Positions 1-64,000 are shown, counted from the first letter of the stretch. The stretch: 64,000 nt of DNA from an uncultured Kofleriaceae bacterium (GCA_964410875.1 CAYPIX010000005.1:4721-68720), one strand, 5' to 3'. Notes: generated by a model not told the origin, from the letters alone. Numbers and translations are program-made.

Positions 1-630
1 GATAAAATTCGCAGCCGGCGCCTAGCCAAAGCTGCGTTGTCTTCCAAGGCCGTGCAAACACTTCTCGCTACCGCGCCTTCGGCACGTGAAATGGGAATTC
101 TTTACCACCTACTTTCCGAGTTCCGAAAAGAGCGGAGAGGCGAGCCGGCATACGACCTCATCATCGTTGACATGCCTGCCACCGGGCACGCTTTGGGACT
201 GACAAGCCTTCCCAGCGTGCTGCTCAAACTTTTTGGCGACGGCCCTATTTACGACACTCTACGATCCGGCCAGGAGATTTTCTGTGACGCAACGTTAACC
301 CAAGCCATTGTGGTCAGTTTGCCTGAACCGTTAGCTGTTCAAGAAGCTCTCGAGCTGATTGCCGGATTAGATCGTGACAACGTTGCGGTCGGAGCCACTG
401 TGGTCAACCAAATGACGAGTGCACCGTTTTCACTGGCTGAAAAAACACTCCTTGAAGAGGCCACCTTAGGAAAGAACTATCTTGGTCGGCACACTCTTAG
501 TCGCTCTAGCCTGTCCAAGCAAGCCGTAGCCCGGCTACGCGCAAACACCTCCATACCGATGATCGAAGTTCCCCGTTTTGCGTTTGGTAACGTTGTAACA
601 GAGATTGCAAACAGTTTGGTCGCATCATGA
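1..630 (+). CDS. ArsA/GET3-family ATPase, 5'-truncated by the window edge
   Basis: Frame 1 is open from base 1, with no stop before the ORF-track start at 37. It carries the ArsA-type switch motif DMPATGHALGL. Its stop overlaps the next ArsA-like gene by 4 nt. Confidence 0.75.
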   Translation, partial: DKIRSRRLAKAALSSKAVQTLLATAPSAREMGILYHLLSEFRKERRGEPAYDLIIVDMPATGHALGLTSLPSVLLKLFGDGPIYDTLRSGQEIFCDATLTQAIVVSLPEPLAVQEALELIAGLDRDNVAVGATVVNQMTSAPFSLAEKTLLEEATLGKNYLGRHTLSRSSLSKQAVARLRANTSIPMIEVPRFAFGNVVTEIANSLVAS

Positions 631-1802
631 ACAGGCAACTTTTTGAAGCACTCATGCAAAAGCGCATTATCGTCTGCTGCGGCGCCGGCGGAGTGGGGAA
701 AACCACAGTATCGGCTAGTCTTGCCGTCGCCCTCGCACGACGCGGCAAGAAAGTCCTAATACTCACGATTGATCCGTCTCTTAGACTTGCGGAAGTTCTC
801 GGAGTCAACAACAGCCCCCCAGAACCCCTTCCCCTTCCCGACGACACCTTATTCGAACTAGGAATTGAGAAGCCTGGCATTCTCTATGCTTGGATGCTTG
901 ATTCAATGCGGGTTGCGGAATCCACAATTCGCGCGGTCATTGAGGACAAAGCGGAACTAAACCAGTTCCTCACCAACCCAATATATCGACAACTGAGCAC
1001 CATGACCGCAGGCATGCATGAATATGCGGCCATGAAAGCACTCCATACTTTCGTAGAAAGTGGAGAGTTCGACGTGGTGGTTGTAGACACCCCTCCTTCC
1101 CGCCACGCTCTCGATTTTCTCGACGCTCCAAAGCGCCTTCAGCGACTCTTCGATCTAAAAGTCATGAAATATTTGCGCCCAAGTACTAAGAGTAGATTGC
1201 GTAGGCTGTCGGCGAATGTGGCACTAGGAACAATCAGAGCCATCACGGGCAGCCGATTTGTTGATGACTTTGTCTTTTTCTTGACCCAATTTGAGCGTGT
1301 TTTCAATTCTCTCGAAGCAGGTGCATCATCGGTTAGGGCTCTGCTTTCCACAGACTCTGCCTCTTTTGTACTGGTAACATCCCCTCAAGAGACCTCCGTC
1401 AACGAGGCATTTCTTTTCCAGGATACCGCGAAGCGTCTACGGCTTCCGCTTGGTGGATTTGTGTTTAACAGGAGCTCGGCTTTCCTTAACCGTTGGAACT
1501 TTCCCCACGAGTCTTCGTTTTCCAAGGCTATACCAGCAAGAATAGTGGGTGCGTTCCAACAAATGGCCCGCGAAGAGCAACAGCTGGCAGCAAGAGATCT
1601 CGAAGTTCTTCGTCGGGTGCGTATGAGAGCTGGCGATGAAGCGTTCGTAATAGATCTTCCTCTTTTCGAAGCAGACCAAGCCGATCTACACCGCCTTTTT
1701 AGAGTCTCAGAATTACTTCTGAACGAGAGCGCCTCCCCCGGCCACGAGGTAGACATTCCTAAAAAGGGAGGCAACGATGCAAAACATCGAGTTCAAGCCT
1801 AA
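627..1802 (+). CDS. ArsA/GET3-family ATPase
   Basis: 391-aa ORF with deviant Walker A CCGAGGVGKTT, ILTIDPS, and DTPPSRHALDFL (ArsA DTAPTGH-type switch II). Confidence 0.85.
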   Translation: MNRQLFEALMQKRIIVCCGAGGVGKTTVSASLAVALARRGKKVLILTIDPSLRLAEVLGVNNSPPEPLPLPDDTLFELGIEKPGILYAWMLDSMRVAESTIRAVIEDKAELNQFLTNPIYRQLSTMTAGMHEYAAMKALHTFVESGEFDVVVVDTPPSRHALDFLDAPKRLQRLFDLKVMKYLRPSTKSRLRRLSANVALGTIRAITGSRFVDDFVFFLTQFERVFNSLEAGASSVRALLSTDSASFVLVTSPQETSVNEAFLFQDTAKRLRLPLGGFVFNRSSAFLNRWNFPHESSFSKAIPARIVGAFQQMAREEQQLAARDLEVLRRVRMRAGDEAFVIDLPLFEADQADLHRLFRVSELLLNESASPGHEVDIPKKGGNDAKHRVQA

Positions 1803-2634
1803 GCAAAAAACATCAACGTTTAGACGCTTTGCATTGGCCACTTGGAAGAGCCCCAATGACGCGACCATGTTTGGATCCCACGACGTCTGTGTCGAAAAAA
1901 CACTGGACTACATTGAAGCCTTCCGCCAACGAACCGGCAAGCATCTCACTTTCACCCATCTCGTTGCTCGAGGTATTGCGGCCGGCCTCCACAAATACCC
2001 AGAGACCAATGTACAGGTCAGGGCCGGAGCAATCCAACAACGTGCCAGTACCGGCGTTTCACTCATGGTGATGAAACCGAACGACAGAGGCACAACCGAC
2101 TTGTCTTACGCGACGCTCTTTGATCTCGAAAAGAAACCACTCGAGCAAATCGTTAGCGAAGCCGATCTAGAAGTCACCGCGGCGCGAACCAACCGAAGCG
2201 GCCGCGCGAATGCTCAAAACCGGTTCAGCAAGCTCCCTATCCCGGTTCTCCGTGCCTCTATCCGCTCTTTGATGTTCGTCACTCATACATTGAACATCGA
2301 CCTTTCGCGGTTTGGCGTTCCCAAAGACCTTTTTGGTTCTGTAATGGTTACCAATGTCGGTGCGTTTGGACTTCGTACCGCCTATGCGCCCTTGGTCGCG
2401 GAAACACGTATACCAATGGTGATCACAGTCGGCGACGTGCGAGAATCACCTTGGGTAGAAAACGGTAAAGTCGTCGTGAGAAAAGTCTTGCGGGTCAACG
2501 TCTCCATCGACCACCGAGTGATGGACGCAAGTCACGCCTCAAAACTTACTCACCTACTTGGCGAATGGTTGGAAGATCCAGCAAAAATGGAGGGTCAACC
2601 GCCCTACGTTGTCCGAGCAGCAAGCTCTAGCTAA
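1777..2634 (+). CDS. 2-oxoacid dehydrogenase E2-type acyltransferase, catalytic domain only
   Basis: 285-aa ORF with SD AAGGGAGG about 5 nt upstream of ATG 1777. FTHLVARGIAAGL and the catalytic motif SIDHRVMDA are typical of E2 catalytic domains. There is no lipoyl or subunit-binding domain. It overlaps the ArsA gene by 26 nt. Confidence 0.75.
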   Translation: MQNIEFKPKQKTSTFRRFALATWKSPNDATMFGSHDVCVEKTLDYIEAFRQRTGKHLTFTHLVARGIAAGLHKYPETNVQVRAGAIQQRASTGVSLMVMKPNDRGTTDLSYATLFDLEKKPLEQIVSEADLEVTAARTNRSGRANAQNRFSKLPIPVLRASIRSLMFVTHTLNIDLSRFGVPKDLFGSVMVTNVGAFGLRTAYAPLVAETRIPMVITVGDVRESPWVENGKVVVRKVLRVNVSIDHRVMDASHASKLTHLLGEWLEDPAKMEGQPPYVVRAASSS

Positions 2635-2646
2635 CAAAGGGCTGTT

Positions 2647-4227
2647 TTACTCTTTTTCGCGCGCGACAATGTCCTGAACAATCGCCTTGCGGTTGATTTT
2701 CCCACTGGATGTCTTGGGCAACTCGCTTAGGAAAAGGACCTCGTCGGGGACCATATAGTCTGGAATTATTTTCGCACAATGCTTTTTGACTTCCTCGTCG
2801 GTTAGCTTTGTGCCTTCTGTTAGGACAACCGCTGCCACGAGTTTATTTTCAAGCTGAGGGTCAGGTACCGCCACAGAAATAGACTCTTTTAGTTTGGCAC
2901 CCATAGCTGCCAACGCCAGGTCAATCTCGTTTAGCTCGATTCGATAACCGCGGCTTTTCACCAGGTCATCCATTCGACCTTGAAAGTGGAACGTGCCATC
3001 GCTGTCCTGACGTACTACGTCACCGGTGTGATAGACCAGTTCGCCCAAATGTGGAGCTAACGTGTAAGGTCGAAATGCAGCTTGCGTCTTTTCTGGGTTG
3101 TTAAAGTAACCCGCCGCAATGTGAGAGCCACGCAGCACCAACTCGCCAGACTCGCCAATGGCACTCTCGCCTCCGTCCTTTGAGACAACAAAGGCCTCGG
3201 TATTTTCAAATGGTATACCGATTGGGATGGGACTATCGGGGCGGAGAGTCGCTGGATCAACTCGGTGATACAAACAATAAATCGTAGCCTCAGTTGGCCC
3301 GTAGAGATTCCAGAGCTCAGCTTTAGGCAAATGCTCGTGGAGCTGCATCATCGTGGTCGGCTGACATAGCGCGGCACCACTTATGATTGTTTTTAGACTA
3401 CTAAGGTCATACCGACGAAAGACCGCGGGTCGCGAAGCGAACGCTCCTAGTAGAGTCGGGACCGCCGACATAAATGTGATTTTTTCTTTCTGGATTGCCG
3501 CTAAAACCGTATTGATCATTTTCTGATCGGCAACAACCGTTAAACACGCTCCGAAATGAAACGCGTTAAACATGTCGAGTCCCGCGATATCGAAGGTAAA
3601 CGGGGCGGTATTGATAATCCGGTCATCACTGTTGAGATCAAAAGCGCCTTCGCACCAATCCATAAACGTCATCAGATTGCGATGCGTAAGCATTACTCCC
3701 TTGGGTTTCCCGGTCGAACCAGAGGTATAAAGAATGTAAGCAAGGTCTTTGTCGGAAACTGATACCGAAACCCTCTTGTCGTTTCCTTGTTTGACCTTGC
3801 CCATCGCGGTCACGTCGAGACCACTTACATTGGTCTCATCTATACAAACCGCATGTTCTAAACCGGGTGGAACGCCGCCTTCCGTTAAAACCGAAAGCAC
3901 GGCTCCATCAGAAATCATCACGCGGATTTCACAATCCGCAATAATTTGCTCCATACGATGTTTTGGATAGCTTGCGTCGATTGGCACGTAGCAGGCGCCG
4001 GCTTTCATGATGCCAAAGAGCGAACAGACGTAGTCCGCGGATTTTTGCATAGCAATCGCAATTCGGTCACCTCGCGAAACCCCGACCGAACGCAGGTAGT
4101 TGGCAATCTGATTCGCTGTACGATCAAACTCTGCGTAGCTCCGACGATCCTCTCCACAAGTCAAAGCCGGAAGACTCCCCTGGTCAGCGGCTCGCCGCGC
4201 TATCGTCTCAAAGACGAACTCACTCAT
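2647..4227 (-). CDS. Stand-alone adenylation enzyme (ANL superfamily, DltA/NRPS A-domain-like)
   Basis: 526-aa ORF with core motifs LAYILYTSGSTGKPKGV, NLYGPTEAT, YHTGDV, GRMDDLVKSRGYRIEL and PKTSSGKINRK. No carrier or condensation domain is present. Confidence 0.85.
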   Translation of the reverse strand: MSEFVFETIARRAADQGSLPALTCGEDRRSYAEFDRTANQIANYLRSVGVSRGDRIAIAMQKSADYVCSLFGIMKAGACYVPIDASYPKHRMEQIIADCEIRVMISDGAVLSVLTEGGVPPGLEHAVCIDETNVSGLDVTAMGKVKQGNDKRVSVSVSDKDLAYILYTSGSTGKPKGVMLTHRNLMTFMDWCEGAFDLNSDDRIINTAPFTFDIAGLDMFNAFHFGACLTVVADQKMINTVLAAIQKEKITFMSAVPTLLGAFASRPAVFRRYDLSSLKTIISGAALCQPTTMMQLHEHLPKAELWNLYGPTEATIYCLYHRVDPATLRPDSPIPIGIPFENTEAFVVSKDGGESAIGESGELVLRGSHIAAGYFNNPEKTQAAFRPYTLAPHLGELVYHTGDVVRQDSDGTFHFQGRMDDLVKSRGYRIELNEIDLALAAMGAKLKESISVAVPDPQLENKLVAAVVLTEGTKLTDEEVKKHCAKIIPDYMVPDEVLFLSELPKTSSGKINRKAIVQDIVAREKE

Positions 4228-4694
4228 GCATTGGATTGTACACTTGCTTGAGCAAGGGATTGAATCCGCTTGACCATAGATTCGAGGCCATTGCGGCGCC
4301 CCACACTCAAATGTTCATCTAGTCCCAGCTGGGCAAAGACTTCGATTGCGTCTGTGGCGAGGATTTGCTTAGCAGATCGACCTGAATACATTTTTAATAA
4401 TACAGCGATTAACCCACGAACAATGTGAGCGTCGCTATCCGCCCTGAATGTAAGCCGGGACTCAGCATCGACCCCATCGCTCACCATCCAAACTTGGCTC
4501 ATGCAGCCAAGAACCTTATTTTTGTCCACCTTGTGCTCTTCTTCAAGAGGGGGTAGTGCTTTGGCCAAATCCAAAAGGTGACGATACTTATCAGTCCAAT
4601 CATCCAGAAACTCAAAGGTTTCGACAAGCTCGAGAATGTCGGGTGGGAGATCCTTCACTGCGTGGGCAGTGTCGCAAACTAACGGGAAACACAC
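4224..4694 (-). CDS. SufE/CsdE-family sulfur acceptor protein
   Basis: 156-aa ORF with a GTG start. It has the hallmark GCMSQVWM with the persulfide-acceptor Cys. Its stop overlaps the start of the adenylation gene by 4 nt. Confidence 0.75.
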   Translation of the reverse strand: MCFPLVCDTAHAVKDLPPDILELVETFEFLDDWTDKYRHLLDLAKALPPLEEEHKVDKNKVLGCMSQVWMVSDGVDAESRLTFRADSDAHIVRGLIAVLLKMYSGRSAKQILATDAIEVFAQLGLDEHLSVGRRNGLESMVKRIQSLAQASVQSNA

Positions 4695-4760
4695 GATCTA
4701 TTTCCATCGAGACGCTTTGAATATTGCAGAAAGGTAGGCAACCGCGCGACTCTCCCCGCC

Positions 4761-4985
4761 TTGCTCAATCTCGACGCCGTTCCCCTGGGCACCCAGGTCA
4801 CGATCTCACGAGTTTCTGGCGACCGTATGTTTAGACGCCGGCTTCTCGAAATGGGGTTATTGCCTGGCACGGTCGTCACTCCTACCAAGCGAGCACCTTT
4901 GGGTGATCCCATCGAAATAGAAGTCCGGGGTGGAAAGATCTCGATTCGACGACAAGAGGCCAACTCCATCGAGGTGACTCAGTGA
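4761..4985 (+). CDS. feoA: Ferrous iron transport protein A
   Basis: 74-aa ORF with a TTG start and an FeoA/SH3-like pattern (VTISRVSGD...RRLLEMGLLPGTVV...IEIEVRGGKISIR). It overlaps feoB by 4 nt. Confidence 0.85.
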   Translation: MLNLDAVPLGTQVTISRVSGDRMFRRRLLEMGLLPGTVVTPTKRAPLGDPIEIEVRGGKISIRRQEANSIEVTQ

Positions 4986-7111
4986 GCCAACCAACCCAGG
5001 TTGTACTTGTCGGAAACCCGAATACCGGCAAGACAACGCTTTTCAACAAACTCACTAAGAGTCGGGCAAAGGTTGGAAACTACCCTGGCGTGACCGTAGA
5101 GAAAATCACAGCCACGCTTTCCCTTCCCAGCCGAGGAGATGTGCAGCTCTTGGATATACCCGGGACCTACTCATTGGTTTCTCGGACCCAGGAGGAGCAA
5201 ATAGCGGTGCAATCGCTTCTTGGCTTGGATGACACGCCAGGCCCAGATGCTGCAATTGTATGTGTCGCGGCCTCGCAATGGCAGCGCGGTCTTTACTTGG
5301 CCCTTCAAGTTCAAGAGTTAGGCGTTCCAGTCGTCATTGCCCTCACCATGAGCGACGAAATTGAATCACTACCACCAAGCGCCGATCTTGCAGACGCTCT
5401 CGACTGCCCGGTGGTAACAATTTCCGCACGCACAAACCAAGGCATAGAAGAGCTTAAAAAAGCCGTTGACAGTTGTCTGTCCTCAGCCAAACCAAAACCT
5501 AAACTTCATTTCTCTCTTTCCGCGTCGCTGGATGCCGAAACAGACCGGATTGCCAAATCGTTCCCGGAGAACTGGCCGCAGAGCAAAGCCCTCTCTCTAT
5601 GGGCTCTTATGAGCATTGATGAAGATGATGAACTAGAAAACATACCGGCAAGTGTTCGGGAGGCCGTTCTCGCGACCGAGATCAAAGGGAACGAGATTGA
5701 CGACGAAATCGTTGCCGCGAGGTACCGGGTCCTCGACCAGGCGGCAACAAGCCTTCAACAGACCAAACTGCGCTCGAACTTTTCCGACAAACTTGACGCA
5801 ATTCTCCTAAACCGTGTTTTTGGTTTCGCAATTTTTCTCGCTGTCATGTTCGTGGTTTTTCAATCACTTTTTGCTTGGTCTGATCCAGCGATCGACCTAA
5901 TCGAACGATCTTTTTCCGGCCTCTCCGATCTTGTGCAAAGCACCCTACCCAAGGGGATACTCTCCGACTTTATCACTGACGGGATTATTGCCGGCGTGGG
6001 TTCCGTTGTCGTGTTCCTGCCGCAAATCTTGCTTTTGTTTTTATTCTTAGGCGTTCTCGAAGACAGCGGATATATGGCTCGGGTTGCCTATTTGATGGAC
6101 CGCATTATGCGAACCATGAACCTCCACGGACGCGCATTCGTGCCAATGCTTAGCGGTTTCGCATGCGCGATTCCAGCGATCCTAGCAACCCGAACACTCG
6201 AACGGCGCCGAGACAGACTTCTCACGATGATGGTAGTTCCCTTGATGACCTGCTCGGCAAGACTACCGGTTTACACTCTCGTCATAGCGTCGCTATTTCC
6301 CGCTGCTCATGTCTGGGGCATTTTCCCTGTCCAAGGGCTTCTTATGGTCGGAATGTACCTTTTTAGCGTAATTGTCGCCCTCGTGGCGGCTTGGGTTCTT
6401 TCAAAAACCATGAAACCCCTCAGGGCTAGACGGTTGCCCTTTGTTATCGAGCTTCCTCCATACCGAATGCCCCGACTTCTAGATGTACTGGCTATGATGT
6501 GGCGGCGAACTCGTTTTTTTCTGAAGGAAGCCGGGACAGTCATTCTTGTTTTTACAGTCATTCTTTGGGCGTTGCTGAGTTTCCCCAAAACCCTAGACAA
6601 TCCCACCCAGAACTACGACGTCGCTTTAGCTCAAGAAATGAGTTTAGAGGCTCGAACGACTCTAGAAAACCAACGCGACGGGGAGCTCTTACGGGAAAGT
6701 TACGGTGGGCGACTCGGCCAGGCTATCGAGCCCCTCATTGAGCCGCTCGGGTTTGACTGGAAAATCGGTGTCGGAATTATTGGCGCGTTTGCAGCTAGAG
6801 AGGTTTTCATCTCCACAATGGGAGTGGTGTACAGCTCTGGCGGAGATGTAGACGAAAACAGCGGGACCCTCCGACAGCAGATGCGGGCTGAGGTTCGCCG
6901 GGACGGCAGCCCGGTCTACACGCCATTAGTGGGTCTTTGCTTAATGATCTTTTTCGCCCTCGCCTGCCAATGCATGAGCACATTAGCGGTCGTACGCCGC
7001 GAGACTGGTGGATACCGGTGGCCAGTTTTCTTGTTTGCCTATATGACCGGACTTGCCTGGGTCGTCACCTTTTTGGTTTTCCAAATAGGCAAACTCTTGG
7101 GCTACGGTTGA
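4982..7111 (+). CDS. feoB: Ferrous iron transporter B (GTPase plus permease)
   Basis: 709-aa ORF with G1 GNPNTGKTTLFN and G3 DIPGTYSL, followed by a polytopic membrane domain. Confidence 0.95.
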   Translation: MSQPTQVVLVGNPNTGKTTLFNKLTKSRAKVGNYPGVTVEKITATLSLPSRGDVQLLDIPGTYSLVSRTQEEQIAVQSLLGLDDTPGPDAAIVCVAASQWQRGLYLALQVQELGVPVVIALTMSDEIESLPPSADLADALDCPVVTISARTNQGIEELKKAVDSCLSSAKPKPKLHFSLSASLDAETDRIAKSFPENWPQSKALSLWALMSIDEDDELENIPASVREAVLATEIKGNEIDDEIVAARYRVLDQAATSLQQTKLRSNFSDKLDAILLNRVFGFAIFLAVMFVVFQSLFAWSDPAIDLIERSFSGLSDLVQSTLPKGILSDFITDGIIAGVGSVVVFLPQILLLFLFLGVLEDSGYMARVAYLMDRIMRTMNLHGRAFVPMLSGFACAIPAILATRTLERRRDRLLTMMVVPLMTCSARLPVYTLVIASLFPAAHVWGIFPVQGLLMVGMYLFSVIVALVAAWVLSKTMKPLRARRLPFVIELPPYRMPRLLDVLAMMWRRTRFFLKEAGTVILVFTVILWALLSFPKTLDNPTQNYDVALAQEMSLEARTTLENQRDGELLRESYGGRLGQAIEPLIEPLGFDWKIGVGIIGAFAAREVFISTMGVVYSSGGDVDENSGTLRQQMRAEVRRDGSPVYTPLVGLCLMIFFALACQCMSTLAVVRRETGGYRWPVFLFAYMTGLAWVVTFLVFQIGKLLGYG

Positions 7112-7112
7112 A

Positions 7113-7562
7113 CTAGTCAGCTGGCAAAATTGGAGTGACTACCATCAACGTAGACATGCCTATGACTTCAGGTACGATGATTGTGTGATCGCTAGCATGG
7201 AGTCGTACGTATACGTCGTGTTCTCCGGGCAGTGAGTTCTCGGGCACAGTGATATCAAAAGCTCGTTCCGCTTTCATGGCAATCGGATTTTCGTCGAAGG
7301 AATCAAAGTATACGTGCACGTGTCCTCTGTTGGTTGACGCTTCCCCCAGGTTTTCTGGAGTGTGCCCAGCATGCTCGTGCTCGCCGGCAAGTTCAAAATG
7401 CGCTGCGTCGATTTCAACAGTTAGCGTATCGCCGGCCGCCGCGGTATTTGGCGTTATGGTAAAGCCCGCAATACTTGGATGAGGCGCCGCCCCTTCGCCG
7501 CAAGCGGAAAGAGAAAAAGCAGCCAAAACTAATAAGATTTTTTCGGTAGAACCACGGGCCAT
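7113..7562 (-). CDS. His-rich lipoprotein, unknown function
   Basis: 149-aa ORF with lipobox LSLSAC. It has His clusters GEHEHAGH, RGHVHVYFD and HASDH. It is convergent with feoB, with only 1 nt between the stops. Confidence 0.6.
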   Translation of the reverse strand: MARGSTEKILLVLAAFSLSACGEGAAPHPSIAGFTITPNTAAAGDTLTVEIDAAHFELAGEHEHAGHTPENLGEASTNRGHVHVYFDSFDENPIAMKAERAFDITVPENSLPGEHDVYVRLHASDHTIIVPEVIGMSTLMVVTPILPAD

Positions 7563-7711
7563 AGGAGAAAGCCTAGTCGAGTTTCAAACCTCGAAAAAGC
7601 CTTTTTAACTGGGAGGAAAAGAGGCAACTCTCCGTGCCGCCACTCGGTTTCGCTACACTTGCCTCTGCGCCCAGAGACCTAAGCCACTAAAAACATTGCC
7701 AAACAACCAGG

Positions 7712-9007
7712 GTGTGGAATTTGCTTATTAGTATAGGCGTGCGAGTAGCGAAACCAGTGATTCTAGGATGCACCCTGGCAACCCTTTTCTTTGTGGTTGG
7801 TGAAAACAAGGCGGCAGCCCAGGTGGAAGTTGCAGTCCTCAACACACTCCCTGTTGCCGACGTTGTCAATTCAGCGCAAGAGCTCGTGGCCCAGTTAAAC
7901 GACGATACTTTTTTTGACTTCAACGCAACAGCTGTTGACGCAGATCAAATTGACACCCTTGAGGAGCTCGCCGAATTTGACGTGGTTGTCTTTGGCAGTA
8001 ACGGCGAAATCGGCAGCCTTGATGATGTCAACCTCGTGGGCGCGATAGCGTTACGAGATTGGGTTCGTGCTGGCGGTGGCGTCGTGGCTGCGGGTTGGAT
8101 TGACTTCGAGATCGGTGACGCTTTTCCAAGCACGCCCCGTGATATCGCCCTCGACGACGTAATCCCCATTGACGCCTCTGCTTTTCCTAATTTCAATTGC
8201 GGACTCGGCACAACTCTTTCGGTGTCGCCAACTCACCCGGTCACTGATGGCATCACCGAGTTGCCTGGCGGCGCTAATTTTGTCGAGTGGAGCCCAATTG
8301 TTGATGACCCCCAAGCCACCAGCCTGGCCGTACTTTCGAATCCAAACTGTGACGTGCCCGATGCAGCGCACAGCATTGTCGTGGGCCCCAATGGTAACGG
8401 GCGCAATGTCTTCCTCGGCTTTCTTTACGCAGGTGATACCCAGCGTTACGACACAGAAGCTCTTCGCTTTGGCGACGCAGACCGCCTTCTCGAGCAAGCC
8501 GTATATTGGGCTGGAACATCCGGAATTTCCGATCTTGACCAAGATGGTGTTCTCGATGACGACGATAATTGTCCCGTTGATGCCAACCCTTCTCAAACCG
8601 ACAACGACAACGACGGGCTTGGCGATGCCTGTGATCCGCCAGACAACGACGGTGATGGTGTAATCGACAGAGATGATAACTGCCCAGAAGTTCCCAACCC
8701 CGATCAATTCGACGACGATCAAGATGGGGAAGGCAATGCTTGCGAGCCCGAAGATAACGATTTTGACGGTGTCCCTAACGAATTCGACAACTGTCCAGAT
8801 GACGAAAACACTGACCAGAACGATGAAGACCAAGATGGTGTTGGCGATGCCTGCCAATTGCCGGAAGAGAGCAACGGCGGCGACACCGCGCTCTCGGCGC
8901 CAGGCGGATGCTCTAGCGCACCGAGTTCACAGTTTTTGTTTCCTTTGTTTTTTCTCATTGGATTTGTTCTTAGGAAACGCCGCGGCGACTCAAACGGACC
9001 TCTCTAA
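7712..9007 (+). CDS. Exported protein with thrombospondin type-3 Ca-binding repeats and a MYXO-CTERM-like tail
   Basis: 431-aa ORF with an N-terminal hydrophobic signal. It has six DxDxDG-type motifs, including DQDGVLDDDDNCP, DNDGLGDACDP and DGDGVIDRDDNCP. The C-terminus is GGCSSAPSS-hydrophobic-RKRR. Confidence 0.8.
   Translation: MWNLLISIGVRVAKPVILGCTLATLFFVVGENKAAAQVEVAVLNTLPVADVVNSAQELVAQLNDDTFFDFNATAVDADQIDTLEELAEFDVVVFGSNGEIGSLDDVNLVGAIALRDWVRAGGGVVAAGWIDFEIGDAFPSTPRDIALDDVIPIDASAFPNFNCGLGTTLSVSPTHPVTDGITELPGGANFVEWSPIVDDPQATSLAVLSNPNCDVPDAAHSIVVGPNGNGRNVFLGFLYAGDTQRYDTEALRFGDADRLLEQAVYWAGTSGISDLDQDGVLDDDDNCPVDANPSQTDNDNDGLGDACDPPDNDGDGVIDRDDNCPEVPNPDQFDDDQDGEGNACEPEDNDFDGVPNEFDNCPDDENTDQNDEDQDGVGDACQLPEESNGGDTALSAPGGCSSAPSSQFLFPLFFLIGFVLRKRRGDSNGPL
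8531..8857 (+). repeat. Coding tandem repeat: three long-plus-short pairs of thrombospondin type-3 motifs
   Basis: The periodic Asp-rich unit D-x-D-x-D-G-x-x-D-x-x-D-N-C-P alternates with D-x-D-x-D-G-x-G-(D/N)-A-C-(D/E/Q) in the translated frame. Confidence 0.8.
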
Positions 9008-9166
9008 GTTGACATCTTTGAAAGAGGTTCTCGGAAGAATGAGTGCCACTTATCTTAAGAGCCGACACAAAGAAGTAGGAAATTCGACTTTTCCTGCCGT
9101 TTGACGAGTAGGTAGCAGCCATGTCATCTCGACACCGATCCCTATGTTTTCTTATGATTCCTCCTC

Positions 9167-11509
9167 GTGGGGGTAACGGGAAAACGGCAAAAGCGGTTTG
9201 GGAGAGCGGTACGTACCCTGCTCTTTCTCTGCGCTCTTTTTCAGGCTGACGCTCACGCAGAATCCGAAGCCGAAGAAGAACCGCCGCCGACAAGGTTCGT
9301 TATTGATGTTCAGGCTCAAGACCAAAGTGACGCTTGGTTCGCACGGGCGATGTCTGACCGCATAGCTAAAGAAATTTCTGGTTATCAGAGAATCGTAACG
9401 TTTCCGACAAAGTCCTTCGCCTGCTCCCCCTGCTCGCCAACCGATTACCAAGAAGCGGGTATTGAGGTGGTTTTCCTCGGTGTTCTTCGAGACGAAGATA
9501 TCAACTTCGAAATAGTCGAGTTGTGGACTCCTGCAACGGTGTCCAACGGCTCCTTTTCCGTCGACAACGGTATGAGTCAGAGCAGGCTAAAGCGCAACAT
9601 ACTCGGCGCTTTCCAACCGGTATTAACCAAGGGCGGCCTTCTCGACGAGAAAGCGTTTCTTACTGGCACGGCTCTTGGTCCAACAGTGCCCACGTTGGGT
9701 AGCTCACTCCGTAAACACCCCCGTGGTTGGTCCGCAATATTTGGAGCTAGCTTCCTGCTATTCGCTATCGCCGCCCTAGCTATTGTGGCCTCGATTTCAG
9801 ACCGACGCGGGCATAACCTCCGCGCTGTTCGCGGATGGGTTCCCTCGATCTTTATCACGATTACAAGCGCAGCACTCGCCATAGCGTGCCTCGCCTTCAC
9901 CCCCGACCCTCTTGGTCCTGACACTCCGCGCGCCGAATCGTGGGTCTGGCTATCCGAGCTCTTTGGAGGGGTCGCTTGGGCTTGGCTTTTGATTACAGCC
10001 CTTCCTAGTCTGGTTCCCAGCTTGCGGGGATTTAATCGAGTGGGCCATCGAGACGTAGTCCGGCTTGTCCAAGCATGGTTTGCAGTCGTCGCTGAACGCA
10101 TCATCATTCGCGGCATTCTTTACTCTCCGTTCATTGCCATACTTGTCGCAGCCACCTGGTCGATGGATTTGTCCAACCGTCTTGCGCTATTGGTAGTGAC
10201 ACCCTTTTGGTTGCTTTTGGCAAGGTTCTGGTTTCTTGTCATCATCGAAGCCCTTGCTCTCATATTGGATACCGAATGGGTGTCCGGACGAGCGACCCGA
10301 GCGAATGTCTGGCACGATCGTATCACTGAATATATACAGGTATTCGCTAGAAGAACCGGATATTCCCTTCCGCCAGGGTTATTCGACAACGTTCTATTTC
10401 TTCCTGGTCAACGACGAGGTATCCACTCCTACGGCGGCGGACTTGCCAAAACGCGCATTGTAGTCGGAACTGGCTTACTCGAATTCGCGATGCGCGGTCC
10501 CCTTGAGGAAGCCGAGAACGAACATGTCTTTTCTTGGGCCGATTGGCAGGCCGGTCAGATCCAACCGGTTCCTGATGACGACCCCATACAGAGGGCACAG
10601 GGGTTGGGTGCCGACCTTCGAGCCCAAGTAGAACGTTTTGCTGGCCAAGCAAAATCCGCCTTCGACTCTCTATCAGAGAAAAGAAAGCGGCGGCGGGTAG
10701 ATGTTCGAGCTCGCGGGGTGAAACAGGGAATCGGACAAATAGCGACATTGCTGGGACAAGTCATGCCCTCCTCCGATGCTCTTCTACCCTTAGTTGCCGA
10801 TACGCCACGTGATATGGCCGTAATTCGAGAATTGCTAGCTGAGCATTACGATTTCGCCCTACTCGATCCCAATTCGGAATATGACGACGGCGACCCCACA
10901 GATCGAGATTTCCTCTTCGGACCTCTCCTTGTGGAGATTGGCCGTATTGGTCGACGGGAAGACAGACTTCTTACCCTTGGCTCAGCCATTAGCACCATGA
11001 AGTCGGTACCAGGCAAGTGGTATCGGAGCGTGGAGATTTTCTACAAACGTTGGCTGAGTCGCTACTCCGCGATGCTCGCCGATGCGTATGCCGCTCTCAA
11101 CCACGGGCGACACCACTTGGTTCAGTATCTTTATTGTTTTTCTGAGCGAGACCAGTCGCTTCTCAGTGTCCGCGCGCCAAGAGCTGACCTGAAAGCAATA
11201 TCCCGTTATATAACCGATGCAGTAAGCGAGCAGCCTCCGCGAACCGAGGAAATGGGAGCCACCCTTCATGCTCGGTTAATATGGCTGTCTTATTTTTCAC
11301 GAAAACAGCTTCGTGAACAGCGCGCCTACGTCGTTCGCAATATTTTGTACGCTCTCTTCGCAGGTGTGGCTGTGGGTGGATTCCTTGCCGCTACTTTAAG
11401 AGCAATCGACTATCATCCAGCCTACGTTCAAACCCTAGACGAGGAGCGCGCGGCAATCGCCGAAGAAAACGCCTCCATTAAAGAGAAAGAACCCACTGTC
11501 AATGAGTAA
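9167..11509 (+). CDS. Large polytopic membrane protein with a degenerate M48-peptidase-like region
   Basis: 780-aa ORF with a GTG start, a signal-like N-terminus, at least 5 central hydrophobic helices and a C-terminal helix. GIHSYGGGLAKTRIVVGTGLLEF and SAMLADAYAAL resemble M48 blocks, but no HExxH is present. Confidence 0.65.
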   Translation: MGVTGKRQKRFGRAVRTLLFLCALFQADAHAESEAEEEPPPTRFVIDVQAQDQSDAWFARAMSDRIAKEISGYQRIVTFPTKSFACSPCSPTDYQEAGIEVVFLGVLRDEDINFEIVELWTPATVSNGSFSVDNGMSQSRLKRNILGAFQPVLTKGGLLDEKAFLTGTALGPTVPTLGSSLRKHPRGWSAIFGASFLLFAIAALAIVASISDRRGHNLRAVRGWVPSIFITITSAALAIACLAFTPDPLGPDTPRAESWVWLSELFGGVAWAWLLITALPSLVPSLRGFNRVGHRDVVRLVQAWFAVVAERIIIRGILYSPFIAILVAATWSMDLSNRLALLVVTPFWLLLARFWFLVIIEALALILDTEWVSGRATRANVWHDRITEYIQVFARRTGYSLPPGLFDNVLFLPGQRRGIHSYGGGLAKTRIVVGTGLLEFAMRGPLEEAENEHVFSWADWQAGQIQPVPDDDPIQRAQGLGADLRAQVERFAGQAKSAFDSLSEKRKRRRVDVRARGVKQGIGQIATLLGQVMPSSDALLPLVADTPRDMAVIRELLAEHYDFALLDPNSEYDDGDPTDRDFLFGPLLVEIGRIGRREDRLLTLGSAISTMKSVPGKWYRSVEIFYKRWLSRYSAMLADAYAALNHGRHHLVQYLYCFSERDQSLLSVRAPRADLKAISRYITDAVSEQPPRTEEMGATLHARLIWLSYFSRKQLREQRAYVVRNILYALFAGVAVGGFLAATLRAIDYHPAYVQTLDEERAAIAEENASIKEKEPTVNE

Positions 11510-12317
11510 ACCAAACAAGAGCGATTCATCGCTTTTTTTCGCGACTGTGAGCCCTTCGTCCCTCGCCATCGACAAAGCGGCGGCTGGCGCGGGCGTAGCG
11601 GGTCTAGTCGGTTTTGCTGCTCTCTTCGCAGTGGCAACGTTATTCTTCGTCACCGAAAACTACTTTATCGCGATGCTCTTAGTCTCATTTGCGCTGCTCG
11701 TATATGTAACCGGCGCCGGTGTGAAAAAGCTAGCAGGCGCAACAGTGACACTCTTGTTTTCAAGTCGCCATGTAATTGCAAACGCAGCTTACATCCAGGA
11801 GACCCTTGTTCCGCTCAAAGAATTCTTGCGGGTAAAGCACAACGAGCGAGGCGACCTTCTCGTTGGCCCTATCAAACAAGGCTCTGTAGTTGAGCTACCC
11901 GACAACCCGCTCGCTCGAGACGTACAGGCCATCTTAGCGCGGGAAAAAGGTCATGAGTACATTGAGTACACCGCCCACGATTACTATGTCGAATGCCATG
12001 AGCTTTACGACTACTCTTTAGCCCACCTCGAATTTGTCGCTAGTGCCATGCCACTATTTGGACTAATCGGAACCATTGTCGGCCTCATCGGGATGTTCGA
12101 TAGCCTTGGCGCCGACGTTAGCGTTGAGTTTCTAACCCCTCAACTCGCGCTTGCACTCAAGACAACTCTTTACGGTGCCGTTTTTGCATCTTTCTACAAT
12201 ATTGTCGCATCGCGCTTCGACCAAAGACTGAAAGCCCTTGACTACGACTTCGATACATTCTGTCGAGCCCTTGAAGTTCTTGTCGAAAACGACGTGCGGG
12301 CGGAGCTCACGGAGTGA
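11502..12317 (+). CDS. MotA/TolQ/ExbB-family proton channel protein
   Basis: 271-aa ORF with four hydrophobic segments. MPLFGLIGTIVGLIGMF and LALALKTTLYGAVFASFYNI match the TM3/TM4 signature of the family. It overlaps the upstream gene by 8 nt. Confidence 0.85.
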   Translation: MSKPNKSDSSLFFATVSPSSLAIDKAAAGAGVAGLVGFAALFAVATLFFVTENYFIAMLLVSFALLVYVTGAGVKKLAGATVTLLFSSRHVIANAAYIQETLVPLKEFLRVKHNERGDLLVGPIKQGSVVELPDNPLARDVQAILAREKGHEYIEYTAHDYYVECHELYDYSLAHLEFVASAMPLFGLIGTIVGLIGMFDSLGADVSVEFLTPQLALALKTTLYGAVFASFYNIVASRFDQRLKALDYDFDTFCRALEVLVENDVRAELTE

Positions 12318-12913
12318 AACACTTCAGCAAGATGGCGCGAAAACGCCGCAAATCTGATACCTGGCAGGTCATCTACATGGATCTCATGACCATCATCATG
12401 GTCTTTTTCGTAATCCTTTGGTCTTTAAATCAAGGAAAAGATGTAGGCATCAGCGAGACTGTAGGTGACCAAACCCTGCGAATGATCACACTGCCAGGGG
12501 ACGTACTTTTTAACTCCGGCAAGTCACAACTAAGTGCAGATGGCGGACAGGTTTTCCGCAAGTTGTTTGAGGCTGACGCCGATCAAATTCTCGATTTTGA
12601 GACAGGTGGACTAACCAACCGACTTTTGGTTATTCATGGACACACAGACGGCGTAGGAAAGAAAGACGAAAACTTCGGACTTGGTTACCGCCGAGCGTTC
12701 CAGGTCTATAAAGAAATTGAAAAATACGGAGCACAGGTCCCGGACCATGTGGTCCTCTGCAGTCACTCCGACAACTCGCAAGTACAGGCGGTCCCCACTT
12801 TTCAGGGCAACGTCACTCCGGCGCAAAAAGCTCTGGTTCGAGAAGCGAATGCAAAAAACCGCCGCATTACGATAGAAGACAAGATCGTTAACATTGGCGA
12901 AGAGGAGAACTAA
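12314..12913 (+). CDS. MotB-type stator subunit with an OmpA-like peptidoglycan-binding domain
   Basis: 199-aa ORF. YMDLMTIIMVFFVILW is a MotB TM helix with the conserved Asp. The C-terminal motifs are IHGHTDGVG, NFGLGYRRAFQV and NRRITIE. It overlaps the upstream gene by 4 nt. Confidence 0.85.
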   Translation: MKHFSKMARKRRKSDTWQVIYMDLMTIIMVFFVILWSLNQGKDVGISETVGDQTLRMITLPGDVLFNSGKSQLSADGGQVFRKLFEADADQILDFETGGLTNRLLVIHGHTDGVGKKDENFGLGYRRAFQVYKEIEKYGAQVPDHVVLCSHSDNSQVQAVPTFQGNVTPAQKALVREANAKNRRITIEDKIVNIGEEEN

Positions 12914-12916
12914 CAA

Positions 12917-14563
12917 GTGGTAGGAGCTCAATCGCTCTTGACCATCTCGGTCGCGACTCTAGCTCTGCTTACGACTTGGTGGGCCGGTCGCTTTGACCCA
13001 AGCTATCTGATGCGACTCGATCCAACGGTTACTTTCCTAGCCGGCCTTATTTCCACACTTGCTGGCGTGTTCTTTTTTCGGTTCTGGTCCGTAGCTCAAG
13101 GAAGCGACACCTATTTTCGGGTGACGGCAACCGAGGACCAAAAAACAGACGAGGTTCCCCTACTTTCTAGAAACGACAGGCACGTCGTTGTTGGGAATGT
13201 TTCGGACTACCCGCCATGGGAACTTCCTCCCCTGCTCCATCGACTCGCTTATGTAGGGGTCTTCCTCTGTCTTTCGCTATTGTCCTTCGACAACCGAACC
13301 GCGGACCTTTTGCACGCTGCACCAGATCGTCTAGACCCAGCAGTTACCCAGTACTGCGCCGACCCCAATGAGGAAGAACAAATCGTTCAGGATGATCCGG
13401 GATGTAAACTTATCCAACGCGCGTTCGAACTTGGGTACACCAAAGACCTCGGAGATTGCGCACCAAAGGTAAAGAAACAGGGTGCCAACGGCGTTTGTAC
13501 TTTGAGACGAAAAGACGAACCATACCTGCATTACACTTGGCGTTTGCTTCGTGGCAAAGACTTGATCGACGAGGAAGAAAACGAAGAAAACATCGTTTCC
13601 CGCCTGATGAGTCGTTTACGACTTCAGTGGGAATACGTTCCCACCCTCGCCTCTCTTCAATGGACGGCAGTCGCTGCCCGGCCCCGTTCGTCTCACCACA
13701 TTTGGACCAACCTTCCACCACCCGAACGGGGTTTCTTTTTCAAAGTCTCGCGCTTCTTTCATCCGCGTGGCTGTCTCGACGCTTCCTCTCAACCCCAAGA
13801 AACTCTCGGCGATCCGACATGGCGCGCAAACTCCAGTGAGCTTCTCGCCCACGCAATCGCGCAGCTTGTTTACACCCCACAGTACAAACCATCGGTGGGT
13901 TTTTGCCCCGAGTACCACGTGCATTGGGATACAGCGTCCAACTTTTGCACCAAGCTTCTTCGAGCTCCTGAGGACATGTTGTCCTCGTCTGACCTAGAGT
14001 TAATAGAAGGTGTTTTGGCGCGCCAGCAAAATGACACCGGCGTCTCCGAGCTAGGAAAGGCACTTAAAGACGCAAACGCTCTCCAGTCTCGGAGCGACAT
14101 TGCCAGAAGCCGAGAAAGCGAAGCACGTCCGGCATCTTCCAAGCAGAGCATCGTCAGTTTTCAGTGTTTTTTTGTTGTTGAGAACGGCAACAGTGAGGTT
14201 ACTACCCGTGACTTCACTCTGAACGGCACGACGTTCTCTGCACGAGAAGTCCGTATCCCAAGGACTGCGACACCGCCGGAAGTGTACAAAAACGTAGCGA
14301 CCCTACTAGCGCCCGGTTTCCGTTATGGCCAACTTTTAAGCGACGAAGCCGCGGAGGCCGACATGATAGATCAGCGACAACTTACTCAGTCCGACTATCC
14401 CCTTGCCCAACTGGAGGTTCTCCGCGACGCGGATGTCTTCGTTGGCAACGAGTGGCTCCAAGAACAAACGAATCTTCTATCGGTCTACCCCGCCCATCAA
14501 CACTTGGAAAACCTGGTGACACTATTTAGAAGGCAATATGCGGTCCAGCGGGGGCGTTTGTGA
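12917..14563 (+). CDS. Membrane-anchored Cys-containing protein, unknown family
   Basis: 548-aa ORF starting 3 nt after the motB-like stop. Three hydrophobic segments lie in the first ~130 aa, followed by a long soluble region. I recognised no motif. Confidence 0.6.
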   Translation: MVGAQSLLTISVATLALLTTWWAGRFDPSYLMRLDPTVTFLAGLISTLAGVFFFRFWSVAQGSDTYFRVTATEDQKTDEVPLLSRNDRHVVVGNVSDYPPWELPPLLHRLAYVGVFLCLSLLSFDNRTADLLHAAPDRLDPAVTQYCADPNEEEQIVQDDPGCKLIQRAFELGYTKDLGDCAPKVKKQGANGVCTLRRKDEPYLHYTWRLLRGKDLIDEEENEENIVSRLMSRLRLQWEYVPTLASLQWTAVAARPRSSHHIWTNLPPPERGFFFKVSRFFHPRGCLDASSQPQETLGDPTWRANSSELLAHAIAQLVYTPQYKPSVGFCPEYHVHWDTASNFCTKLLRAPEDMLSSSDLELIEGVLARQQNDTGVSELGKALKDANALQSRSDIARSRESEARPASSKQSIVSFQCFFVVENGNSEVTTRDFTLNGTTFSAREVRIPRTATPPEVYKNVATLLAPGFRYGQLLSDEAAEADMIDQRQLTQSDYPLAQLEVLRDADVFVGNEWLQEQTNLLSVYPAHQHLENLVTLFRRQYAVQRGRL

Positions 14564-15153
14564 AACATCTCCTTATGTTCACCGCCGCATTTTTCGTCGT
14601 CTACGTTGGCGCCGCCAATGCGCAAGACAGTACCGATTCGGAGTACACAGTTGAAAAACGCATAGACACCATTTCCAAAGGGTTAGCTGCTGTGAAGCAA
14701 CTCGACCCAAATACCCAGAACAATCTCATAAGCTACATCCACAACATGGCGAAGACCGCATGCCGCGGAAATTCAGCCAGTCTACAAGCGAACTGTCTTA
14801 TCGAAGCGGGACGTCGAAACTGCCGACAAATGAGAAAAACCTTAACCGACGGAGCATGTAACCTGGCAACCGATGTCATTATCGTCAACCGACTCAGCGA
14901 ATCGCAATTTCTATCTTCGCGTGAAAAGTATCGCGTCGCTCGGAAAGCGAAGAAGGCGAGAATCGCAATAGAAAACGCTATCCGTTTGCGTCACGCGACT
15001 CTTGTCACCGAATTCCGTCTTTCGCCGTTTTTCTCGTCCGGGGAGATAGCCGAGAAAATTGATAATTTTTGCCAAGATGGCGCGAAAAACCGTGGCATTT
15101 CGTGGCAACACTGCACGGCAGCACTTGTCTGGTTCATTGGAACATCATCATGA
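14560..15153 (+). CDS. Secreted protein, unknown family
   Basis: 197-aa ORF with signal peptide MKHLLMFTAAFFVVYVGAANAQ. It has 4-nt overlaps with both neighbours. Confidence 0.6.
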   Translation: MKHLLMFTAAFFVVYVGAANAQDSTDSEYTVEKRIDTISKGLAAVKQLDPNTQNNLISYIHNMAKTACRGNSASLQANCLIEAGRRNCRQMRKTLTDGACNLATDVIIVNRLSESQFLSSREKYRVARKAKKARIAIENAIRLRHATLVTEFRLSPFFSSGEIAEKIDNFCQDGAKNRGISWQHCTAALVWFIGTSS

Positions 15154-16334
15154 CTCACGCACTAATCGAACTTCTTTCCCGCGAATCTCGCAAACTCGAG
15201 CAGGCAGGCCTTAGCAAGAAAGAGCGCTTGGTAGAAACTGACTCCTGGCGAGATGGCGGATCTGAAATGGTCCACGTGATCGATTTTACCAGTGACGACT
15301 ACCTTGGGCTTCAGGGACTCAAGGCTATTCATGACTCCGCGTCTGCTGCTCTTGATCTCTATGGGCCCGGCGTTTTCTCAACCAGAATGCAATCGGGCAC
15401 GCGAAGCATTCACAGAGAGTTAGAAAAAGAAGTGGCCACTTTTCTAGGTATGCCAGCGGCATTGGTATACACGAGCCGCTACCAAGCCTGTCTGGGCCTT
15501 TTCGAACCGCTTTTTGACCAACGTGATTATATTTTTTGCGACGCAGTGGTTCACCCCAGCATCGCCGATGGGGCACGCCTCTCCGGCGCGCGCGTGCATT
15601 CGTTTGCAAACCACGACCTGGACGACCTTGAAGATAAACTGAAGCGATCGCGAGGCGCTCGTTTCCGAGCTATCGTGACGGACGGCGTCTCCCCTCTAGA
15701 CGGAGTCGTCGCGAATCTCCCTGGAATTTGCCGATTAGCCGAAACCTATGACGCCTTGACCATCGTCGATGATTCAATGGGGCTAGGCGTCTTGGGAACC
15801 ACCGGGCGCGGTACAGCCGAACACCATGGGGTCACAAATAGAGTGGATATTTTGATCGGGAGCTTTGAAGCGGCACTTGGTGGAAGCACGGGTGGTTTCA
15901 TTTCTGCCCATCACGATATCGTCGACTGGTTACGGCAAAAATCCATCCCCTATATTTTCTCTGGTGCAATGCCGCCGCCAGCAGCTGGTAGCGCGAAGGG
16001 AGTCCTGAAACTCCTCGAACGGGACCAACAGCCCTTGGAAGACCTTCGTAAAAGACAAATGCAACTCCGTTCCGCTCTCGCAAACCTCGGCTATAGAGTT
16101 TACGGCGGCGAACATCCTCTTCTAGCTGTGGATGTAATGGAATCCATCACCCTCCAAAAAATGATCAACCAACTCTTTGATCTGGGAATTTTTGCCTACG
16201 GTCTTTGCTATCCAGTTGTGCCCGAAGGGGAAGCACGGATCCGCTTCCAGGTTTCTGCCAACCACACAGAAGCCCAGCTTGAACAAACCATCACTGCTCT
16301 CGAATCTGTGGGCCGCGATCTATCCGTGATTTAG
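15150..16334 (+). CDS. Alpha-oxoamine synthase fold protein (KBL/AONS/CqsA-like) lacking the PLP lysine; probable pseudoenzyme
   Basis: ATG 15150 forms an ATGA overlap with the upstream stop. Family blocks are FTSDDYLGL, HPSIADGARL, TIVDDSMGLG and DILIGSFEAALGGSTGGF. The canonical DD(S/A)H His is Met, and the G(T/S)xxK Lys is Ala. Confidence 0.8.
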   Translation: MTHALIELLSRESRKLEQAGLSKKERLVETDSWRDGGSEMVHVIDFTSDDYLGLQGLKAIHDSASAALDLYGPGVFSTRMQSGTRSIHRELEKEVATFLGMPAALVYTSRYQACLGLFEPLFDQRDYIFCDAVVHPSIADGARLSGARVHSFANHDLDDLEDKLKRSRGARFRAIVTDGVSPLDGVVANLPGICRLAETYDALTIVDDSMGLGVLGTTGRGTAEHHGVTNRVDILIGSFEAALGGSTGGFISAHHDIVDWLRQKSIPYIFSGAMPPPAAGSAKGVLKLLERDQQPLEDLRKRQMQLRSALANLGYRVYGGEHPLLAVDVMESITLQKMINQLFDLGIFAYGLCYPVVPEGEARIRFQVSANHTEAQLEQTITALESVGRDLSVI

Positions 16335-16494
16335 GCCCAAACCTAAAGATGTAGAGATCAGGTTCTCTTGCGGTGGCTACTGCGTGCGCCGCGAACTTAG
16401 CTTCGTCTCACCATCCTAGGTTCGCAGTGTTCCTTATACTAAAGACCTTAGCAACGAAGTGTGCGAAGGCACTTTACTTGCACTGTGCGAGGCT

Positions 16495-18012
16495 ATGCGT
16501 TCCCTCTCGGTGCTTGTTTCAACGTTGTGTCTATTGTTCCAGATAAGCGGGTGTGTCCTCGACGACAACCCCGAGACTCCACTGGTAGATTACATCCAAG
16601 AAGGGTTCGATTCGCAGGTGGACGAGTACATACGTCTGCAGCAATTGGTGAACGAAACCGAGAAACATTGGGGAGATCTCCGATACAGAGACGCTGAGAC
16701 ACGCAATCTCTTTCTCGACGGGAACCGAAAAATACAAGAAACAGTACAAGCGATCCTTAACAACGATGAGCTCAGAGCCCAACTGCGAGAAGACGCGGAG
16801 TTGCGAAACATTATCAGCGCCGTTCTAAGGGTCCAAACGGAGAGGCTCGAGAACCTCTACAAGTCCTATGAAAGCGTCGCTTCCTTCCATGAAGCCGGCG
16901 GCAGTGTTAGCGATAAGTACATCGACGCGATGAATGACCTGTACACGAAGGGCAAGCCCGGAATGTCGATAGTCGACTTAGAGAAGAGAACCCTTCAAGC
17001 ACTACGAGCCAGCGACTCGCATTTTGACGACCTGATTAACCCAGAAGGCGAAATAGAACACATCCCCGCGAATGAATTCTCCTCGACAGGGCGCGCGTCA
17101 ATTGCACGTAAGGAATGGTTCATCGTGAAGATGCCGGAAGTGAAGGACCTCGACGTCTACAGCTTGAAGATCGATCTTCGCTTTAGACAAGATGCCCCTC
17201 TCGGGGAACGAATCTACACGCGCGCCTACTACCTCGGAGAGTTCGGGACGAAAGCGGAGGCCAAGTCCTTCCTCCAAGAACGTCTTCTTGCTGGTGAACG
17301 CCCTGGTACCTCGATCGTTCGCGGTCAGAGCAACTTCACCAGGCTGGAGACCAGTGAGGACCGCCAGACAATTCCACTTGTCCAAGGCATTGGACCCGGC
17401 TGTTACGTTGCAATCCAATTTTCGCACAAGACCGACGCTTCGATGTTCAGTGGGTCTTGGCGGAGCGCGAGACTCCGCGAAATTCGACACCCCAACAGCC
17501 GCGGCGCCGCCCTAACTCCCATGGCGGTTGCGCCTAAGCTCGGCGCGACTGATTTCGACGGGGGTAGTGTGTTTGATCTTCTCAGGCACGCACACCATGG
17601 AAACCTCAAAATAAACGGTCATGCCCGAAAGATCGTCCAGCAGTTTCAGTCCTACTTGATCCACCTCAACTACCGATACGTCGTCGACGAATTGATACCA
17701 CTTACCGCCACTGACGTCGCGTCCCTAAAAGCCCTTCGAAATTCAAGCGACAACCGGCTCGTTCAGGGTAGTAGACCTCCATTCTCTGGAAATGCGCGAC
17801 CGGGGACAGGAAGTTCGCCTGCGGGTCTTGAGGGCGTTCAACCCCAAAACTTGGCCGCTCCGCCAACCAATGCGAGCAGCGCCACACCATCACGCAAAAG
17901 AGTCGTCCCCGCTCCCGACGCTACCCGTTTCGGCGTTCCCGTAACTGGTAACGACCCATTCGACTTTTTCGGCATTCCCAACGACCACCCGGCGCGCAAC
18001 CGCGGAAACTAG
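16495..18012 (+). CDS. Lipoprotein, unknown family, with a Pro/Ser-rich C-terminal tail
   Basis: Internal start MRSLSVLVSTLCLLFQISGC (lipobox) within ORF 16459-18012. The mature protein is about 500 aa. Confidence 0.6.
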   Translation: MRSLSVLVSTLCLLFQISGCVLDDNPETPLVDYIQEGFDSQVDEYIRLQQLVNETEKHWGDLRYRDAETRNLFLDGNRKIQETVQAILNNDELRAQLREDAELRNIISAVLRVQTERLENLYKSYESVASFHEAGGSVSDKYIDAMNDLYTKGKPGMSIVDLEKRTLQALRASDSHFDDLINPEGEIEHIPANEFSSTGRASIARKEWFIVKMPEVKDLDVYSLKIDLRFRQDAPLGERIYTRAYYLGEFGTKAEAKSFLQERLLAGERPGTSIVRGQSNFTRLETSEDRQTIPLVQGIGPGCYVAIQFSHKTDASMFSGSWRSARLREIRHPNSRGAALTPMAVAPKLGATDFDGGSVFDLLRHAHHGNLKINGHARKIVQQFQSYLIHLNYRYVVDELIPLTATDVASLKALRNSSDNRLVQGSRPPFSGNARPGTGSSPAGLEGVQPQNLAAPPTNASSATPSRKRVVPAPDATRFGVPVTGNDPFDFFGIPNDHPARNRGN

Positions 18013-18033
18013 TCCTCACGTCTAGCTGAATTA

Positions 18034-18088
18034 CCTCCCCTCAGGGTTGCGCGGAAAATTTAGGGAGGGATCCACGCAACCCGAGAGG
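18034..18088. other. Long imperfect stem-loop in a convergent intergenic region
   Basis: GGGTTGCG (18044-18051) pairs perfectly with CGCAACCC (18075-18082). A further 6-bp extension pairs fully only in the minus-strand RNA, as a G-U wobble instead of an A-C mismatch. Confidence 0.4.
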
Positions 18089-18136
18089 ACGAAGCGAACC
18101 TGAGCCCGCTGACCGTTAGGCCGCACACATACACAG

Positions 18137-18161
18137 AACACGTTCAGGGGATGAACGTGTT
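18137..18161. other. Perfect 10-bp hairpin
   Basis: AACACGTTCA-GGGGA-TGAACGTGTT, with no adjacent T-run. Confidence 0.45.
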
Positions 18162-18184
18162 GGACAGAACACTCCCTACCCTTT

Positions 18185-18201
18185 TGCTACCTTTGTGCCA
18201 G
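18185..18201 (-). promoter_or_regulatory. Sigma-54 (-24/-12)-like promoter motif on the minus strand
   Basis: The minus strand reads CTGGCACAAAGGTAGCA. GG and GC have canonical spacing against TGGCAC-N5-TTGCA, with one mismatch in the -12 box. No CDS lies downstream, only the two hairpins. Confidence 0.25.
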
Positions 18202-18326
18202 TTCGAAACCCTTTGTTTTCAAGCTGTGAGAAATTACCCACATTGGAATCGCAACCTGACTAGCCTCCTGTTTGTGACACGATGACTCGCTTACCCGTGA
18301 TGGCAAACCGTTGGTTCCCAAACCGT

Positions 18327-19610
18327 TCAAAACGGGATTGAAACCGCACGACTTTCACCGGGGCGAAGGCTTCCCAATTCGATCTTTCCAACAGCGATGC
18401 GAATAAGTCGCAGAGTTGGATACCCCACCGCGGCAGTCATTCGCCTTACCTGCCGGTTTTTACCCTCGGAGATCGTCAAACGCAGCCAGGACGTCGGCGT
18501 TGATTTCCGGTACCGGATCGGTGGTTCTCGTTCAGGCATTCCTGGGTCAGGCATTATTTCGACCTCTGCCGGTTTACAAAGATATTCTCCAATAGACACA
18601 CCTTCGCGTAGTTTAGACAGCGAATCCTCCGTAGGACGCCCTTCTACCTGCACCCAATAGGTTTTTGCCTTCTCGAAGGTTGGGTGTGCCAACCGGTGCT
18701 GGACTTTTCCATCGTCGGTTAGAACCACGAGCCCTTCGGAGTCTTTATCAAGCCGACCTGCAGGGTAGACACCCTTGGGTAGGTCAAAGTCTCCAAGACA
18801 TCGTTCGTCTGCGCGAGGTTTCGTGAATGAACAAAGAACACCAAATGGTTTATGAAAGGCGATGAGACGGGTCTCTTTGTTTTGTCTGCTTGGTCCCTCT
18901 AAGGTTGGAACCCAAGGTGACGGAATCGGTGCAGAAAAAACCAATGGCTTCCCGGAAATTGAGTCGTCGAATGAAAAATGCTCTGCGTGAAGGCGCTGTC
19001 CTTCAAGACATCGATGTAGAGCCCTTTCGGTTTGGCCAAACGCTTCCTCGTCCGCGTAAAGTTTATCACCCAACACAGGGAAGCCGGCAATCGCTGCCTG
19101 TACACGGATTTGATGTCTTCGCCCGGTTATTAATTCAAAAGCCACAGAACTTAGACCGTCGAAAGTCTCGAGGACGGTGAATTTCGTAATCGCTTTTTTG
19201 CCGCCACTTCTGACCTTACGCATTAGATCTCTACCCCCCACTCTTTTCTTGGCGATAAAATCCTCAAGCTGCCCCGACGGCGAATCCGGTGTTCCCACAC
19301 AAACCGCTCGGTAGTGTTTTTGGCAAAGTCTCTCTTCGAAGACTCGCGAAAGCGTTTCTTTGCCCAATTCACTCCGCGAAAAAACCAGCACCCCAGATGT
19401 CCAGACATCCAAACGGTGATGCATGGTCAAGTGCCCAACTGAGCCATCCCGGTTTCCGAGAAAACTAGAAAGTGCGTCAAAGACATTTGCACGCGTTTTG
19501 TCGACGGTCCGATGGCTCGGGAACCCAGCGGGCTTGTTCAAAGCTAGGTAGTGTTCGTTCTCAAACAGGAGGCTCGTTTGAGAAAGGCGAATCGTTCGGC
19601 GGGTTTTCAA
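18327..19610 (-). CDS. Bifunctional-looking pseudouridine synthase: RluA-family domain fused to an RsuA/RluE-family domain
   Basis: Continuous 427-aa ORF. The N-terminal half has HRLDVWTSGVLVF and RHQIRVQ (RluA type). The C-terminal half has AGRLDKDSEGLVVLTDDG and NRQVRRM (RsuA/RluE type). There is no S4 domain. Confidence 0.8.
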   Translation of the reverse strand: MKTRRTIRLSQTSLLFENEHYLALNKPAGFPSHRTVDKTRANVFDALSSFLGNRDGSVGHLTMHHRLDVWTSGVLVFSRSELGKETLSRVFEERLCQKHYRAVCVGTPDSPSGQLEDFIAKKRVGGRDLMRKVRSGGKKAITKFTVLETFDGLSSVAFELITGRRHQIRVQAAIAGFPVLGDKLYADEEAFGQTERALHRCLEGQRLHAEHFSFDDSISGKPLVFSAPIPSPWVPTLEGPSRQNKETRLIAFHKPFGVLCSFTKPRADERCLGDFDLPKGVYPAGRLDKDSEGLVVLTDDGKVQHRLAHPTFEKAKTYWVQVEGRPTEDSLSKLREGVSIGEYLCKPAEVEIMPDPGMPEREPPIRYRKSTPTSWLRLTISEGKNRQVRRMTAAVGYPTLRLIRIAVGKIELGSLRPGESRAVSIPF

Positions 19611-19677
19611 TCCAGAGCCATGATACTCGCAATCTCATCCGCCCGGTGACCAAACTTCATGCGCTACTCTCATTGGA

Positions 19678-20400
19678 ATGGGACGGATCTTCGAAACCCG
19701 AAAAGCGACAATGTTTGCTCGGTGGAACCGTATGGCAAAGGCGTTCACTCGCGTTGCCAAGGAAATCACTATGGCCACCAAAGCTGGTGGTCCCGATCCA
19801 GACGGAAACCCCAGCCTACGCCGAGCGATTCAAAATGCACGGGCCGTCAACATGCCCAAGGACAAGATTGAAGGGGCAATCAAACGCGCCTCCAACAAGG
19901 ACACCGCGGACTACGAAGAACTGATTTACGAAGGCTACGCCCCACACGGGGTTGCAATCCTGGTAGTCGCAGCCACGGATAATCCAACTCGAACCGTTGC
20001 CAATGTTCGCATGCGTTTCAACAAAAACAACGGCAACATGGGCACAACCGGAAGCGTGGCGTTTGGTTTCAACCGCATGGGATGCTTTCGTCTCGAGCCC
20101 AAAGACATCGACCTTGAAGAGCTCGAACTTGATCTCATCGATCACGGTCTAGAAGAGATGGGTGAAAGTTCAGGAGAAAATGGTGAGCCCCAGGTCGTAG
20201 TCCGCTGCGCCTTGCAGAGTTTTGGTCCAATGCAATCCGCAATCGAAGCCAAAGGACTCACCACAATCGAATCCACATCAGAGTTCATTCCAACAACCAC
20301 AGTGGACTTGCCAGAAGACAAAGCCACAGAGGTGCTTAAACTTGTTGACGCGTTAGAGCAAGATGAGGATGTCCAGCAGGTCTTTCACAATTTGGCCTAA
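19678..20400 (+). CDS. YebC/PmpR-family transcriptional regulator
   Basis: 240-aa ORF whose N-terminus [25 protein letters not shown] and overall length are typical of the family. Confidence 0.85.
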
Positions 20401-21494
20401 GTGCCGCCTGTCACCGTGCTCCAAAGCCCGCACTCTCTCTTGAGTTCTTTGTAGTCATTGAAAAAGCTATTCTCTGCTTCGCCGTATGGGTGACCGCCAC
20501 GGCGTACACTTCGATTGGCTTTAATCCACTTCTCCATAAGCTGCTCACCGCGCTTGGTTAAACTCAGAACCGATGCTCTGTTGGTTGTTCCGCGGCCAAA
20601 GTACTTCGCAAATTTGTCAGGTGTGCGGAGCTCGAGGTTCCGAAGATAATTTGCCGTATAGAATAGGAACATTGGCAATAAATTTAAGCTGGTTCCAATT
20701 TGCTTCGTTTCAACCAAGCGGATGAGGCCTTCCGTGCTAAGGCCATACGCAGTGAGCTCATCGAGGATGTGCACGATGCTGGCGGCGCCCCCTACCGGAA
20801 GATATAGGTTTTGAAAATGCTCGACAGTCAATTGGGTCTGTCGGTTTGCAAATCGAATCTTCGAACGAGCGACAGCCGCTGGCGGCAAGGCAAGAGGATC
20901 TAACCTAAAGCAAATGCTTTTGTCTTTTGTTGGGTCCCATACACAGTCGGGACCGGTCAAACCGTGAACAAGTTCATGGGCCAAAGCGATGTAGCTATGC
21001 CGATAGCGCTCAGACGCTTTGTCACTACAATCGAGCCATTTTACGGGACCAATATCCGGATCTTCCCAACGCCATTGGTGCCGCTTTCTTGCCCGAGAAA
21101 CCACACTCCTATAGTTGGACAAACCAAGGCGTTCAATATCCCGGAGCGCTCCTGGCAAACAATCGCTTCCGTTCTTTTTCGATGAAACCACAGGAAGAAC
21201 AGTCCCTTCCAATTTCTCCGATTTAGCCCGAGGCTCTTTGTAGACGAGAAATAGAACCGGGCCCCTCTGGTAGCGCTCTATGAAACAGGTCTTTGAAACA
21301 ACCTCTGTCGGGGTGCCCTCCCCAACGCCCGAGGCCCGGTACATCCGAGCCAAAAATACATCCGCGGTGGCTCGATCGATACATGGGGTCGAAGCCGTAC
21401 TTCGGCCATTTGGCCGACCGCCACAGGCCCCCGTTGCAGTCAAAACCCCCAAGAAAAGGCCCAAAATTCCTCTCTGAGCAAAAAAATGCGTCAC
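20397..21494 (-). CDS. Exported HExxH protein (putative zinc metallopeptidase-like)
   Basis: 365-aa ORF with a signal-like N-terminus, the motif [10 protein letters not shown] and several Cys residues. Confidence 0.5.
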
Positions 21495-21553
21495 TTTGGT
21501 TCAAATGTACGATAGTTCTTCGACAGAGTCCTAAATGTGACTCACATTATAGG

Positions 21554-22207
21554 ATGGCAAACGTTTTTAAGGGCCGTCTAGCAGCGCTTTTCGTAGGCGC
21601 TCTTTTCGTATTGCCCGCCCCACGAGAAGCGTTAGCGGGCAGTGATTGGACAATCTTTGGCAACGTCGGTGGCAACGCCTCGTGGGCCTCTGTAGAGCCA
21701 AGAGGCCCTAGGGATGGCGGCCCACGCTTCGGCCTCGGATTTGGTGGTGGACTCGAAAGAAGGCTGTCACGTGAAATTTCCATCAGCGGTGGCGTTCGCT
21801 ACTCGCAAAAAGGCGTCAATACAGAACTTCTGTCTTTTGGCAGACTGAACGTTACCGGCCAACTCATTCTTGACTACATCGAAATCCCGTTGCACCTCCG
21901 TTGGCAATACCAGCGAAGAGGATGGGACCCCTTCGTTTTTGGCGGTATCTCCTACGGTATTTCTAAGAACCGTGAGCTTAGGGTAGACCAGTTTTCATTC
22001 ATAAACGTCGACGTAGACTCCCGCTTTGACTCCCCGGATATCGTTCTTGACGTTGGAGCAGGAGCAGAAACAAGGTTAGGTCCTGGTTTGTCTCTACGAG
22101 TATGGGTTCAGTACGGGCATGGACTTCAAGACCTTGATAGGAACATCCAAACGTCTTACCACTCTAGGACGCTTACGTTGGGGGTTGGCCTCGCTCACAG
22201 GCTCTGA
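21554..22207 (+). CDS. Small outer-membrane beta-barrel protein
   Basis: Internal start MANVFKGRLAALFVGALFVLPAPREALA (signal peptide) in ORF 21293-22207. It shows an alternating hydrophobic pattern and an aromatic/hydrophobic C-terminal strand. Confidence 0.65.
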   Translation: MANVFKGRLAALFVGALFVLPAPREALAGSDWTIFGNVGGNASWASVEPRGPRDGGPRFGLGFGGGLERRLSREISISGGVRYSQKGVNTELLSFGRLNVTGQLILDYIEIPLHLRWQYQRRGWDPFVFGGISYGISKNRELRVDQFSFINVDVDSRFDSPDIVLDVGAGAETRLGPGLSLRVWVQYGHGLQDLDRNIQTSYHSRTLTLGVGLAHRL

Positions 22208-22286
22208 GCAGCGGCAAATGGCATTTGGGGGGGCGCTGGGGAGCGAAGACTTGCTAATGGGGAATGTTTCAAGTCAAACGTTCAAT

Positions 22287-22321
22287 CGACCTGAGCGTGC
22301 TGCTCAGCGTCGCCCTTTTTT
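22287..22321 (+). terminator. Intrinsic terminator downstream of the barrel gene
   Basis: CGACCTGAGC-gtgct-GCTCAGcGTCG forms a 10-bp stem with one bulge, followed by CCC and a T6 run. Confidence 0.6.
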
Positions 22322-22355
22322 ATCTCAGTCGATTTATTAGACGGTAGTGGTGTAG

Positions 22356-24291
<1,936 letters not shown>

Positions 24292-24295
<4 letters not shown>

Positions 24296-24915
24296 TTTGC
24301 CCCCTGTCGAAGGCGGGCCAATATCAGGTCGAGTGCAATGGGATTTTTTCCGCCCTCCGGGATGATCACGTCGGCCCACCGTTTCGAGGGCTCAACATAT
24401 GCGAGGTGCATAGGTCTAACGGTTTCCTGATATTGCTCGTAGACCGACATAAACGACCTGCCCCGTTTGTTGATGTCGCGCTTGATGCGTCTAAGAACAC
24501 GAAGATCAGAATCGGTGTCTACAAACACTCGTATATCAAGTTGTTCGCGAATCGACCTCTCGGCGAGTACCATAATGCCTTCGACGATCACCACACCTAG
24601 TGGAGAAACCCGTTCGGTGGTTTTCTTTCGTGTATGAGTCACGTAGTCGTAGACTGGGATCTCGACTGAATGGCCAGCGCGAAGTTCAGCAAGGTGTTTG
24701 GCCAATAAATCACTTTCAAGTGCATCAGGGTGATCGTAATTGACGCTATCCCTTAGGTCCTCAGCCAAATGGCCCTGATCGCGGTAGTAGCTGTCGTGCA
24801 AAATCGTCACGCATGCGTCGGAGCCGAGCGACTCCGCCAGATTCTTTGCCAGCCGAGTTTTTCCCGAACCAGAACCACCGGCCACACCTACAACCAGTGG
24901 TCTTTTGATCTCCAT
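24292..24915 (-). CDS. udk: Uridine kinase
   Basis: 207-aa ORF with P-loop VAGGSGSGKTRLAKNL and an overall Udk-like pattern. Confidence 0.85.
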
Positions 24916-25093
24916 TCGGTTCGTTTACCCGCCTAGCCGCGCCTTGCCAACCGATATCCATGGCCTTGGCTAGCCCGCCCGCGCCAAAGGTAAAGGTGCG
25001 CAAAGGTCTGATTTGTCCCGATCTAATTACCATTCACTTTAGCAATCGGTAACAATCCGCACACACGTGGTGGCCGCTGGTTTTGGGGGTTCG

Positions 25094-27523
25094 ATGCTGC
25101 GTTTGTTGGAAATCGTGCGAATACAAACCACAATTTACGCAATCGTCGGCGCGCTCATCGCTACCCAAGGGTTACCTCTTGCCCTAGCACAAGATTCGAA
25201 TTTTTTCTTAACCACTCCGGGCCCATTATCTAGTGAGCACGCAAAGTGGGACAACGAAGCCGGCTGCGATTCCTGCCACAGTGGCAAGTCGACTTCGAAT
25301 GCGAAGTGCTTAGGCTGTCACGAACATAAAGACCTGAAAAAAAGAATCGACTCGGGCAAGGGCTACCATTCCATAGCCAAGGTCAAAAAGAAGAACTGCG
25401 CAGTGTGTCACAACGAACACAAAGGGCGTAAGTACAACATCATGGGTTGGGGGTCAGTTCCCGGGGGAGAGCAAGGGTTCAACCACAGCCTTGCAGGCTG
25501 GGATAAAAAGGGAAAACACACCGTTCTTGCATGCAACGCATGTCACAAGAAAACCAACAAAGCGGGTCGTCGAATTTATCTTGGCGCAGACAAGGTTTGC
25601 GGGAATTGTCACAAAGACGACCAGCGCCATGGTTTCCAGCGTGCTTCCATGATGGTTTGCGAAAAATGCCATAGCGAAATCGCGTGGAAGCCAAGCCGAA
25701 AGAAGCTCGACTTCAATCACAACTCCGCGGCTGACGCAGACTTTCCCCAAGAAGGCGCGCACCAAGATGTCTCCTGTGGGAAGTGTCACCCAAAAACCAA
25801 ATTCAATTTAGGCTTCAAAGACCCAAACGAATGTCGCAACTGTCACAAGAGCTCGCACCAAGATCATCTATTTGATACCAAGGCCTGTACGTGGTGCCAC
25901 TCACCGAAGTTGAGCTCTTTTAGAAAACACAATTTCAAACACGAGGAGAAAACTCGCTTTGGCCTGAACGGTAAGCACGCAACTGCCCAATGTTACGACT
26001 GTCACACTTCTCGCTTGAAGAGCAAAAAACCAAGCAGGAGTTGTGCAAGTTGCCACGCGAATGACAATCCACACAGGGACCGTTTCAAGCAATTTGGAGA
26101 ACCGCCCAAGTGCCGCGTTTGCCACACGACCTCCAGTTTCTCCCCCAATCAATTTAGGGGCAACCATGGAGCTTCCACCGGTTTCCAACTCGAGGGTAAA
26201 CATAGAAAAATTACTTGTCGAAGCTGTCACCGCGGACGGAAGCCTTATGAATTTGAACCGCTCGAAGTGACAAAGAAAGGTACGTTGTGCATGAGCTGCC
26301 ATGCGCATAAGAACGTCCATAGCGGTGAGTTCACAGATGTTTCGGACATCGCTCTACGGCCCAAAACGCCCGAAGGACAAGCGAAACGATACTGCCTTGA
26401 ATGCCATAAAAACCCGGGGGCTCTCGATGTTCCGATTAGTGAAATCCCCCAGCACCAAGCCACTGGCAGCTTCCCCCTGGTTGGAGAGCACGCCAAAGTC
26501 GCATGCGATGGGTGTCACACCAATAGTGAGTTTAGAGGTACACCCAAGGAATGTGGAACAAGATGCCACCAGGACACGTTGCATAAAGGCAGCCTGGGTA
26601 AAGAGTGCTCTCGTTGCCATTCCCCAGGTGTCGCCAAATTCGCGAGCGACAGATTCGATCACAACGAAGACACAAAATTTCCTTTGCGAGGCGCGCACCA
26701 AGAGCTGCCCAAGTGTGTAGATTGCCACCCGAACCGGAAGTACGCAGAGACGCCATCAAATTGTTCGGCGGGGCAGTGTCATGCAAAGGACGATGCCCAC
26801 CAGGGTGCGTTAGGTACAACCTGCGAGAACTGTCACTCGGAGACCGAAGAGATTGTCTTTGACCACAACAAACAATCGGAGTTTGAGCTCGATGGAGCCC
26901 ATAGAACCACTGAATGCAGCAAGTGCCACTCCAGTATTACCTTTAAACCCACTCCCAAGACTTGCTATGGCGGTGGAGCTTGTCACCCAGAGCCCGACGC
27001 ACATAAAGGAGAGTATGGCGTTCTCTGCGAGGACTGTCACAACACAACATCCTTCACCCAAATAGAACCGCTACACAACGTGGGTGCTTTCTCTTTGACC
27101 GGCTCACACGATCGCATTTCCTGCGTAAGCTGTCACAAGAACAACCGCCTCTTAAAAGGAAGCGGCAACATGTGCATCAATTGTCATCGCCAAGACGACG
27201 TGCACTCGAACTCACTATCTCCGCAATGTGGTGATTGCCACAATCAATGGAGTTTTGCGCCAGCTAGATTTACTCACCTAACCGTGGGCTGCAACTTGGA
27301 AGGCCTGCACCGCACCCTACCCTGCCGAGACTGCCATAAGGGAGGAAACTTCGGCGCGCTTTCGCCTACGTGTTTCGGTTGCCACGCGGATACAGCGTTG
27401 CGAAAGGGAGTTAGCGGTACCGATCACACTGGGTTCATGACTTGTGCTGAGTGCCATAGTACAAATACCTGGCTACCAGGAATAGTTGGCGTTGGCTTTG
27501 GTAGGGAGTCCATATGCCGATGA
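25094..27523 (+). CDS. Periplasmic multihaem c-type cytochrome, ten triplets of haem-binding motifs
   Basis: ATG 25094 follows a GGGGG SD inside ORF 25067-27523. The signal peptide ends in ALAQD. I count 27 CXXCH plus CGTRCH, CSAGQCH and CYGGGACH. The recurring module is F-x-H...G-x-H...CXXCH. Confidence 0.9.
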   Translation: MLRLLEIVRIQTTIYAIVGALIATQGLPLALAQDSNFFLTTPGPLSSEHAKWDNEAGCDSCHSGKSTSNAKCLGCHEHKDLKKRIDSGKGYHSIAKVKKKNCAVCHNEHKGRKYNIMGWGSVPGGEQGFNHSLAGWDKKGKHTVLACNACHKKTNKAGRRIYLGADKVCGNCHKDDQRHGFQRASMMVCEKCHSEIAWKPSRKKLDFNHNSAADADFPQEGAHQDVSCGKCHPKTKFNLGFKDPNECRNCHKSSHQDHLFDTKACTWCHSPKLSSFRKHNFKHEEKTRFGLNGKHATAQCYDCHTSRLKSKKPSRSCASCHANDNPHRDRFKQFGEPPKCRVCHTTSSFSPNQFRGNHGASTGFQLEGKHRKITCRSCHRGRKPYEFEPLEVTKKGTLCMSCHAHKNVHSGEFTDVSDIALRPKTPEGQAKRYCLECHKNPGALDVPISEIPQHQATGSFPLVGEHAKVACDGCHTNSEFRGTPKECGTRCHQDTLHKGSLGKECSRCHSPGVAKFASDRFDHNEDTKFPLRGAHQELPKCVDCHPNRKYAETPSNCSAGQCHAKDDAHQGALGTTCENCHSETEEIVFDHNKQSEFELDGAHRTTECSKCHSSITFKPTPKTCYGGGACHPEPDAHKGEYGVLCEDCHNTTSFTQIEPLHNVGAFSLTGSHDRISCVSCHKNNRLLKGSGNMCINCHRQDDVHSNSLSPQCGDCHNQWSFAPARFTHLTVGCNLEGLHRTLPCRDCHKGGNFGALSPTCFGCHADTALRKGVSGTDHTGFMTCAECHSTNTWLPGIVGVGFGRESICR

Positions 27524-29178
27524 CCGCACTACGCATATCGGCAGTGGCATTCTGCTTATGTTCCTCTGTGCTTTCCCACGCCGAAGAAAAACGTTCACAG
27601 CGCAATTCGCGATTCTTTTTTGACGAACCCGAGGCCGATGAAGTCTTAACCCAAACAGGCTTTGACGGCAGCCTCGTTTTGACGACCTTATATTTCTCTG
27701 AGTCCTCTCAACCTTTCGATCTGGGAGGAGGGACGCCTGGGCAAAATGCAAGTGGCGTCACACGGTTCTTCACTGACTTAAGAGCCCGCCTGGATGTCGA
27801 GCACATAAAGGGAGGCCGCTGGCATCTGCGGACTGACATTCGAGGTCGGTTAACCCCCGGGGCTTGTCGTACGCAAAGCCGTAGTTCACTCGATGCTTGC
27901 ACGCGGTTTCAGTCGGGTTCTCTATCGGGGAATGAGATCGACTTTAACCAATTCTATTTCACACGCTCCAACGCTGGTTCAACGTGGAGTATTGGCCGTC
28001 AATTTGTGAGCGAGCTCACCTACACAAAGGTCGACGGAATCCGGTATGACCACAAGCTTACAGACAAATGGAAAGCTATCGGTTTCGCGGGTCTATACCC
28101 CGCACTCATTTCCCGGGATATCCGCTCCGATTACCCAGTACTCAACGATGCGTCCACCAGAACCCGCAGACGATCCTTGCCCGTCACGGGTGGCGGTGGT
28201 GTCGCGTACGAGTATGGCAACTACTTCGGCTCGTTTGGCGGAACGGTTATAGCTCCATTGACGAAAGAATTGGGACAGCTTGGCAACGGCGCAGGCGGCA
28301 CTGGCAGAATCGAAAAATTTCGCGTTTTCGCCAACGCTCAAGGGCACGCCAAATTACTTTCAAATTTAGATGTTCATCACTCCGCAATATTTGATGTCCG
28401 AGGCCCAAGTGGCCCCGGATTTACTAACCTCGGTCTCGGTCTTCACTTTCGCCCCTTTAGCGGTTTCCGAACCTACCTACAAGCCACCAGAGTGAGTACT
28501 GACATTCTAAATGTCAATGCGCAGTCTCAGCTCGAGACCCCAGGTAACCAGACCAACGTGGTGCAAAACAATGTAGCAGTACGACGGATTTCTCAAGAGT
28601 CAGCGCGTCTTGGGGCAACGGTTTCCGCGTTTGAGAACCGCTTTGAGCTCTCATCCATAGTCACAGCTCGAAGACGGCCCCGTATCACTCTCATATCTAA
28701 CGCTGGGAACCCTATTGAATTTGGAGCAGCCAAGGCAGTTGAAGTCACCGTTCATGCGGTAGACAAATACTCCTTCGCGGGACTGCGAATTGGGGGTTAC
28801 CTGACTCACTCCCTAGGTATAGGCAAGAACAATCTGAACCGAGGTAGTTACACCTCCGTAGGTGTAGACGCTCGCCGCTCCTTCCTACACGGGAAGGCTG
28901 AGTTTGACGGTTCAGTAACGTACCTTATCTCCACGGACGAAACGCGTTCTCAGTTATGCGACCCACAGAATATTGAAACTTGTTACGGCTCCGCCGCAAC
29001 GTCCTTGCTAGGGCTGACAGCAAATGGCTTCTATCGGTTTTCCGACAGTTGGTTTGTTCTGGGCGGCCTAAACCTGGCAACGCAGGCCAGCAATTCAATC
29101 AATATAGAAGGACAGCGTCGGCGCGCGCCTTCTATATTGATGACAACGTTCTTTAGCCGTCTCGCCTACCGGTTCTAG
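27514..29178 (+). CDS. Outer-membrane beta-barrel protein (porin-like), coupled to the cytochrome gene
   Basis: 554-aa ORF with a signal peptide ending SHAEE and many alternating strands. The C-terminus RLAYRF is a typical OMP terminal Phe. Its start overlaps the cytochrome stop. Confidence 0.7.
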   Translation: MPMTALRISAVAFCLCSSVLSHAEEKRSQRNSRFFFDEPEADEVLTQTGFDGSLVLTTLYFSESSQPFDLGGGTPGQNASGVTRFFTDLRARLDVEHIKGGRWHLRTDIRGRLTPGACRTQSRSSLDACTRFQSGSLSGNEIDFNQFYFTRSNAGSTWSIGRQFVSELTYTKVDGIRYDHKLTDKWKAIGFAGLYPALISRDIRSDYPVLNDASTRTRRRSLPVTGGGGVAYEYGNYFGSFGGTVIAPLTKELGQLGNGAGGTGRIEKFRVFANAQGHAKLLSNLDVHHSAIFDVRGPSGPGFTNLGLGLHFRPFSGFRTYLQATRVSTDILNVNAQSQLETPGNQTNVVQNNVAVRRISQESARLGATVSAFENRFELSSIVTARRRPRITLISNAGNPIEFGAAKAVEVTVHAVDKYSFAGLRIGGYLTHSLGIGKNNLNRGSYTSVGVDARRSFLHGKAEFDGSVTYLISTDETRSQLCDPQNIETCYGSAATSLLGLTANGFYRFSDSWFVLGGLNLATQASNSINIEGQRRRAPSILMTTFFSRLAYRF

Positions 29179-29473
29179 CGCGCATTAAGCAACAACCTAC
29201 CTCTGTGTCATCATGCGACACGCAGAGCATACTGAGAATTTTCCAAGTGTCTGCTCGCCTGAGACAAAGACATACCTATCGCGCTTCATCGCATAAAGGA
29301 ATACTGTGCGCCGGGTGTGAGCCTCCCAATGTCTACAAAAGACCTCAGGTCCTTTGTCCTCTTATTTCGTATTGAATCTTACCTATGTTACCGAGTAAAC
29401 TAGTAGGTCTAGAGTTTGCTTTGTAGAGTTGCCAGCGTTCGCTTTTGAACGCATCTTTTTGGGGGGGAAGACT

Positions 29474-30274
29474 GTGCGGAAATATATTTTTGCGTTGGTG
29501 GTATTAGCTGGGTGTGTCGGGGGAGACGAAGGCGACACAATTTCTTTTGATAGGCCGTCGATTTCTGAAGGGGCAATCGCACTGTACGATTTTGCGCCGC
29601 TTGACGGAGATATTCAGAATCGCATTGTCCCCGACCTAACCGAGAACGGAAACGATTTGTTCTTTGGAGGCGAATTTGACGTGGACGCCGAATGGGTTTT
29701 GGATGAAGAGGACCCGCTTGACAACGGAATTGCTTTTCTCGACAGGACCAGACTTCGAAGCGTAAGAAATATGACCAACATGACAGAAGCTTGCAACGAC
29801 ACAAGCTCTGTTACTATCGACGTAGTCGCGACCTCAGTTGGCGACCTGTCTGCTGGTACATTTGTTGAGTTTGCCAACCAGGAAGGCCGCGGTTTCAGGG
29901 TTAGGCACAATGGAACTCTTATTGAGGCCCTGGTTTCACATGGCGATGAAATAAATGGAAGCCCGCAATTTGCCTCCAATTCAGACATCTATGGTCTAGT
30001 ACGCAACCATATAGTAGTCCGCTCTGCACTGGGAGGAGCTGACGTTCACGTCGACCTCGATCGTGGCGAAACGCCTCGGCCAGGAAGCGATGGCCCTATG
30101 AATTGGGACAACGAGTTCGAACTCTACGTAGGCAACACCTTTAGCAACAATGACTCACTCGACCTTGGTACCACACTCCATCGGCTAGCGATTTATTGCG
30201 GCGAGCTTACAGACGAACAGCTCAGAGCAAATGCCGCTTCTGCGGGATTAGAAATCCCCGCAGAAGAAGAGTAA
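29474..30274 (+). CDS. Lipoprotein with a LamG/concanavalin-like C-terminal signature
   Basis: GTG 29474 follows a GGGGGGGAAG SD. The lipobox is VVLAGC. The C-terminal LHRLAIYCGELTDEQL resembles the LamG-domain end motif. Confidence 0.55.
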   Translation: MRKYIFALVVLAGCVGGDEGDTISFDRPSISEGAIALYDFAPLDGDIQNRIVPDLTENGNDLFFGGEFDVDAEWVLDEEDPLDNGIAFLDRTRLRSVRNMTNMTEACNDTSSVTIDVVATSVGDLSAGTFVEFANQEGRGFRVRHNGTLIEALVSHGDEINGSPQFASNSDIYGLVRNHIVVRSALGGADVHVDLDRGETPRPGSDGPMNWDNEFELYVGNTFSNNDSLDLGTTLHRLAIYCGELTDEQLRANAASAGLEIPAEEE

Positions 30275-30311
30275 TCAAAAGGTATTTTTTCCAATAACAA
30301 GAGGTCGAATT

Positions 30312-32144
30312 TTGAAAACAATCTTAGTAATAGCCGTAATTTCTGGCTCGGTGTTTCTCCCGAGCCTCGCGACTGCACAAACACGAACCGTTACATACAC
30401 CCAGCTTCGCAATGGTGATTACGCTGGAGAAGTTCAACGACTAGAGCCTCTGTCTTCTGGGCGAGTGCAAGCACAGGAACAGGTAGGGGCCGGTGGAGAA
30501 CATGCATCGACCGCCGTTTCCGGTCCTTTTGTTACGACCGCCGTTATTTCTTCCTACATGCGCGATGAAGACGGAGATGGCACTCCTGAAGTGCCAATGC
30601 CGGACATTATTCAGCTGGAAGGTTTTTTCGGTAGACTGTCAGCGACAGGAAGCATTGAACCCATTGAGGAATGCCCTCAGGGTCTAAAAGGCTTGGTTCT
30701 CACAAACAACTCGGGCGATCGATATCGAAACGGCCATGCTCCCAGAGTACTCACTCTAGGCGTCGCCGATGGCAAAGATGCCTCTGATCCTAGGCAACAT
30801 CTCTTTCGTATCAAGTACAACTATGCACCTGCGGATGAGGACGAAGAATCCAATGCACGCGCACGTTCGTATTCGAAGATTGTGAACGCCTGTGGTGAAG
30901 TGTTGTCCGTTGAACAAGAAGACGGACAGCTAGCAAGTCTCATCATCGCTAAAGAAAACGATGACTGCTCTGAGCACGACATGAAGCCCGAATTTCTCCA
31001 CAAAGACTACATCGACGGTGAATCTGGCGAGCGAGTACTAAACGTATTTGGTGTCTATGGCTGCAATGGCAATGGAAGAGACGACGGTTGGGCCAGCTAT
31101 GATGAAACTCGCTGCACATTTAGCGAAGAAGGAATTCCGAGTTCTTGTACAGGTGGGCAGCTCAGTGATGTTTCAATTATTACGCAAGAGCAACGCTCCC
31201 GAATGCTTGTAGAAGAGACCTCTGATCCCAACTTGATGGTCTATGTAGGGGTGGAGGGAAACACAAATCCACCCAATCAAGGTGTTGAGGTTGGCCTCGT
31301 ACGCATTGGTGAGGGAGGCGTTCTTGAGCAGGTATTTGAAGCGTATTACGCACGTTCGAGCCCTGGCAACGATCTCTATGAAACTGAGCCGCGCGGCTAT
31401 GGTTTAGTGGATGAGAACGGCGTCCCTACTGGCGTAATTCACATTACCAACACTCAAATCCACCGCGTCGATAACCGTACTAAAGGCGAAGCGAGGATGC
31501 TCGCTGGGCGAGTGCAAGTCGACGTTGAAGAGCAGACTATTTCCATTCTCAATCAACGGCAGTCGGTACATGATGTCATGCCCGGGCTTGAAGCCACCCA
31601 TGTCGGCGAGTGCGCCGTAGACAATGCTGGTCTCATCCTCAGCAGTTCCCATTCAGGTAATCACGAGAACCCGATGGTTGGCTTCTTGTATAACTGGACG
31701 CTGAACGACGATGTTCAACAGGCGAACCTAACGAACCTTGGTCAAACAAACCTAGTGGCGGCCCATGATAACCGATACATATCGAACATATTGGGCAACA
31801 ACCCGCGGAACCAAGGGAAGAACTTCCTTGGTTGCAAGGAAGTACCTAATCCATATTTCAATGTCGATGACGCGGATAACAAATGCGCAAAGACGTTAGT
31901 CGTGATGGGTGTTAACCCTCGTGAGGTTCGCGAGGGGACAAATATTCCATTCGACAAGCTAAGCACTGGGATTGTTGTTACTTCAGGTGTAATCGACGGC
32001 GATTGTGCTGGTACGGCCGGTGGAAACACGGGCGGAAGCGGCTCCGGTGGAGGTTGCTCAACCGGCCAAAACAGCTCAGCGGTTGGCCTATTGGCCTTCC
32101 TTGGGCTGATTGCTTGGCGTAGACGTCGGAATGAAGCAGTTTAG
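30312..32144 (+). CDS. Large exported protein with a MYXO-CTERM-like tail, unknown family
   Basis: 610-aa ORF with a TTG start after AAGAGG. The signal peptide ends in ATAQ. The C-terminus is GGGCSTGQNSSAVGLLAFLGLIAWRRRR. Confidence 0.7.
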   Translation: MKTILVIAVISGSVFLPSLATAQTRTVTYTQLRNGDYAGEVQRLEPLSSGRVQAQEQVGAGGEHASTAVSGPFVTTAVISSYMRDEDGDGTPEVPMPDIIQLEGFFGRLSATGSIEPIEECPQGLKGLVLTNNSGDRYRNGHAPRVLTLGVADGKDASDPRQHLFRIKYNYAPADEDEESNARARSYSKIVNACGEVLSVEQEDGQLASLIIAKENDDCSEHDMKPEFLHKDYIDGESGERVLNVFGVYGCNGNGRDDGWASYDETRCTFSEEGIPSSCTGGQLSDVSIITQEQRSRMLVEETSDPNLMVYVGVEGNTNPPNQGVEVGLVRIGEGGVLEQVFEAYYARSSPGNDLYETEPRGYGLVDENGVPTGVIHITNTQIHRVDNRTKGEARMLAGRVQVDVEEQTISILNQRQSVHDVMPGLEATHVGECAVDNAGLILSSSHSGNHENPMVGFLYNWTLNDDVQQANLTNLGQTNLVAAHDNRYISNILGNNPRNQGKNFLGCKEVPNPYFNVDDADNKCAKTLVVMGVNPREVREGTNIPFDKLSTGIVVTSGVIDGDCAGTAGGNTGGSGSGGGCSTGQNSSAVGLLAFLGLIAWRRRRNEAV

Positions 32145-32157
32145 ACAGGGGAACTAC

Positions 32158-32964
32158 ATGAAAAAGCCGAGATGGTTATTAGTTTGTATTACCGCTTTGC
32201 TTGCGCCTCTTGGGTGCGAGAGCGGCGGACCGCAAACAATCAGCGGAAACAATGCACAGCCCGTTTATGAATCTACTGTGAGCCCTCTTTTGGCTCGATG
32301 CGAAGGCGGGCCCTGCCATTCTGGGGCCGCGGATGAAGCGCCGACCAAATTTTGCGGTGACGGAGGAGGCTGCAGTTACGCTTCTGTCATTTCATTTCCA
32401 GTCATAGATAACTTCGGCAGAAATCCAAGTTTGATCTCAAGGGTTTCCTCCGAGCACTTTGGGACTTCTTTTAATGAAGAGGAGAAACAGAAAATATTGG
32501 CTTGGCTTTCAGCCGAGAGGGAAGCTAGAGGTGGCGTAGTCGATGTCCCCACTATAGCCAGCCCTGCATTCCAGCGTTTTTTCGACTGCATGACAATGGA
32601 GGAGTGGGATTTACATGACATGGGTGACTGGTCTGCCAAAGACACCAATAGCAACAATGGTGACGACACCTGCGCCACTTGTCACTCAGACTTTCAGTTT
32701 GGGTTTCACACTCCAAGGATCAATCAGGAGATGTTTGATGACCACAAAGACAACATCAACCTCGCTGGCTATTCCTTCATCATAGAAGATGTAAACCCAC
32801 TTAGTGGGACATCCACGATTCGCCCTGCCCACGCCAAGCTTATGCGCATGGCAACTGGTGCGCACCCACGATTTTCTTACGATGTTGCGGACGCAAACCG
32901 TATTGATCTAGACAACTGGGTTGAGGCGGTCAACAGGCGTATAGAGGAGGACGATTGTCCATGA
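32158..32964 (+). CDS. Lipoprotein with CXXCH and C-x4-CH motifs (putative haem c protein), paralog A
   Basis: Internal start MKKPRWLLVCITALLAPLGC. It has CEGGPCHSG in the N-terminal part and CATCH in the C-terminal domain shared with the next gene. Confidence 0.6.
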   Translation: MKKPRWLLVCITALLAPLGCESGGPQTISGNNAQPVYESTVSPLLARCEGGPCHSGAADEAPTKFCGDGGGCSYASVISFPVIDNFGRNPSLISRVSSEHFGTSFNEEEKQKILAWLSAEREARGGVVDVPTIASPAFQRFFDCMTMEEWDLHDMGDWSAKDTNSNNGDDTCATCHSDFQFGFHTPRINQEMFDDHKDNINLAGYSFIIEDVNPLSGTSTIRPAHAKLMRMATGAHPRFSYDVADANRIDLDNWVEAVNRRIEEDDCP

Positions 32965-33500
32965 GGGGAACTTGTATGCAGAAATCATATGCAACAATTG
33001 GTTTGGCAATCTTCTTTGCTGTGGGATGCACAGGCGAATTTGAGGATGTTGGACCTCAGACCATCTCAAATGTTGACCCATTGGCAGTGTGGTCTTCCTG
33101 TATGAATTTTGATGATTGGGAAGAGTCTGGAATGGGCTCATGGGCCACAAAGCCGGCATTTGGCGGTGTCGTCTGCGCATCTTGTCACCTCTATGGTCAA
33201 GGCGGGTTCCGCACAGATGAAGAAAGCTTGCACATGTTTGAATTCAACCGATTCAGCACAATGATCGGTGGTTTCTTTGTGGCAATGGACGGAAGAGTCG
33301 AAGGTGCTGTGCAGCAACTCCAATCAGTAGGGATGGGAGCTGGCCTTCACCCCACTTACCCAACAGGTGGAGTCAACGGCGTGGGAGATCCCCATTTTGA
33401 CAGCCTAAACGAATTTGTTCGCTTGACCCAGCAACGAGTTGATCAAGGGGATTGCAGCGGTGGTGGCTATCCTAGCGAATTGCCCGTCTTCGAGGAATGA
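32961..33500 (+). CDS. Lipoprotein with a CXXCH motif, paralog B
   Basis: The ATG forms an ATGA overlap with the upstream stop. The lipobox is FFAVGC and the haem motif is CASCH. It is colinear with the C-terminal domain of paralog A (CM..(D/E)W...MG.W..K...C..CH...GF.T...MF...HP...DC). Confidence 0.6.
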   Translation: MRGTCMQKSYATIGLAIFFAVGCTGEFEDVGPQTISNVDPLAVWSSCMNFDDWEESGMGSWATKPAFGGVVCASCHLYGQGGFRTDEESLHMFEFNRFSTMIGGFFVAMDGRVEGAVQQLQSVGMGAGLHPTYPTGGVNGVGDPHFDSLNEFVRLTQQRVDQGDCSGGGYPSELPVFEE

Positions 33501-33504
33501 CCTG

Positions 33505-34488
33505 TCAATCAGCCCTGAGCGGCCTGGTTCTCTCAGGCTGCGGTGTTGAATAAAGTGCAAGAGCGTGTGCGGGGACCTTATCGTCCCCAATTAGAACTTC
33601 GCCTTTTGTTTGTGGTGTCACCGAAAACACCAGGGAACGTAGTCGCTCTCCCGAATACCTTCTCCCCCGTCGTTCGTTGTGCAGGATTTCAACCAAGACG
33701 ACCTCGTCGGAAGAAATGCCGCGCAGCTTGAGGGTCTTGAGTAGGTTCCAATAAGGTACCCCTTCCTTGTAATTCATGACTTGCGCGTTGGTTTCGTTGA
33801 AATCCCGACGTTTAAGAATGGTTACAATGCGGTCATCCAGATAGACTCGGATCCCGCCCCGAATCGGTTCCTTCTGATATGGAATTCCCACGAATGTTTT
33901 TCCGTCCATTATCATGACATCCCTGTCATTGATTACTGGGGGCTTCTTGTCCACATAGGCCATCAAACTACTCACCTTGTCAAAGGTTGTGTTCGCGGAA
34001 TAGGTGGGAGGAGCAACCAAAAGGGGTTTGCCCTCGGTTTCGCGGGCGAATCGAAAGCCCAATAGCCCCTTGTACTCGCGAAGCTCGCGCCCAGTAATCC
34101 GTAGAATGAACCCCGCGCCTCCCATCACATGGAGCTCTTTGACTTTGCCAAGAGGTACCCCAACCGATCGCAAATAATCTGCAAATCGGTACCGTCGCGC
34201 TTTTTGCTGGCTGCCGTCTGTATACGTCTCCGACTTCCAGTGTGGCTTAAGTGTCGGTGGAATCTCAGAGAACCATAATGCGCCTATGGGTTTGCCATCC
34301 ACATACACCATTGGGTCCTTGAACCTGGCCCTGCCATGCTGATGTTCGTTTGGAATGTGCGCGTCTGTTTTTTTCTCAGATGGAACCGTTTGTTTAACGT
34401 TCGAAGAAGAGTCGCCCTGCCCTTCGCTTTTCGGCTTCCCGCATGACACCGAGCAAAGAATTGCGATGACTATGCTCCAAACTTTCAT
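33505..34488 (-). CDS. Exported protein or lipoprotein, unknown family
   Basis: 327-aa ORF with N-terminus MKVWSIVIAILCSVSCG. I recognised no motif. Confidence 0.55.
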   Translation of the reverse strand: MKVWSIVIAILCSVSCGKPKSEGQGDSSSNVKQTVPSEKKTDAHIPNEHQHGRARFKDPMVYVDGKPIGALWFSEIPPTLKPHWKSETYTDGSQQKARRYRFADYLRSVGVPLGKVKELHVMGGAGFILRITGRELREYKGLLGFRFARETEGKPLLVAPPTYSANTTFDKVSSLMAYVDKKPPVINDRDVMIMDGKTFVGIPYQKEPIRGGIRVYLDDRIVTILKRRDFNETNAQVMNYKEGVPYWNLLKTLKLRGISSDEVVLVEILHNERRGRRYSGERLRSLVFSVTPQTKGEVLIGDDKVPAHALALYSTPQPERTRPLRAD

Positions 34489-34655
34489 GGACTGATTATG
34501 CCAGGCCGAGCTCTATCGAAATAGCTCTGGTGCTAGCAAAGTCGATAGGTAAACACCTTTACTTGTTGGGAACAGAGGGCAAGCGTTCATGCGCTTATTC
34601 AGTTTAATAACGCGGAAAATTTGACCTTGTTGCGACACCATCCGAACCTAGGAGT

Positions 34656-35357
34656 ATGAATATAGGCAGACGCACCATGGCCGAGTTGTTTGGAACTTTT
34701 TGGCTCGTTTTTGGGGGCTGTGGTAGCGCTCTTTTCGCGGCGGGCTTCCCCGAAGTTGGCATTGGCTTCGTCGGCGTCTCTCTCGCATTTGGTTTGACTG
34801 TACTGACCATGGCCTACGCAATAGGCCACGTGTCGGGTTGCCACCTTAATCCTGCCGTCACTTTGGGCTTGGTTGCTGGGCGACGTTTTCCCGCCAAAGA
34901 CGCCCTACCTTACATCGTTGCGCAGCTTATCGGCGCTACCGCCGCGGCAGGTGCCCTATATACAATTGCGAATGGAGCAGTTGGTTTCAGCCTTGATGGT
35001 GGATTTGCTGCCAATGGTTTTGCGGACCACTCTCCCGGTAATTACTCAATGATGGCAGCGTTTTTAGCAGAGGCAATCCTGACCGCTTTCTTCTTGTTCG
35101 TTATTCTGGGGGCCACTGATTCTCGAGCACCCGCAGGCTTCGCGCCCATTGCGATTGGACTCTGCCTGACCCTTATCCACCTCATTTCTATCCCCATCAC
35201 CAACACGTCTGTGAACCCCGCAAGATCGACGAGCCAAGCACTGTTCGTTGGCGACTGGGCCGTCTCGCAACTGTGGCTGTTTTGGGTTGCACCAATAGTC
35301 GGCGCGATCGCTGCCGGAATTCTCTACCCGCTTATTTGCGGGAACAACAAAAACTAG
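34656..35357 (+). CDS. aqpZ: Aquaporin Z
   Basis: 233-aa ORF with two NPA boxes ([10 protein letters not shown] and NTSVNPARS) and six hydrophobic helices. Confidence 0.95.
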
Positions 35358-35636
35358 CCTTACGCTAGCTAGACCTCATCCGACTGTAGGTGACATCTTT
35401 TGTATTTTTTCTGGCTCCCACACCAGCACGGTTCATTGCGCCCCGGTCGAGCTACACGCCTAGCAGGTTCCTTGGGCTTGCCATGATTACACCCCGGGCC
35501 ATGCACATGGGGAGTGCCAAAACCTTCTTCGCTCATTAGGTCAACCTACTTCGACACGCTTTCCGTTCGCAACCAATACCTTTTTCTCATCATTTGACTG
35601 CGAATAGAGCTAGTTACCAAAGCCTGTCGTGATGCC

Positions 35637-36383
35637 ATGGTACAACTTTGTATGGGATGGATGAGACGAATCACGATTTTAGGCTGCCTTGCAGCCCTAC
35701 CAGTTACAGCTTCCGCAGCACCGAGCAACGATGCGAAGGCGCTTGAAAAAGCACTCAACAGCTTGACGACAGTCGCGTTAAACGCGGCCGATGACGCAGC
35801 AAAACAAGGCGCAAATTTGGCGACCGTACGCCGAGACAACGTGGCCGACGAAGCTTCGATTTTGAGGTTTGCTGTGCACCGACAGGTATTTCGCGCCATC
35901 GTCCTTGGTTACTCAAACCTTCAAGTTAATCAACAGCTGCAGTCTTTGCAAAATGACTTGATGGATCTAGACAATGCGGTTTCCGCTAAAGGGACGGGTC
36001 TCGCCATATTCAACGCCTATAAAGATGTGCTCACGGCGTGGGACAAACTTGAAAACTCTCTCGCTGGTGTGGGTACTAATTCTTTTGTCGGATCGTGTGT
36101 CGGTAAGTTTGGCGGCAATTTTTTCAACAAGAAAACCCATGTCGAGTGTTCTGCCAAAGGTTTGGGCGCATTTGCGTATCGTGTGGAATTTCAAAACCAA
36201 GTCTCCGGACAAACGGTATCAGCAACGGTCAAAGGCTTGTTAAGCCCATTGAAGTTCCACCAGACTTTCTCATCACAGTCTGTATCAGTGGGGAACTACG
36301 CCCAATTCAGAGTCTACGTCGTAGACAAGTCAAACACGAGCCACCTGGTCGCCACAGGCCAAGCATCAGGAAACCCCTTCTAA
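35637..36383 (+). CDS. Secreted protein, unknown family
   Basis: 248-aa ORF with signal peptide ...ILGCLAALPVTASA. Confidence 0.5.
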   Translation: MVQLCMGWMRRITILGCLAALPVTASAAPSNDAKALEKALNSLTTVALNAADDAAKQGANLATVRRDNVADEASILRFAVHRQVFRAIVLGYSNLQVNQQLQSLQNDLMDLDNAVSAKGTGLAIFNAYKDVLTAWDKLENSLAGVGTNSFVGSCVGKFGGNFFNKKTHVECSAKGLGAFAYRVEFQNQVSGQTVSATVKGLLSPLKFHQTFSSQSVSVGNYAQFRVYVVDKSNTSHLVATGQASGNPF

Positions 36384-36387
36384 TATC

Positions 36388-36403
36388 AGCCCCGATCGGG
36401 GCT
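36388..36403. terminator. Palindromic hairpin between convergent genes
   Basis: Perfect palindrome AGCCCCGATCGGGGCT lying 5 nt after the stop at 36383. There is no T-run. Confidence 0.35.
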
Positions 36404-36453
36404 AGGGCTTCCGGACCGAAACGTGAGGGGCACATGGGAGACCAAGTTTGGCT

Positions 36454-36960
36454 TTAGAGCACAGTCAGCGAGAATGTCGCTTGCTCGAGAAGAACACCCT
36501 CACGACCGTCGGGTGTTCTCCGACGAATTTCGTAGCTAAACTGATTCGCGCCTTCGACGACCTCGAGCCCACCGAGTGAGTATTCCCCGACAAAGAGGAC
36601 GAATTCGGGGTCGCCCACGTAAAACTCTTCAAGCTCTACATCCCCGGTAGTTTGGTTCTCGATCCGCACTAAGAGGTCTTCGTCGCCATAGGTAGGCCAT
36701 CCCACTGAGAGCACCCGGTAGTTTCCTTCCTCAGAAGCAACTAGCGAGACCGACTCGCAACCATCGGGCCCGATGTAGACTCCAGTATCGACTAAAGCAC
36801 GCCCGGTGGGCGCACATAAGACCTCGCGGTTGTCCGCATTGGGGTCCAGGCCACTTGACCGGTCCGCACCGAGGCCACAAGCGCTAACTAGAAACACGCC
36901 GGCAAGAAGAAGGCTTTGAGAAGTACGCATAGCTCGTGGTAATCGCAACATTCGCGCCAA
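36454..36960 (-). CDS. Lipoprotein, unknown family
   Basis: 168-aa ORF with lipobox FLVSAC. Confidence 0.55.
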   Translation of the reverse strand: MARMLRLPRAMRTSQSLLLAGVFLVSACGLGADRSSGLDPNADNREVLCAPTGRALVDTGVYIGPDGCESVSLVASEEGNYRVLSVGWPTYGDEDLLVRIENQTTGDVELEEFYVGDPEFVLFVGEYSLGGLEVVEGANQFSYEIRRRTPDGREGVLLEQATFSLTVL

Positions 36961-37181
36961 CGCTCTGAACGTTGCATTTCAAGGTCTTATCGCCGCCTCT
37001 GTGAACAAACCAACTGGGCTACCAAAGTCGCCACCTTGCCTATCTAGACGGATCGACAAAGTCGTCGATGGTTCCAAAGTCGATTTGCCCCAAGTAAGCC
37101 CACAGCTTCTTTTTTGTCTGCCGGATCAACCTGAAACCACACTTCCATTCCCAAAACCACAAGCTGTGATAGGACGTCCCG

Positions 37182-37940
37182 GTGTTAAGGGTATCTTCAT
37201 GGCTCTTCTTCGTTACTCTATCGGCGTTCGGTCTGGGCTGCCAGGGAGAAACCAACCCCTCCGGCGAAGACCGAAACGGTGGCTGGCCGCAAACCACAAA
37301 TCAGTATGCAGATACAGTGGTCGATGCCCCCGGGAACACGGGCGAGGGTTTTCTAGACGCCCACCGAGCCGTCAATGGCGTGTTTGGAGAAGGAGACGAA
37401 AACGGCAGCACCGACGTCTTTTCGCTTGGCTTCCAGAACGATGTTAACAACTACGTCGTGCTGTCATGGGGCGGCCGCGAAGTAAAAAACGGACCGGGCG
37501 TCGACTTCAAGGTATTCGAGAATCCATTTAAATACCCAGGGGGGACCTTTATGGACCAAACGGTTGTCGAACTCTCGCGCGATGGCATTCTTTGGGTCAC
37601 CTACCCTCACGACTACCTTGGTACCGACGAGACCCTCTACCTTGAACGACCTGAGCTTTGGGAAGGCTTCGCCGGGTGTAAAACGTTTTGGTATAATGAA
37701 GAAAGTAGCGCCGGCGGCCCGTTCGCATCTGGTTCCGGCGGTGACGAATTCGACCTCGACAAACTGGACCCAAGAGCCCCCGGAGCCGCCCAGATCATCC
37801 TAGATGGCTTCCTGTTTATCCGATTGGTAAGCGCTGGAACCGTTGTGAATCCAGACACCAACTTGCCATTTGCTGTTGACCCCCTATCTGATGGACCAGA
37901 CATCGACGGAGTCTACGGGCGCTACGTCACCGAGAAATAG
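37182..37940 (+). CDS. Lipoprotein, unknown family
   Basis: 252-aa ORF with N-terminus MLRVSSWLFFVTLSAFGLGC. Confidence 0.55.
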   Translation: MLRVSSWLFFVTLSAFGLGCQGETNPSGEDRNGGWPQTTNQYADTVVDAPGNTGEGFLDAHRAVNGVFGEGDENGSTDVFSLGFQNDVNNYVVLSWGGREVKNGPGVDFKVFENPFKYPGGTFMDQTVVELSRDGILWVTYPHDYLGTDETLYLERPELWEGFAGCKTFWYNEESSAGGPFASGSGGDEFDLDKLDPRAPGAAQIILDGFLFIRLVSAGTVVNPDTNLPFAVDPLSDGPDIDGVYGRYVTEK

Positions 37941-37953
37941 CACTCAATAGGCC

Positions 37954-38445
37954 CTACGAAAGAGCAGCCAACGCAGACGCGTAATCAGGCTCTTGAGCGA
38001 TTTCAGGAACCAACTCTGTGTAAACCACCTTATTGTCGCCGTTAAGCACCACAATGGCCCGGGCAAAGAGACCGGCAAGAGGCCCGTCTTTCATTCGAAC
38101 TCCGTACTTGTCACCAAACTCGGGATCACGATAACTGGAAAGCGCTTCCACGTTTTCGAGTCCTTCCGCTCCGCAAAAACGCTTGAAAGCAAAAGGTAGG
38201 TCAGCCGATATATTGATCACCGTTGCCGACTCCGCTCCCTTTTTGTTGAATTCTTTGACCGAGGCTGCACACACAGGCGTGTCGATGCTTGGAAAAAGAC
38301 TGAGAATTTTCGACCCAGAAAAAGTTGCCAGAGTCGCTTCAGACAAATCTTGCCGCACAAGGCGAAAGTCAGGAGCAGTGCTGCCCGTACTCGGAAGAGT
38401 ACCAACGGTTTGTATGGGGTTTCCCTTAAGCGTTATCGAAGCCAT
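37954..38445 (-). CDS. tpx: Thiol peroxidase (Tpx-type peroxiredoxin)
   Basis: Start at MASITLKGNP within ORF 37954-38505. It has FPSIDTPVC with the peroxidatic Cys and the FCGAEG region. Confidence 0.9.
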   Translation of the reverse strand: MASITLKGNPIQTVGTLPSTGSTAPDFRLVRQDLSEATLATFSGSKILSLFPSIDTPVCAASVKEFNKKGAESATVINISADLPFAFKRFCGAEGLENVEALSSYRDPEFGDKYGVRMKDGPLAGLFARAIVVLNGDNKVVYTELVPEIAQEPDYASALAALS

Positions 38446-38534
38446 GGCCACCGAACGTGCCATGACATCCAGCGCAATGCGAGCGCCAAGAGAGCGCAGG
38501 CGCACTTTTGTTTTTTGTTAACCTCTTTTGAACA

Positions 38535-39416
38535 ATGAAAAAGCTGCGAAGACTCAACGAGCTGTGGAGCTTCTTACCTGCATTCCGCGCGGCTGCAGAG
38601 ACTGAGCACTTACCAAGTGCCGCGGAAGGACTTGGCATCACAGCTCCAGCTGTCTCACGCAGCATCAAGCTTCTCGAAGAACAAATGGGATGCGCTCTCT
38701 TTGAACGCCGGGGTCGTCGCATCGTCTTATCAGACGCAGGGGCAACTTTTCTATCCCATCTTCGTGACGCCATGAGATTGCTAGACGATGCCATCGAACG
38801 AATTTCCGGTTCTATGCAGGAGGGCAACATCCGCGTTGCAGCGAACGGGGCTCTCGCTGAATTAATTTTGCTACCAGCTATGCAAGCACTCACCGCTAAA
38901 CATCCAAAGCTGGCGCCAGCAGTTTCCGAACAAGATAACAAGGAAACTTATACGGAGCTTTTGACGGGTCGTTTAGACGTTCTGGTTTCCTGCCAACCGA
39001 AACCACACGAAGATCTTAATGTAGAGCGGCTCACCGATCTCTACTACAGCATCTATTGTCCGGAGGGCCATCCACTCCAAGACAAGAAAAACCTGTCAAT
39101 GGAAGAAGTGGTTGCTCACCCATTCGTTTCCACTTCGAAAAACTCGGACGACGGATGGCCTCCAGAAATTGACAGAAAAACTGCACTCGAAGTATGGGCC
39201 AACGATGTCCTTCCTCACGTTTGCTCGACCGGGAACTACCTCGTTATGTTGCCAGAGAAGCGCGCCGAACGTACCAATCTTTGCAAAGTAGACGCTCCCA
39301 TCAGACCTATGCAGACGGTATACTCAATTTTCCGGAAGCCTTTGGGACCAGAGAACCGTACAGGACTTGCTGTGGCTGCAATCAAGCAAGTCGGAGAAGC
39401 CTTGTCTATAAATTGA
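38535..39416 (+). CDS. LysR-family transcriptional regulator
   Basis: 293-aa ORF with N-terminal HTH FRAAAETEHLPSAAEGLGITAPAVSRSIKLLEEQMG. It is divergent from tpx. Confidence 0.9.
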   Translation: MKKLRRLNELWSFLPAFRAAAETEHLPSAAEGLGITAPAVSRSIKLLEEQMGCALFERRGRRIVLSDAGATFLSHLRDAMRLLDDAIERISGSMQEGNIRVAANGALAELILLPAMQALTAKHPKLAPAVSEQDNKETYTELLTGRLDVLVSCQPKPHEDLNVERLTDLYYSIYCPEGHPLQDKKNLSMEEVVAHPFVSTSKNSDDGWPPEIDRKTALEVWANDVLPHVCSTGNYLVMLPEKRAERTNLCKVDAPIRPMQTVYSIFRKPLGPENRTGLAVAAIKQVGEALSIN

Positions 39417-39429
39417 CTCTGTTCAAGAC

Positions 39430-41307
39430 TCACACGCTGAGGTTTTGGCCACTTCCCTCTAGCCAAAGTCCTAGTTGAAGCAGTTTGTAGAGCATAAAAC
39501 CGTTGTCGGCTCGCCCAGACTCGTGTTCTGAGATGCATTCGGTCAGAGCATCTGAATCAAGTAACCTAGTCTTCCGTATAGATTCATCGAAAAGCACTTC
39601 CTTAAGAAAGGGAGCCAGCGGCCCGCGCAACCACTCACTTACAGGCACGCCGAAACCAGCCTTAGGGGCGTCTAGGATCTCATCGTTGACGGTTCCCCTT
39701 AACGCCTTCTTTAGGAGGGACTTTTTCTCGCTTCCCCTCACCTTTAAATCCCCTGGCAACCTCATAACGAAGTCTGCAAGCTCCACGTCAAGGAATGGAA
39801 CCCTTACTTCTATACTATTGGCCATAGAAGCCCTATCGACCTTGGGCAAGAAGGTACTTGGCAGCAAGATCTGCATATCCGTATGGAGCATGTGTTGCAC
39901 ATCGCCCAGGGTTTTCAGTTCCAGAGCGGCCTCTTTATACCGAGCGAAGGAATCCCCCTCCTTCAACCTCCGTTGAGCTTGCGAAGAAAACAAACGAAAC
40001 GGCGACCTGCGATGGGACTCAACAGTCAAAAGCATCGCTGAACGCATGGCGCGGTTGGGTTGCAGTAGTGCATCGGCGAATCGAGCAAACCGCTTGCCAG
40101 TGGAGCCCACGTGAAGCCGCGCTGGAAGGAGAGAAGTGACTCTCGCGGCTGCCTTCCAACGTGCCAGCTGACTTAGGACAGCATAACGGCGATATCCACC
40201 GAAGAGTTCATCTCCACCGTCACCCTGAAGAAGAACCTTGACGCTACCGCGAACCGCTTCTGTTGCCAACAACAGGGGAAGGTTGGCTGCGTCGGCAAAT
40301 GGTTGGTCGTGGGCACGCACAAGATCGCCAATAAGACCCGGCAGATTGTCTGCCGACACGCGAACCTCGCTATGATCAGTATTAAATCGTTCAGCGATAG
40401 ATCTTGCCCGTTCGAGTTCCTCCGGCACTCGCTGAAAATCAAACCCGATAGAATACGTTTTTAGCCGGCTTACACGTTCTGCTGCCAAAGCCGTAATCGC
40501 CGAAGAGTCGATTCCGCCACTAAGGAGAATCCCAAGTGGTACGTCACTTACTAAATGGCGATGGACGGCACTCCGCAGATGCCGTGCGACCTCCTCCCCT
40601 GCCTCGACTTCCGTCAAGGGGGCGAAACTTGTTGGAGGAGACCGATAATATCGCTCCTCTTTGAACCCCTCTGAGGAGAAGCGCAATATTCTACCAGGTC
40701 GTAGCGAAAAGATTCCTTTGTAAAAAGACTCGTCCCCAATTTCATTTCCGTAGAAGGAATACTCGCGCATGGCCTGCCAGTTCAGGTCGCGAGACCTGTC
40801 ATCACAGGCAAGCAGGCTCTTGATCTCTGAGCCGAAACGAATCCCTCCTTCAGTTTCTTCGTAATAGAGAGGTTTAATTCCAAAGCGGTCTCTTGCAAGT
40901 AAGAGTTCTTGCTTTTCCACGTCCCAAAGTCCAAAAGCGAACATACCGTTGAAACGCGCGATTGCTTGACTACCCCATTGCATCAAAGATGCGAGCACCA
41001 CCTCGGTATCGGAGTTTGTACGAAAGAGACAACCTAAAGAAATAAGTTCGTCTCGCAGTTCGACAAAATTATATAGTTCCCCATTGTAGGTTAAATGGAA
41101 CCGCCCATTTTCACTTTCCATTGGTTGATGAGCGTGTTCGCTCACATCAATGATGCTCAAGCGGGTATGTCCTAGACATGCGTTTTTGAGCATGGAAGTC
41201 GACGAATTATCTGGACCACGGTGCGTCAGAGAACGCACCATTTTTTCAATAGCCTGTTCCGGTAGCTTCTCGCTACGGTAGTTCACTATGCCGGCAATAC
41301 CGCACAC
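39430..41307 (-). CDS. asnB: Asparagine synthase (glutamine-hydrolysing)
   Basis: 625-aa ORF with N-terminal nucleophile MCGIAG and the PP-loop LLSGGIDSS. Confidence 0.9.
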   Translation of the reverse strand: MCGIAGIVNYRSEKLPEQAIEKMVRSLTHRGPDNSSTSMLKNACLGHTRLSIIDVSEHAHQPMESENGRFHLTYNGELYNFVELRDELISLGCLFRTNSDTEVVLASLMQWGSQAIARFNGMFAFGLWDVEKQELLLARDRFGIKPLYYEETEGGIRFGSEIKSLLACDDRSRDLNWQAMREYSFYGNEIGDESFYKGIFSLRPGRILRFSSEGFKEERYYRSPPTSFAPLTEVEAGEEVARHLRSAVHRHLVSDVPLGILLSGGIDSSAITALAAERVSRLKTYSIGFDFQRVPEELERARSIAERFNTDHSEVRVSADNLPGLIGDLVRAHDQPFADAANLPLLLATEAVRGSVKVLLQGDGGDELFGGYRRYAVLSQLARWKAAARVTSLLPARLHVGSTGKRFARFADALLQPNRAMRSAMLLTVESHRRSPFRLFSSQAQRRLKEGDSFARYKEAALELKTLGDVQHMLHTDMQILLPSTFLPKVDRASMANSIEVRVPFLDVELADFVMRLPGDLKVRGSEKKSLLKKALRGTVNDEILDAPKAGFGVPVSEWLRGPLAPFLKEVLFDESIRKTRLLDSDALTECISEHESGRADNGFMLYKLLQLGLWLEGSGQNLSV

Positions 41308-41329
41308 ACGATGAGGCTAGCACTCGAGA

Positions 41330-41803
41330 TTGCGATGGGGTAGCTTGCGCTCCATGTCGAAAAGCTCTGTCTCCAAGATCTGCGTTGTCGTTGCTAGTTT
41401 GTTCTTCATATCCTGCGGCAGTAGTTCTTCCACTTCGAACCTGCCGGCACCCAGCGACGTGGCGGCGCCACCCGCGGACGCGGAAACCACAGCCAGTGGC
41501 CTTGCTTACAAAGTTCTCAAAACCGGCACCGGCGAGAGCCCTACTCAGGACGACAGAGTAAAAGTTCACTACACAGGTTGGACCACCGATGGGGCCATGT
41601 TCGACAGTTCAGTAGTCCGCGGAGAACCTTCCACGTTTCCGCTAAGCGGCGTGATTGCTGGATGGACCGAAGGGCTTCAACTCATGCAACCAGGTGCCGA
41701 GTTTAGGTTTTGGATACCTGAAGCTCTTGCGTACCAAGGACAAGCTGGCCGACCAGCCGGCACCTTAGTGTTTGACGTGGAGCTCTTAGAAGTCGTCCAA
41801 TAG
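41330..41803 (+). CDS. FKBP-type peptidyl-prolyl cis-trans isomerase (exported)
   Basis: 157-aa ORF with VKVHYTGWTTDGAMFDSS and LVFDVELLEV. Confidence 0.9.
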   Translation: MRWGSLRSMSKSSVSKICVVVASLFFISCGSSSSTSNLPAPSDVAAPPADAETTASGLAYKVLKTGTGESPTQDDRVKVHYTGWTTDGAMFDSSVVRGEPSTFPLSGVIAGWTEGLQLMQPGAEFRFWIPEALAYQGQAGRPAGTLVFDVELLEVVQ

Positions 41804-41808
41804 TTTGC

Positions 41809-41994
41809 GTGCTTCAAACTGAGTCTCAGAACGTGCAGTGCCCCTACTGCTTCGAGTTCGTCGAGTTCGTTATTGACCCAGACACCTCAGGTCAGTTGAT
41901 TGAAGACTGCGAAGTTTGTTGTCAACCATGGGCCGTTGTTGTCAACCGGGACGAGTTCGGAACACTCTCGCTACGAGTCGACCGCGCTCAATAA
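41809..41994 (+). CDS. CPXCG-motif cysteine-rich small protein
   Basis: 61-aa ORF with VQCPYCFE and DCEVCCQPW. Confidence 0.7.
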   Translation: MLQTESQNVQCPYCFEFVEFVIDPDTSGQLIEDCEVCCQPWAVVVNRDEFGTLSLRVDRAQ

Positions 41995-42678
41995 CTACTC
42001 TTCGCTTTTTCCTGAAGATTTAGGGGGCAGCGGTAGTGCAGACGGCGCGCCAAGGCGGCCTAAAACTGGTTGACGCGGTAACGACGTTGTTGTGGTTGTC
42101 GTGCTGGCAACTAGTTCTCTGCGTCGTTTTTCGTTTGTATGATTGGCCGCCGTCGCTGCCCAAATTGCGCAAACCGGCGCCAGGAGTAGAGCCGAACCAG
42201 GAAGGACAGCGGTAGCCATGAGAGCAATCAAAAACATTGTCAAGGCTCCCTGCCCGGTCGAATAAAGCATCCCCAACGGGCCGAATAGAAATCCCAAGGT
42301 AGCGGCTAACCCAACGCTCTTCTCTGGTTTCAATGCCGGCAGATGGTTAGTCACCTGGATTTGGACAGGCGCTTTAAAATCTGAACCGGGAACATCTTGA
42401 GAGCCCTGCCCCTGCTGCCACGATAGCGGTTCTCCACTGGGCGAAGGCCTACCGTTTAAGTCATAGAAAAGCGTTCCGTTCTCATCGACTTCAATAGTCA
42501 AAATCCCCGCGGTGGCCATTCGGTCGAGAAACTCTGTTGCCTCCGATACGCTGCAGCCAATTCGATATGCAGAATAAGTCGGCGTGAGCTGCGCGTCAGT
42601 CTTGTAGAGAAGCTCAAGGCTTCTCGATTCAAATAACTTGTAATCTATCTCGGCCAAATTACGGGTTCCGGGAAGCAA
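41995..42678 (-). CDS. Membrane protein, unknown family
   Basis: 227-aa ORF with a TTG start, a soluble N-terminal ~80 aa and two hydrophobic helices near the C-terminus. Confidence 0.5.
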   Translation of the reverse strand: MLPGTRNLAEIDYKLFESRSLELLYKTDAQLTPTYSAYRIGCSVSEATEFLDRMATAGILTIEVDENGTLFYDLNGRPSPSGEPLSWQQGQGSQDVPGSDFKAPVQIQVTNHLPALKPEKSVGLAATLGFLFGPLGMLYSTGQGALTMFLIALMATAVLPGSALLLAPVCAIWAATAANHTNEKRRRELVASTTTTTTSLPRQPVLGRLGAPSALPLPPKSSGKSEE

Positions 42679-42788
42679 GACACGCCAGCATCATACTTTA
42701 TTCCCGTAAGCCTACGGCATCCCCGTCGACGCCTCAATGAAGGAATGGGTACACCGGAAATTAATTTCCATGAATCCGGAGAGTCGAC

Positions 42789-44186
42789 TTAGCGGCGAGC
42801 AACTACACGTACTTTGATGAGTGAATCCGTGACTGAAACCTCGATTCGACCATTGTAAATGCCAGTGCTTGTCGCGGTGGTTCCGGCGTCCATCATCATC
42901 ATGCCCAGCAGTCTATCTCGGGCGGAATTCGTCTTTGGCGTCTTTGCAACCAACACAAATGGTGACGCTAGGTTTTCAGATTTAGCCTTAAAAACTCGGT
43001 AGTCGCCTTTACCTTTCGCCGAGATTTCCCGGTAATTTCGACGATTGACCTCGGCGTACCTCTTAACCTTCGGTCGACCTTTCGCATGTAAGTGGAGGAC
43101 CGGCATGCTGATACGATTTGGCAAGTTGACCCAAAGGGCTATATCGGCAAAGCCACCCTTGTCCTTGTGAATGGACTGAAGCGTGCCGCTAAGCCGCCTT
43201 GCCATCCTGCCGAGAAACCGCGGGTCTTTTACTTGATGAAGCCAAACGGGTTGATCGCCCTCACCGCTAGGAACCGCGAGTAAATGATCTTTCTGCCAAG
43301 GTGCCGACTCTGCTTTTCGATCACGAATAATCGCGAAGCCAGTATCCTTGCCACCAGCTATTCGGGGCATTTTCAAGAGCGTCTTGGAAAGAAACCGAGC
43401 CCGACCAGAGCTAGGAACAGCCTCAGCGGCAGCGCGCAAGTTTTGCAGTTGGTAGGCCCAGTCTGCCCCGCCCGCTCTTATCGGCATACCCGGCTTGGTT
43501 TTCGCCCCACGCAGAAGCGTTTCAGCAAAGACCCGCGCGACCGCGGGAATCCGAAACAGAGGCGTACCTCCCACTTGCATATCTGCCCGGGCCATCACTT
43601 CTTTCACACCGAGGGCGAGTTCTCTTTTGTCCCTTGCCCTAAGTGTTGCTTCCGTCTCGTTGGCGAACCGCTGCCGTTTTAGCATTCGGCTAAAGCGCTC
43701 ACCTTGTGAAACTTCCAACGAAACAACGGTGACATCGAAGTGTTCGCGAAGGCGCTCGACATTGTGTTGCTCGCGAGCACCATCAACCAACGTCCATTCC
43801 GCCCCCATTTGCTTGATTTTTCGGACTACTCTGTCGGTTAGTAGTCGGGGGTTTTTGGCAAAGTGCTGAGACGCTTTGGCGTCGTTCGCTTGATTCTTTA
43901 CCCAGCCCTTCTCGCTTACGTAACTTCGAACCTGATCGCCAAACGAAGTCCTCCCAGCCTTTGGAATCACCCTCTGGACTGCCTTGGCGAGAGTTGACTT
44001 TCCAGAACCGGGAAGCCCAGCAAACACAACGACCCGTTGCCGCCTCTCACTTTTGCTCACCCGCGGCTGTTTGGTACGGACCCTCGAGCGCTTAATTCCA
44101 CCCGCATATGCGACGGGCGTCGTTAGCAAAGCCCCCCCTAAGGTGAGGGTTATGAGCAGCACTTTTCTTCTTCCCAGACAGAGCAT
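42789..44186 (-). CDS. Signal-anchored P-loop kinase-like domain fused to a HIT-like domain
   Basis: 465-aa ORF with a hydrophobic N-terminus and Walker A FAGLPGSGKSTLAKAV. The C-terminal half has HLLAVP and PVLHLHAKG, resembling a histidine-triad fold with the first His lost. Confidence 0.5.
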   Translation of the reverse strand: MLCLGRRKVLLITLTLGGALLTTPVAYAGGIKRSRVRTKQPRVSKSERRQRVVVFAGLPGSGKSTLAKAVQRVIPKAGRTSFGDQVRSYVSEKGWVKNQANDAKASQHFAKNPRLLTDRVVRKIKQMGAEWTLVDGAREQHNVERLREHFDVTVVSLEVSQGERFSRMLKRQRFANETEATLRARDKRELALGVKEVMARADMQVGGTPLFRIPAVARVFAETLLRGAKTKPGMPIRAGGADWAYQLQNLRAAAEAVPSSGRARFLSKTLLKMPRIAGGKDTGFAIIRDRKAESAPWQKDHLLAVPSGEGDQPVWLHQVKDPRFLGRMARRLSGTLQSIHKDKGGFADIALWVNLPNRISMPVLHLHAKGRPKVKRYAEVNRRNYREISAKGKGDYRVFKAKSENLASPFVLVAKTPKTNSARDRLLGMMMMDAGTTATSTGIYNGRIEVSVTDSLIKVRVVARR

Positions 44187-44439
44187 ACGAAAGAACCAAG
44201 CAAGCCCTATTCCCGACTGAAGACACCTGAACTTCGGGGTTCACCGCTTGTTGCAGCTACCATTAGTCAGAGGGCTACTCCGGTAGCCTGTGACAGAAAA
44301 GGACTATCCTTGGTTGGAGATCTCTCCTGTCGCTACCTTGCAGGACCAAGGGGAAATGAACGTGGGAGTGGTCACATCAAAGCGTTGTTTCCTGGAGGAG
44401 AGGTAGCGTTTTTGTCTTTTCGCATGGGACACTTTACCC

Positions 44440-45249
44440 ATGCGAAACCGTTCAATCAGACAGGTTTATCTCGTACTAGCGGCGGCTCTTTCTTCCGGCT
44501 GCATAACATCTGGTAACTACCACTCGGCAAAAGTCTTGGAGCCTGGAGAGTCTTCCTTTGGCGTAACGGCCTCTGTATTCTCAGTTGGGACGCCCGACGG
44601 TGGTCGCATAGCTCTCCCCAATCTAATTCCAGAAATTACCTATCACGTGGGCGTAGCCGACAATCTCGAGATTGGTGGCCGTGTCGCGCTGGGCTCTCTC
44701 GCCCTTGGCCTAGACGCGAAGTACCGTTTTTACCAAAGCGATTCACTCCATCTTGCGGTGGCACCCGGTCTGGACTACCAGGCCGCTTTCGTTGTGCAGG
44801 GCATAACGGCAAAACTGCCGGTGGTAGCGACCTTCGACTTAAGTCCTAATTTCGGCGTAAACATAGCACCAATCGGTACCTTCACCCGATACAGCGAAAC
44901 CGACGCAGATTTTGGCGATCTCGGTGGCAGTCTTTTTGGAATCGGCGGAGCGCTGAGCTTCGACATTCGCGGAGAAACATTTGTGCTGCGCCCCGGTGTG
45001 GAATACACGCGCTACACCGCTCGAATTGACTCCGACAGTATCGATGATTTCGACGCCGTTGACGTCTTCAGCTTTTTCATTCACGGCTCCTTTATCCGCG
45101 GCCGCGAAAAACAACAGCTAAACCGTATCGAAAACAAGCTCGACCGCGTATTGGACGAGCGGCAACCGCGAGACCCCAACTACGCACCGTATCCACCGCC
45201 TGCGCAGAATCCGCCCCCTCCACCACCACGACAGAACCCATACCTGTAA
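44440..45249 (+). CDS. Lipoprotein with a beta-rich body and a Pro-rich tail
   Basis: 269-aa ORF with lipobox LSSGC and C-terminus YPPPAQNPPPPPPRQNPY. Confidence 0.55.
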   Translation: MRNRSIRQVYLVLAAALSSGCITSGNYHSAKVLEPGESSFGVTASVFSVGTPDGGRIALPNLIPEITYHVGVADNLEIGGRVALGSLALGLDAKYRFYQSDSLHLAVAPGLDYQAAFVVQGITAKLPVVATFDLSPNFGVNIAPIGTFTRYSETDADFGDLGGSLFGIGGALSFDIRGETFVLRPGVEYTRYTARIDSDSIDDFDAVDVFSFFIHGSFIRGREKQQLNRIENKLDRVLDERQPRDPNYAPYPPPAQNPPPPPPRQNPYL

Positions 45250-45317
45250 TTTCAGGGACATAAGACTGTCATCGAAAATGACTTTCTATTTCAAAAACAG
45301 TCCTGCAGACTCTCGAA

Positions 45318-46478
45318 ATGGAAAGAACTCTCTCTCTCTGGGGCGTGGCTATTTTGGCCGCGTCTTGCGGCGGTGAAACCAGCACACCCTTACCCCCCAA
45401 CACCGGCGACGCACTTGCGACCTACGCCAGTATTGCAGCGGCAAACTACGAGGATTCCGTCACCGCAGCAAGGACCCTCGATCAAGCGGTTAACGCATTT
45501 ATCGCCACGCCTTCCTCGCTATCCCAGCAGGTAGCTCAAAGTGCATGGCTAGATTCCCGAGAGCCCTACCTAGAGACTGAAGTCTTCCGCTTCTATGACG
45601 GACCTATAGACAACCCGGCCAACGGTCCAGAAGGACTTATCAACGCATGGCCTCTTGATGAAGCATATATTGACTACGTCGCCGGAAACAACGGAGCCGG
45701 GATTATCAATGATGGGACGACGTCCATCGATATTGATACGTTGGTCAATCTAAATGAAAATGGCGGCGAAGAAAATATCGCGACCGGTTTTCACGCAATT
45801 GAATTTCTTCTTTGGGGGCAAGATCAAAATACTGCCGGTCCTGGTCAGAGACCAGCAACAGACTATAGTGTCGTAGGAGGGACCGCATCAAACCAAGCCA
45901 GACGAGCCCAATACCTAGCAACGGTATCAACTCTTCTTGTGGCAAACCTTCAATCGGTATCCGAGGAATGGTCAAATAACGGCGCCTACCGAGCGACATG
46001 GAGCACTATAGGCGATGAGGAAGGACTCCGACGCGTCCTGACGGGCATGATCATTCTCTCCGGTTTTGAAACTGGTGGCGAAAGACTGCAAACCGCTCTG
46101 GATTCAGGAGATCAAGAAGACGAGCATTCTTGCTTCAGTGACAATACCCACCGCGACATGATCCAAGATATTCAGGGCGTTCTCAATGTTTGGGACGGAA
46201 ACTACCTGCGTCTCGACGGCTCTCCAATAGCCGGTACCGGCATCGGTGATGTGGTTCGCGCAGCCGACCCAGCGCTAGCAGACACTCTCGACGCTCAAAT
46301 AGCTGTAAGCCTTGCCGCAGCTAACGCCTTAGTACCTCCATTCGATAACGAGATTGCTCCGGGCAATACGGAGGGCCGAGCACGGGTTCAATCTTTGATT
46401 GACGCTCTTCGTGCTCAAGAGCGTTCGCTTCAAGAGGTCTTTCGTCTCTTCGACCTTTCGATCCCTTCGCCGGAATAA
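45318..46478 (+). CDS. Imelysin-family lipoprotein (IrpA/peptidase M75-like)
   Basis: 386-aa ORF with lipobox LAASC and the imelysin signature GFHAIEFLLWGQD. Confidence 0.8.
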   Translation: MERTLSLWGVAILAASCGGETSTPLPPNTGDALATYASIAAANYEDSVTAARTLDQAVNAFIATPSSLSQQVAQSAWLDSREPYLETEVFRFYDGPIDNPANGPEGLINAWPLDEAYIDYVAGNNGAGIINDGTTSIDIDTLVNLNENGGEENIATGFHAIEFLLWGQDQNTAGPGQRPATDYSVVGGTASNQARRAQYLATVSTLLVANLQSVSEEWSNNGAYRATWSTIGDEEGLRRVLTGMIILSGFETGGERLQTALDSGDQEDEHSCFSDNTHRDMIQDIQGVLNVWDGNYLRLDGSPIAGTGIGDVVRAADPALADTLDAQIAVSLAAANALVPPFDNEIAPGNTEGRARVQSLIDALRAQERSLQEVFRLFDLSIPSPE

Positions 46479-46480
46479 GT

Positions 46481-47887
46481 TTGCTTCGAAAAAGAGTAAA
46501 GACCACCCTGTTTTGGGTTCCAATCGCCATTTTGGTTTTGGGTAGCTGTGAAAGTAGCAGTCAATTTTCGTCTTATCAGAATGGTGAAGAGTTACCCGGC
46601 GGCTCAACTACCAATACACTTTTGTTTGGCAGCAATGCCTTCACGCTTCCGGTGGAAAACATATCCGTTGAGAACGAACCGCTGTTTTTCTCGGGCAATG
46701 GTTTTTTTAATCAGCCTTGGGTGGAGGCGCCGGCAAGTACGGAATCGCGTGACGGGCTTGGCCCCCTATTCAATGCTCGTTCGTGTGCCGCCTGCCACTT
46801 CAAGGATGGCCGGGGAGCCCCACCGCTCACGCCAGAAGAGAGTTTTGTCGCGCTGCTTCTGCGGCTAAGTGTACCGGGCACCGATGAGCACGGAGGGCCC
46901 TTACCCGACCCATCTTACGGTGGACAGCTACAACCGTTTTCTAACCCCGGGGTTCCAACCGAAGGTACTCCTTTGTTGCGAACGTCCGTGGTCACAGGTC
47001 AGTTTTCCGACGGAACATCGTACGATCTGTTAGAGCCCAGCTACTCCGTAGCCGAGTTAGCCTACGGTCCTTTATCGGACGACATTCTGACCTCACCTCG
47101 TGTCGCGCCAGCAATGGTTGGTCTTGGACTCTTAGAGGCCATACCAGCGAGTGCTTTGGAATCCCTTGCCGATCCAAACGATAATGATGGAGATGGAATT
47201 TCCGGGCGAGTCAATCGAGTTTGGGATGTGGAGCGCCAGACAAGGGTGGTGGGCAGATTCGGTTGGAAAGCGGAACAACCGACCATCAAGCAACAATCCG
47301 CTGGAGCTTTCCTCGGCGATATTGGAATCACGACATCGCTCTTCCAAAGCCAAAGCTGCACCTCGGCCCAAGTAGATTGCAACTCCGCTATTAGTGGAGG
47401 CGCTCCTGAGCTTTCGAACGAACTATTGCAAAGAGTTGACGTTTACAGCCGCCTCCTCGCTGTTCCCGCCCGCGATCGTTTCAAAGGCGAAGACGTTCTT
47501 CGCGGCAAGGCACTCTTCTACGAAATAGGTTGCGCCGCGTGCCATACACCAAACCATGAAACGGGCGAGTCAGACCTTATAGAGCTAGAAAACCAGTCTA
47601 TTTGGCCATACACGGATCTCCTGCTCCATGACATGGGCCCAGAACTCGCTGACAACCGCCCCGTCTTTGATGCGTCGGGTTCGGAGTGGCGTACACCGCC
47701 TCTTTGGGGACTGCGTTTCTACACCACAGTCAATGGACACAACAGACTTCTTCACGATGGTCGGGCTCGAGGCGTTACTGAAGCGATTCTATGGCACGGT
47801 GGAGAGGCAAGCCAGTCAAAGACCGTATTCAAAGAGCTCGAAAAGTCCGACCGTAACTCCTTAGTCCATTTTGTGGAGTCTTTATGA
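46481..47887 (+). CDS. Di-haem oxidoreductase (DUF1111, putative peroxidase)
   Basis: 468-aa ORF with lipobox VLGSC, two CAACH motifs and WRTPPLWGL. Confidence 0.8.
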   Translation: MLRKRVKTTLFWVPIAILVLGSCESSSQFSSYQNGEELPGGSTTNTLLFGSNAFTLPVENISVENEPLFFSGNGFFNQPWVEAPASTESRDGLGPLFNARSCAACHFKDGRGAPPLTPEESFVALLLRLSVPGTDEHGGPLPDPSYGGQLQPFSNPGVPTEGTPLLRTSVVTGQFSDGTSYDLLEPSYSVAELAYGPLSDDILTSPRVAPAMVGLGLLEAIPASALESLADPNDNDGDGISGRVNRVWDVERQTRVVGRFGWKAEQPTIKQQSAGAFLGDIGITTSLFQSQSCTSAQVDCNSAISGGAPELSNELLQRVDVYSRLLAVPARDRFKGEDVLRGKALFYEIGCAACHTPNHETGESDLIELENQSIWPYTDLLLHDMGPELADNRPVFDASGSEWRTPPLWGLRFYTTVNGHNRLLHDGRARGVTEAILWHGGEASQSKTVFKELEKSDRNSLVHFVESL

Positions 47888-48897
47888 AACCCATAACTCT
47901 TTCGTTTTTGCTCTACACCCTTGGCTGTACCAGCAGTGCACCTACGACACAAACTGAACTGTTAAGTTCCTGGGGCCAAGAAGTGATCTTGCCGACTTAT
48001 TCTCTTTTCAAAGAACGGACCGACGAGCTCTCAACAACGACCTCTAGATTATGCGAGGGCCCCGACGACCAAAGGCTACAAGAGGCTCGAAACGCTTGGC
48101 TTCGAGCGCGAGCACCCTGGAAGCAAATGGAAGTATTCGCTTTCGGCCCTTACGAGGAAGCTCCACTTAGACTTGGGCCCAAAATCGACTTTTGGCCAGT
48201 ACGAGAAAGTTCTATCGTCTCTGTTCTGGCAGGAGTAAACACGATCGAGCCAAAAGCACTCGGAGCGCCAGCAAAGGGCCTTCCCGTAATTGAGTATTTA
48301 CTCTTCCGTGAAGGCGCCCTCGAAGAACTCATTGGTACTCCAAGATCTTGCCAATACCTTCAAGTTCTTACCGTAGACCTCAACGAAAACGCGTCTTCGA
48401 TGATAGACGCGTGGTCTCCATCGAAGGGCAACTACTTAGGCGAACTAAAAGACGCAGATGGAGGTATTTTTGATGACACACATGCGGCGCTCAGCGAGGT
48501 CGTTAACCGTATGGCTTTCACTGTGGAAAATATTCGTTCCGATAAACTCAGCGTCTCGGCTGAGGACGTAGAATCGAGATACAGTGGGCGCTCGATCGAC
48601 GATATACGGGACAATATCACTGGAATTGAAAGGCTCTACTTTTCTACAGGCGCTTCCCTGAGTAGCTATGCAAAAGAACGAAGCCACAATTTTGATGATC
48701 TAATGCGAGCTAACCTGGAGACCGTGCGGTTGGCCCTCGATCGTATTCCGGAACCGCTGACCTCCACCATGGCCAGTGATCCGGAAGCTATCGCACCAAG
48801 TTTGGATGCGCTTACATCTCTCCAGCGATTAGTGCAAGTCGACATCATTGGTGCTCTGTCCTTAGCGCCCGCCTTCAACGACAACGATGGTGATTGA
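47884..48897 (+). CDS. Imelysin-family lipoprotein (second copy)
   Basis: 337-aa ORF with lipobox YTLGC and the block GLPVIEYLLF. It overlaps the upstream gene by 4 nt. Confidence 0.7.
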   Translation: MKPITLSFLLYTLGCTSSAPTTQTELLSSWGQEVILPTYSLFKERTDELSTTTSRLCEGPDDQRLQEARNAWLRARAPWKQMEVFAFGPYEEAPLRLGPKIDFWPVRESSIVSVLAGVNTIEPKALGAPAKGLPVIEYLLFREGALEELIGTPRSCQYLQVLTVDLNENASSMIDAWSPSKGNYLGELKDADGGIFDDTHAALSEVVNRMAFTVENIRSDKLSVSAEDVESRYSGRSIDDIRDNITGIERLYFSTGASLSSYAKERSHNFDDLMRANLETVRLALDRIPEPLTSTMASDPEAIAPSLDALTSLQRLVQVDIIGALSLAPAFNDNDGD

Positions 48898-50185
48898 TGC
48901 ACACGCTTTCCGCACCTACTTAGAACGCCAAGTCGATGCAAGAGGGCTAGCTGCCTTTCGCCTTCTTTTTGGCCTTTTAATGTGCTTCGCTGTGGTGCGT
49001 TTCTGGAGCAAAGGGTGGATACATGAACTCTACATCAGCCCCTCCTACCATTTTTCATATTGGGGCCAAGACTGGATAAAACCGTGGCCAGGCATCGGGA
49101 TGTACATCCACTTTTCGGTGATGGGCCTGGCATCTCTTGCGCTTGCAGCAGGTCTTCGTCCACGTCTGTCAGCTGCTATTTTATTTTTTGCTTTCACATA
49201 CGTCGAACTAATAGACAAAGCGACGTACCTAAACCATTACTATCTAGTCAGCCTCCTTTCCCTCCTGCTCTGTTTTTTGCCGACAGGAAACGTTTGGGCC
49301 ATGACCTCCCCCCATCAGGGTAAATCGGGAACCGTACCGTTCTGGTGCTATCTCTTACTGCGAGCGCAGGTTGCCTTAGTGTATTTCTTTGCGGGCTTAG
49401 CAAAAGTCGGCCACGACTGGATATTGAACGCAGAGCCTCTCCAAACCTGGCTACAAGCCTATCTTGAGATACCTTTCATCGGCCAGTTGCTAACTCAGCG
49501 TTGGGTCGCCTATGCAATGAGTTGCTTCGGACTTTTTTTCGATCTTACGATTTTTATTTGGCTGCTTATTCCCAAGACCCGCCGTGTCGCTTACTTGGTA
49601 TGCGTGGTCTTTCACATATCCATCTGGTTACTTTTTCCCGTAGGGATTTTCTCGTGGGTCATGCTGATTTCCGCGACGCTATTTTTCGCGCCTGATTGGC
49701 CCAGATACCCGCACAACCAAGAAACTTACTCCGAACCTGTATCAGACAAAAAGTTTCCCTGGCCCGCCATCGCGGCTTCCGTCATTTTCCTCGCCCTTCA
49801 GATTGCTTTACCCCTTAGACACTATTTTTATCCCGGGACAACCAACTGGACCGAGAGAGGGTACCGTTTTGCCTGGCGCGTCATGCTCATTGAAAAAACC
49901 GGTCTCGTCGACTTCACTGTTCGCACCGAGAAAACTTCTTTTACTCACTACCCTAGACAGTCCCTCACGCCTTTGCAGGTCAAAATGATGGCAACCCAAC
50001 CCGACATGATTCAGCAGTACGCCCAACACCTTGCAGCTGAGTACCGTCTATTGGGCCATAGCAACGTGGTGGTTTACGCAAACTCCTGGGCGTCCCTCAA
50101 CGGTCGCCCTTCCCAAAAGCTTCTTCGGGATGACGCGGACCTGGTTACGGTACCGCTCTCAGAAGCACTGGTTCCTTTACGCTAA
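48887..50185 (+). CDS. HTTM-domain (vitamin K carboxylase-like) membrane protein
   Basis: 432-aa polytopic ORF whose N-terminus GLAAFRLLFGLLMCFAVVRFW...GWIHELY is typical of HTTM domains. Confidence 0.75.
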   Translation: MVIDAHAFRTYLERQVDARGLAAFRLLFGLLMCFAVVRFWSKGWIHELYISPSYHFSYWGQDWIKPWPGIGMYIHFSVMGLASLALAAGLRPRLSAAILFFAFTYVELIDKATYLNHYYLVSLLSLLLCFLPTGNVWAMTSPHQGKSGTVPFWCYLLLRAQVALVYFFAGLAKVGHDWILNAEPLQTWLQAYLEIPFIGQLLTQRWVAYAMSCFGLFFDLTIFIWLLIPKTRRVAYLVCVVFHISIWLLFPVGIFSWVMLISATLFFAPDWPRYPHNQETYSEPVSDKKFPWPAIAASVIFLALQIALPLRHYFYPGTTNWTERGYRFAWRVMLIEKTGLVDFTVRTEKTSFTHYPRQSLTPLQVKMMATQPDMIQQYAQHLAAEYRLLGHSNVVVYANSWASLNGRPSQKLLRDDADLVTVPLSEALVPLR

Positions 50186-50529
50186 TTTTCTCTTTGCGCT
50201 TGGCAACTTACGCATAAGCGAGACTCGGGCCGAGCCAGCAGCCGCCGGTGGTCAATAGCTTCTTCACAGTCACTGCAAAGACCAAAGTCCTCATCGTCAA
50301 TTCGTAGAAGGGTCTTTTCCACTTGAGCCAAACGATGCTGTTGCCCTTCCCGTCCCGCTTCAATCATCTTTTGTTGTTGGATCGCATCAATTCGAGAAAC
50401 TCGCCCCATAGCAGCTTGATCCAGCTCTACAGGCGCGGCGGAGGTGCTTGATATCGCCAGTGCAGCCCGCAGCTCCTCGCGTAGCTCTATCAGGCGCTGT
50501 TTGATCTCTTTTCTTCCGTTCTCTTCCAA
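50182..50529 (-). CDS. TraR/DksA-family C4 zinc-finger protein
   Basis: 115-aa ORF with a coiled-coil N-terminus and CSDCEEAIDHRRLLARPESRLCVSCQ. Confidence 0.85.
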   Translation of the reverse strand: MEENGRKEIKQRLIELREELRAALAISSTSAAPVELDQAAMGRVSRIDAIQQQKMIEAGREGQQHRLAQVEKTLLRIDDEDFGLCSDCEEAIDHRRLLARPESRLCVSCQAQREN

Positions 50530-50555
50530 AAAACGACCATACCACGCTCATTTAG

Positions 50556-53390
50556 TTAGCTCGCTCGCTCAAGAATCTCAGTATCCAGCGAAAGGTGCAG
50601 CGCCTTAAGTAAGTGTAAACGGCTCATGGGCTTCGGCAGAAAAACATCCGCACCGAGCTCCGCCGCAGCTCGGAAATGTTCTGAATCGATGGAGTTGCTA
50701 TGGACCACGATTGCCGAATTTGGATTGGTAGTCCGAAGTCTACGAACAACCGACAGACCCGACTCTTGTTCGCCTAGCTCTATATCGACGATGAACAAGT
50801 CAGCCACGAAGAGGCCTAAATCCTTAGCGCCAAAGAATCCGTGAACATCCACGAAATCTGCGAGTTTAGAGCTCGCAACCTGTTGAGCTAAGTATTTCTG
50901 ATAGATGGCCTCATCATCAATAACGGCGAGTCTTAACCCCTCTCCGTGCCCCTTCAATTTTGCCAACAAGAGATTCTCGGTATGTATTAGATCATCTTGT
51001 CTTTCAGGGGCTTTCAACACTCGACCCATAAAAGGCAGGTGACGGGAAACGACCTCTCGACACGACGACGGCAACCTCGTTGCAAGCTCGGTATCTTTTT
51101 GGCCCGCGGGCAACTGAAGCCAAAATTCTGCTCCCGTAGCCTTGCTCCGTGCCCCAATTTTTCCGCCGTGCGCTTCTACGATTTTTCTCGCTATTGCTAA
51201 CCCGAGCCCCGTTCCCTGACTTTTTCCTTTTGTAAAAAGCGGATCGAATACTAGTTCCAAGTCCCCGGGTTCGATGCCATGACCGGTATCGGAAACCACC
51301 ACTTCGACGAATTGCTTGTCACCCATCGTTCTATCCGACGTTTTTAATGAGACAGTTCCTCTATCTTTCATAGCCTCTATGGCATTGGTAACTAAATTAC
51401 TGATAACTCGGAGTAGCCGAACCTCATCCGCGAGAACTTCGTGCGTGTGGTCAAATTGGTAGGAAAAGTCCACATCACTATCGGCTTTAACCCGTGCAAC
51501 CTGGTGAACGGCAGCGTTGAGAACACTCGATAGAGGAATACTTGTAGAGATCACCTTTTCCTTTCGATCCATCTCCAAAACGTCTTCAATCAAGGCCTCC
51601 ACAGACGTTACCGACCGCTCTAGTTCTCCCTGAAACTCAGAAGCCAGTTCTTTAAACTCTGCTGGATTTTCGATTTGTCCAAGCGACTCGACTAATACTT
51701 TCAGGATCGAAAACGGTTGGCGGACATCATGCGCAAACATCCGGGTTAATCGCCCAATGGCCGCAGCACGCTGCTCGGCAGCATATCGCTGGCGCGAAAT
51801 TCGAATGGATTTAGCCGTAACAAAATGCGTTAACAGCATTCGCAATGCGGTCTGATGAAGAGCTTCAGTCGCTAAGTCCACGTCGCGCAATAGAATCCCC
51901 ACCGCAATTGGCTGTTCGACCTCGTCCGTGGTCGGACCTGTGCACCCAATAAACAATGCGCCATCGTCTCCAACGAGTCGAACATCGCCGTCTGTTGCAC
52001 TCGGCATAGAAAGGCTTTCACCTCCCAATTTCCTGAGCGCTGTAGCTCTAAGTTCTTCGGCACTACCAGAAACCAAAACACAATCGCTTGCAAACGTCCT
52101 CCCTAACGCAGAGATAAGGCGTTCTTCCGTAAATGGCAGTTCCAGGCTAAAACCAAAGCTAGAAGACAGAGCGCTGCTAAGTCGGTGACCGAGGCGGTAA
52201 AAAGTCGCTTCTTGAGGCGCCGATGTTGGTCTATCACAAGAAATAGCATAGCGGTGCGCGTTCTCGAACAACCATGACAGGTATCGTGTTCCCATTCCGC
52301 TACATGGCTGACAAAGGGCGGCGTCCACATTGTCCAAGCTTTTGACGTAGTAGGCTGGATTTCCATATTCGGCGCAATACCTTCGACCTTCCAAGACAGA
52401 TTCCGAGGCAGCCACACGATCTCCCAAAAGTAATTGCGTAAGAGCCACCAGACGAAAGTGAATCGTCCAATCCAGTGGGTCCTCGGTTTGGAGTGCGGCT
52501 TTACGAGACTGGCTAATTGCTGTGTTGGCCTCTTCTTCGCGACCTTCCGCGGCATGAAGAACGCTGAGCCAACCATAGATTTGTATGTGGTGCCGACTGG
52601 CGACTAAACCAAAACTCTGTGCAAAACAACGATCGATCAGCCGTCGCAGTGCCGCAAAATCGCCGTTTTCAAAAGCAACATTTTGAAGCGTAGTAAGAGC
52701 GAGCAAACGATAGAATGCGTTCTCCCCCGCGTAACGGGCGAGAAACAAGCGATGATAGTGATGGGATCTTGATGGGTTTCCGTTCATCGAGTACGCGATT
52801 GCTAGCAACGGGTAGTTCTGTGCCAAACATTCCGTGTCGTTTCGCTTATGAAGTACCGCAAGAGCCCTCCGAAGCAAAGGAATCCCAATCCAACCGCCAC
52901 CCCCGTATGCGTGCGAATACCCTAACCAAGACAGTGCCCTCGCTGTTTCAGTTTCATTTTCTGCACAGCAAAGCAAAAACAACGCATGGCTCCTGCATGT
53001 ACGAATATCTTTCCAGAAGTGCGCAAACTCAACAGCTCTTACATGAGTAAAATTTGCAAACGGACGTAGCCGCCAACGCAAACAAAATGCCATAAGGCCT
53101 ACACATATCCGGAAAGCTCTTCCACCCTTGGTAACGAACAAAAAGAGCGACCAAAGCCAAACAGAAACAACCGACAAATCTGGCAGGCCAATATGAATGG
53201 CAAGCTTGTCGGCCCACCGAATCGCATCGCCATGTTTCGAAACGATAGCGTACTCCGAGATGATTCGAGCCAATACGGTCGCCTGATCTCGAGCGTTCTT
53301 AGTATTGGTAGACAGTTCTTTATATTGCCTGATCCGCACCGCCGAGTCCGACTCGGACTCGACTTGTGTAAGCCGCGACTCGAAACTCAC
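50556..53390 (-). CDS. Hybrid sensor histidine kinase with a C-terminal receiver domain
   Basis: 944-aa ORF with H box FAHDVRQPFS, N box NLVTNAIEAM, G1 VSDTGHGI and G2 GTGLGLAIARKIVEAHGG. A receiver follows (VIDDE...IVDIELGE...FLPKP). The large N-terminal helical region is unrecognised. Confidence 0.9.
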   Translation of the reverse strand: MSFESRLTQVESESDSAVRIRQYKELSTNTKNARDQATVLARIISEYAIVSKHGDAIRWADKLAIHIGLPDLSVVSVWLWSLFLFVTKGGRAFRICVGLMAFCLRWRLRPFANFTHVRAVEFAHFWKDIRTCRSHALFLLCCAENETETARALSWLGYSHAYGGGGWIGIPLLRRALAVLHKRNDTECLAQNYPLLAIAYSMNGNPSRSHHYHRLFLARYAGENAFYRLLALTTLQNVAFENGDFAALRRLIDRCFAQSFGLVASRHHIQIYGWLSVLHAAEGREEEANTAISQSRKAALQTEDPLDWTIHFRLVALTQLLLGDRVAASESVLEGRRYCAEYGNPAYYVKSLDNVDAALCQPCSGMGTRYLSWLFENAHRYAISCDRPTSAPQEATFYRLGHRLSSALSSSFGFSLELPFTEERLISALGRTFASDCVLVSGSAEELRATALRKLGGESLSMPSATDGDVRLVGDDGALFIGCTGPTTDEVEQPIAVGILLRDVDLATEALHQTALRMLLTHFVTAKSIRISRQRYAAEQRAAAIGRLTRMFAHDVRQPFSILKVLVESLGQIENPAEFKELASEFQGELERSVTSVEALIEDVLEMDRKEKVISTSIPLSSVLNAAVHQVARVKADSDVDFSYQFDHTHEVLADEVRLLRVISNLVTNAIEAMKDRGTVSLKTSDRTMGDKQFVEVVVSDTGHGIEPGDLELVFDPLFTKGKSQGTGLGLAIARKIVEAHGGKIGARSKATGAEFWLQLPAGQKDTELATRLPSSCREVVSRHLPFMGRVLKAPERQDDLIHTENLLLAKLKGHGEGLRLAVIDDEAIYQKYLAQQVASSKLADFVDVHGFFGAKDLGLFVADLFIVDIELGEQESGLSVVRRLRTTNPNSAIVVHSNSIDSEHFRAAAELGADVFLPKPMSRLHLLKALHLSLDTEILERAS

Positions 53391-54160
53391 TTATCCGCCC
53401 AAATTTGCACGTATTGTAGTTCTCCCTGCTTTGCGAGCTTTGCCATGCGCCCAAACGCAAGTCGAAACTGCCTGAGAACCGCTGCGTTACCTTCATACGA
53501 CGGTAGAGAAATGGTCCGAAGGTAATCGCTAAACCCGTCGAAAACCTGGGAAGACAGATCTTGGATTTCGACATTCTTGTACCCACACGTTGTTAGCTCA
53601 CTATTGTAGGTGTCCAAAGACCAAGCGTGACCAAGAGCGGGACGCAAAAGAGGGTTGTTTCGCACATTGTCTTCGTTTGTCACGCAGATTTCCAAAAGCA
53701 ACATGCTCTTTGCCCGTTTAGCCACGTTACGATAAAGGTTTCGTTTATTTTCAAAATGAAAAGCTGCTTCTACAGACATAAACAGGTCCGCTTTCCAATC
53801 CTCTTTGGCGTGCTCCTCAACCGAACCATATTGATACTCCGTGTTTCCGACACCCTGGTTTAAAGCACGGGCGGCATCAATTTGTTTTTGGGATACGTTC
53901 ACCCCTGTGTAGTGAGCATTTGGAAACACCTCCGCAACCAATTGCCGGCTTCCGCCCCACCCACTACCTGCATCTACGACTACTTGAATCGTATGATTGG
54001 AGGCACGGACTCTATTAAGGCCATTGAGTACCAGCGTTTCTTGCGCACTCCGCAATGTCTGAGACGGCCACAGCCCCATATTCATATGCCCAGAGAGAGA
54101 AGGACAAAGGGTCCGGTACGAATGCTCTGTTCCTTCATAGTAAGCGGCGGCTTGATTCAT
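53387..54160 (-). CDS. Class I SAM-dependent methyltransferase
   Basis: Start at MNQAAAYYEG forms an ATGA overlap with the upstream stop. It has MNMGLW and the SAM motif VVDAGSGWGGS. Confidence 0.8.
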   Translation of the reverse strand: MNQAAAYYEGTEHSYRTLCPSLSGHMNMGLWPSQTLRSAQETLVLNGLNRVRASNHTIQVVVDAGSGWGGSRQLVAEVFPNAHYTGVNVSQKQIDAARALNQGVGNTEYQYGSVEEHAKEDWKADLFMSVEAAFHFENKRNLYRNVAKRAKSMLLLEICVTNEDNVRNNPLLRPALGHAWSLDTYNSELTTCGYKNVEIQDLSSQVFDGFSDYLRTISLPSYEGNAAVLRQFRLAFGRMAKLAKQGELQYVQIWADK

Positions 54161-54957
54161 GCTGCGGCCCTCCAATTGGTTCGTTCTCGTAATTTTCTCA
54201 ACGCGTGGACAAGACACCGTTGGGTTACTTTCTTTTGCCTGGCAACGACACCTTGGCTAGAAAACAAACTCACTTCTTTATGCCCACCGTCAATCCCAAA
54301 CTGTTGCAGAAGCGGCGCAGGAGAAAGCAAGCGCCCTAAATTCTTCGTCGCCACTCGCGTAGCGTCCATGACCTCATCACATGTCATGCGCCCATCAAAA
54401 ACCAGGTCCGTCAAGATCTGAAGGCCATTGTCCTGGTGTCTTGATTCTTCGAAGAGTATCTGCCGATCGAGCGATGCAGTTGAAGTGCCAGAAAAGGCTG
54501 ATGCTCTAGCGGAGAACATGCCCATCGCTAGGCTTTCCAATACTATAAAAGCAGTAACTGCGTTTTCTTCTACCGAACCCGAGGCAACAAATGCCTGATG
54601 AAGGTCCTCTGGTTTCTTGTTCGAAAAAGAGACTGGCAAACGGTCCAGCAGGCGTTTGTATGCAGCCACGTGCCGTGCCTCGTCGATCGACTGTTCTGCC
54701 AAAGCGGGAATCGCGTCATATGATCCCAAGCGCGACGTCATCTCTCCGAGCAGCTGCAACCCGACTAGTTCAAAGAGATAGGTCTCGTTGATAAAGAATG
54801 TGTATTCGGCAACGGCAACCTCTTCTGGATCGGCGAACTTCTTTCGAGTCGAGAACGAATGAAGCAACGTAGAATTCTCTACGAGGTCTTTCATTGGTGG
54901 CACCTCAATCGAATCAACTAATCCAGAGTATGGATTCTCTGCGGCTAAGAACTCCAT
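54157..54957 (-). CDS. Ferritin-like di-iron carboxylate protein (putative oxygenase)
   Basis: 266-aa ORF with two E...EXXH pairs: FELVG...DEARH and LESLA...EESRH. Confidence 0.65.
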   Translation of the reverse strand: MEFLAAENPYSGLVDSIEVPPMKDLVENSTLLHSFSTRKKFADPEEVAVAEYTFFINETYLFELVGLQLLGEMTSRLGSYDAIPALAEQSIDEARHVAAYKRLLDRLPVSFSNKKPEDLHQAFVASGSVEENAVTAFIVLESLAMGMFSARASAFSGTSTASLDRQILFEESRHQDNGLQILTDLVFDGRMTCDEVMDATRVATKNLGRLLSPAPLLQQFGIDGGHKEVSLFSSQGVVARQKKVTQRCLVHALRKLRERTNWRAAA

Positions 54958-54960
54958 CGG

Positions 54961-55368
54961 CTACTCCTCCCAAAAAAGAGGTCGTACCCAATCCGGGCAG
55001 GCGATGGGTTTGCCCGTGGCGGTGGATACAACAGCGAAGCGAAGAGTGCCGGCGCTCACAGTCTTCCCTTCTCTAGTCATTTCGAACGGAACACTAAGAA
55101 CAGAACCTTCGAGACTTTCCACCCAAGATTTACAGTCCACGTCGCCAACACCTATCAGAGGCCTTTTGAAATGCATGTCTGCATGGGACAGATAAAAACC
55201 AACTCCTTTTTTTGCTATCGAAGCAAAGTCCACATCTAGAACTTCTTTCGCGAAGAGAAAACGCGAGGAGATGATGTAGTCCAGGTAGAGCGACGAGTTT
55301 ACGTGCCCGTACGGATCAAGATCTGCGAAACGGACCCCGATATTCTTTTGATATATAATTGGTTTCAT
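54961..55368 (-). CDS. Hotdog-fold acyl-CoA/acyl-ACP thioesterase (YbgC/4HBT-like)
   Basis: 135-aa ORF with VRFADLDPYGHVNSSLYLDYI. Confidence 0.8.
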   Translation of the reverse strand: MKPIIYQKNIGVRFADLDPYGHVNSSLYLDYIISSRFLFAKEVLDVDFASIAKKGVGFYLSHADMHFKRPLIGVGDVDCKSWVESLEGSVLSVPFEMTREGKTVSAGTLRFAVVSTATGKPIACPDWVRPLFWEE

Positions 55369-55790
55369 ACAGCCTCCCTAGATGCAGTGCATCGTCCCAA
55401 TAAAACATCCATTGGAACGGGTCCTTTTCCAACGACCAAATCGAACGCCTCGAGCTCGTGGGGGAAAAAATGCCCATTCGAGCTAAGAACTAATCGGGTA
55501 CTAGGAGATACACTACGAAGCTGTCGAGCAAGACCGATGCCAGTCTGTTTCTGGTCACGGAAACGGTTGTCGATAACCACGGCATCTAGCCTCAGCAGGA
55601 AGTTCCTGTCGCCTGTAGCCCGCTCCCAAAAATCCGATGGGGAATCGAAACAATGCAATACGGCCTTACCTCGCATACGCAAGAGCCAAGCTATCTGGAA
55701 CGCACGCGAGTCCTCGACTAGCGCGAGTTCTAGGTCCTCTCCATCCCGGAACATAGAAAACGGGTAACATGCAGTGTTGGGGTACTCCAC
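55365..55790 (-). CDS. Single-domain CheY-like receiver protein
   Basis: 141-aa ORF with LALVED, AVVIDNRF (phospho-acceptor Asp position), VLSSNG and VVGKGP matching receiver landmarks. Confidence 0.6.
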   Translation of the reverse strand: MEYPNTACYPFSMFRDGEDLELALVEDSRAFQIAWLLRMRGKAVLHCFDSPSDFWERATGDRNFLLRLDAVVIDNRFRDQKQTGIGLARQLRSVSPSTRLVLSSNGHFFPHELEAFDLVVGKGPVPMDVLLGRCTASREAV

Positions 55791-55916
55791 TAACAGGGAC
55801 TTCCGTGAACCAACGCTTTGGTTCTAGGCTGGACGTATTCGTCCACCGCGCCTGGACCATTCTGACCACGTATTTTTTTGGCTACAAATGCAAAGCAGTC
55901 CGTTACTTTCTAGTGG

Positions 55917-56822
55917 ATGGGACTCAAACGGTACGACGCATCTAGTGAACCTGGAGCAATGAGCTCAGCTCTAGAACAAGACGGCGCAGTCGTCATACGT
56001 GATCTACCTCATACGAAATCAGTCGCACCAGCAGGAGACGAACTAGCGAAGTGGTTGTCTCAACCTTATGACCAAAGCCCGATGGGCAATAACCCTTTTA
56101 CCGGTATGCAGACCCTTCGAACCTCGGGGCTCATCGCCAAATCTCCTGGATGTCGTTTACTTGCCACAGACCCAACTGTTCTAAAAGTAGTGGACCAAAC
56201 TCTCGGGTCACTATGCTCTCGATTTCAACTGAGTTTCACCCAGGCCATCAAAATTGGCCCCGGCCAACCTGCACAACCTCTTCACCGTGACACGACAATG
56301 TATCCGCTAAAAAGACCTGGGCCCGAGGTTTTCGTCAATGTGATCTGGGCCCATAGCGACTTCACAGAAGAAAACGGTGCCACGCGCTTTATACTCGGCA
56401 GCCATTTGTGGGACGACAGCCGACGCCCCGGAAAAGAAGACGCTATCGTACAGGCGACCATGAACAAAGGAGACGCTGTGGTGTATTACGGCTCGGTTCT
56501 CCACGGCGGCGGGGCAAACACCAGTACGGATGCAATACGCCTAGGACTTGCTTTCGGATACACCCTTGGTTGGCTTAGACAGGAGGAAAACCAATACTTG
56601 GCCGTTCCCCCAGAGCTTGCAAAAACGTTTCCCGCTTCACTGCAGAGGCTGCTTGGCTACGCGGAACACTTCCCATTTATCGGTTGGCATGAAGGCCAAG
56701 ACCACGATGTGTTCCGCGGTGGTGAATTCAAAAAGAAATATGATGCAGGAACAATCCGGGGTGGCGAGTCAAAGTCCTTGACGGAGATTCTCACCGCGGG
56801 GGTTCCAGAGGACGGAAAATAA
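55917..56822 (+). CDS. PhyH-family Fe(II)/2-oxoglutarate dioxygenase
   Basis: 301-aa ORF with the facial triad PLHRDT ... SVLHGGGAN. It is divergent from the receiver/thioesterase operon. Confidence 0.8.
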   Translation: MGLKRYDASSEPGAMSSALEQDGAVVIRDLPHTKSVAPAGDELAKWLSQPYDQSPMGNNPFTGMQTLRTSGLIAKSPGCRLLATDPTVLKVVDQTLGSLCSRFQLSFTQAIKIGPGQPAQPLHRDTTMYPLKRPGPEVFVNVIWAHSDFTEENGATRFILGSHLWDDSRRPGKEDAIVQATMNKGDAVVYYGSVLHGGGANTSTDAIRLGLAFGYTLGWLRQEENQYLAVPPELAKTFPASLQRLLGYAEHFPFIGWHEGQDHDVFRGGEFKKKYDAGTIRGGESKSLTEILTAGVPEDGK

Positions 56823-56972
56823 CCAGAGTTTTGCCTCGCCGCGTCAATCCCAACAATACCAACTGCATGAAAAAAGCCATTACGAGTTAGTGCGAGCTGT
56901 CACGTAAAAACTGGGTGTCCATGCTACTACGTCCGCCACTAGGGCCCGACCTAAGGGAAGGTTTGGTTCCGA

Positions 56973-57584
56973 ATGGAGGAAAATATGAGGATGTACGAAC
57001 AAGGCGCCGCGCTTGCGCTTGCAACATGCGCGGAAGAAATTGCCCACGAGCTGGCAAACCCTGTAGCTGCGCTAGGAGTGCTCTTAGACGAAATCTCTGA
57101 GAAGAGCGTCGTTGACCAAGAGCTACACGACTTAGCGCGCGTAGAGTTCAACCGTCTGCGGGCACTCGTCGGAGACATGCGGTCGGTCGTGTCCCCTCCC
57201 CTCGCCGTCGAACTAGTTCCACTTGCGCACTTCATCTCTGAACTGGGATGCGATGTGAAGATTGGGGAACTTTGTCAATCCAACCCGGTGACTCATCCAA
57301 AAGGTTGGAGGGAACAAATTGCGAGACCAATCGCTGATTTATTGAATCGAAGCCGATTAGACTGGAAGCCGACTCTTTCTGTCGGCACGAAAACAACTCT
57401 AGACGTGGGCGCGGACGTAAGCAAACTGAAAGACAAGTTCGATGCTCTGCCTTGGCAGCAAGGCGCCCTCCGGTTAAGCGTCGCCCGTAGAATGCTTCGC
57501 GCTCACGGACACCAAGTCCGCATTGAAACGTCAGATGCTTTCTGCGGGATAAGGCTTCAGTTCAAAACGGAGAAGCAGTCATGA
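56973..57584 (+). CDS. Truncated histidine-kinase-like protein (DHp with H box, degenerate ATP-binding domain)
   Basis: 203-aa ORF with H box IAHELANPVAAL. I could not find G1/G2 boxes. It overlaps the NtrC-type gene by 4 nt. Confidence 0.55.
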   Translation: MEENMRMYEQGAALALATCAEEIAHELANPVAALGVLLDEISEKSVVDQELHDLARVEFNRLRALVGDMRSVVSPPLAVELVPLAHFISELGCDVKIGELCQSNPVTHPKGWREQIARPIADLLNRSRLDWKPTLSVGTKTTLDVGADVSKLKDKFDALPWQQGALRLSVARRMLRAHGHQVRIETSDAFCGIRLQFKTEKQS

Positions 57585-58942
57585 AAGTTCTAGTAGTAGA
57601 CGATAGCAACACCGCTCGAGCACTCTTGACTAGAGTGATCGCCCCATTGGGAGGCGTAGAGGTGCATGAAGCAGCCGGGTTAGCGTGCGGACAAGCGGCC
57701 ATTGAGACCACAGATTTCGATGCAGCATTTATCGACCTGCGTTTGCAACGTGACCCGGAAAACAGAGATGGTCTTAATCTCGTCCAAGTTGCTTTGCGCG
57801 CAGGGGTTACTCCGATCATTGTATCTGGGTTTAGTGACATGTCGGAGATACGCGCGGCCATGCGTTCTGGCGCCTACGACTACCTCCTAAAAGAAGAGCT
57901 TTGTCCGGATATGGTGTGGCCTCTTTTGGAGACTCTTCGTTCCCGACGCGCACTTGAGGCCGAAGTTCGGACGCTGCGAAGTCAAACTCGAGAAATGCCG
58001 ATCATACCAGAGTTAATCGGCTCATCGCGCCATATGCAGGTGCTTTCTCAGAGGATTGAACGTGTAGCACTGTCTGATCGCCCTGTACTCGTTACTGGTC
58101 CTACCGGTTCCGGCAAGGAGCTAGTTGTCCGCGCTATCCATGCACTTGGCCGCAACCCACAAGATCCTGTCATTGACCTAAACTGTGGAGCTCTGCCTGC
58201 AGCGCTCATAGAGTCTCAGCTTTTTGGTCACGAAAAAGGCGCTTTCACTGGTGCGGATAAAAAACACGACGGCTTTTTTACCACCGTCGGTACAGGAACC
58301 CTCTTTCTCGATGAAATTGGAGAACTCCCGTTAGAGTTGCAAGCAAAGCTCCTCAGGGTATTGGAATCTCGTACCTTCAGACCGGTTGGCGGAAACCACA
58401 ATCTAGAGTTCAGAGGCCGCGTTGTCGCGGCTACTCATGTCGATTTGCCTAAGAGAGTGCAAGCAGGAGAATTCCGCGAGGACCTATATTACCGATTGAA
58501 TGTTCTTGAGCTCGCAGTGCCAAGCCTCGCGAAAAGAGCAGAGGATATTCCCGAGTTGGTTTCCCATTTTTCGGAAGCACTTGAACGCCCCCTAACTTTC
58601 ACGGAAGACGCCATATCGTTACTTCAAAATTCCGAGTGGCCCGGAAACGTTCGGCAGTTGAGAAACACCATAGATCGAATATCTGTTTTTGCTCCGGCGG
58701 GACCAGTTAATGCCGAAGTCATGAAAGAAATAATAAATCTTGAAGATTCTAAAGACCCAACCGATAGCATCAAGCTACTAGCGCGTCGAGTTTTGAACCG
58801 AGAAGGTGACGACAAGCTGAAACTCATGGAGGGTGCACTGGTTGAAGAAGCTCTAGAACTAGCGGAAGGCAACAAATCCGCTGCCGCTCGAATTCTCGGA
58901 GTGCACCGCAAGGTCGTGGAACGCCGTTCGTTCGCGAGTTAA
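57581..58942 (+). CDS. Sigma-54-dependent response regulator (NtrC family)
   Basis: 453-aa ORF with a receiver (VVDDS...FIDLRL), AAA+ motifs GPTGSGKELV, GAFTGA and ESRTFRPVGG, and a C-terminal HTH AAARILGVHRKVV. Confidence 0.95.
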   Translation: MKVLVVDDSNTARALLTRVIAPLGGVEVHEAAGLACGQAAIETTDFDAAFIDLRLQRDPENRDGLNLVQVALRAGVTPIIVSGFSDMSEIRAAMRSGAYDYLLKEELCPDMVWPLLETLRSRRALEAEVRTLRSQTREMPIIPELIGSSRHMQVLSQRIERVALSDRPVLVTGPTGSGKELVVRAIHALGRNPQDPVIDLNCGALPAALIESQLFGHEKGAFTGADKKHDGFFTTVGTGTLFLDEIGELPLELQAKLLRVLESRTFRPVGGNHNLEFRGRVVAATHVDLPKRVQAGEFREDLYYRLNVLELAVPSLAKRAEDIPELVSHFSEALERPLTFTEDAISLLQNSEWPGNVRQLRNTIDRISVFAPAGPVNAEVMKEIINLEDSKDPTDSIKLLARRVLNREGDDKLKLMEGALVEEALELAEGNKSAAARILGVHRKVVERRSFAS

Positions 58943-59607
58943 CCAATCTTTTTAGGGCGAGTGTTCGCTGGAGCGGTTTTTCGGCGAGGTCTACGCGGCC
59001 TGCTTTTGGCGGCACGAGAAAACACCTGATCAAAGGTCGAGATCGCAGACTCGTCCTCTATGGAAAACCGTAGGGATGGGTTTTGAGGCCGAAGCTCCGG
59101 TCTCTTCGACGTGTCTAATGTAACCACAAACTTTTGCGTTCCCTCTCGCGATACGGGGATATGAGCAACACCGTGTGTATCTGTGGTCCCGAGCCTGACA
59201 CCATCTATCAGTATGGGTATGTTCGCAATTCTCGTCCGAACGACTAGTGCCACGGTACGTTGGTTGCGGCGACACAAGAACCGTACCTTGAGAGGCAACT
59301 CGTGACCGGACTCCAACGCTCGCTGCCGCCGCAATCTCACTTCCAAATTTTCGCTGTCCTGAGAAAAACCAGACGGACATTCCACCGAAGCCAGCAGTTT
59401 TTCTCCCACTTTTCCGGTAACGGCCACTTCCCAAGCCCCGTCTGAACCTGTTTGTCCAACCTTCTCGCCAAGGCGAACACCTGCGCTTCCTACTGCTTTT
59501 CCTCGTTTATCTTGCACTAGAACTGAGACATGAAACTCGTCCGCGGATTTATCGCTGCCCGGCGCACATGCAGCCAACAAAAGTAAAAAGCCTATAGAAC
59601 GCGACAT
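58939..59607 (-). CDS. Lipoprotein with a PEGA-like segment
   Basis: 222-aa ORF with lipobox LLAAC. IPILIDGVRLGTTDTHG resembles a PEGA motif. The tail is basic. Confidence 0.5.
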   Translation of the reverse strand: MSRSIGFLLLLAACAPGSDKSADEFHVSVLVQDKRGKAVGSAGVRLGEKVGQTGSDGAWEVAVTGKVGEKLLASVECPSGFSQDSENLEVRLRRQRALESGHELPLKVRFLCRRNQRTVALVVRTRIANIPILIDGVRLGTTDTHGVAHIPVSREGTQKFVVTLDTSKRPELRPQNPSLRFSIEDESAISTFDQVFSRAAKSRPRRPRRKTAPANTRPKKIG

Positions 59608-60104
59608 ACATCCTCATTTCGTGCTTGGCAGTTACGCTTCTTCTTCGTTATTTCCTGCAGTACCGTCTCGATCGCTGGATTCGAGTCTCTTGCATGAAGT
59701 TCGCTATAATACCTGATTGCGTCGTCGGACCGGCCGGATAGTAATGCATCAACAGCTTTCGCTTCCAAAGCTGCATCTGTGCCCGATGCGGGCGTTTTGA
59801 GCTCCTCTACTTTGATGTCTCGTTGAAGCCCCGAGCCTTTCACTGGAATACCTTCGACAGGATGTACTTTTGTAGCTCCTTCCAAGGTCCCTTGTTCTCC
59901 TAATTTGACCTTCCGCATTTCGGCAACTGCTCCTGTCATATGAAAAGAAAACAGCGCGCTGAAAACAACAAGTCCGAAAGATAAGAGCCAGCGCGGGTAA
60001 TTTCTTGCGTGCCGCGGGGGGTGTTTCGCTGCTACCACGACCGTCTTCTCGTCATCTCCAACTTCTTCAGTCCCTAAAAACGTAGGCGGATTGGGGAAAT
60101 TCAT
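59592..60104 (-). CDS. Single-pass membrane protein, unknown family
   Basis: 170-aa ORF with one hydrophobic helix (WLLSFGLVVFSALFSF). It overlaps both neighbours. Confidence 0.5.
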   Translation of the reverse strand: MNFPNPPTFLGTEEVGDDEKTVVVAAKHPPRHARNYPRWLLSFGLVVFSALFSFHMTGAVAEMRKVKLGEQGTLEGATKVHPVEGIPVKGSGLQRDIKVEELKTPASGTDAALEAKAVDALLSGRSDDAIRYYSELHARDSNPAIETVLQEITKKKRNCQARNEDVCRVL

Positions 60105-61120
60105 GCCTTGCCCTTCCCGCCTTGTCGTTTGCAGACTAGGTCACCTTCGTATCTCGAGAAAACATCTTCCATCGTGTACCCCTTACCCAATTGATACTCA
60201 TCAACCCGTGTAATGTGAGTGACACATCGAGTTCCGTCATCGAACCTCGCGACCAAAACGATCAGATCCACGGCAGATCCTATTTGGCTACGAAGGGCGT
60301 CTAAAGGCAGTTCTACATCACTCATCAGCGCCATGGTTTCGAGTCGACTCAAAACATCTCTTGGATACGTTGCGTGGAGAGTGGAAAGGCAGCCACCGTG
60401 GCCTGATGTCATCGCTTGCAATAAATCCAGGGCTTCTCCGCCCCGAATTTCGCCAACTACGACTCGGTCTGGTCTCATTCTAAGGCTCGCCCTGAACAAA
60501 TCTCTAACAGAGATAGGGTTGCCGTTGGTCGCAGTGCAAGGCCTTGCTTCCAAAGCTACAACGTGATCATGCTGTAAATTCAATTCTCTCGCGTCCTCGA
60601 TAGTCACGATTCGTGCCCCCTCAGGAATAAAACCAGACAACGCATTCAAAAATGAGGTTTTCCCCGATCCAGTACCACCAGCAACGATGACATTCTTTTT
60701 CCCCGCTACAGCTCTTCGTAGAAAGTCTGCAGCTTCCTTGGTCAAGGTACTTTTTTCGACAAGAGAACTCATAGAGAGCACGCTTTTCGAAAAACGGCGA
60801 ATTGAAACCTGCGGCCCATCTGGGGCCACTGGTGGGATCAGAGCTTCCACTCGCGAACCGTCGGGCAGTCGACCCTCGAGGATAGGGGACGAAGCATCGA
60901 GCTTCCTTCCAGTGTATTGAGCAAGGTTTCGCAACGCGGCTTCCAACGTAAAATCGCTCTCGAAAGCAGCCTCTGTTTTCTCAATCCGCCCACACTTTTC
61001 TATTCGTATGTCTTTTGATCCATTGATCATCACCTCACTAACGGATTGGTCCTCTAACAACGATTTGATCGGAGCAAAGAACTCCATTAGCGTCCGTTCG
61101 AAAATAACGTCGGGAATCAT
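60101..61120 (-). CDS. cpaF: CpaF/TadA-family pilus assembly ATPase (short form)
   Basis: 339-aa ORF with Walker A AGGTGSGKTSF, TIEDARE and RMRPDRVVVGEIRGGEA. Confidence 0.9.
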   Translation of the reverse strand: MIPDVIFERTLMEFFAPIKSLLEDQSVSEVMINGSKDIRIEKCGRIEKTEAAFESDFTLEAALRNLAQYTGRKLDASSPILEGRLPDGSRVEALIPPVAPDGPQVSIRRFSKSVLSMSSLVEKSTLTKEAADFLRRAVAGKKNVIVAGGTGSGKTSFLNALSGFIPEGARIVTIEDARELNLQHDHVVALEARPCTATNGNPISVRDLFRASLRMRPDRVVVGEIRGGEALDLLQAMTSGHGGCLSTLHATYPRDVLSRLETMALMSDVELPLDALRSQIGSAVDLIVLVARFDDGTRCVTHITRVDEYQLGKGYTMEDVFSRYEGDLVCKRQGGKGKA

Positions 61121-61689
61121 CGTGAAACTCTCCTCGGCTTTTTATCCGAACCTAGTTGGGCCCGAGCGAAGGGGGCGCCTTCCCCGTTCGGTTGTTTCTG
61201 CAAATAGGCGGCAAATTGCCGTCTAGCTCGTTTTTTCGCTCCAATGGCAAGTTCGGCACGCCCTAAAAGAAATGCTGCTTCGGCCATATCCGGATCCGAT
61301 TCCCGTATCAACAGCAAATGTCCACGCGCGGCGCCATAATTCTCCGTCTCCAGATATATGGAAGCCAAGAGCAGGCGCATAGGCATGGCTGAGGGAAACT
61401 TCGAAATGTAGCCCTCTCCATGGACGACTGCCGATTCCAGTCGGTTCGAAAGGACACAACTCTGCATGATTTTCGGGATCACTTTATGCTCGGACATCCC
61501 TTTTGCAATCGCAGCGATGAAATACTGCTCCGCCCTCACAAAGTTCTGTCTTGCACTATAAGCAAGACCTGTCCGGTAGAGTTCGTTCGCCGAGACTTCC
61601 GCTAGTGGCTCGCTGGGCATTTCACCCCGTTTCACACTGGCGCCACAAGCAGACGTAACGACCACTATGGTTAATAACATCCACCTCAT
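61117..61689 (-). CDS. TPR-repeat lipoprotein (TadD-like)
   Basis: 190-aa ORF with lipobox VTSAC and TPR-like helices. Confidence 0.6.
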   Translation of the reverse strand: MRWMLLTIVVVTSACGASVKRGEMPSEPLAEVSANELYRTGLAYSARQNFVRAEQYFIAAIAKGMSEHKVIPKIMQSCVLSNRLESAVVHGEGYISKFPSAMPMRLLLASIYLETENYGAARGHLLLIRESDPDMAEAAFLLGRAELAIGAKKRARRQFAAYLQKQPNGEGAPFARAQLGSDKKPRRVSR

Positions 61690-62552
61690 GATTCATTCCC
61701 TTCCATTTCCATCAGTCGTCTTTGAAGTTCGCGTTCGATGGACTGCAATTTTTTCGAATACGGCGTTACACCTAGATGGTTTGTATACTTAAGCAAAGAC
61801 CGTACCGAATCCAACGCCACGGTTTGTTCGTCAGCACGCAGTGCGCGTCTAAGCCTTACCTGTTCGACCGCAAAATCGGACTCGACTGTGGTTTGCAACC
61901 GTTTGGACGCACGTTCCGCATCCTTCGCACGGTCGTTTTCGTCCACTACTTGTAAACAAGTGGACGCCGTTCGATAGGACAGAGTAGCCGATACCCCTTC
62001 ACGCTGGTCATATGGATATCTCTCAGCTCGCGCATATGCATCTCGCAAAATCTTTTCTGCGAACAATTTCGGACTCACCTGTTGCGGACAAGAAGCCGTT
62101 CCAGCAAACAAAGAAGGGACATCACTATCGATCGGTGCAGAAACAGCCGTGTCTCTACCAGAAAACCCTAAAAACGAAACGAGGCCCATCATAACGACCG
62201 CGGCGGCGGCAATGATATTCCTCCGCTTCATGATTCCCGCACTGGCCACTGTACTCGCAGCAATAAAGTGGAGTTCGAGCGACCCCAATTCCAAAACACC
62301 GCCCCAGGGGACAATTCCTTTTTCGAATAACGCACCTTCCAGCGTCGTCATGACTGGTAGGTCTTCTCCATGTGCAACCCAGCATCCATTAGGGCCTTGC
62401 GGAACCAGAAGAAGGTGTTCCTTTGAGAGGTGGGATGCGCCCTCAATGGCGATATCCCCTCCTGTACCCAACGTCATTCGGCCATTGATCGGATACCTCT
62501 GACTCGTTCCATCACTATTTCTCACCAATAAAGAGTTTTTGCTCATGATCAA
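61686..62552 (-). CDS. FHA-domain membrane protein
   Basis: 288-aa ORF. RMTLGTGGDIAIEGASHLSKEHLLLV fits an FHA core. One TM helix and a C-terminal periplasmic part follow. Confidence 0.6.
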   Translation of the reverse strand: MIMSKNSLLVRNSDGTSQRYPINGRMTLGTGGDIAIEGASHLSKEHLLLVPQGPNGCWVAHGEDLPVMTTLEGALFEKGIVPWGGVLELGSLELHFIAASTVASAGIMKRRNIIAAAAVVMMGLVSFLGFSGRDTAVSAPIDSDVPSLFAGTASCPQQVSPKLFAEKILRDAYARAERYPYDQREGVSATLSYRTASTCLQVVDENDRAKDAERASKRLQTTVESDFAVEQVRLRRALRADEQTVALDSVRSLLKYTNHLGVTPYSKKLQSIERELQRRLMEMEGNES

Positions 62553-63442
62553 AATCCACTTTCCAACATATTTACGATAAATGGCCCCAGTAAGAGCAAG
62601 AACACACAGCCAAAAATCATCAGGAGAGGCAGCATCATCAATACACTAGCCCTAGCAGCTGCTTCTTCTGCCATTACACTGCGACGCATTCTCAATACTT
62701 TTCCTTGTATCCGAAGGACTTCTTTCAGCGGTGTTCCTTTTTGTTCTGCCTGCACCACCGCTGCTACAAAATCGACAACTGCTGGAGTCTCAGCACGGAC
62801 TGCAAATGACTCAAGTGCGCGCTTCCTCGTATGGCCCAGAGACAACTCACGACGGATCTGCAAGAATTCCTTTTTCAATTCGTCTTTATCTTCTAACTGC
62901 TCAGACGAATGGCGAAGCGCCGACGGGAAGTCCAACCCCGCCCCCACACAGAGCGCTGCAAGATCAATCGCACCAGGTAACCCGCGATTTATTGAGAGAT
63001 GCCTTTTTGCTCGTGACGCTTCCATTTCCAAATTCGGAAGCAATACGCCAAGGAAACCAGCCGGGGCAGAGAGCCAAAGGCCTTGACCTGTCAACGTCCC
63101 CAGCAAGCCCCCTGTGCCTGCAGCAAGGAGACAGGACAAGATAGAAAAGGCGATAAATTCATCAGCACTTAACCCCAACCAAGTACCTGACAGCTTGATT
63201 TTTTGGTCCAGTCTATTTCGGAATTCACCAATGGGCAATTGAGCCAACCTGAAAGAAAGGAACCGTATGCTGGGCTCCACGGTTCTAAAGAACCATCCTT
63301 GTTCTAAGGCGTTTTTCCTGGCATCGCCACGGTTTCCCAAACCCGGCCGACTCGAGTTTGGTCCTTCGGCAAACCGGTAGCACCAAAAAGCCACCGGAAC
63401 CATAAAAAGAAAGACAGCAAGGTTAAAAAACAACGAATCCAT
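62549..63442 (-). CDS. tadC: Type II secretion system F-family protein (TadC-like)
   Basis: Start at MDSLFF lies 1 nt after the upstream stop. It has the T2SSF block GLPGAIDLAALCVGAGLDFPSAL and terminal TM helices. Confidence 0.8.
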   Translation of the reverse strand: MDSLFFNLAVFLFMVPVAFWCYRFAEGPNSSRPGLGNRGDARKNALEQGWFFRTVEPSIRFLSFRLAQLPIGEFRNRLDQKIKLSGTWLGLSADEFIAFSILSCLLAAGTGGLLGTLTGQGLWLSAPAGFLGVLLPNLEMEASRAKRHLSINRGLPGAIDLAALCVGAGLDFPSALRHSSEQLEDKDELKKEFLQIRRELSLGHTRKRALESFAVRAETPAVVDFVAAVVQAEQKGTPLKEVLRIQGKVLRMRRSVMAEEAAARASVLMMLPLLMIFGCVFLLLLGPFIVNMLESGF

Positions 63443-63443
63443 T

Positions 63444-64000
63444 CTACATATCCACAGAAAGCACTTTTCGCGCAACAAGTACCGCACCAATCCATAGGGC
63501 ACCCGACACCACCATGATGAGGTAACCGACAGGAGACCGGGTCAACTGGCCCAACCAAGTCGGGTCGATCCAATGAAGCGCACCGCAGAGAGCAAAGGGT
63601 AAAGCACCCATCAAATACCCTTGCGATTTACCCTCCGCCGTTTTGGTACGAAGTACACCGTCAAGGCGCTCCATTTCGCGCAAAGCACCAGCGGTGTCTT
63701 CAAGAACCTCGGGTAAATCGCCACCTGTATCTCGCGCTACCAACAAGGTTGCGATCGCTGTGTCCATACTGCGACATTTCACGCGCGCTTTCATCCCCCG
63801 GAGGGCGGAGTCCATATTGGCGCCAAGCCGCACAGCCTTTATAAGTAGATCCAGTTCCTCAGACAATGGCGCGGGTACCAACCTCGCACTCTCTTCAACT
63901 CCGTCTCCAAGTGCCGCAGAGGTACGAAGAGAGTTGGCCAACGCATTTAACCAAAGAGGTAGTTGCTCGCCTACAAGCTCGCGCTTTTTCGTTACTTTAC
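63444..64000 (-). CDS. tadB: Type II secretion system F-family protein (TadB-like), 5'-truncated by the window edge
   Basis: The minus-strand frame stays open to base 64000. It has a T2SSF-type helical region and C-terminal TM helices. Confidence 0.75.
   Translation of the reverse strand, partial: KVTKKRELVGEQLPLWLNALANSLRTSAALGDGVEESARLVPAPLSEELDLLIKAVRLGANMDSALRGMKARVKCRSMDTAIATLLVARDTGGDLPEVLEDTAGALREMERLDGVLRTKTAEGKSQGYLMGALPFALCGALHWIDPTWLGQLTRSPVGYLIMVVSGALWIGAVLVARKVLSVDM

Follow-up and report, generated by a model that had tools for sequence, protein, structure and literature searches.

Results

Organization of the locus

The window, by which we mean the whole 64 kb stretch of DNA that was analysed, carries on its minus strand a run of six genes. 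It begins with a putative divergent single-domain receiver (55365..55790) and a hotdog acyl-CoA/ACP thioesterase of the 4HBT_2, YbgC/FadM type (54961..55368), continues with a di-metal (di-iron) oxygenase that is ferritin-like and belongs to a small new family (54157..54957), a class I SAM-dependent small-molecule methyltransferase of an apparently cassette-specific family (53387..54160) and a soluble hybrid histidine kinase of 944 aa (50556..53390), and ends with a co-oriented DksA/TraR C4 zinc-finger protein (50182..50529). A PhyH-family Fe(II)/2-oxoglutarate dioxygenase is transcribed divergently on the plus strand (55917..56822), where it is followed by a small DHp protein, in which a His is conserved and the ATPase domain is degenerate (56973..57584), and an NtrC-type sigma-54 activator response regulator of REC-AAA+-HTH_8 organization (57581..58942), the last two genes overlapping by 4 nt. 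The earlier note had described the six minus-strand products and the divergent PhyH protein at 50182-56822, and recomputing the ORFs and checking them with Pfam returned the same seven ORFs, domain classes and five junctions, at which, in gene order, successive ORFs overlap by 4 nt, are 3 nt apart, overlap by 4 nt (ATGA), overlap by 4 nt again (GTGA) and are 26 nt apart. The ATGA overlap is created by the ATG at 54160, the mechanical methyltransferase ORF reaching 54217, and alignment of orthologues indicates that the true start of the receiver ORF is likely the ATG at 55754. An Rfam scan of the whole window gave no match. Gene content hints, as no more than a guess, at a Myxococcota- or Bdellovibrionota-like affinity.

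Enzymes of the cassette

The thioesterase matched 4HBT_2 with 46.2 bits (cut-off 25.5; E 7.7e-12), identifying it as a 4HBT/YbgC-type hotdog protein; its catalytic motif RFxDxDxxGHV, with D16, D18, G21, H22 and V23, was invariant among 6 orthologues, and its profile matched the solved thioesterases 5byu, 2fuj and YbaW. The PhyH protein scored 110 bits against a cut-off of 22 (Pfam, 2e-31) and has invariant H123-x-D125, H196 and R208, as in Fe(II)/2OG dioxygenases. Because an Asp is present in the facial triad, the site is not of the halogenase type. Its best solved relatives were DhiD (2e-39) and fungal meroterpenoid dioxygenases, and it shares 60% identity with the orthologue in locus L090. 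The methyltransferase had a Pfam class I match (Methyltransf_25/11, 1e-9), and its profile matched PMT, MitM, TleD and mycolic-acid methyltransferases at 1e-8 to 1e-5. A search for its homologues gave E-values that drop from 1e-51 and 4e-34 directly to 1e-16. Since catalytic residues are retained in all of the cassette enzymes, these are predicted to be working enzymes.

The di-iron protein has two E...ExxH pairs (E63, E93xxH96, E141, E171xxH174) that were invariant across 23 family members with identity down to 27%, and its AlphaFold (AF2) model is all-helical, with a pLDDT of 89.8. The paired motifs in a four-helix bundle place it in the ferritin-like di-iron carboxylate oxygenase superfamily, so that its earlier designation as a ferritin-like di-iron protein holds, although the only Pfam match, to Ferritin_2, was itself sub-threshold. 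The Foldseek matches listed for the model were ferritin-like, and nearly all were di-metal oxidases, but they were weak (R2lox, ADO, PaaAC and VlmB; TM 0.4-0.6, E about 3e-3 to 3e-2, 12-16% identity). The top matches by E-value were R2lox ('R2-like ligand-binding oxidase') proteins; comparison with ADO gave TM 0.46-0.52 and with desaturases TM 0.38-0.40, at E>1e-2. A sequence search of solved structures gave no significant match for this protein, and it had neither a Pfam match nor a close structural match to ADO (PF11266) or acyl-ACP desaturases. No match to the AurF family (PF11583) was found at E<=0.01, and the link to that family is transitive only, through the presence of PF11583 in 9 of 10 distant relatives and in two genome relatives at 25-34% identity.

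The di-iron family is very small, accounting at E<1e-30 for 14 clusters in a set of 1.84 billion representatives. Family-specific peptide patterns located no true members in 185,579 species genomes or in JGI metagenome contigs, and the scans of these two collections returned only distant AurF-type relatives with 24-34% identity. As judged from sequence, the di-iron and methyltransferase families are both small and essentially confined to the cassette. One outcome that had been expected to undermine a signalling role was assignment of these two proteins to a housekeeping pathway such as ubiquinone or lipid modification, and this did not occur. Neither protein belonged to the Coq7, UbiG/UbiE or CFA synthase equivalogs in NCBIfam and Pfam; the di-iron protein matched 0 NCBIfam families, and the best NCBIfam matches of the methyltransferase were far sub-threshold, at 15-25 bits against cut-offs of 185-600, with 21.7 bits against a cut-off of 27 for Pfam CMAS. 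AurF-type oxygenases are remote kin of the di-iron protein, which by these family matches is no housekeeping enzyme.

Predicted phosphorelay proteins

The kinase, encoded on the minus strand, consists of a TPR-like sensor recognized from the AF2 model and Foldseek (about aa 15-385, nt 52236-53348), a small alpha/beta domain seen in the AF2 model (aa 420-505, nt 51876-52133), and, from Pfam, DHp and CA domains (aa 546-762, nt 51105-51755) and a receiver (aa 822-931, nt 50598-50927). Pfam E-values were 1.7e-25 for HATPase_c, 1.3e-10 for Response_reg and 7e-6 for HisKA, the last scoring 26.4 bits, slightly below its cut-off of 26.9; H554, the G2 box and D869 were invariant, as in a hybrid histidine kinase. 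In the AF2 model (pLDDT 79.7), the sensor matched the LGN TPR, Rap/NprR and MalT domain III by Foldseek, and a sequence search against solved structures gave nothing significant for this region, which was seen in this cassette only. The kinase is predicted to be soluble and cytoplasmic, with a TPR-like superhelix that in the model resembles the ligand-binding sensors of Rap/NprR and MalT. A membrane sensor was considered and rejected, the sole hydrophobic stretch (aa 67-87) being window-specific and unconserved.

The small ORF at 55365-55790 had been described as a CheY-like receiver. It had no Pfam match at E<=0.01 (PF00072, 0.21), and the matches of its orthologues to PF00072, found in 4 of 4, were weak and below threshold (best 0.0042), but hhalign aligned it to receiver domains with 94.4% probability (E 9e-8), and it retains the acidic pair, phospho-acceptor Asp, Ser and Lys-Pro, which on sequence criteria make it a probable divergent receiver. 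It is free-standing here, and in two other architectures the same domain is a Rosetta-stone fusion at the C-terminus of the kinase (L089, 99.8%, E 2e-28; L172, 98.7%, E 2e-16).

The small DHp protein has a HisKA domain (4e-5) and no HATPase_c in Pfam. Its alignment with orthologues showed H25 and the N-box Asn to be retained, and G1/G2 to be lost in the window and L003 but present in L089 and L090. The protein is thus probably a histidine phosphotransferase, and its counterparts in L089 and L090, where the ATP-binding boxes are kept, may be true kinases. The response regulator matched Sigma54_activat (3.5e-63), REC (7.9e-11) and HTH_8 (2.9e-7), the domains of the NtrC family, and is 59% identical to the orthologue located 3' of the kinase in L089.

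Conservation and architectures

Genes for the thioesterase, di-iron protein and TPR kinase are co-conserved in the window, L002, L003, L004, L006, the P0010 contig, L089, L090 and L172-175, their stop and start codons overlapping or nearly meeting, with identities between the cassette proteins down to 27%. All of these loci are metagenomic and come from uncultured bacteria. They fall into three architectures with varying flanks, and the same partners were found beside every di-iron family member with enough flanking DNA. The arrangement is far beyond chance, as at least 11 independent metagenomic loci share it. The enzymes and two-component genes constitute one conserved, translationally coupled unit, and the concern that they might not be co-conserved elsewhere is answered by the synteny kept across these loci.

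The deep core consists of the thioesterase, the di-iron protein, the kinase (about 940-1130 aa) and the divergent receiver. The methyltransferase, PhyH protein, small DHp protein and sigma-54 activator are part of two larger architectures. An NtrC-type activator adjoins the cassette in all eight loci of these architectures with enough context, and in L089, L090 and the P0010 contig the kinase gene is succeeded, within one gene string, by a DHp/kinase-like gene and then a sigma-54 activator. The system therefore exceeds the extent first proposed for it (50182-56822), and takes in the DHp and activator genes at 56973-58942. The DksA/TraR gene had been counted as a member: its zinc finger (zf-dskA_traR, 2e-10) and its position 26 nt after the kinase are as described, but its membership is not conserved, since it was absent downstream of the kinase in every other locus with a kinase 3' flank (L002, L003, L004, L006, L089, L090 and L172). 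The methyltransferase and PhyH protein are absent from the L172-type architecture, so that the invariant chemistry is that of the thioesterase and di-iron protein only; the thioesterase is in turn absent from L007, and the 'pathway' is therefore not fixed. The gene after the di-iron gene in L088 was considered as a divergent methyltransferase and ruled out; by eye, it resembles a kinase N-terminus.

Candidate regulatory sites

The divergent promoter region contains a perfect palindrome, TGGACGTATTCGTCCA (55830..55845), which is a candidate operator or activator site. This is its sole perfect match in the 64 kb window, and the equivalent intergenic region has a perfect copy in L006 and copies with 1 mismatch each in L002 and L003. 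A -24/-12 footprint was found upstream of PhyH in L089 and L090. In the divergent region of the window (55755-55916), there was no sigma-54 -24/-12 element with correct spacing; the site TGGCTAC-AAA-TGCA was rejected as such an element, its spacing being 2 nt too short. The site TGGCATCGGTCTTGCT (55527-55542), inside the receiver ORF, has counterparts in L002, L006 and L007, and was also rejected as a sigma-54 promoter, because GG-N10-GC coincides with conserved receiver G-I-x-L-A codons and occurs window-wide at a chance frequency, with 39 matches against 32 expected. A generic promoter and terminator scan of 49900-59200 gave counts at or below chance.

Discussion

The best reading of the locus, and one to which we give an even chance, is that of a self-contained 'make-and-sense' signalling cassette, for which we infer the biochemical steps, the ligand and the order of phosphotransfer. 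The thioesterase would withdraw an acyl thioester (CoA or ACP) from primary metabolism, and the di-iron enzyme would oxidise the acyl group with O2. In the present architecture, the methyltransferase and PhyH protein would then tailor the product, giving a small, probably hydrophobic and membrane-permeant molecule. Binding of this molecule at the TPR-like or small alpha-beta sensor of the soluble kinase would lead to autophosphorylation, and phosphate would follow a His-Asp-His-Asp route from the kinase receiver to the small DHp protein and finally the sigma-54 activator, the divergent receiver serving as a partner or sink. The activator would turn on its targets, among which the divergent promoter of the cassette itself and nearby genes, many of them for secondary metabolites, are plausible. 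The gene content is as compatible with an aryl- or other acyl-CoA substrate as with a lipid-derived one.

What the sequences show is the gene content, the catalytic residues, the folds, the fusions and the co-conservation amid variable flanks. In favour of this reading we also count the near-restriction of the di-iron, methyltransferase and sensor families to the cassette, the DHp and activator genes that recur after the kinase, the likeness of its sensor to ligand-binding ones, the palindrome, the -24/-12 footprint in L089 and L090, and the natural-product genes near several loci. Against it, the cassette lacks genes for an exporter, an acyl-activating enzyme, a carrier protein and a reductase or ferredoxin to serve the di-iron site, its enzyme set varies between loci, and the divergent region of the window contains no convincing sigma-54 promoter.

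The enzymes could instead be the output of the relay and not the source of a signal, in a substrate-responsive conversion or detoxification operon, where the kinase senses an incoming compound, such as a fatty or aromatic acid once it has been activated as a CoA ester, and the enzymes oxidise, de-esterify and methylate it. In NCBIfam, the kinase and activator most resemble AtoS and AtoC, which control a catabolic operon, and the fold of the di-iron protein also matches the phenylacetyl-CoA epoxidase PaaAC, whose degradation pathway likewise includes a hotdog thioesterase. Beside the cassette in L006 and L090 there are PaaK-like AMP-binding ligases, an amidohydrolase and a Rieske oxygenase. However, a set of three or four enzymes without a ligase, ring-cleavage, beta-oxidation or a transporter makes no catabolic pathway, the flanking genes are unconserved among loci, and the di-iron and methyltransferase families are nearly restricted to the cassette. 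The enzymes are, moreover, translationally coupled to the sensor and not placed in a separate regulated operon. We therefore regard such an operon as unlikely.

A role for the di-iron protein as an accessory sensor is a still fainter prospect. It would provide the input for O2, iron, redox state or NO through the TPR region of the kinase, and would have a bound acyl ligand that the thioesterase either delivers or takes away, with parallels in the H-NOX, NosP and haemerythrin partners of kinases. The invariant core contains the thioesterase, di-iron protein, kinase and receiver only, and in L172 and L088 the di-iron and kinase genes are immediate neighbours. Protein or peptide ligands are commoner than lipids for TPR domains, and such partners are typical of TPR superhelices, which counts against a make-and-sense cassette. 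R2lox, the top structural match, co-purifies with a bound fatty acid, and we know of no turnover by it. There is also a haemerythrin gene 3' of the kinase in L002, and the cassette has no gene for a reductase partner. Against this, the conservation of a predicted active thioesterase, methyltransferase and PhyH protein would indicate small-molecule chemistry, and the nearest sequence relatives of the di-iron family, the AurF-type oxygenases, are catalysts.

That the enzymes merely tailor the product of a neighbouring cluster, with the two-component system as its cluster-situated regulator, is quite improbable: natural-product genes do adjoin several loci (type II PKS in L089, AfsA in L003, an NRPS condensation domain in L007, DeoC and DHQS-II in L006), and the closest solved PhyH relatives are natural-product tailoring enzymes, but the neighbouring clusters are of unrelated classes, no biosynthetic cluster lies beside the cassette in the window, L004 or L172, and the composition of the cassette is constant whatever its neighbours.

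Returning to the make-and-sense cassette, it had been stated that no pathway of this composition was described. Our literature search returned nothing relevant on the gene combination, or on the PDB names DhiD, 5BYU and 8ZYB, but the concept has a precedent, and its nearest analogue, in the Ralstonia phcBSRQ operon, which joins a signal-forming methyltransferase (PhcB) to a kinase (PhcS), a kinase-receiver (PhcR) and a receiver (PhcQ), the signal being methyl 3-hydroxymyristate or -palmitate (PMC8578825). In both systems a methyltransferase is combined with a sensor kinase, with a further protein of kinase-like or receiver type and with a lone receiver without an output domain, which in the cassette is a probable one; the signal of phc is acyl-derived. 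The likeness is in operon logic only. The phc system lacks the thioesterase, di-iron enzyme and PhyH protein, all of which the cassette has, and its output is the LysR regulator PhcA in place of a sigma-54 activator; the cassette kinase is predicted to be soluble, with a TPR-like sensor. In the DSF (rpfF/rpfC/rpfG) and alpha-hydroxyketone (cqsA/cqsS, lqsA/lqsS/lqsR) systems, the gene for a fatty-acyl signal synthase lies beside that for a (hybrid) sensor kinase, and RpfF has thioesterase activity on acyl-ACP. Those synthases, however, are crotonase-fold or PLP enzymes, whereas the cassette has a hotdog thioesterase and a di-iron enzyme, and the sensors are membrane kinases, in systems without O2-dependent chemistry.

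AurF-type di-iron N-oxygenases are known to make diffusible signals, as in PvfB of the pvf system and HamC of the ham/valdiazen system (PMC10194917, PMC5878181). These have a ferritin-like di-iron oxygenase in common with the cassette, but the cassette protein has 266 aa, compared to about 300-360 aa for the AurF type, and falls below the AurF Pfam threshold; no NRPS or amine-bearing substrate is evident in the cassette, and no kinase is linked to the pvf or ham cluster. R2lox, ADO and PaaAC, which are ferritin-like di-metal proteins binding lipid or acyl-CoA, share the E/ExxH/E/ExxH four-helix bundle of the cassette protein and are its best structural matches, but these are weak, and it has no significant sequence match to any solved structure. 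The phosphorelays CckA-ChpT-CtrA and Spo0F-Spo0B-Spo0A follow the His-Asp-His-Asp route, and resemble the cassette in having a hybrid kinase, a small DHp protein whose ATPase-like domain is degenerate and a terminal response regulator, although the sequence relation is through generic domains only and the terminal regulator of the cassette is of the NtrC type.

The family is rare and has been seen in metagenomes only, which limits its general importance. Easily synthesised and tested, with a single sensor and three or four enzymes, all soluble, the cassette is a compact test case. If the enzymes make the ligand of the kinase, the few bacterial signal systems with a co-encoded synthase and sensor kinase would gain a new class of chemistry and a new type of synthase, a thioesterase combined with a di-iron oxygenase. 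The TPR-type cytoplasmic kinase sensor would then be given a first function, and the system would offer a means of activating the silent natural-product clusters located beside the cassette. We suggest, tentatively and with the balance leaning somewhat against it, that an unrecognized autoregulator class exists in uncultured bacteria, in which the di-iron family and thioesterase, with or without the methyltransferase and PhyH protein, would make a new acyl-derived signal that acts inside the cell through a TPR-type hybrid kinase, a four-step phosphorelay and a sigma-54 activator on neighbouring secondary-metabolite or behavioural genes.

Results

Six tightly packed genes on the minus strand encode, in order, a small divergent receiver (55365-55790), a 4HBT_2 hotdog thioesterase (54961-55368), a 266 aa di-iron protein (54157-54957), a class I SAM methyltransferase (53387-54160), a 944 aa kinase with HisKA, HATPase_c and C-terminal receiver domains (50556-53390), and a DksA/TraR zinc finger protein (50182-50529). 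The ORF table confirmed the junctions listed in the earlier note (a 4 nt overlap, a 3 nt gap, ATGA and GTGA overlaps, and a 26 nt gap), and its assignments of the thioesterase, methyltransferase, kinase, DksA/TraR protein and divergently transcribed PhyH dioxygenase (55917-56822, plus strand) were all five borne out by Pfam and NCBIfam. Judged from sequence, the relay appears to reach past the coordinates reported in that note, since a 203 aa DHp protein (56973-57584) and an NtrC-type activator (57581-58942) lie 3' of the PhyH gene on the plus strand, their genes overlapping by 4 nt.

All members of the di-iron protein family with enough flanking DNA keep the same partners, in three architectures, while the cassette flanks vary between loci. 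Type 1 comprises the window and the metagenomic loci L002, L003, L006 and L007, along with L001 and L004, both on truncated contigs. Its order is free divergent receiver, thioesterase (missing from L007), di-iron protein, methyltransferase, and a kinase that measures about 950 aa and carries a canonical receiver. In the window, L001, L002 and L003 the PhyH gene lies next to the cassette or diverges from it; a sigma-54 activator adjoins the cassette in all five of the window, L002, L003, L006 and L007, and every locus that retains the flank in question (window, L003 and L007) has a small DHp gene before the activator. In type 2, represented by the P0010 contig (JGI 3300050821), L089 and L090, PhyH is divergent from a co-directional string of thioesterase, di-iron protein, methyltransferase, 940 aa kinase, 244 aa kinase-like protein and sigma-54 activator. 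Type 3 (L172-L175, probably also L088) consists of an extra 4HBT_2 protein, an alpha/beta hydrolase, a 57 aa ORF, the thioesterase and the di-iron protein, followed directly by an 1128 aa kinase homologous to the window kinase over its full length (27% identity, E 1e-81); methyltransferase, PhyH and activator are all absent from the type 3 loci. The same L172 protein is indexed in 43 collection blocks, making this variant the commonest. Thus the enzymes, kinase and receiver proposed as one operon recur together, but the DksA/TraR gene was found in none of the other loci compared.

Several features of individual loci were also observed. On the P0010 contig, two sigma-54 activator genes (97-1539 and 10400-11815) flank the cassette, and a carboxyl-transferase gene sits between PhyH and the upstream activator. 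The L172 cassette (8001-12000) lies in a GC trough (47% versus 52-58% in the flanks) and adjoins a RES-Xre toxin-antitoxin pair, suggesting horizontal acquisition.

The 55365-55790 ORF had no Pfam match at E<=0.01. Profile-profile comparison of its orthologues with receiver domains gave a 94.4% probability (E 9e-8), weak PF00072 matches occurred in 4/4 orthologues, and these align well and keep the acidic pair, phospho-acceptor Asp, Ser and Lys-Pro, so that the original CheY-like call probably stands in the form of a divergent receiver. The type 2 kinases carry this domain as their sole C-terminal receiver (hhalign 99.8%, E 2e-28), and in the type 3 kinase it follows a first receiver and stands at the terminus (98.7%, E 2e-16). 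These fusions link the kinase to the gene that opens the window operon, and define a deep core of thioesterase, di-iron protein, TPR kinase and divergent receiver. In L002 the receiver gene is clearly present within 1482-2081, where the source's gene finder missed it and instead predicted an ORF of 60 aa running the other way.

Pfam gave only a sub-threshold Ferritin_2 match for the di-iron protein. The two E...ExxH pairs previously noted (E63, E93xxH96, E141 and E171xxH174) are invariant in 23 family members, down to 27% identity, and the AlphaFold model is an all-helical bundle (pLDDT 89.8), upholding the di-iron assignment. Its Foldseek neighbours are ferritin-like and nearly all di-metal oxidases, including R2lox, aldehyde-deformylating oxygenase, PaaAC and the AurF-like VlmB, with weak matches (TM 0.4-0.6). 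A word-indexed search of 5.8 billion proteins yielded nine homologues, and an exhaustive HMMER search of 1.84 billion representatives yielded 14 clusters at E<1e-30, beyond which matches were partial only and the AurF domain PF11583 was present in 9/10 sampled. Scanning 185,579 species genomes and JGI contigs with peptide patterns invariant in a nine-sequence family alignment recovered only AurF-type relatives of about 360 aa and 24-34% identity. These searches and scans indicate that the protein is a compact new side branch among the AurF-like members of the ferritin-like oxygenases, and that it belongs to no curated family.

The thioesterase retains the YbgC/4HBT catalytic motif, and its nearest solved relatives are small acyl-CoA thioesterases. 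The methyltransferase has about 28 close homologues, after which E values jump from 1e-51 and 4e-34 to 1e-16, suggesting that its family, like that of the di-iron protein, is small and cassette-specific. It is nearest to small-molecule N-, O- and C-methyltransferases (PMT, MitM, TleD and mycolic-acid enzymes), relatives that do not fix its acceptor atom. PhyH retains the His-x-Asp...His triad and the 2OG-binding Arg, and is nearest to DhiD and fungal natural-product dioxygenases, with phytanoyl-CoA hydroxylase matching only at E 9e-5. The thioesterase, the CMAS-like matches and structural neighbours that bind lipids make a lipid-derived substrate plausible; an aryl-CoA substrate is equally possible.

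The N-terminal 540 residues of the kinase had no match in Pfam or among sequences of solved structures, and recur only in kinases of the cassette. The AlphaFold model of this region (pLDDT 79.7) comprises about 20 paired helices (residues 15-385), a small alpha/beta domain (420-505) and a helix leading into the DHp domain. Foldseek matched it to TPR superhelices, the bacterial matches of best coverage being the Rap and NprR peptide receptors and MalT domain III, and the type 3 kinase has a weak TPR_MalT Pfam match; the likeness to TPR proteins is one of fold only. On the Kyte-Doolittle scale, no hydrophobic 19-mer above 1.3 was found in the orthologous kinases, and the single 1.68 segment of the window kinase is not conserved. 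All cassette components are predicted to be soluble, and any ligand would therefore have to be intracellular or membrane-permeant.

The window activator is 59% identical to the activator 3' of the kinase in L089, and is as well conserved as any other component. In the 203 aa protein the H-box His and N-box Asn are retained, whereas the G1 and G2 ATP-lid boxes, still present in its type 2 orthologues, are gone. Such retention and loss, as in ChpT and Spo0B, is a histidine phosphotransferase signature, and by this analogy the protein is probably a phosphotransferase. The most economical relay would run from the kinase His to a receiver Asp, then to the His (H25) of the 203 aa protein and finally to the activator Asp (D52).

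A perfect palindrome, TGGACGTATTCGTCCA, is centrally placed in the divergent promoter region (55830-55845), with no second perfect match within the window; the motif recurs in the equivalent region perfectly in L006, and with one mismatch each in L002 and L003. L089 and L090 share the element TGGCAC-N5-TTGC about 45-60 nt before PhyH, with variable sequence between and around its half-sites; this is thin evidence, from two sequences, that sigma-54 may control type 2 PhyH. No convincing -24/-12 element was found in the window. A near-consensus string at 55527-55542, inside the receiver ORF, recurs in the L002, L006 and L007 equivalents and was set aside as probably a coding artefact of conserved Gly-Ile-x-Leu-Ala codons.

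Examination of the gene neighborhoods revealed varied contents. In the window, a plus-strand run at 45318-50185 (imelysin, di-haem oxidoreductase (DHOR), second imelysin, and HTTM/vitamin-K-carboxylase-like membrane protein) appears to be a conserved cluster with an envelope or iron-related role, separate from the cassette. Its HTTM gene converges on the DksA/TraR gene, and their stop codons overlap by 4 nt (50182-50185), leaving no terminator space between the two units. Just past the sigma-54 activator, minus-strand genes at 60101-63502 for a T2SSE-type ATPase, a TPR protein, an unknown protein and a T2SSF-type membrane protein form a Tad/type IV-like pilus or secretion locus, which the activator might control. 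At 25067-27523, a multihaem cytochrome of 818 aa bearing c7, c3 and MtrC/MtrF-like domains hints at a metal-respiring or deltaproteobacteria-like host. Elsewhere, a type II polyketide synthase set (two ketosynthases, ACP, cyclase, O-methyltransferases and BBE-type oxidase) lies directly beside, and convergent on, the activator of L089 (10538-18348), and an AfsA-family (gamma-butyrolactone synthase-type) gene lies directly 3' of the L003 kinase (8778-9536). L006 (6099-12195) and L090 (9357-13846), which differ in architecture, share downstream genes for a Rieske/VanA oxygenase, an Amidohydro_2 protein and two AMP-binding ligases; L006 additionally carries DeoC-aldolase and DHQS-II genes, a combination known from 3-amino-4-hydroxybenzoate synthesis (GriI/GriH).

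Discussion

The conserved, translationally coupled association of these genes points to a module whose enzymes generate the ligand of its kinase. Also bearing on this reading are the intact catalytic residues, the restriction of the enzyme families and soluble sensor kinase to the cassette, the dedicated relay to a transcription activator, and neighborhoods that differ by locus, often with natural-product genes. The earlier proposal of synthesis plus sensing of a lipid-derived signal is supported in part, its lipid-derived product being unproven. Three points count against production and sensing: the cassette encodes no exporter, reductase or acyl-activating enzyme; the presence of methyltransferase, PhyH and, once, thioesterase varies; and the usual partners of TPR domains are proteins or peptides. 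There are also three rival readings. The enzymes may be the regulated output of the relay and convert a compound of external origin; the di-iron protein may be an input device for O2, iron or redox state that binds the TPR region; or the cassette may be a piece of adjacent clusters that contributes their regulator and tailoring steps.

For a ligand-making module, the closest described logic is that of the Ralstonia phcBSRQ operon, in which the methyltransferase that forms the signal is encoded with a sensor kinase, a kinase-receiver protein and a lone receiver (PMC8578825). The DSF and alpha-hydroxyketone systems offer further parallels. So do the AurF-type oxygenases that act in signal synthesis by the pvf and ham pathways (PMC10194917, PMC5878181). 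The cassette, rare and known from metagenomes only, is directly testable, and would add a variant, built from uncharacterised protein families, to the known systems in which a signal synthase is encoded with its sensor kinase.
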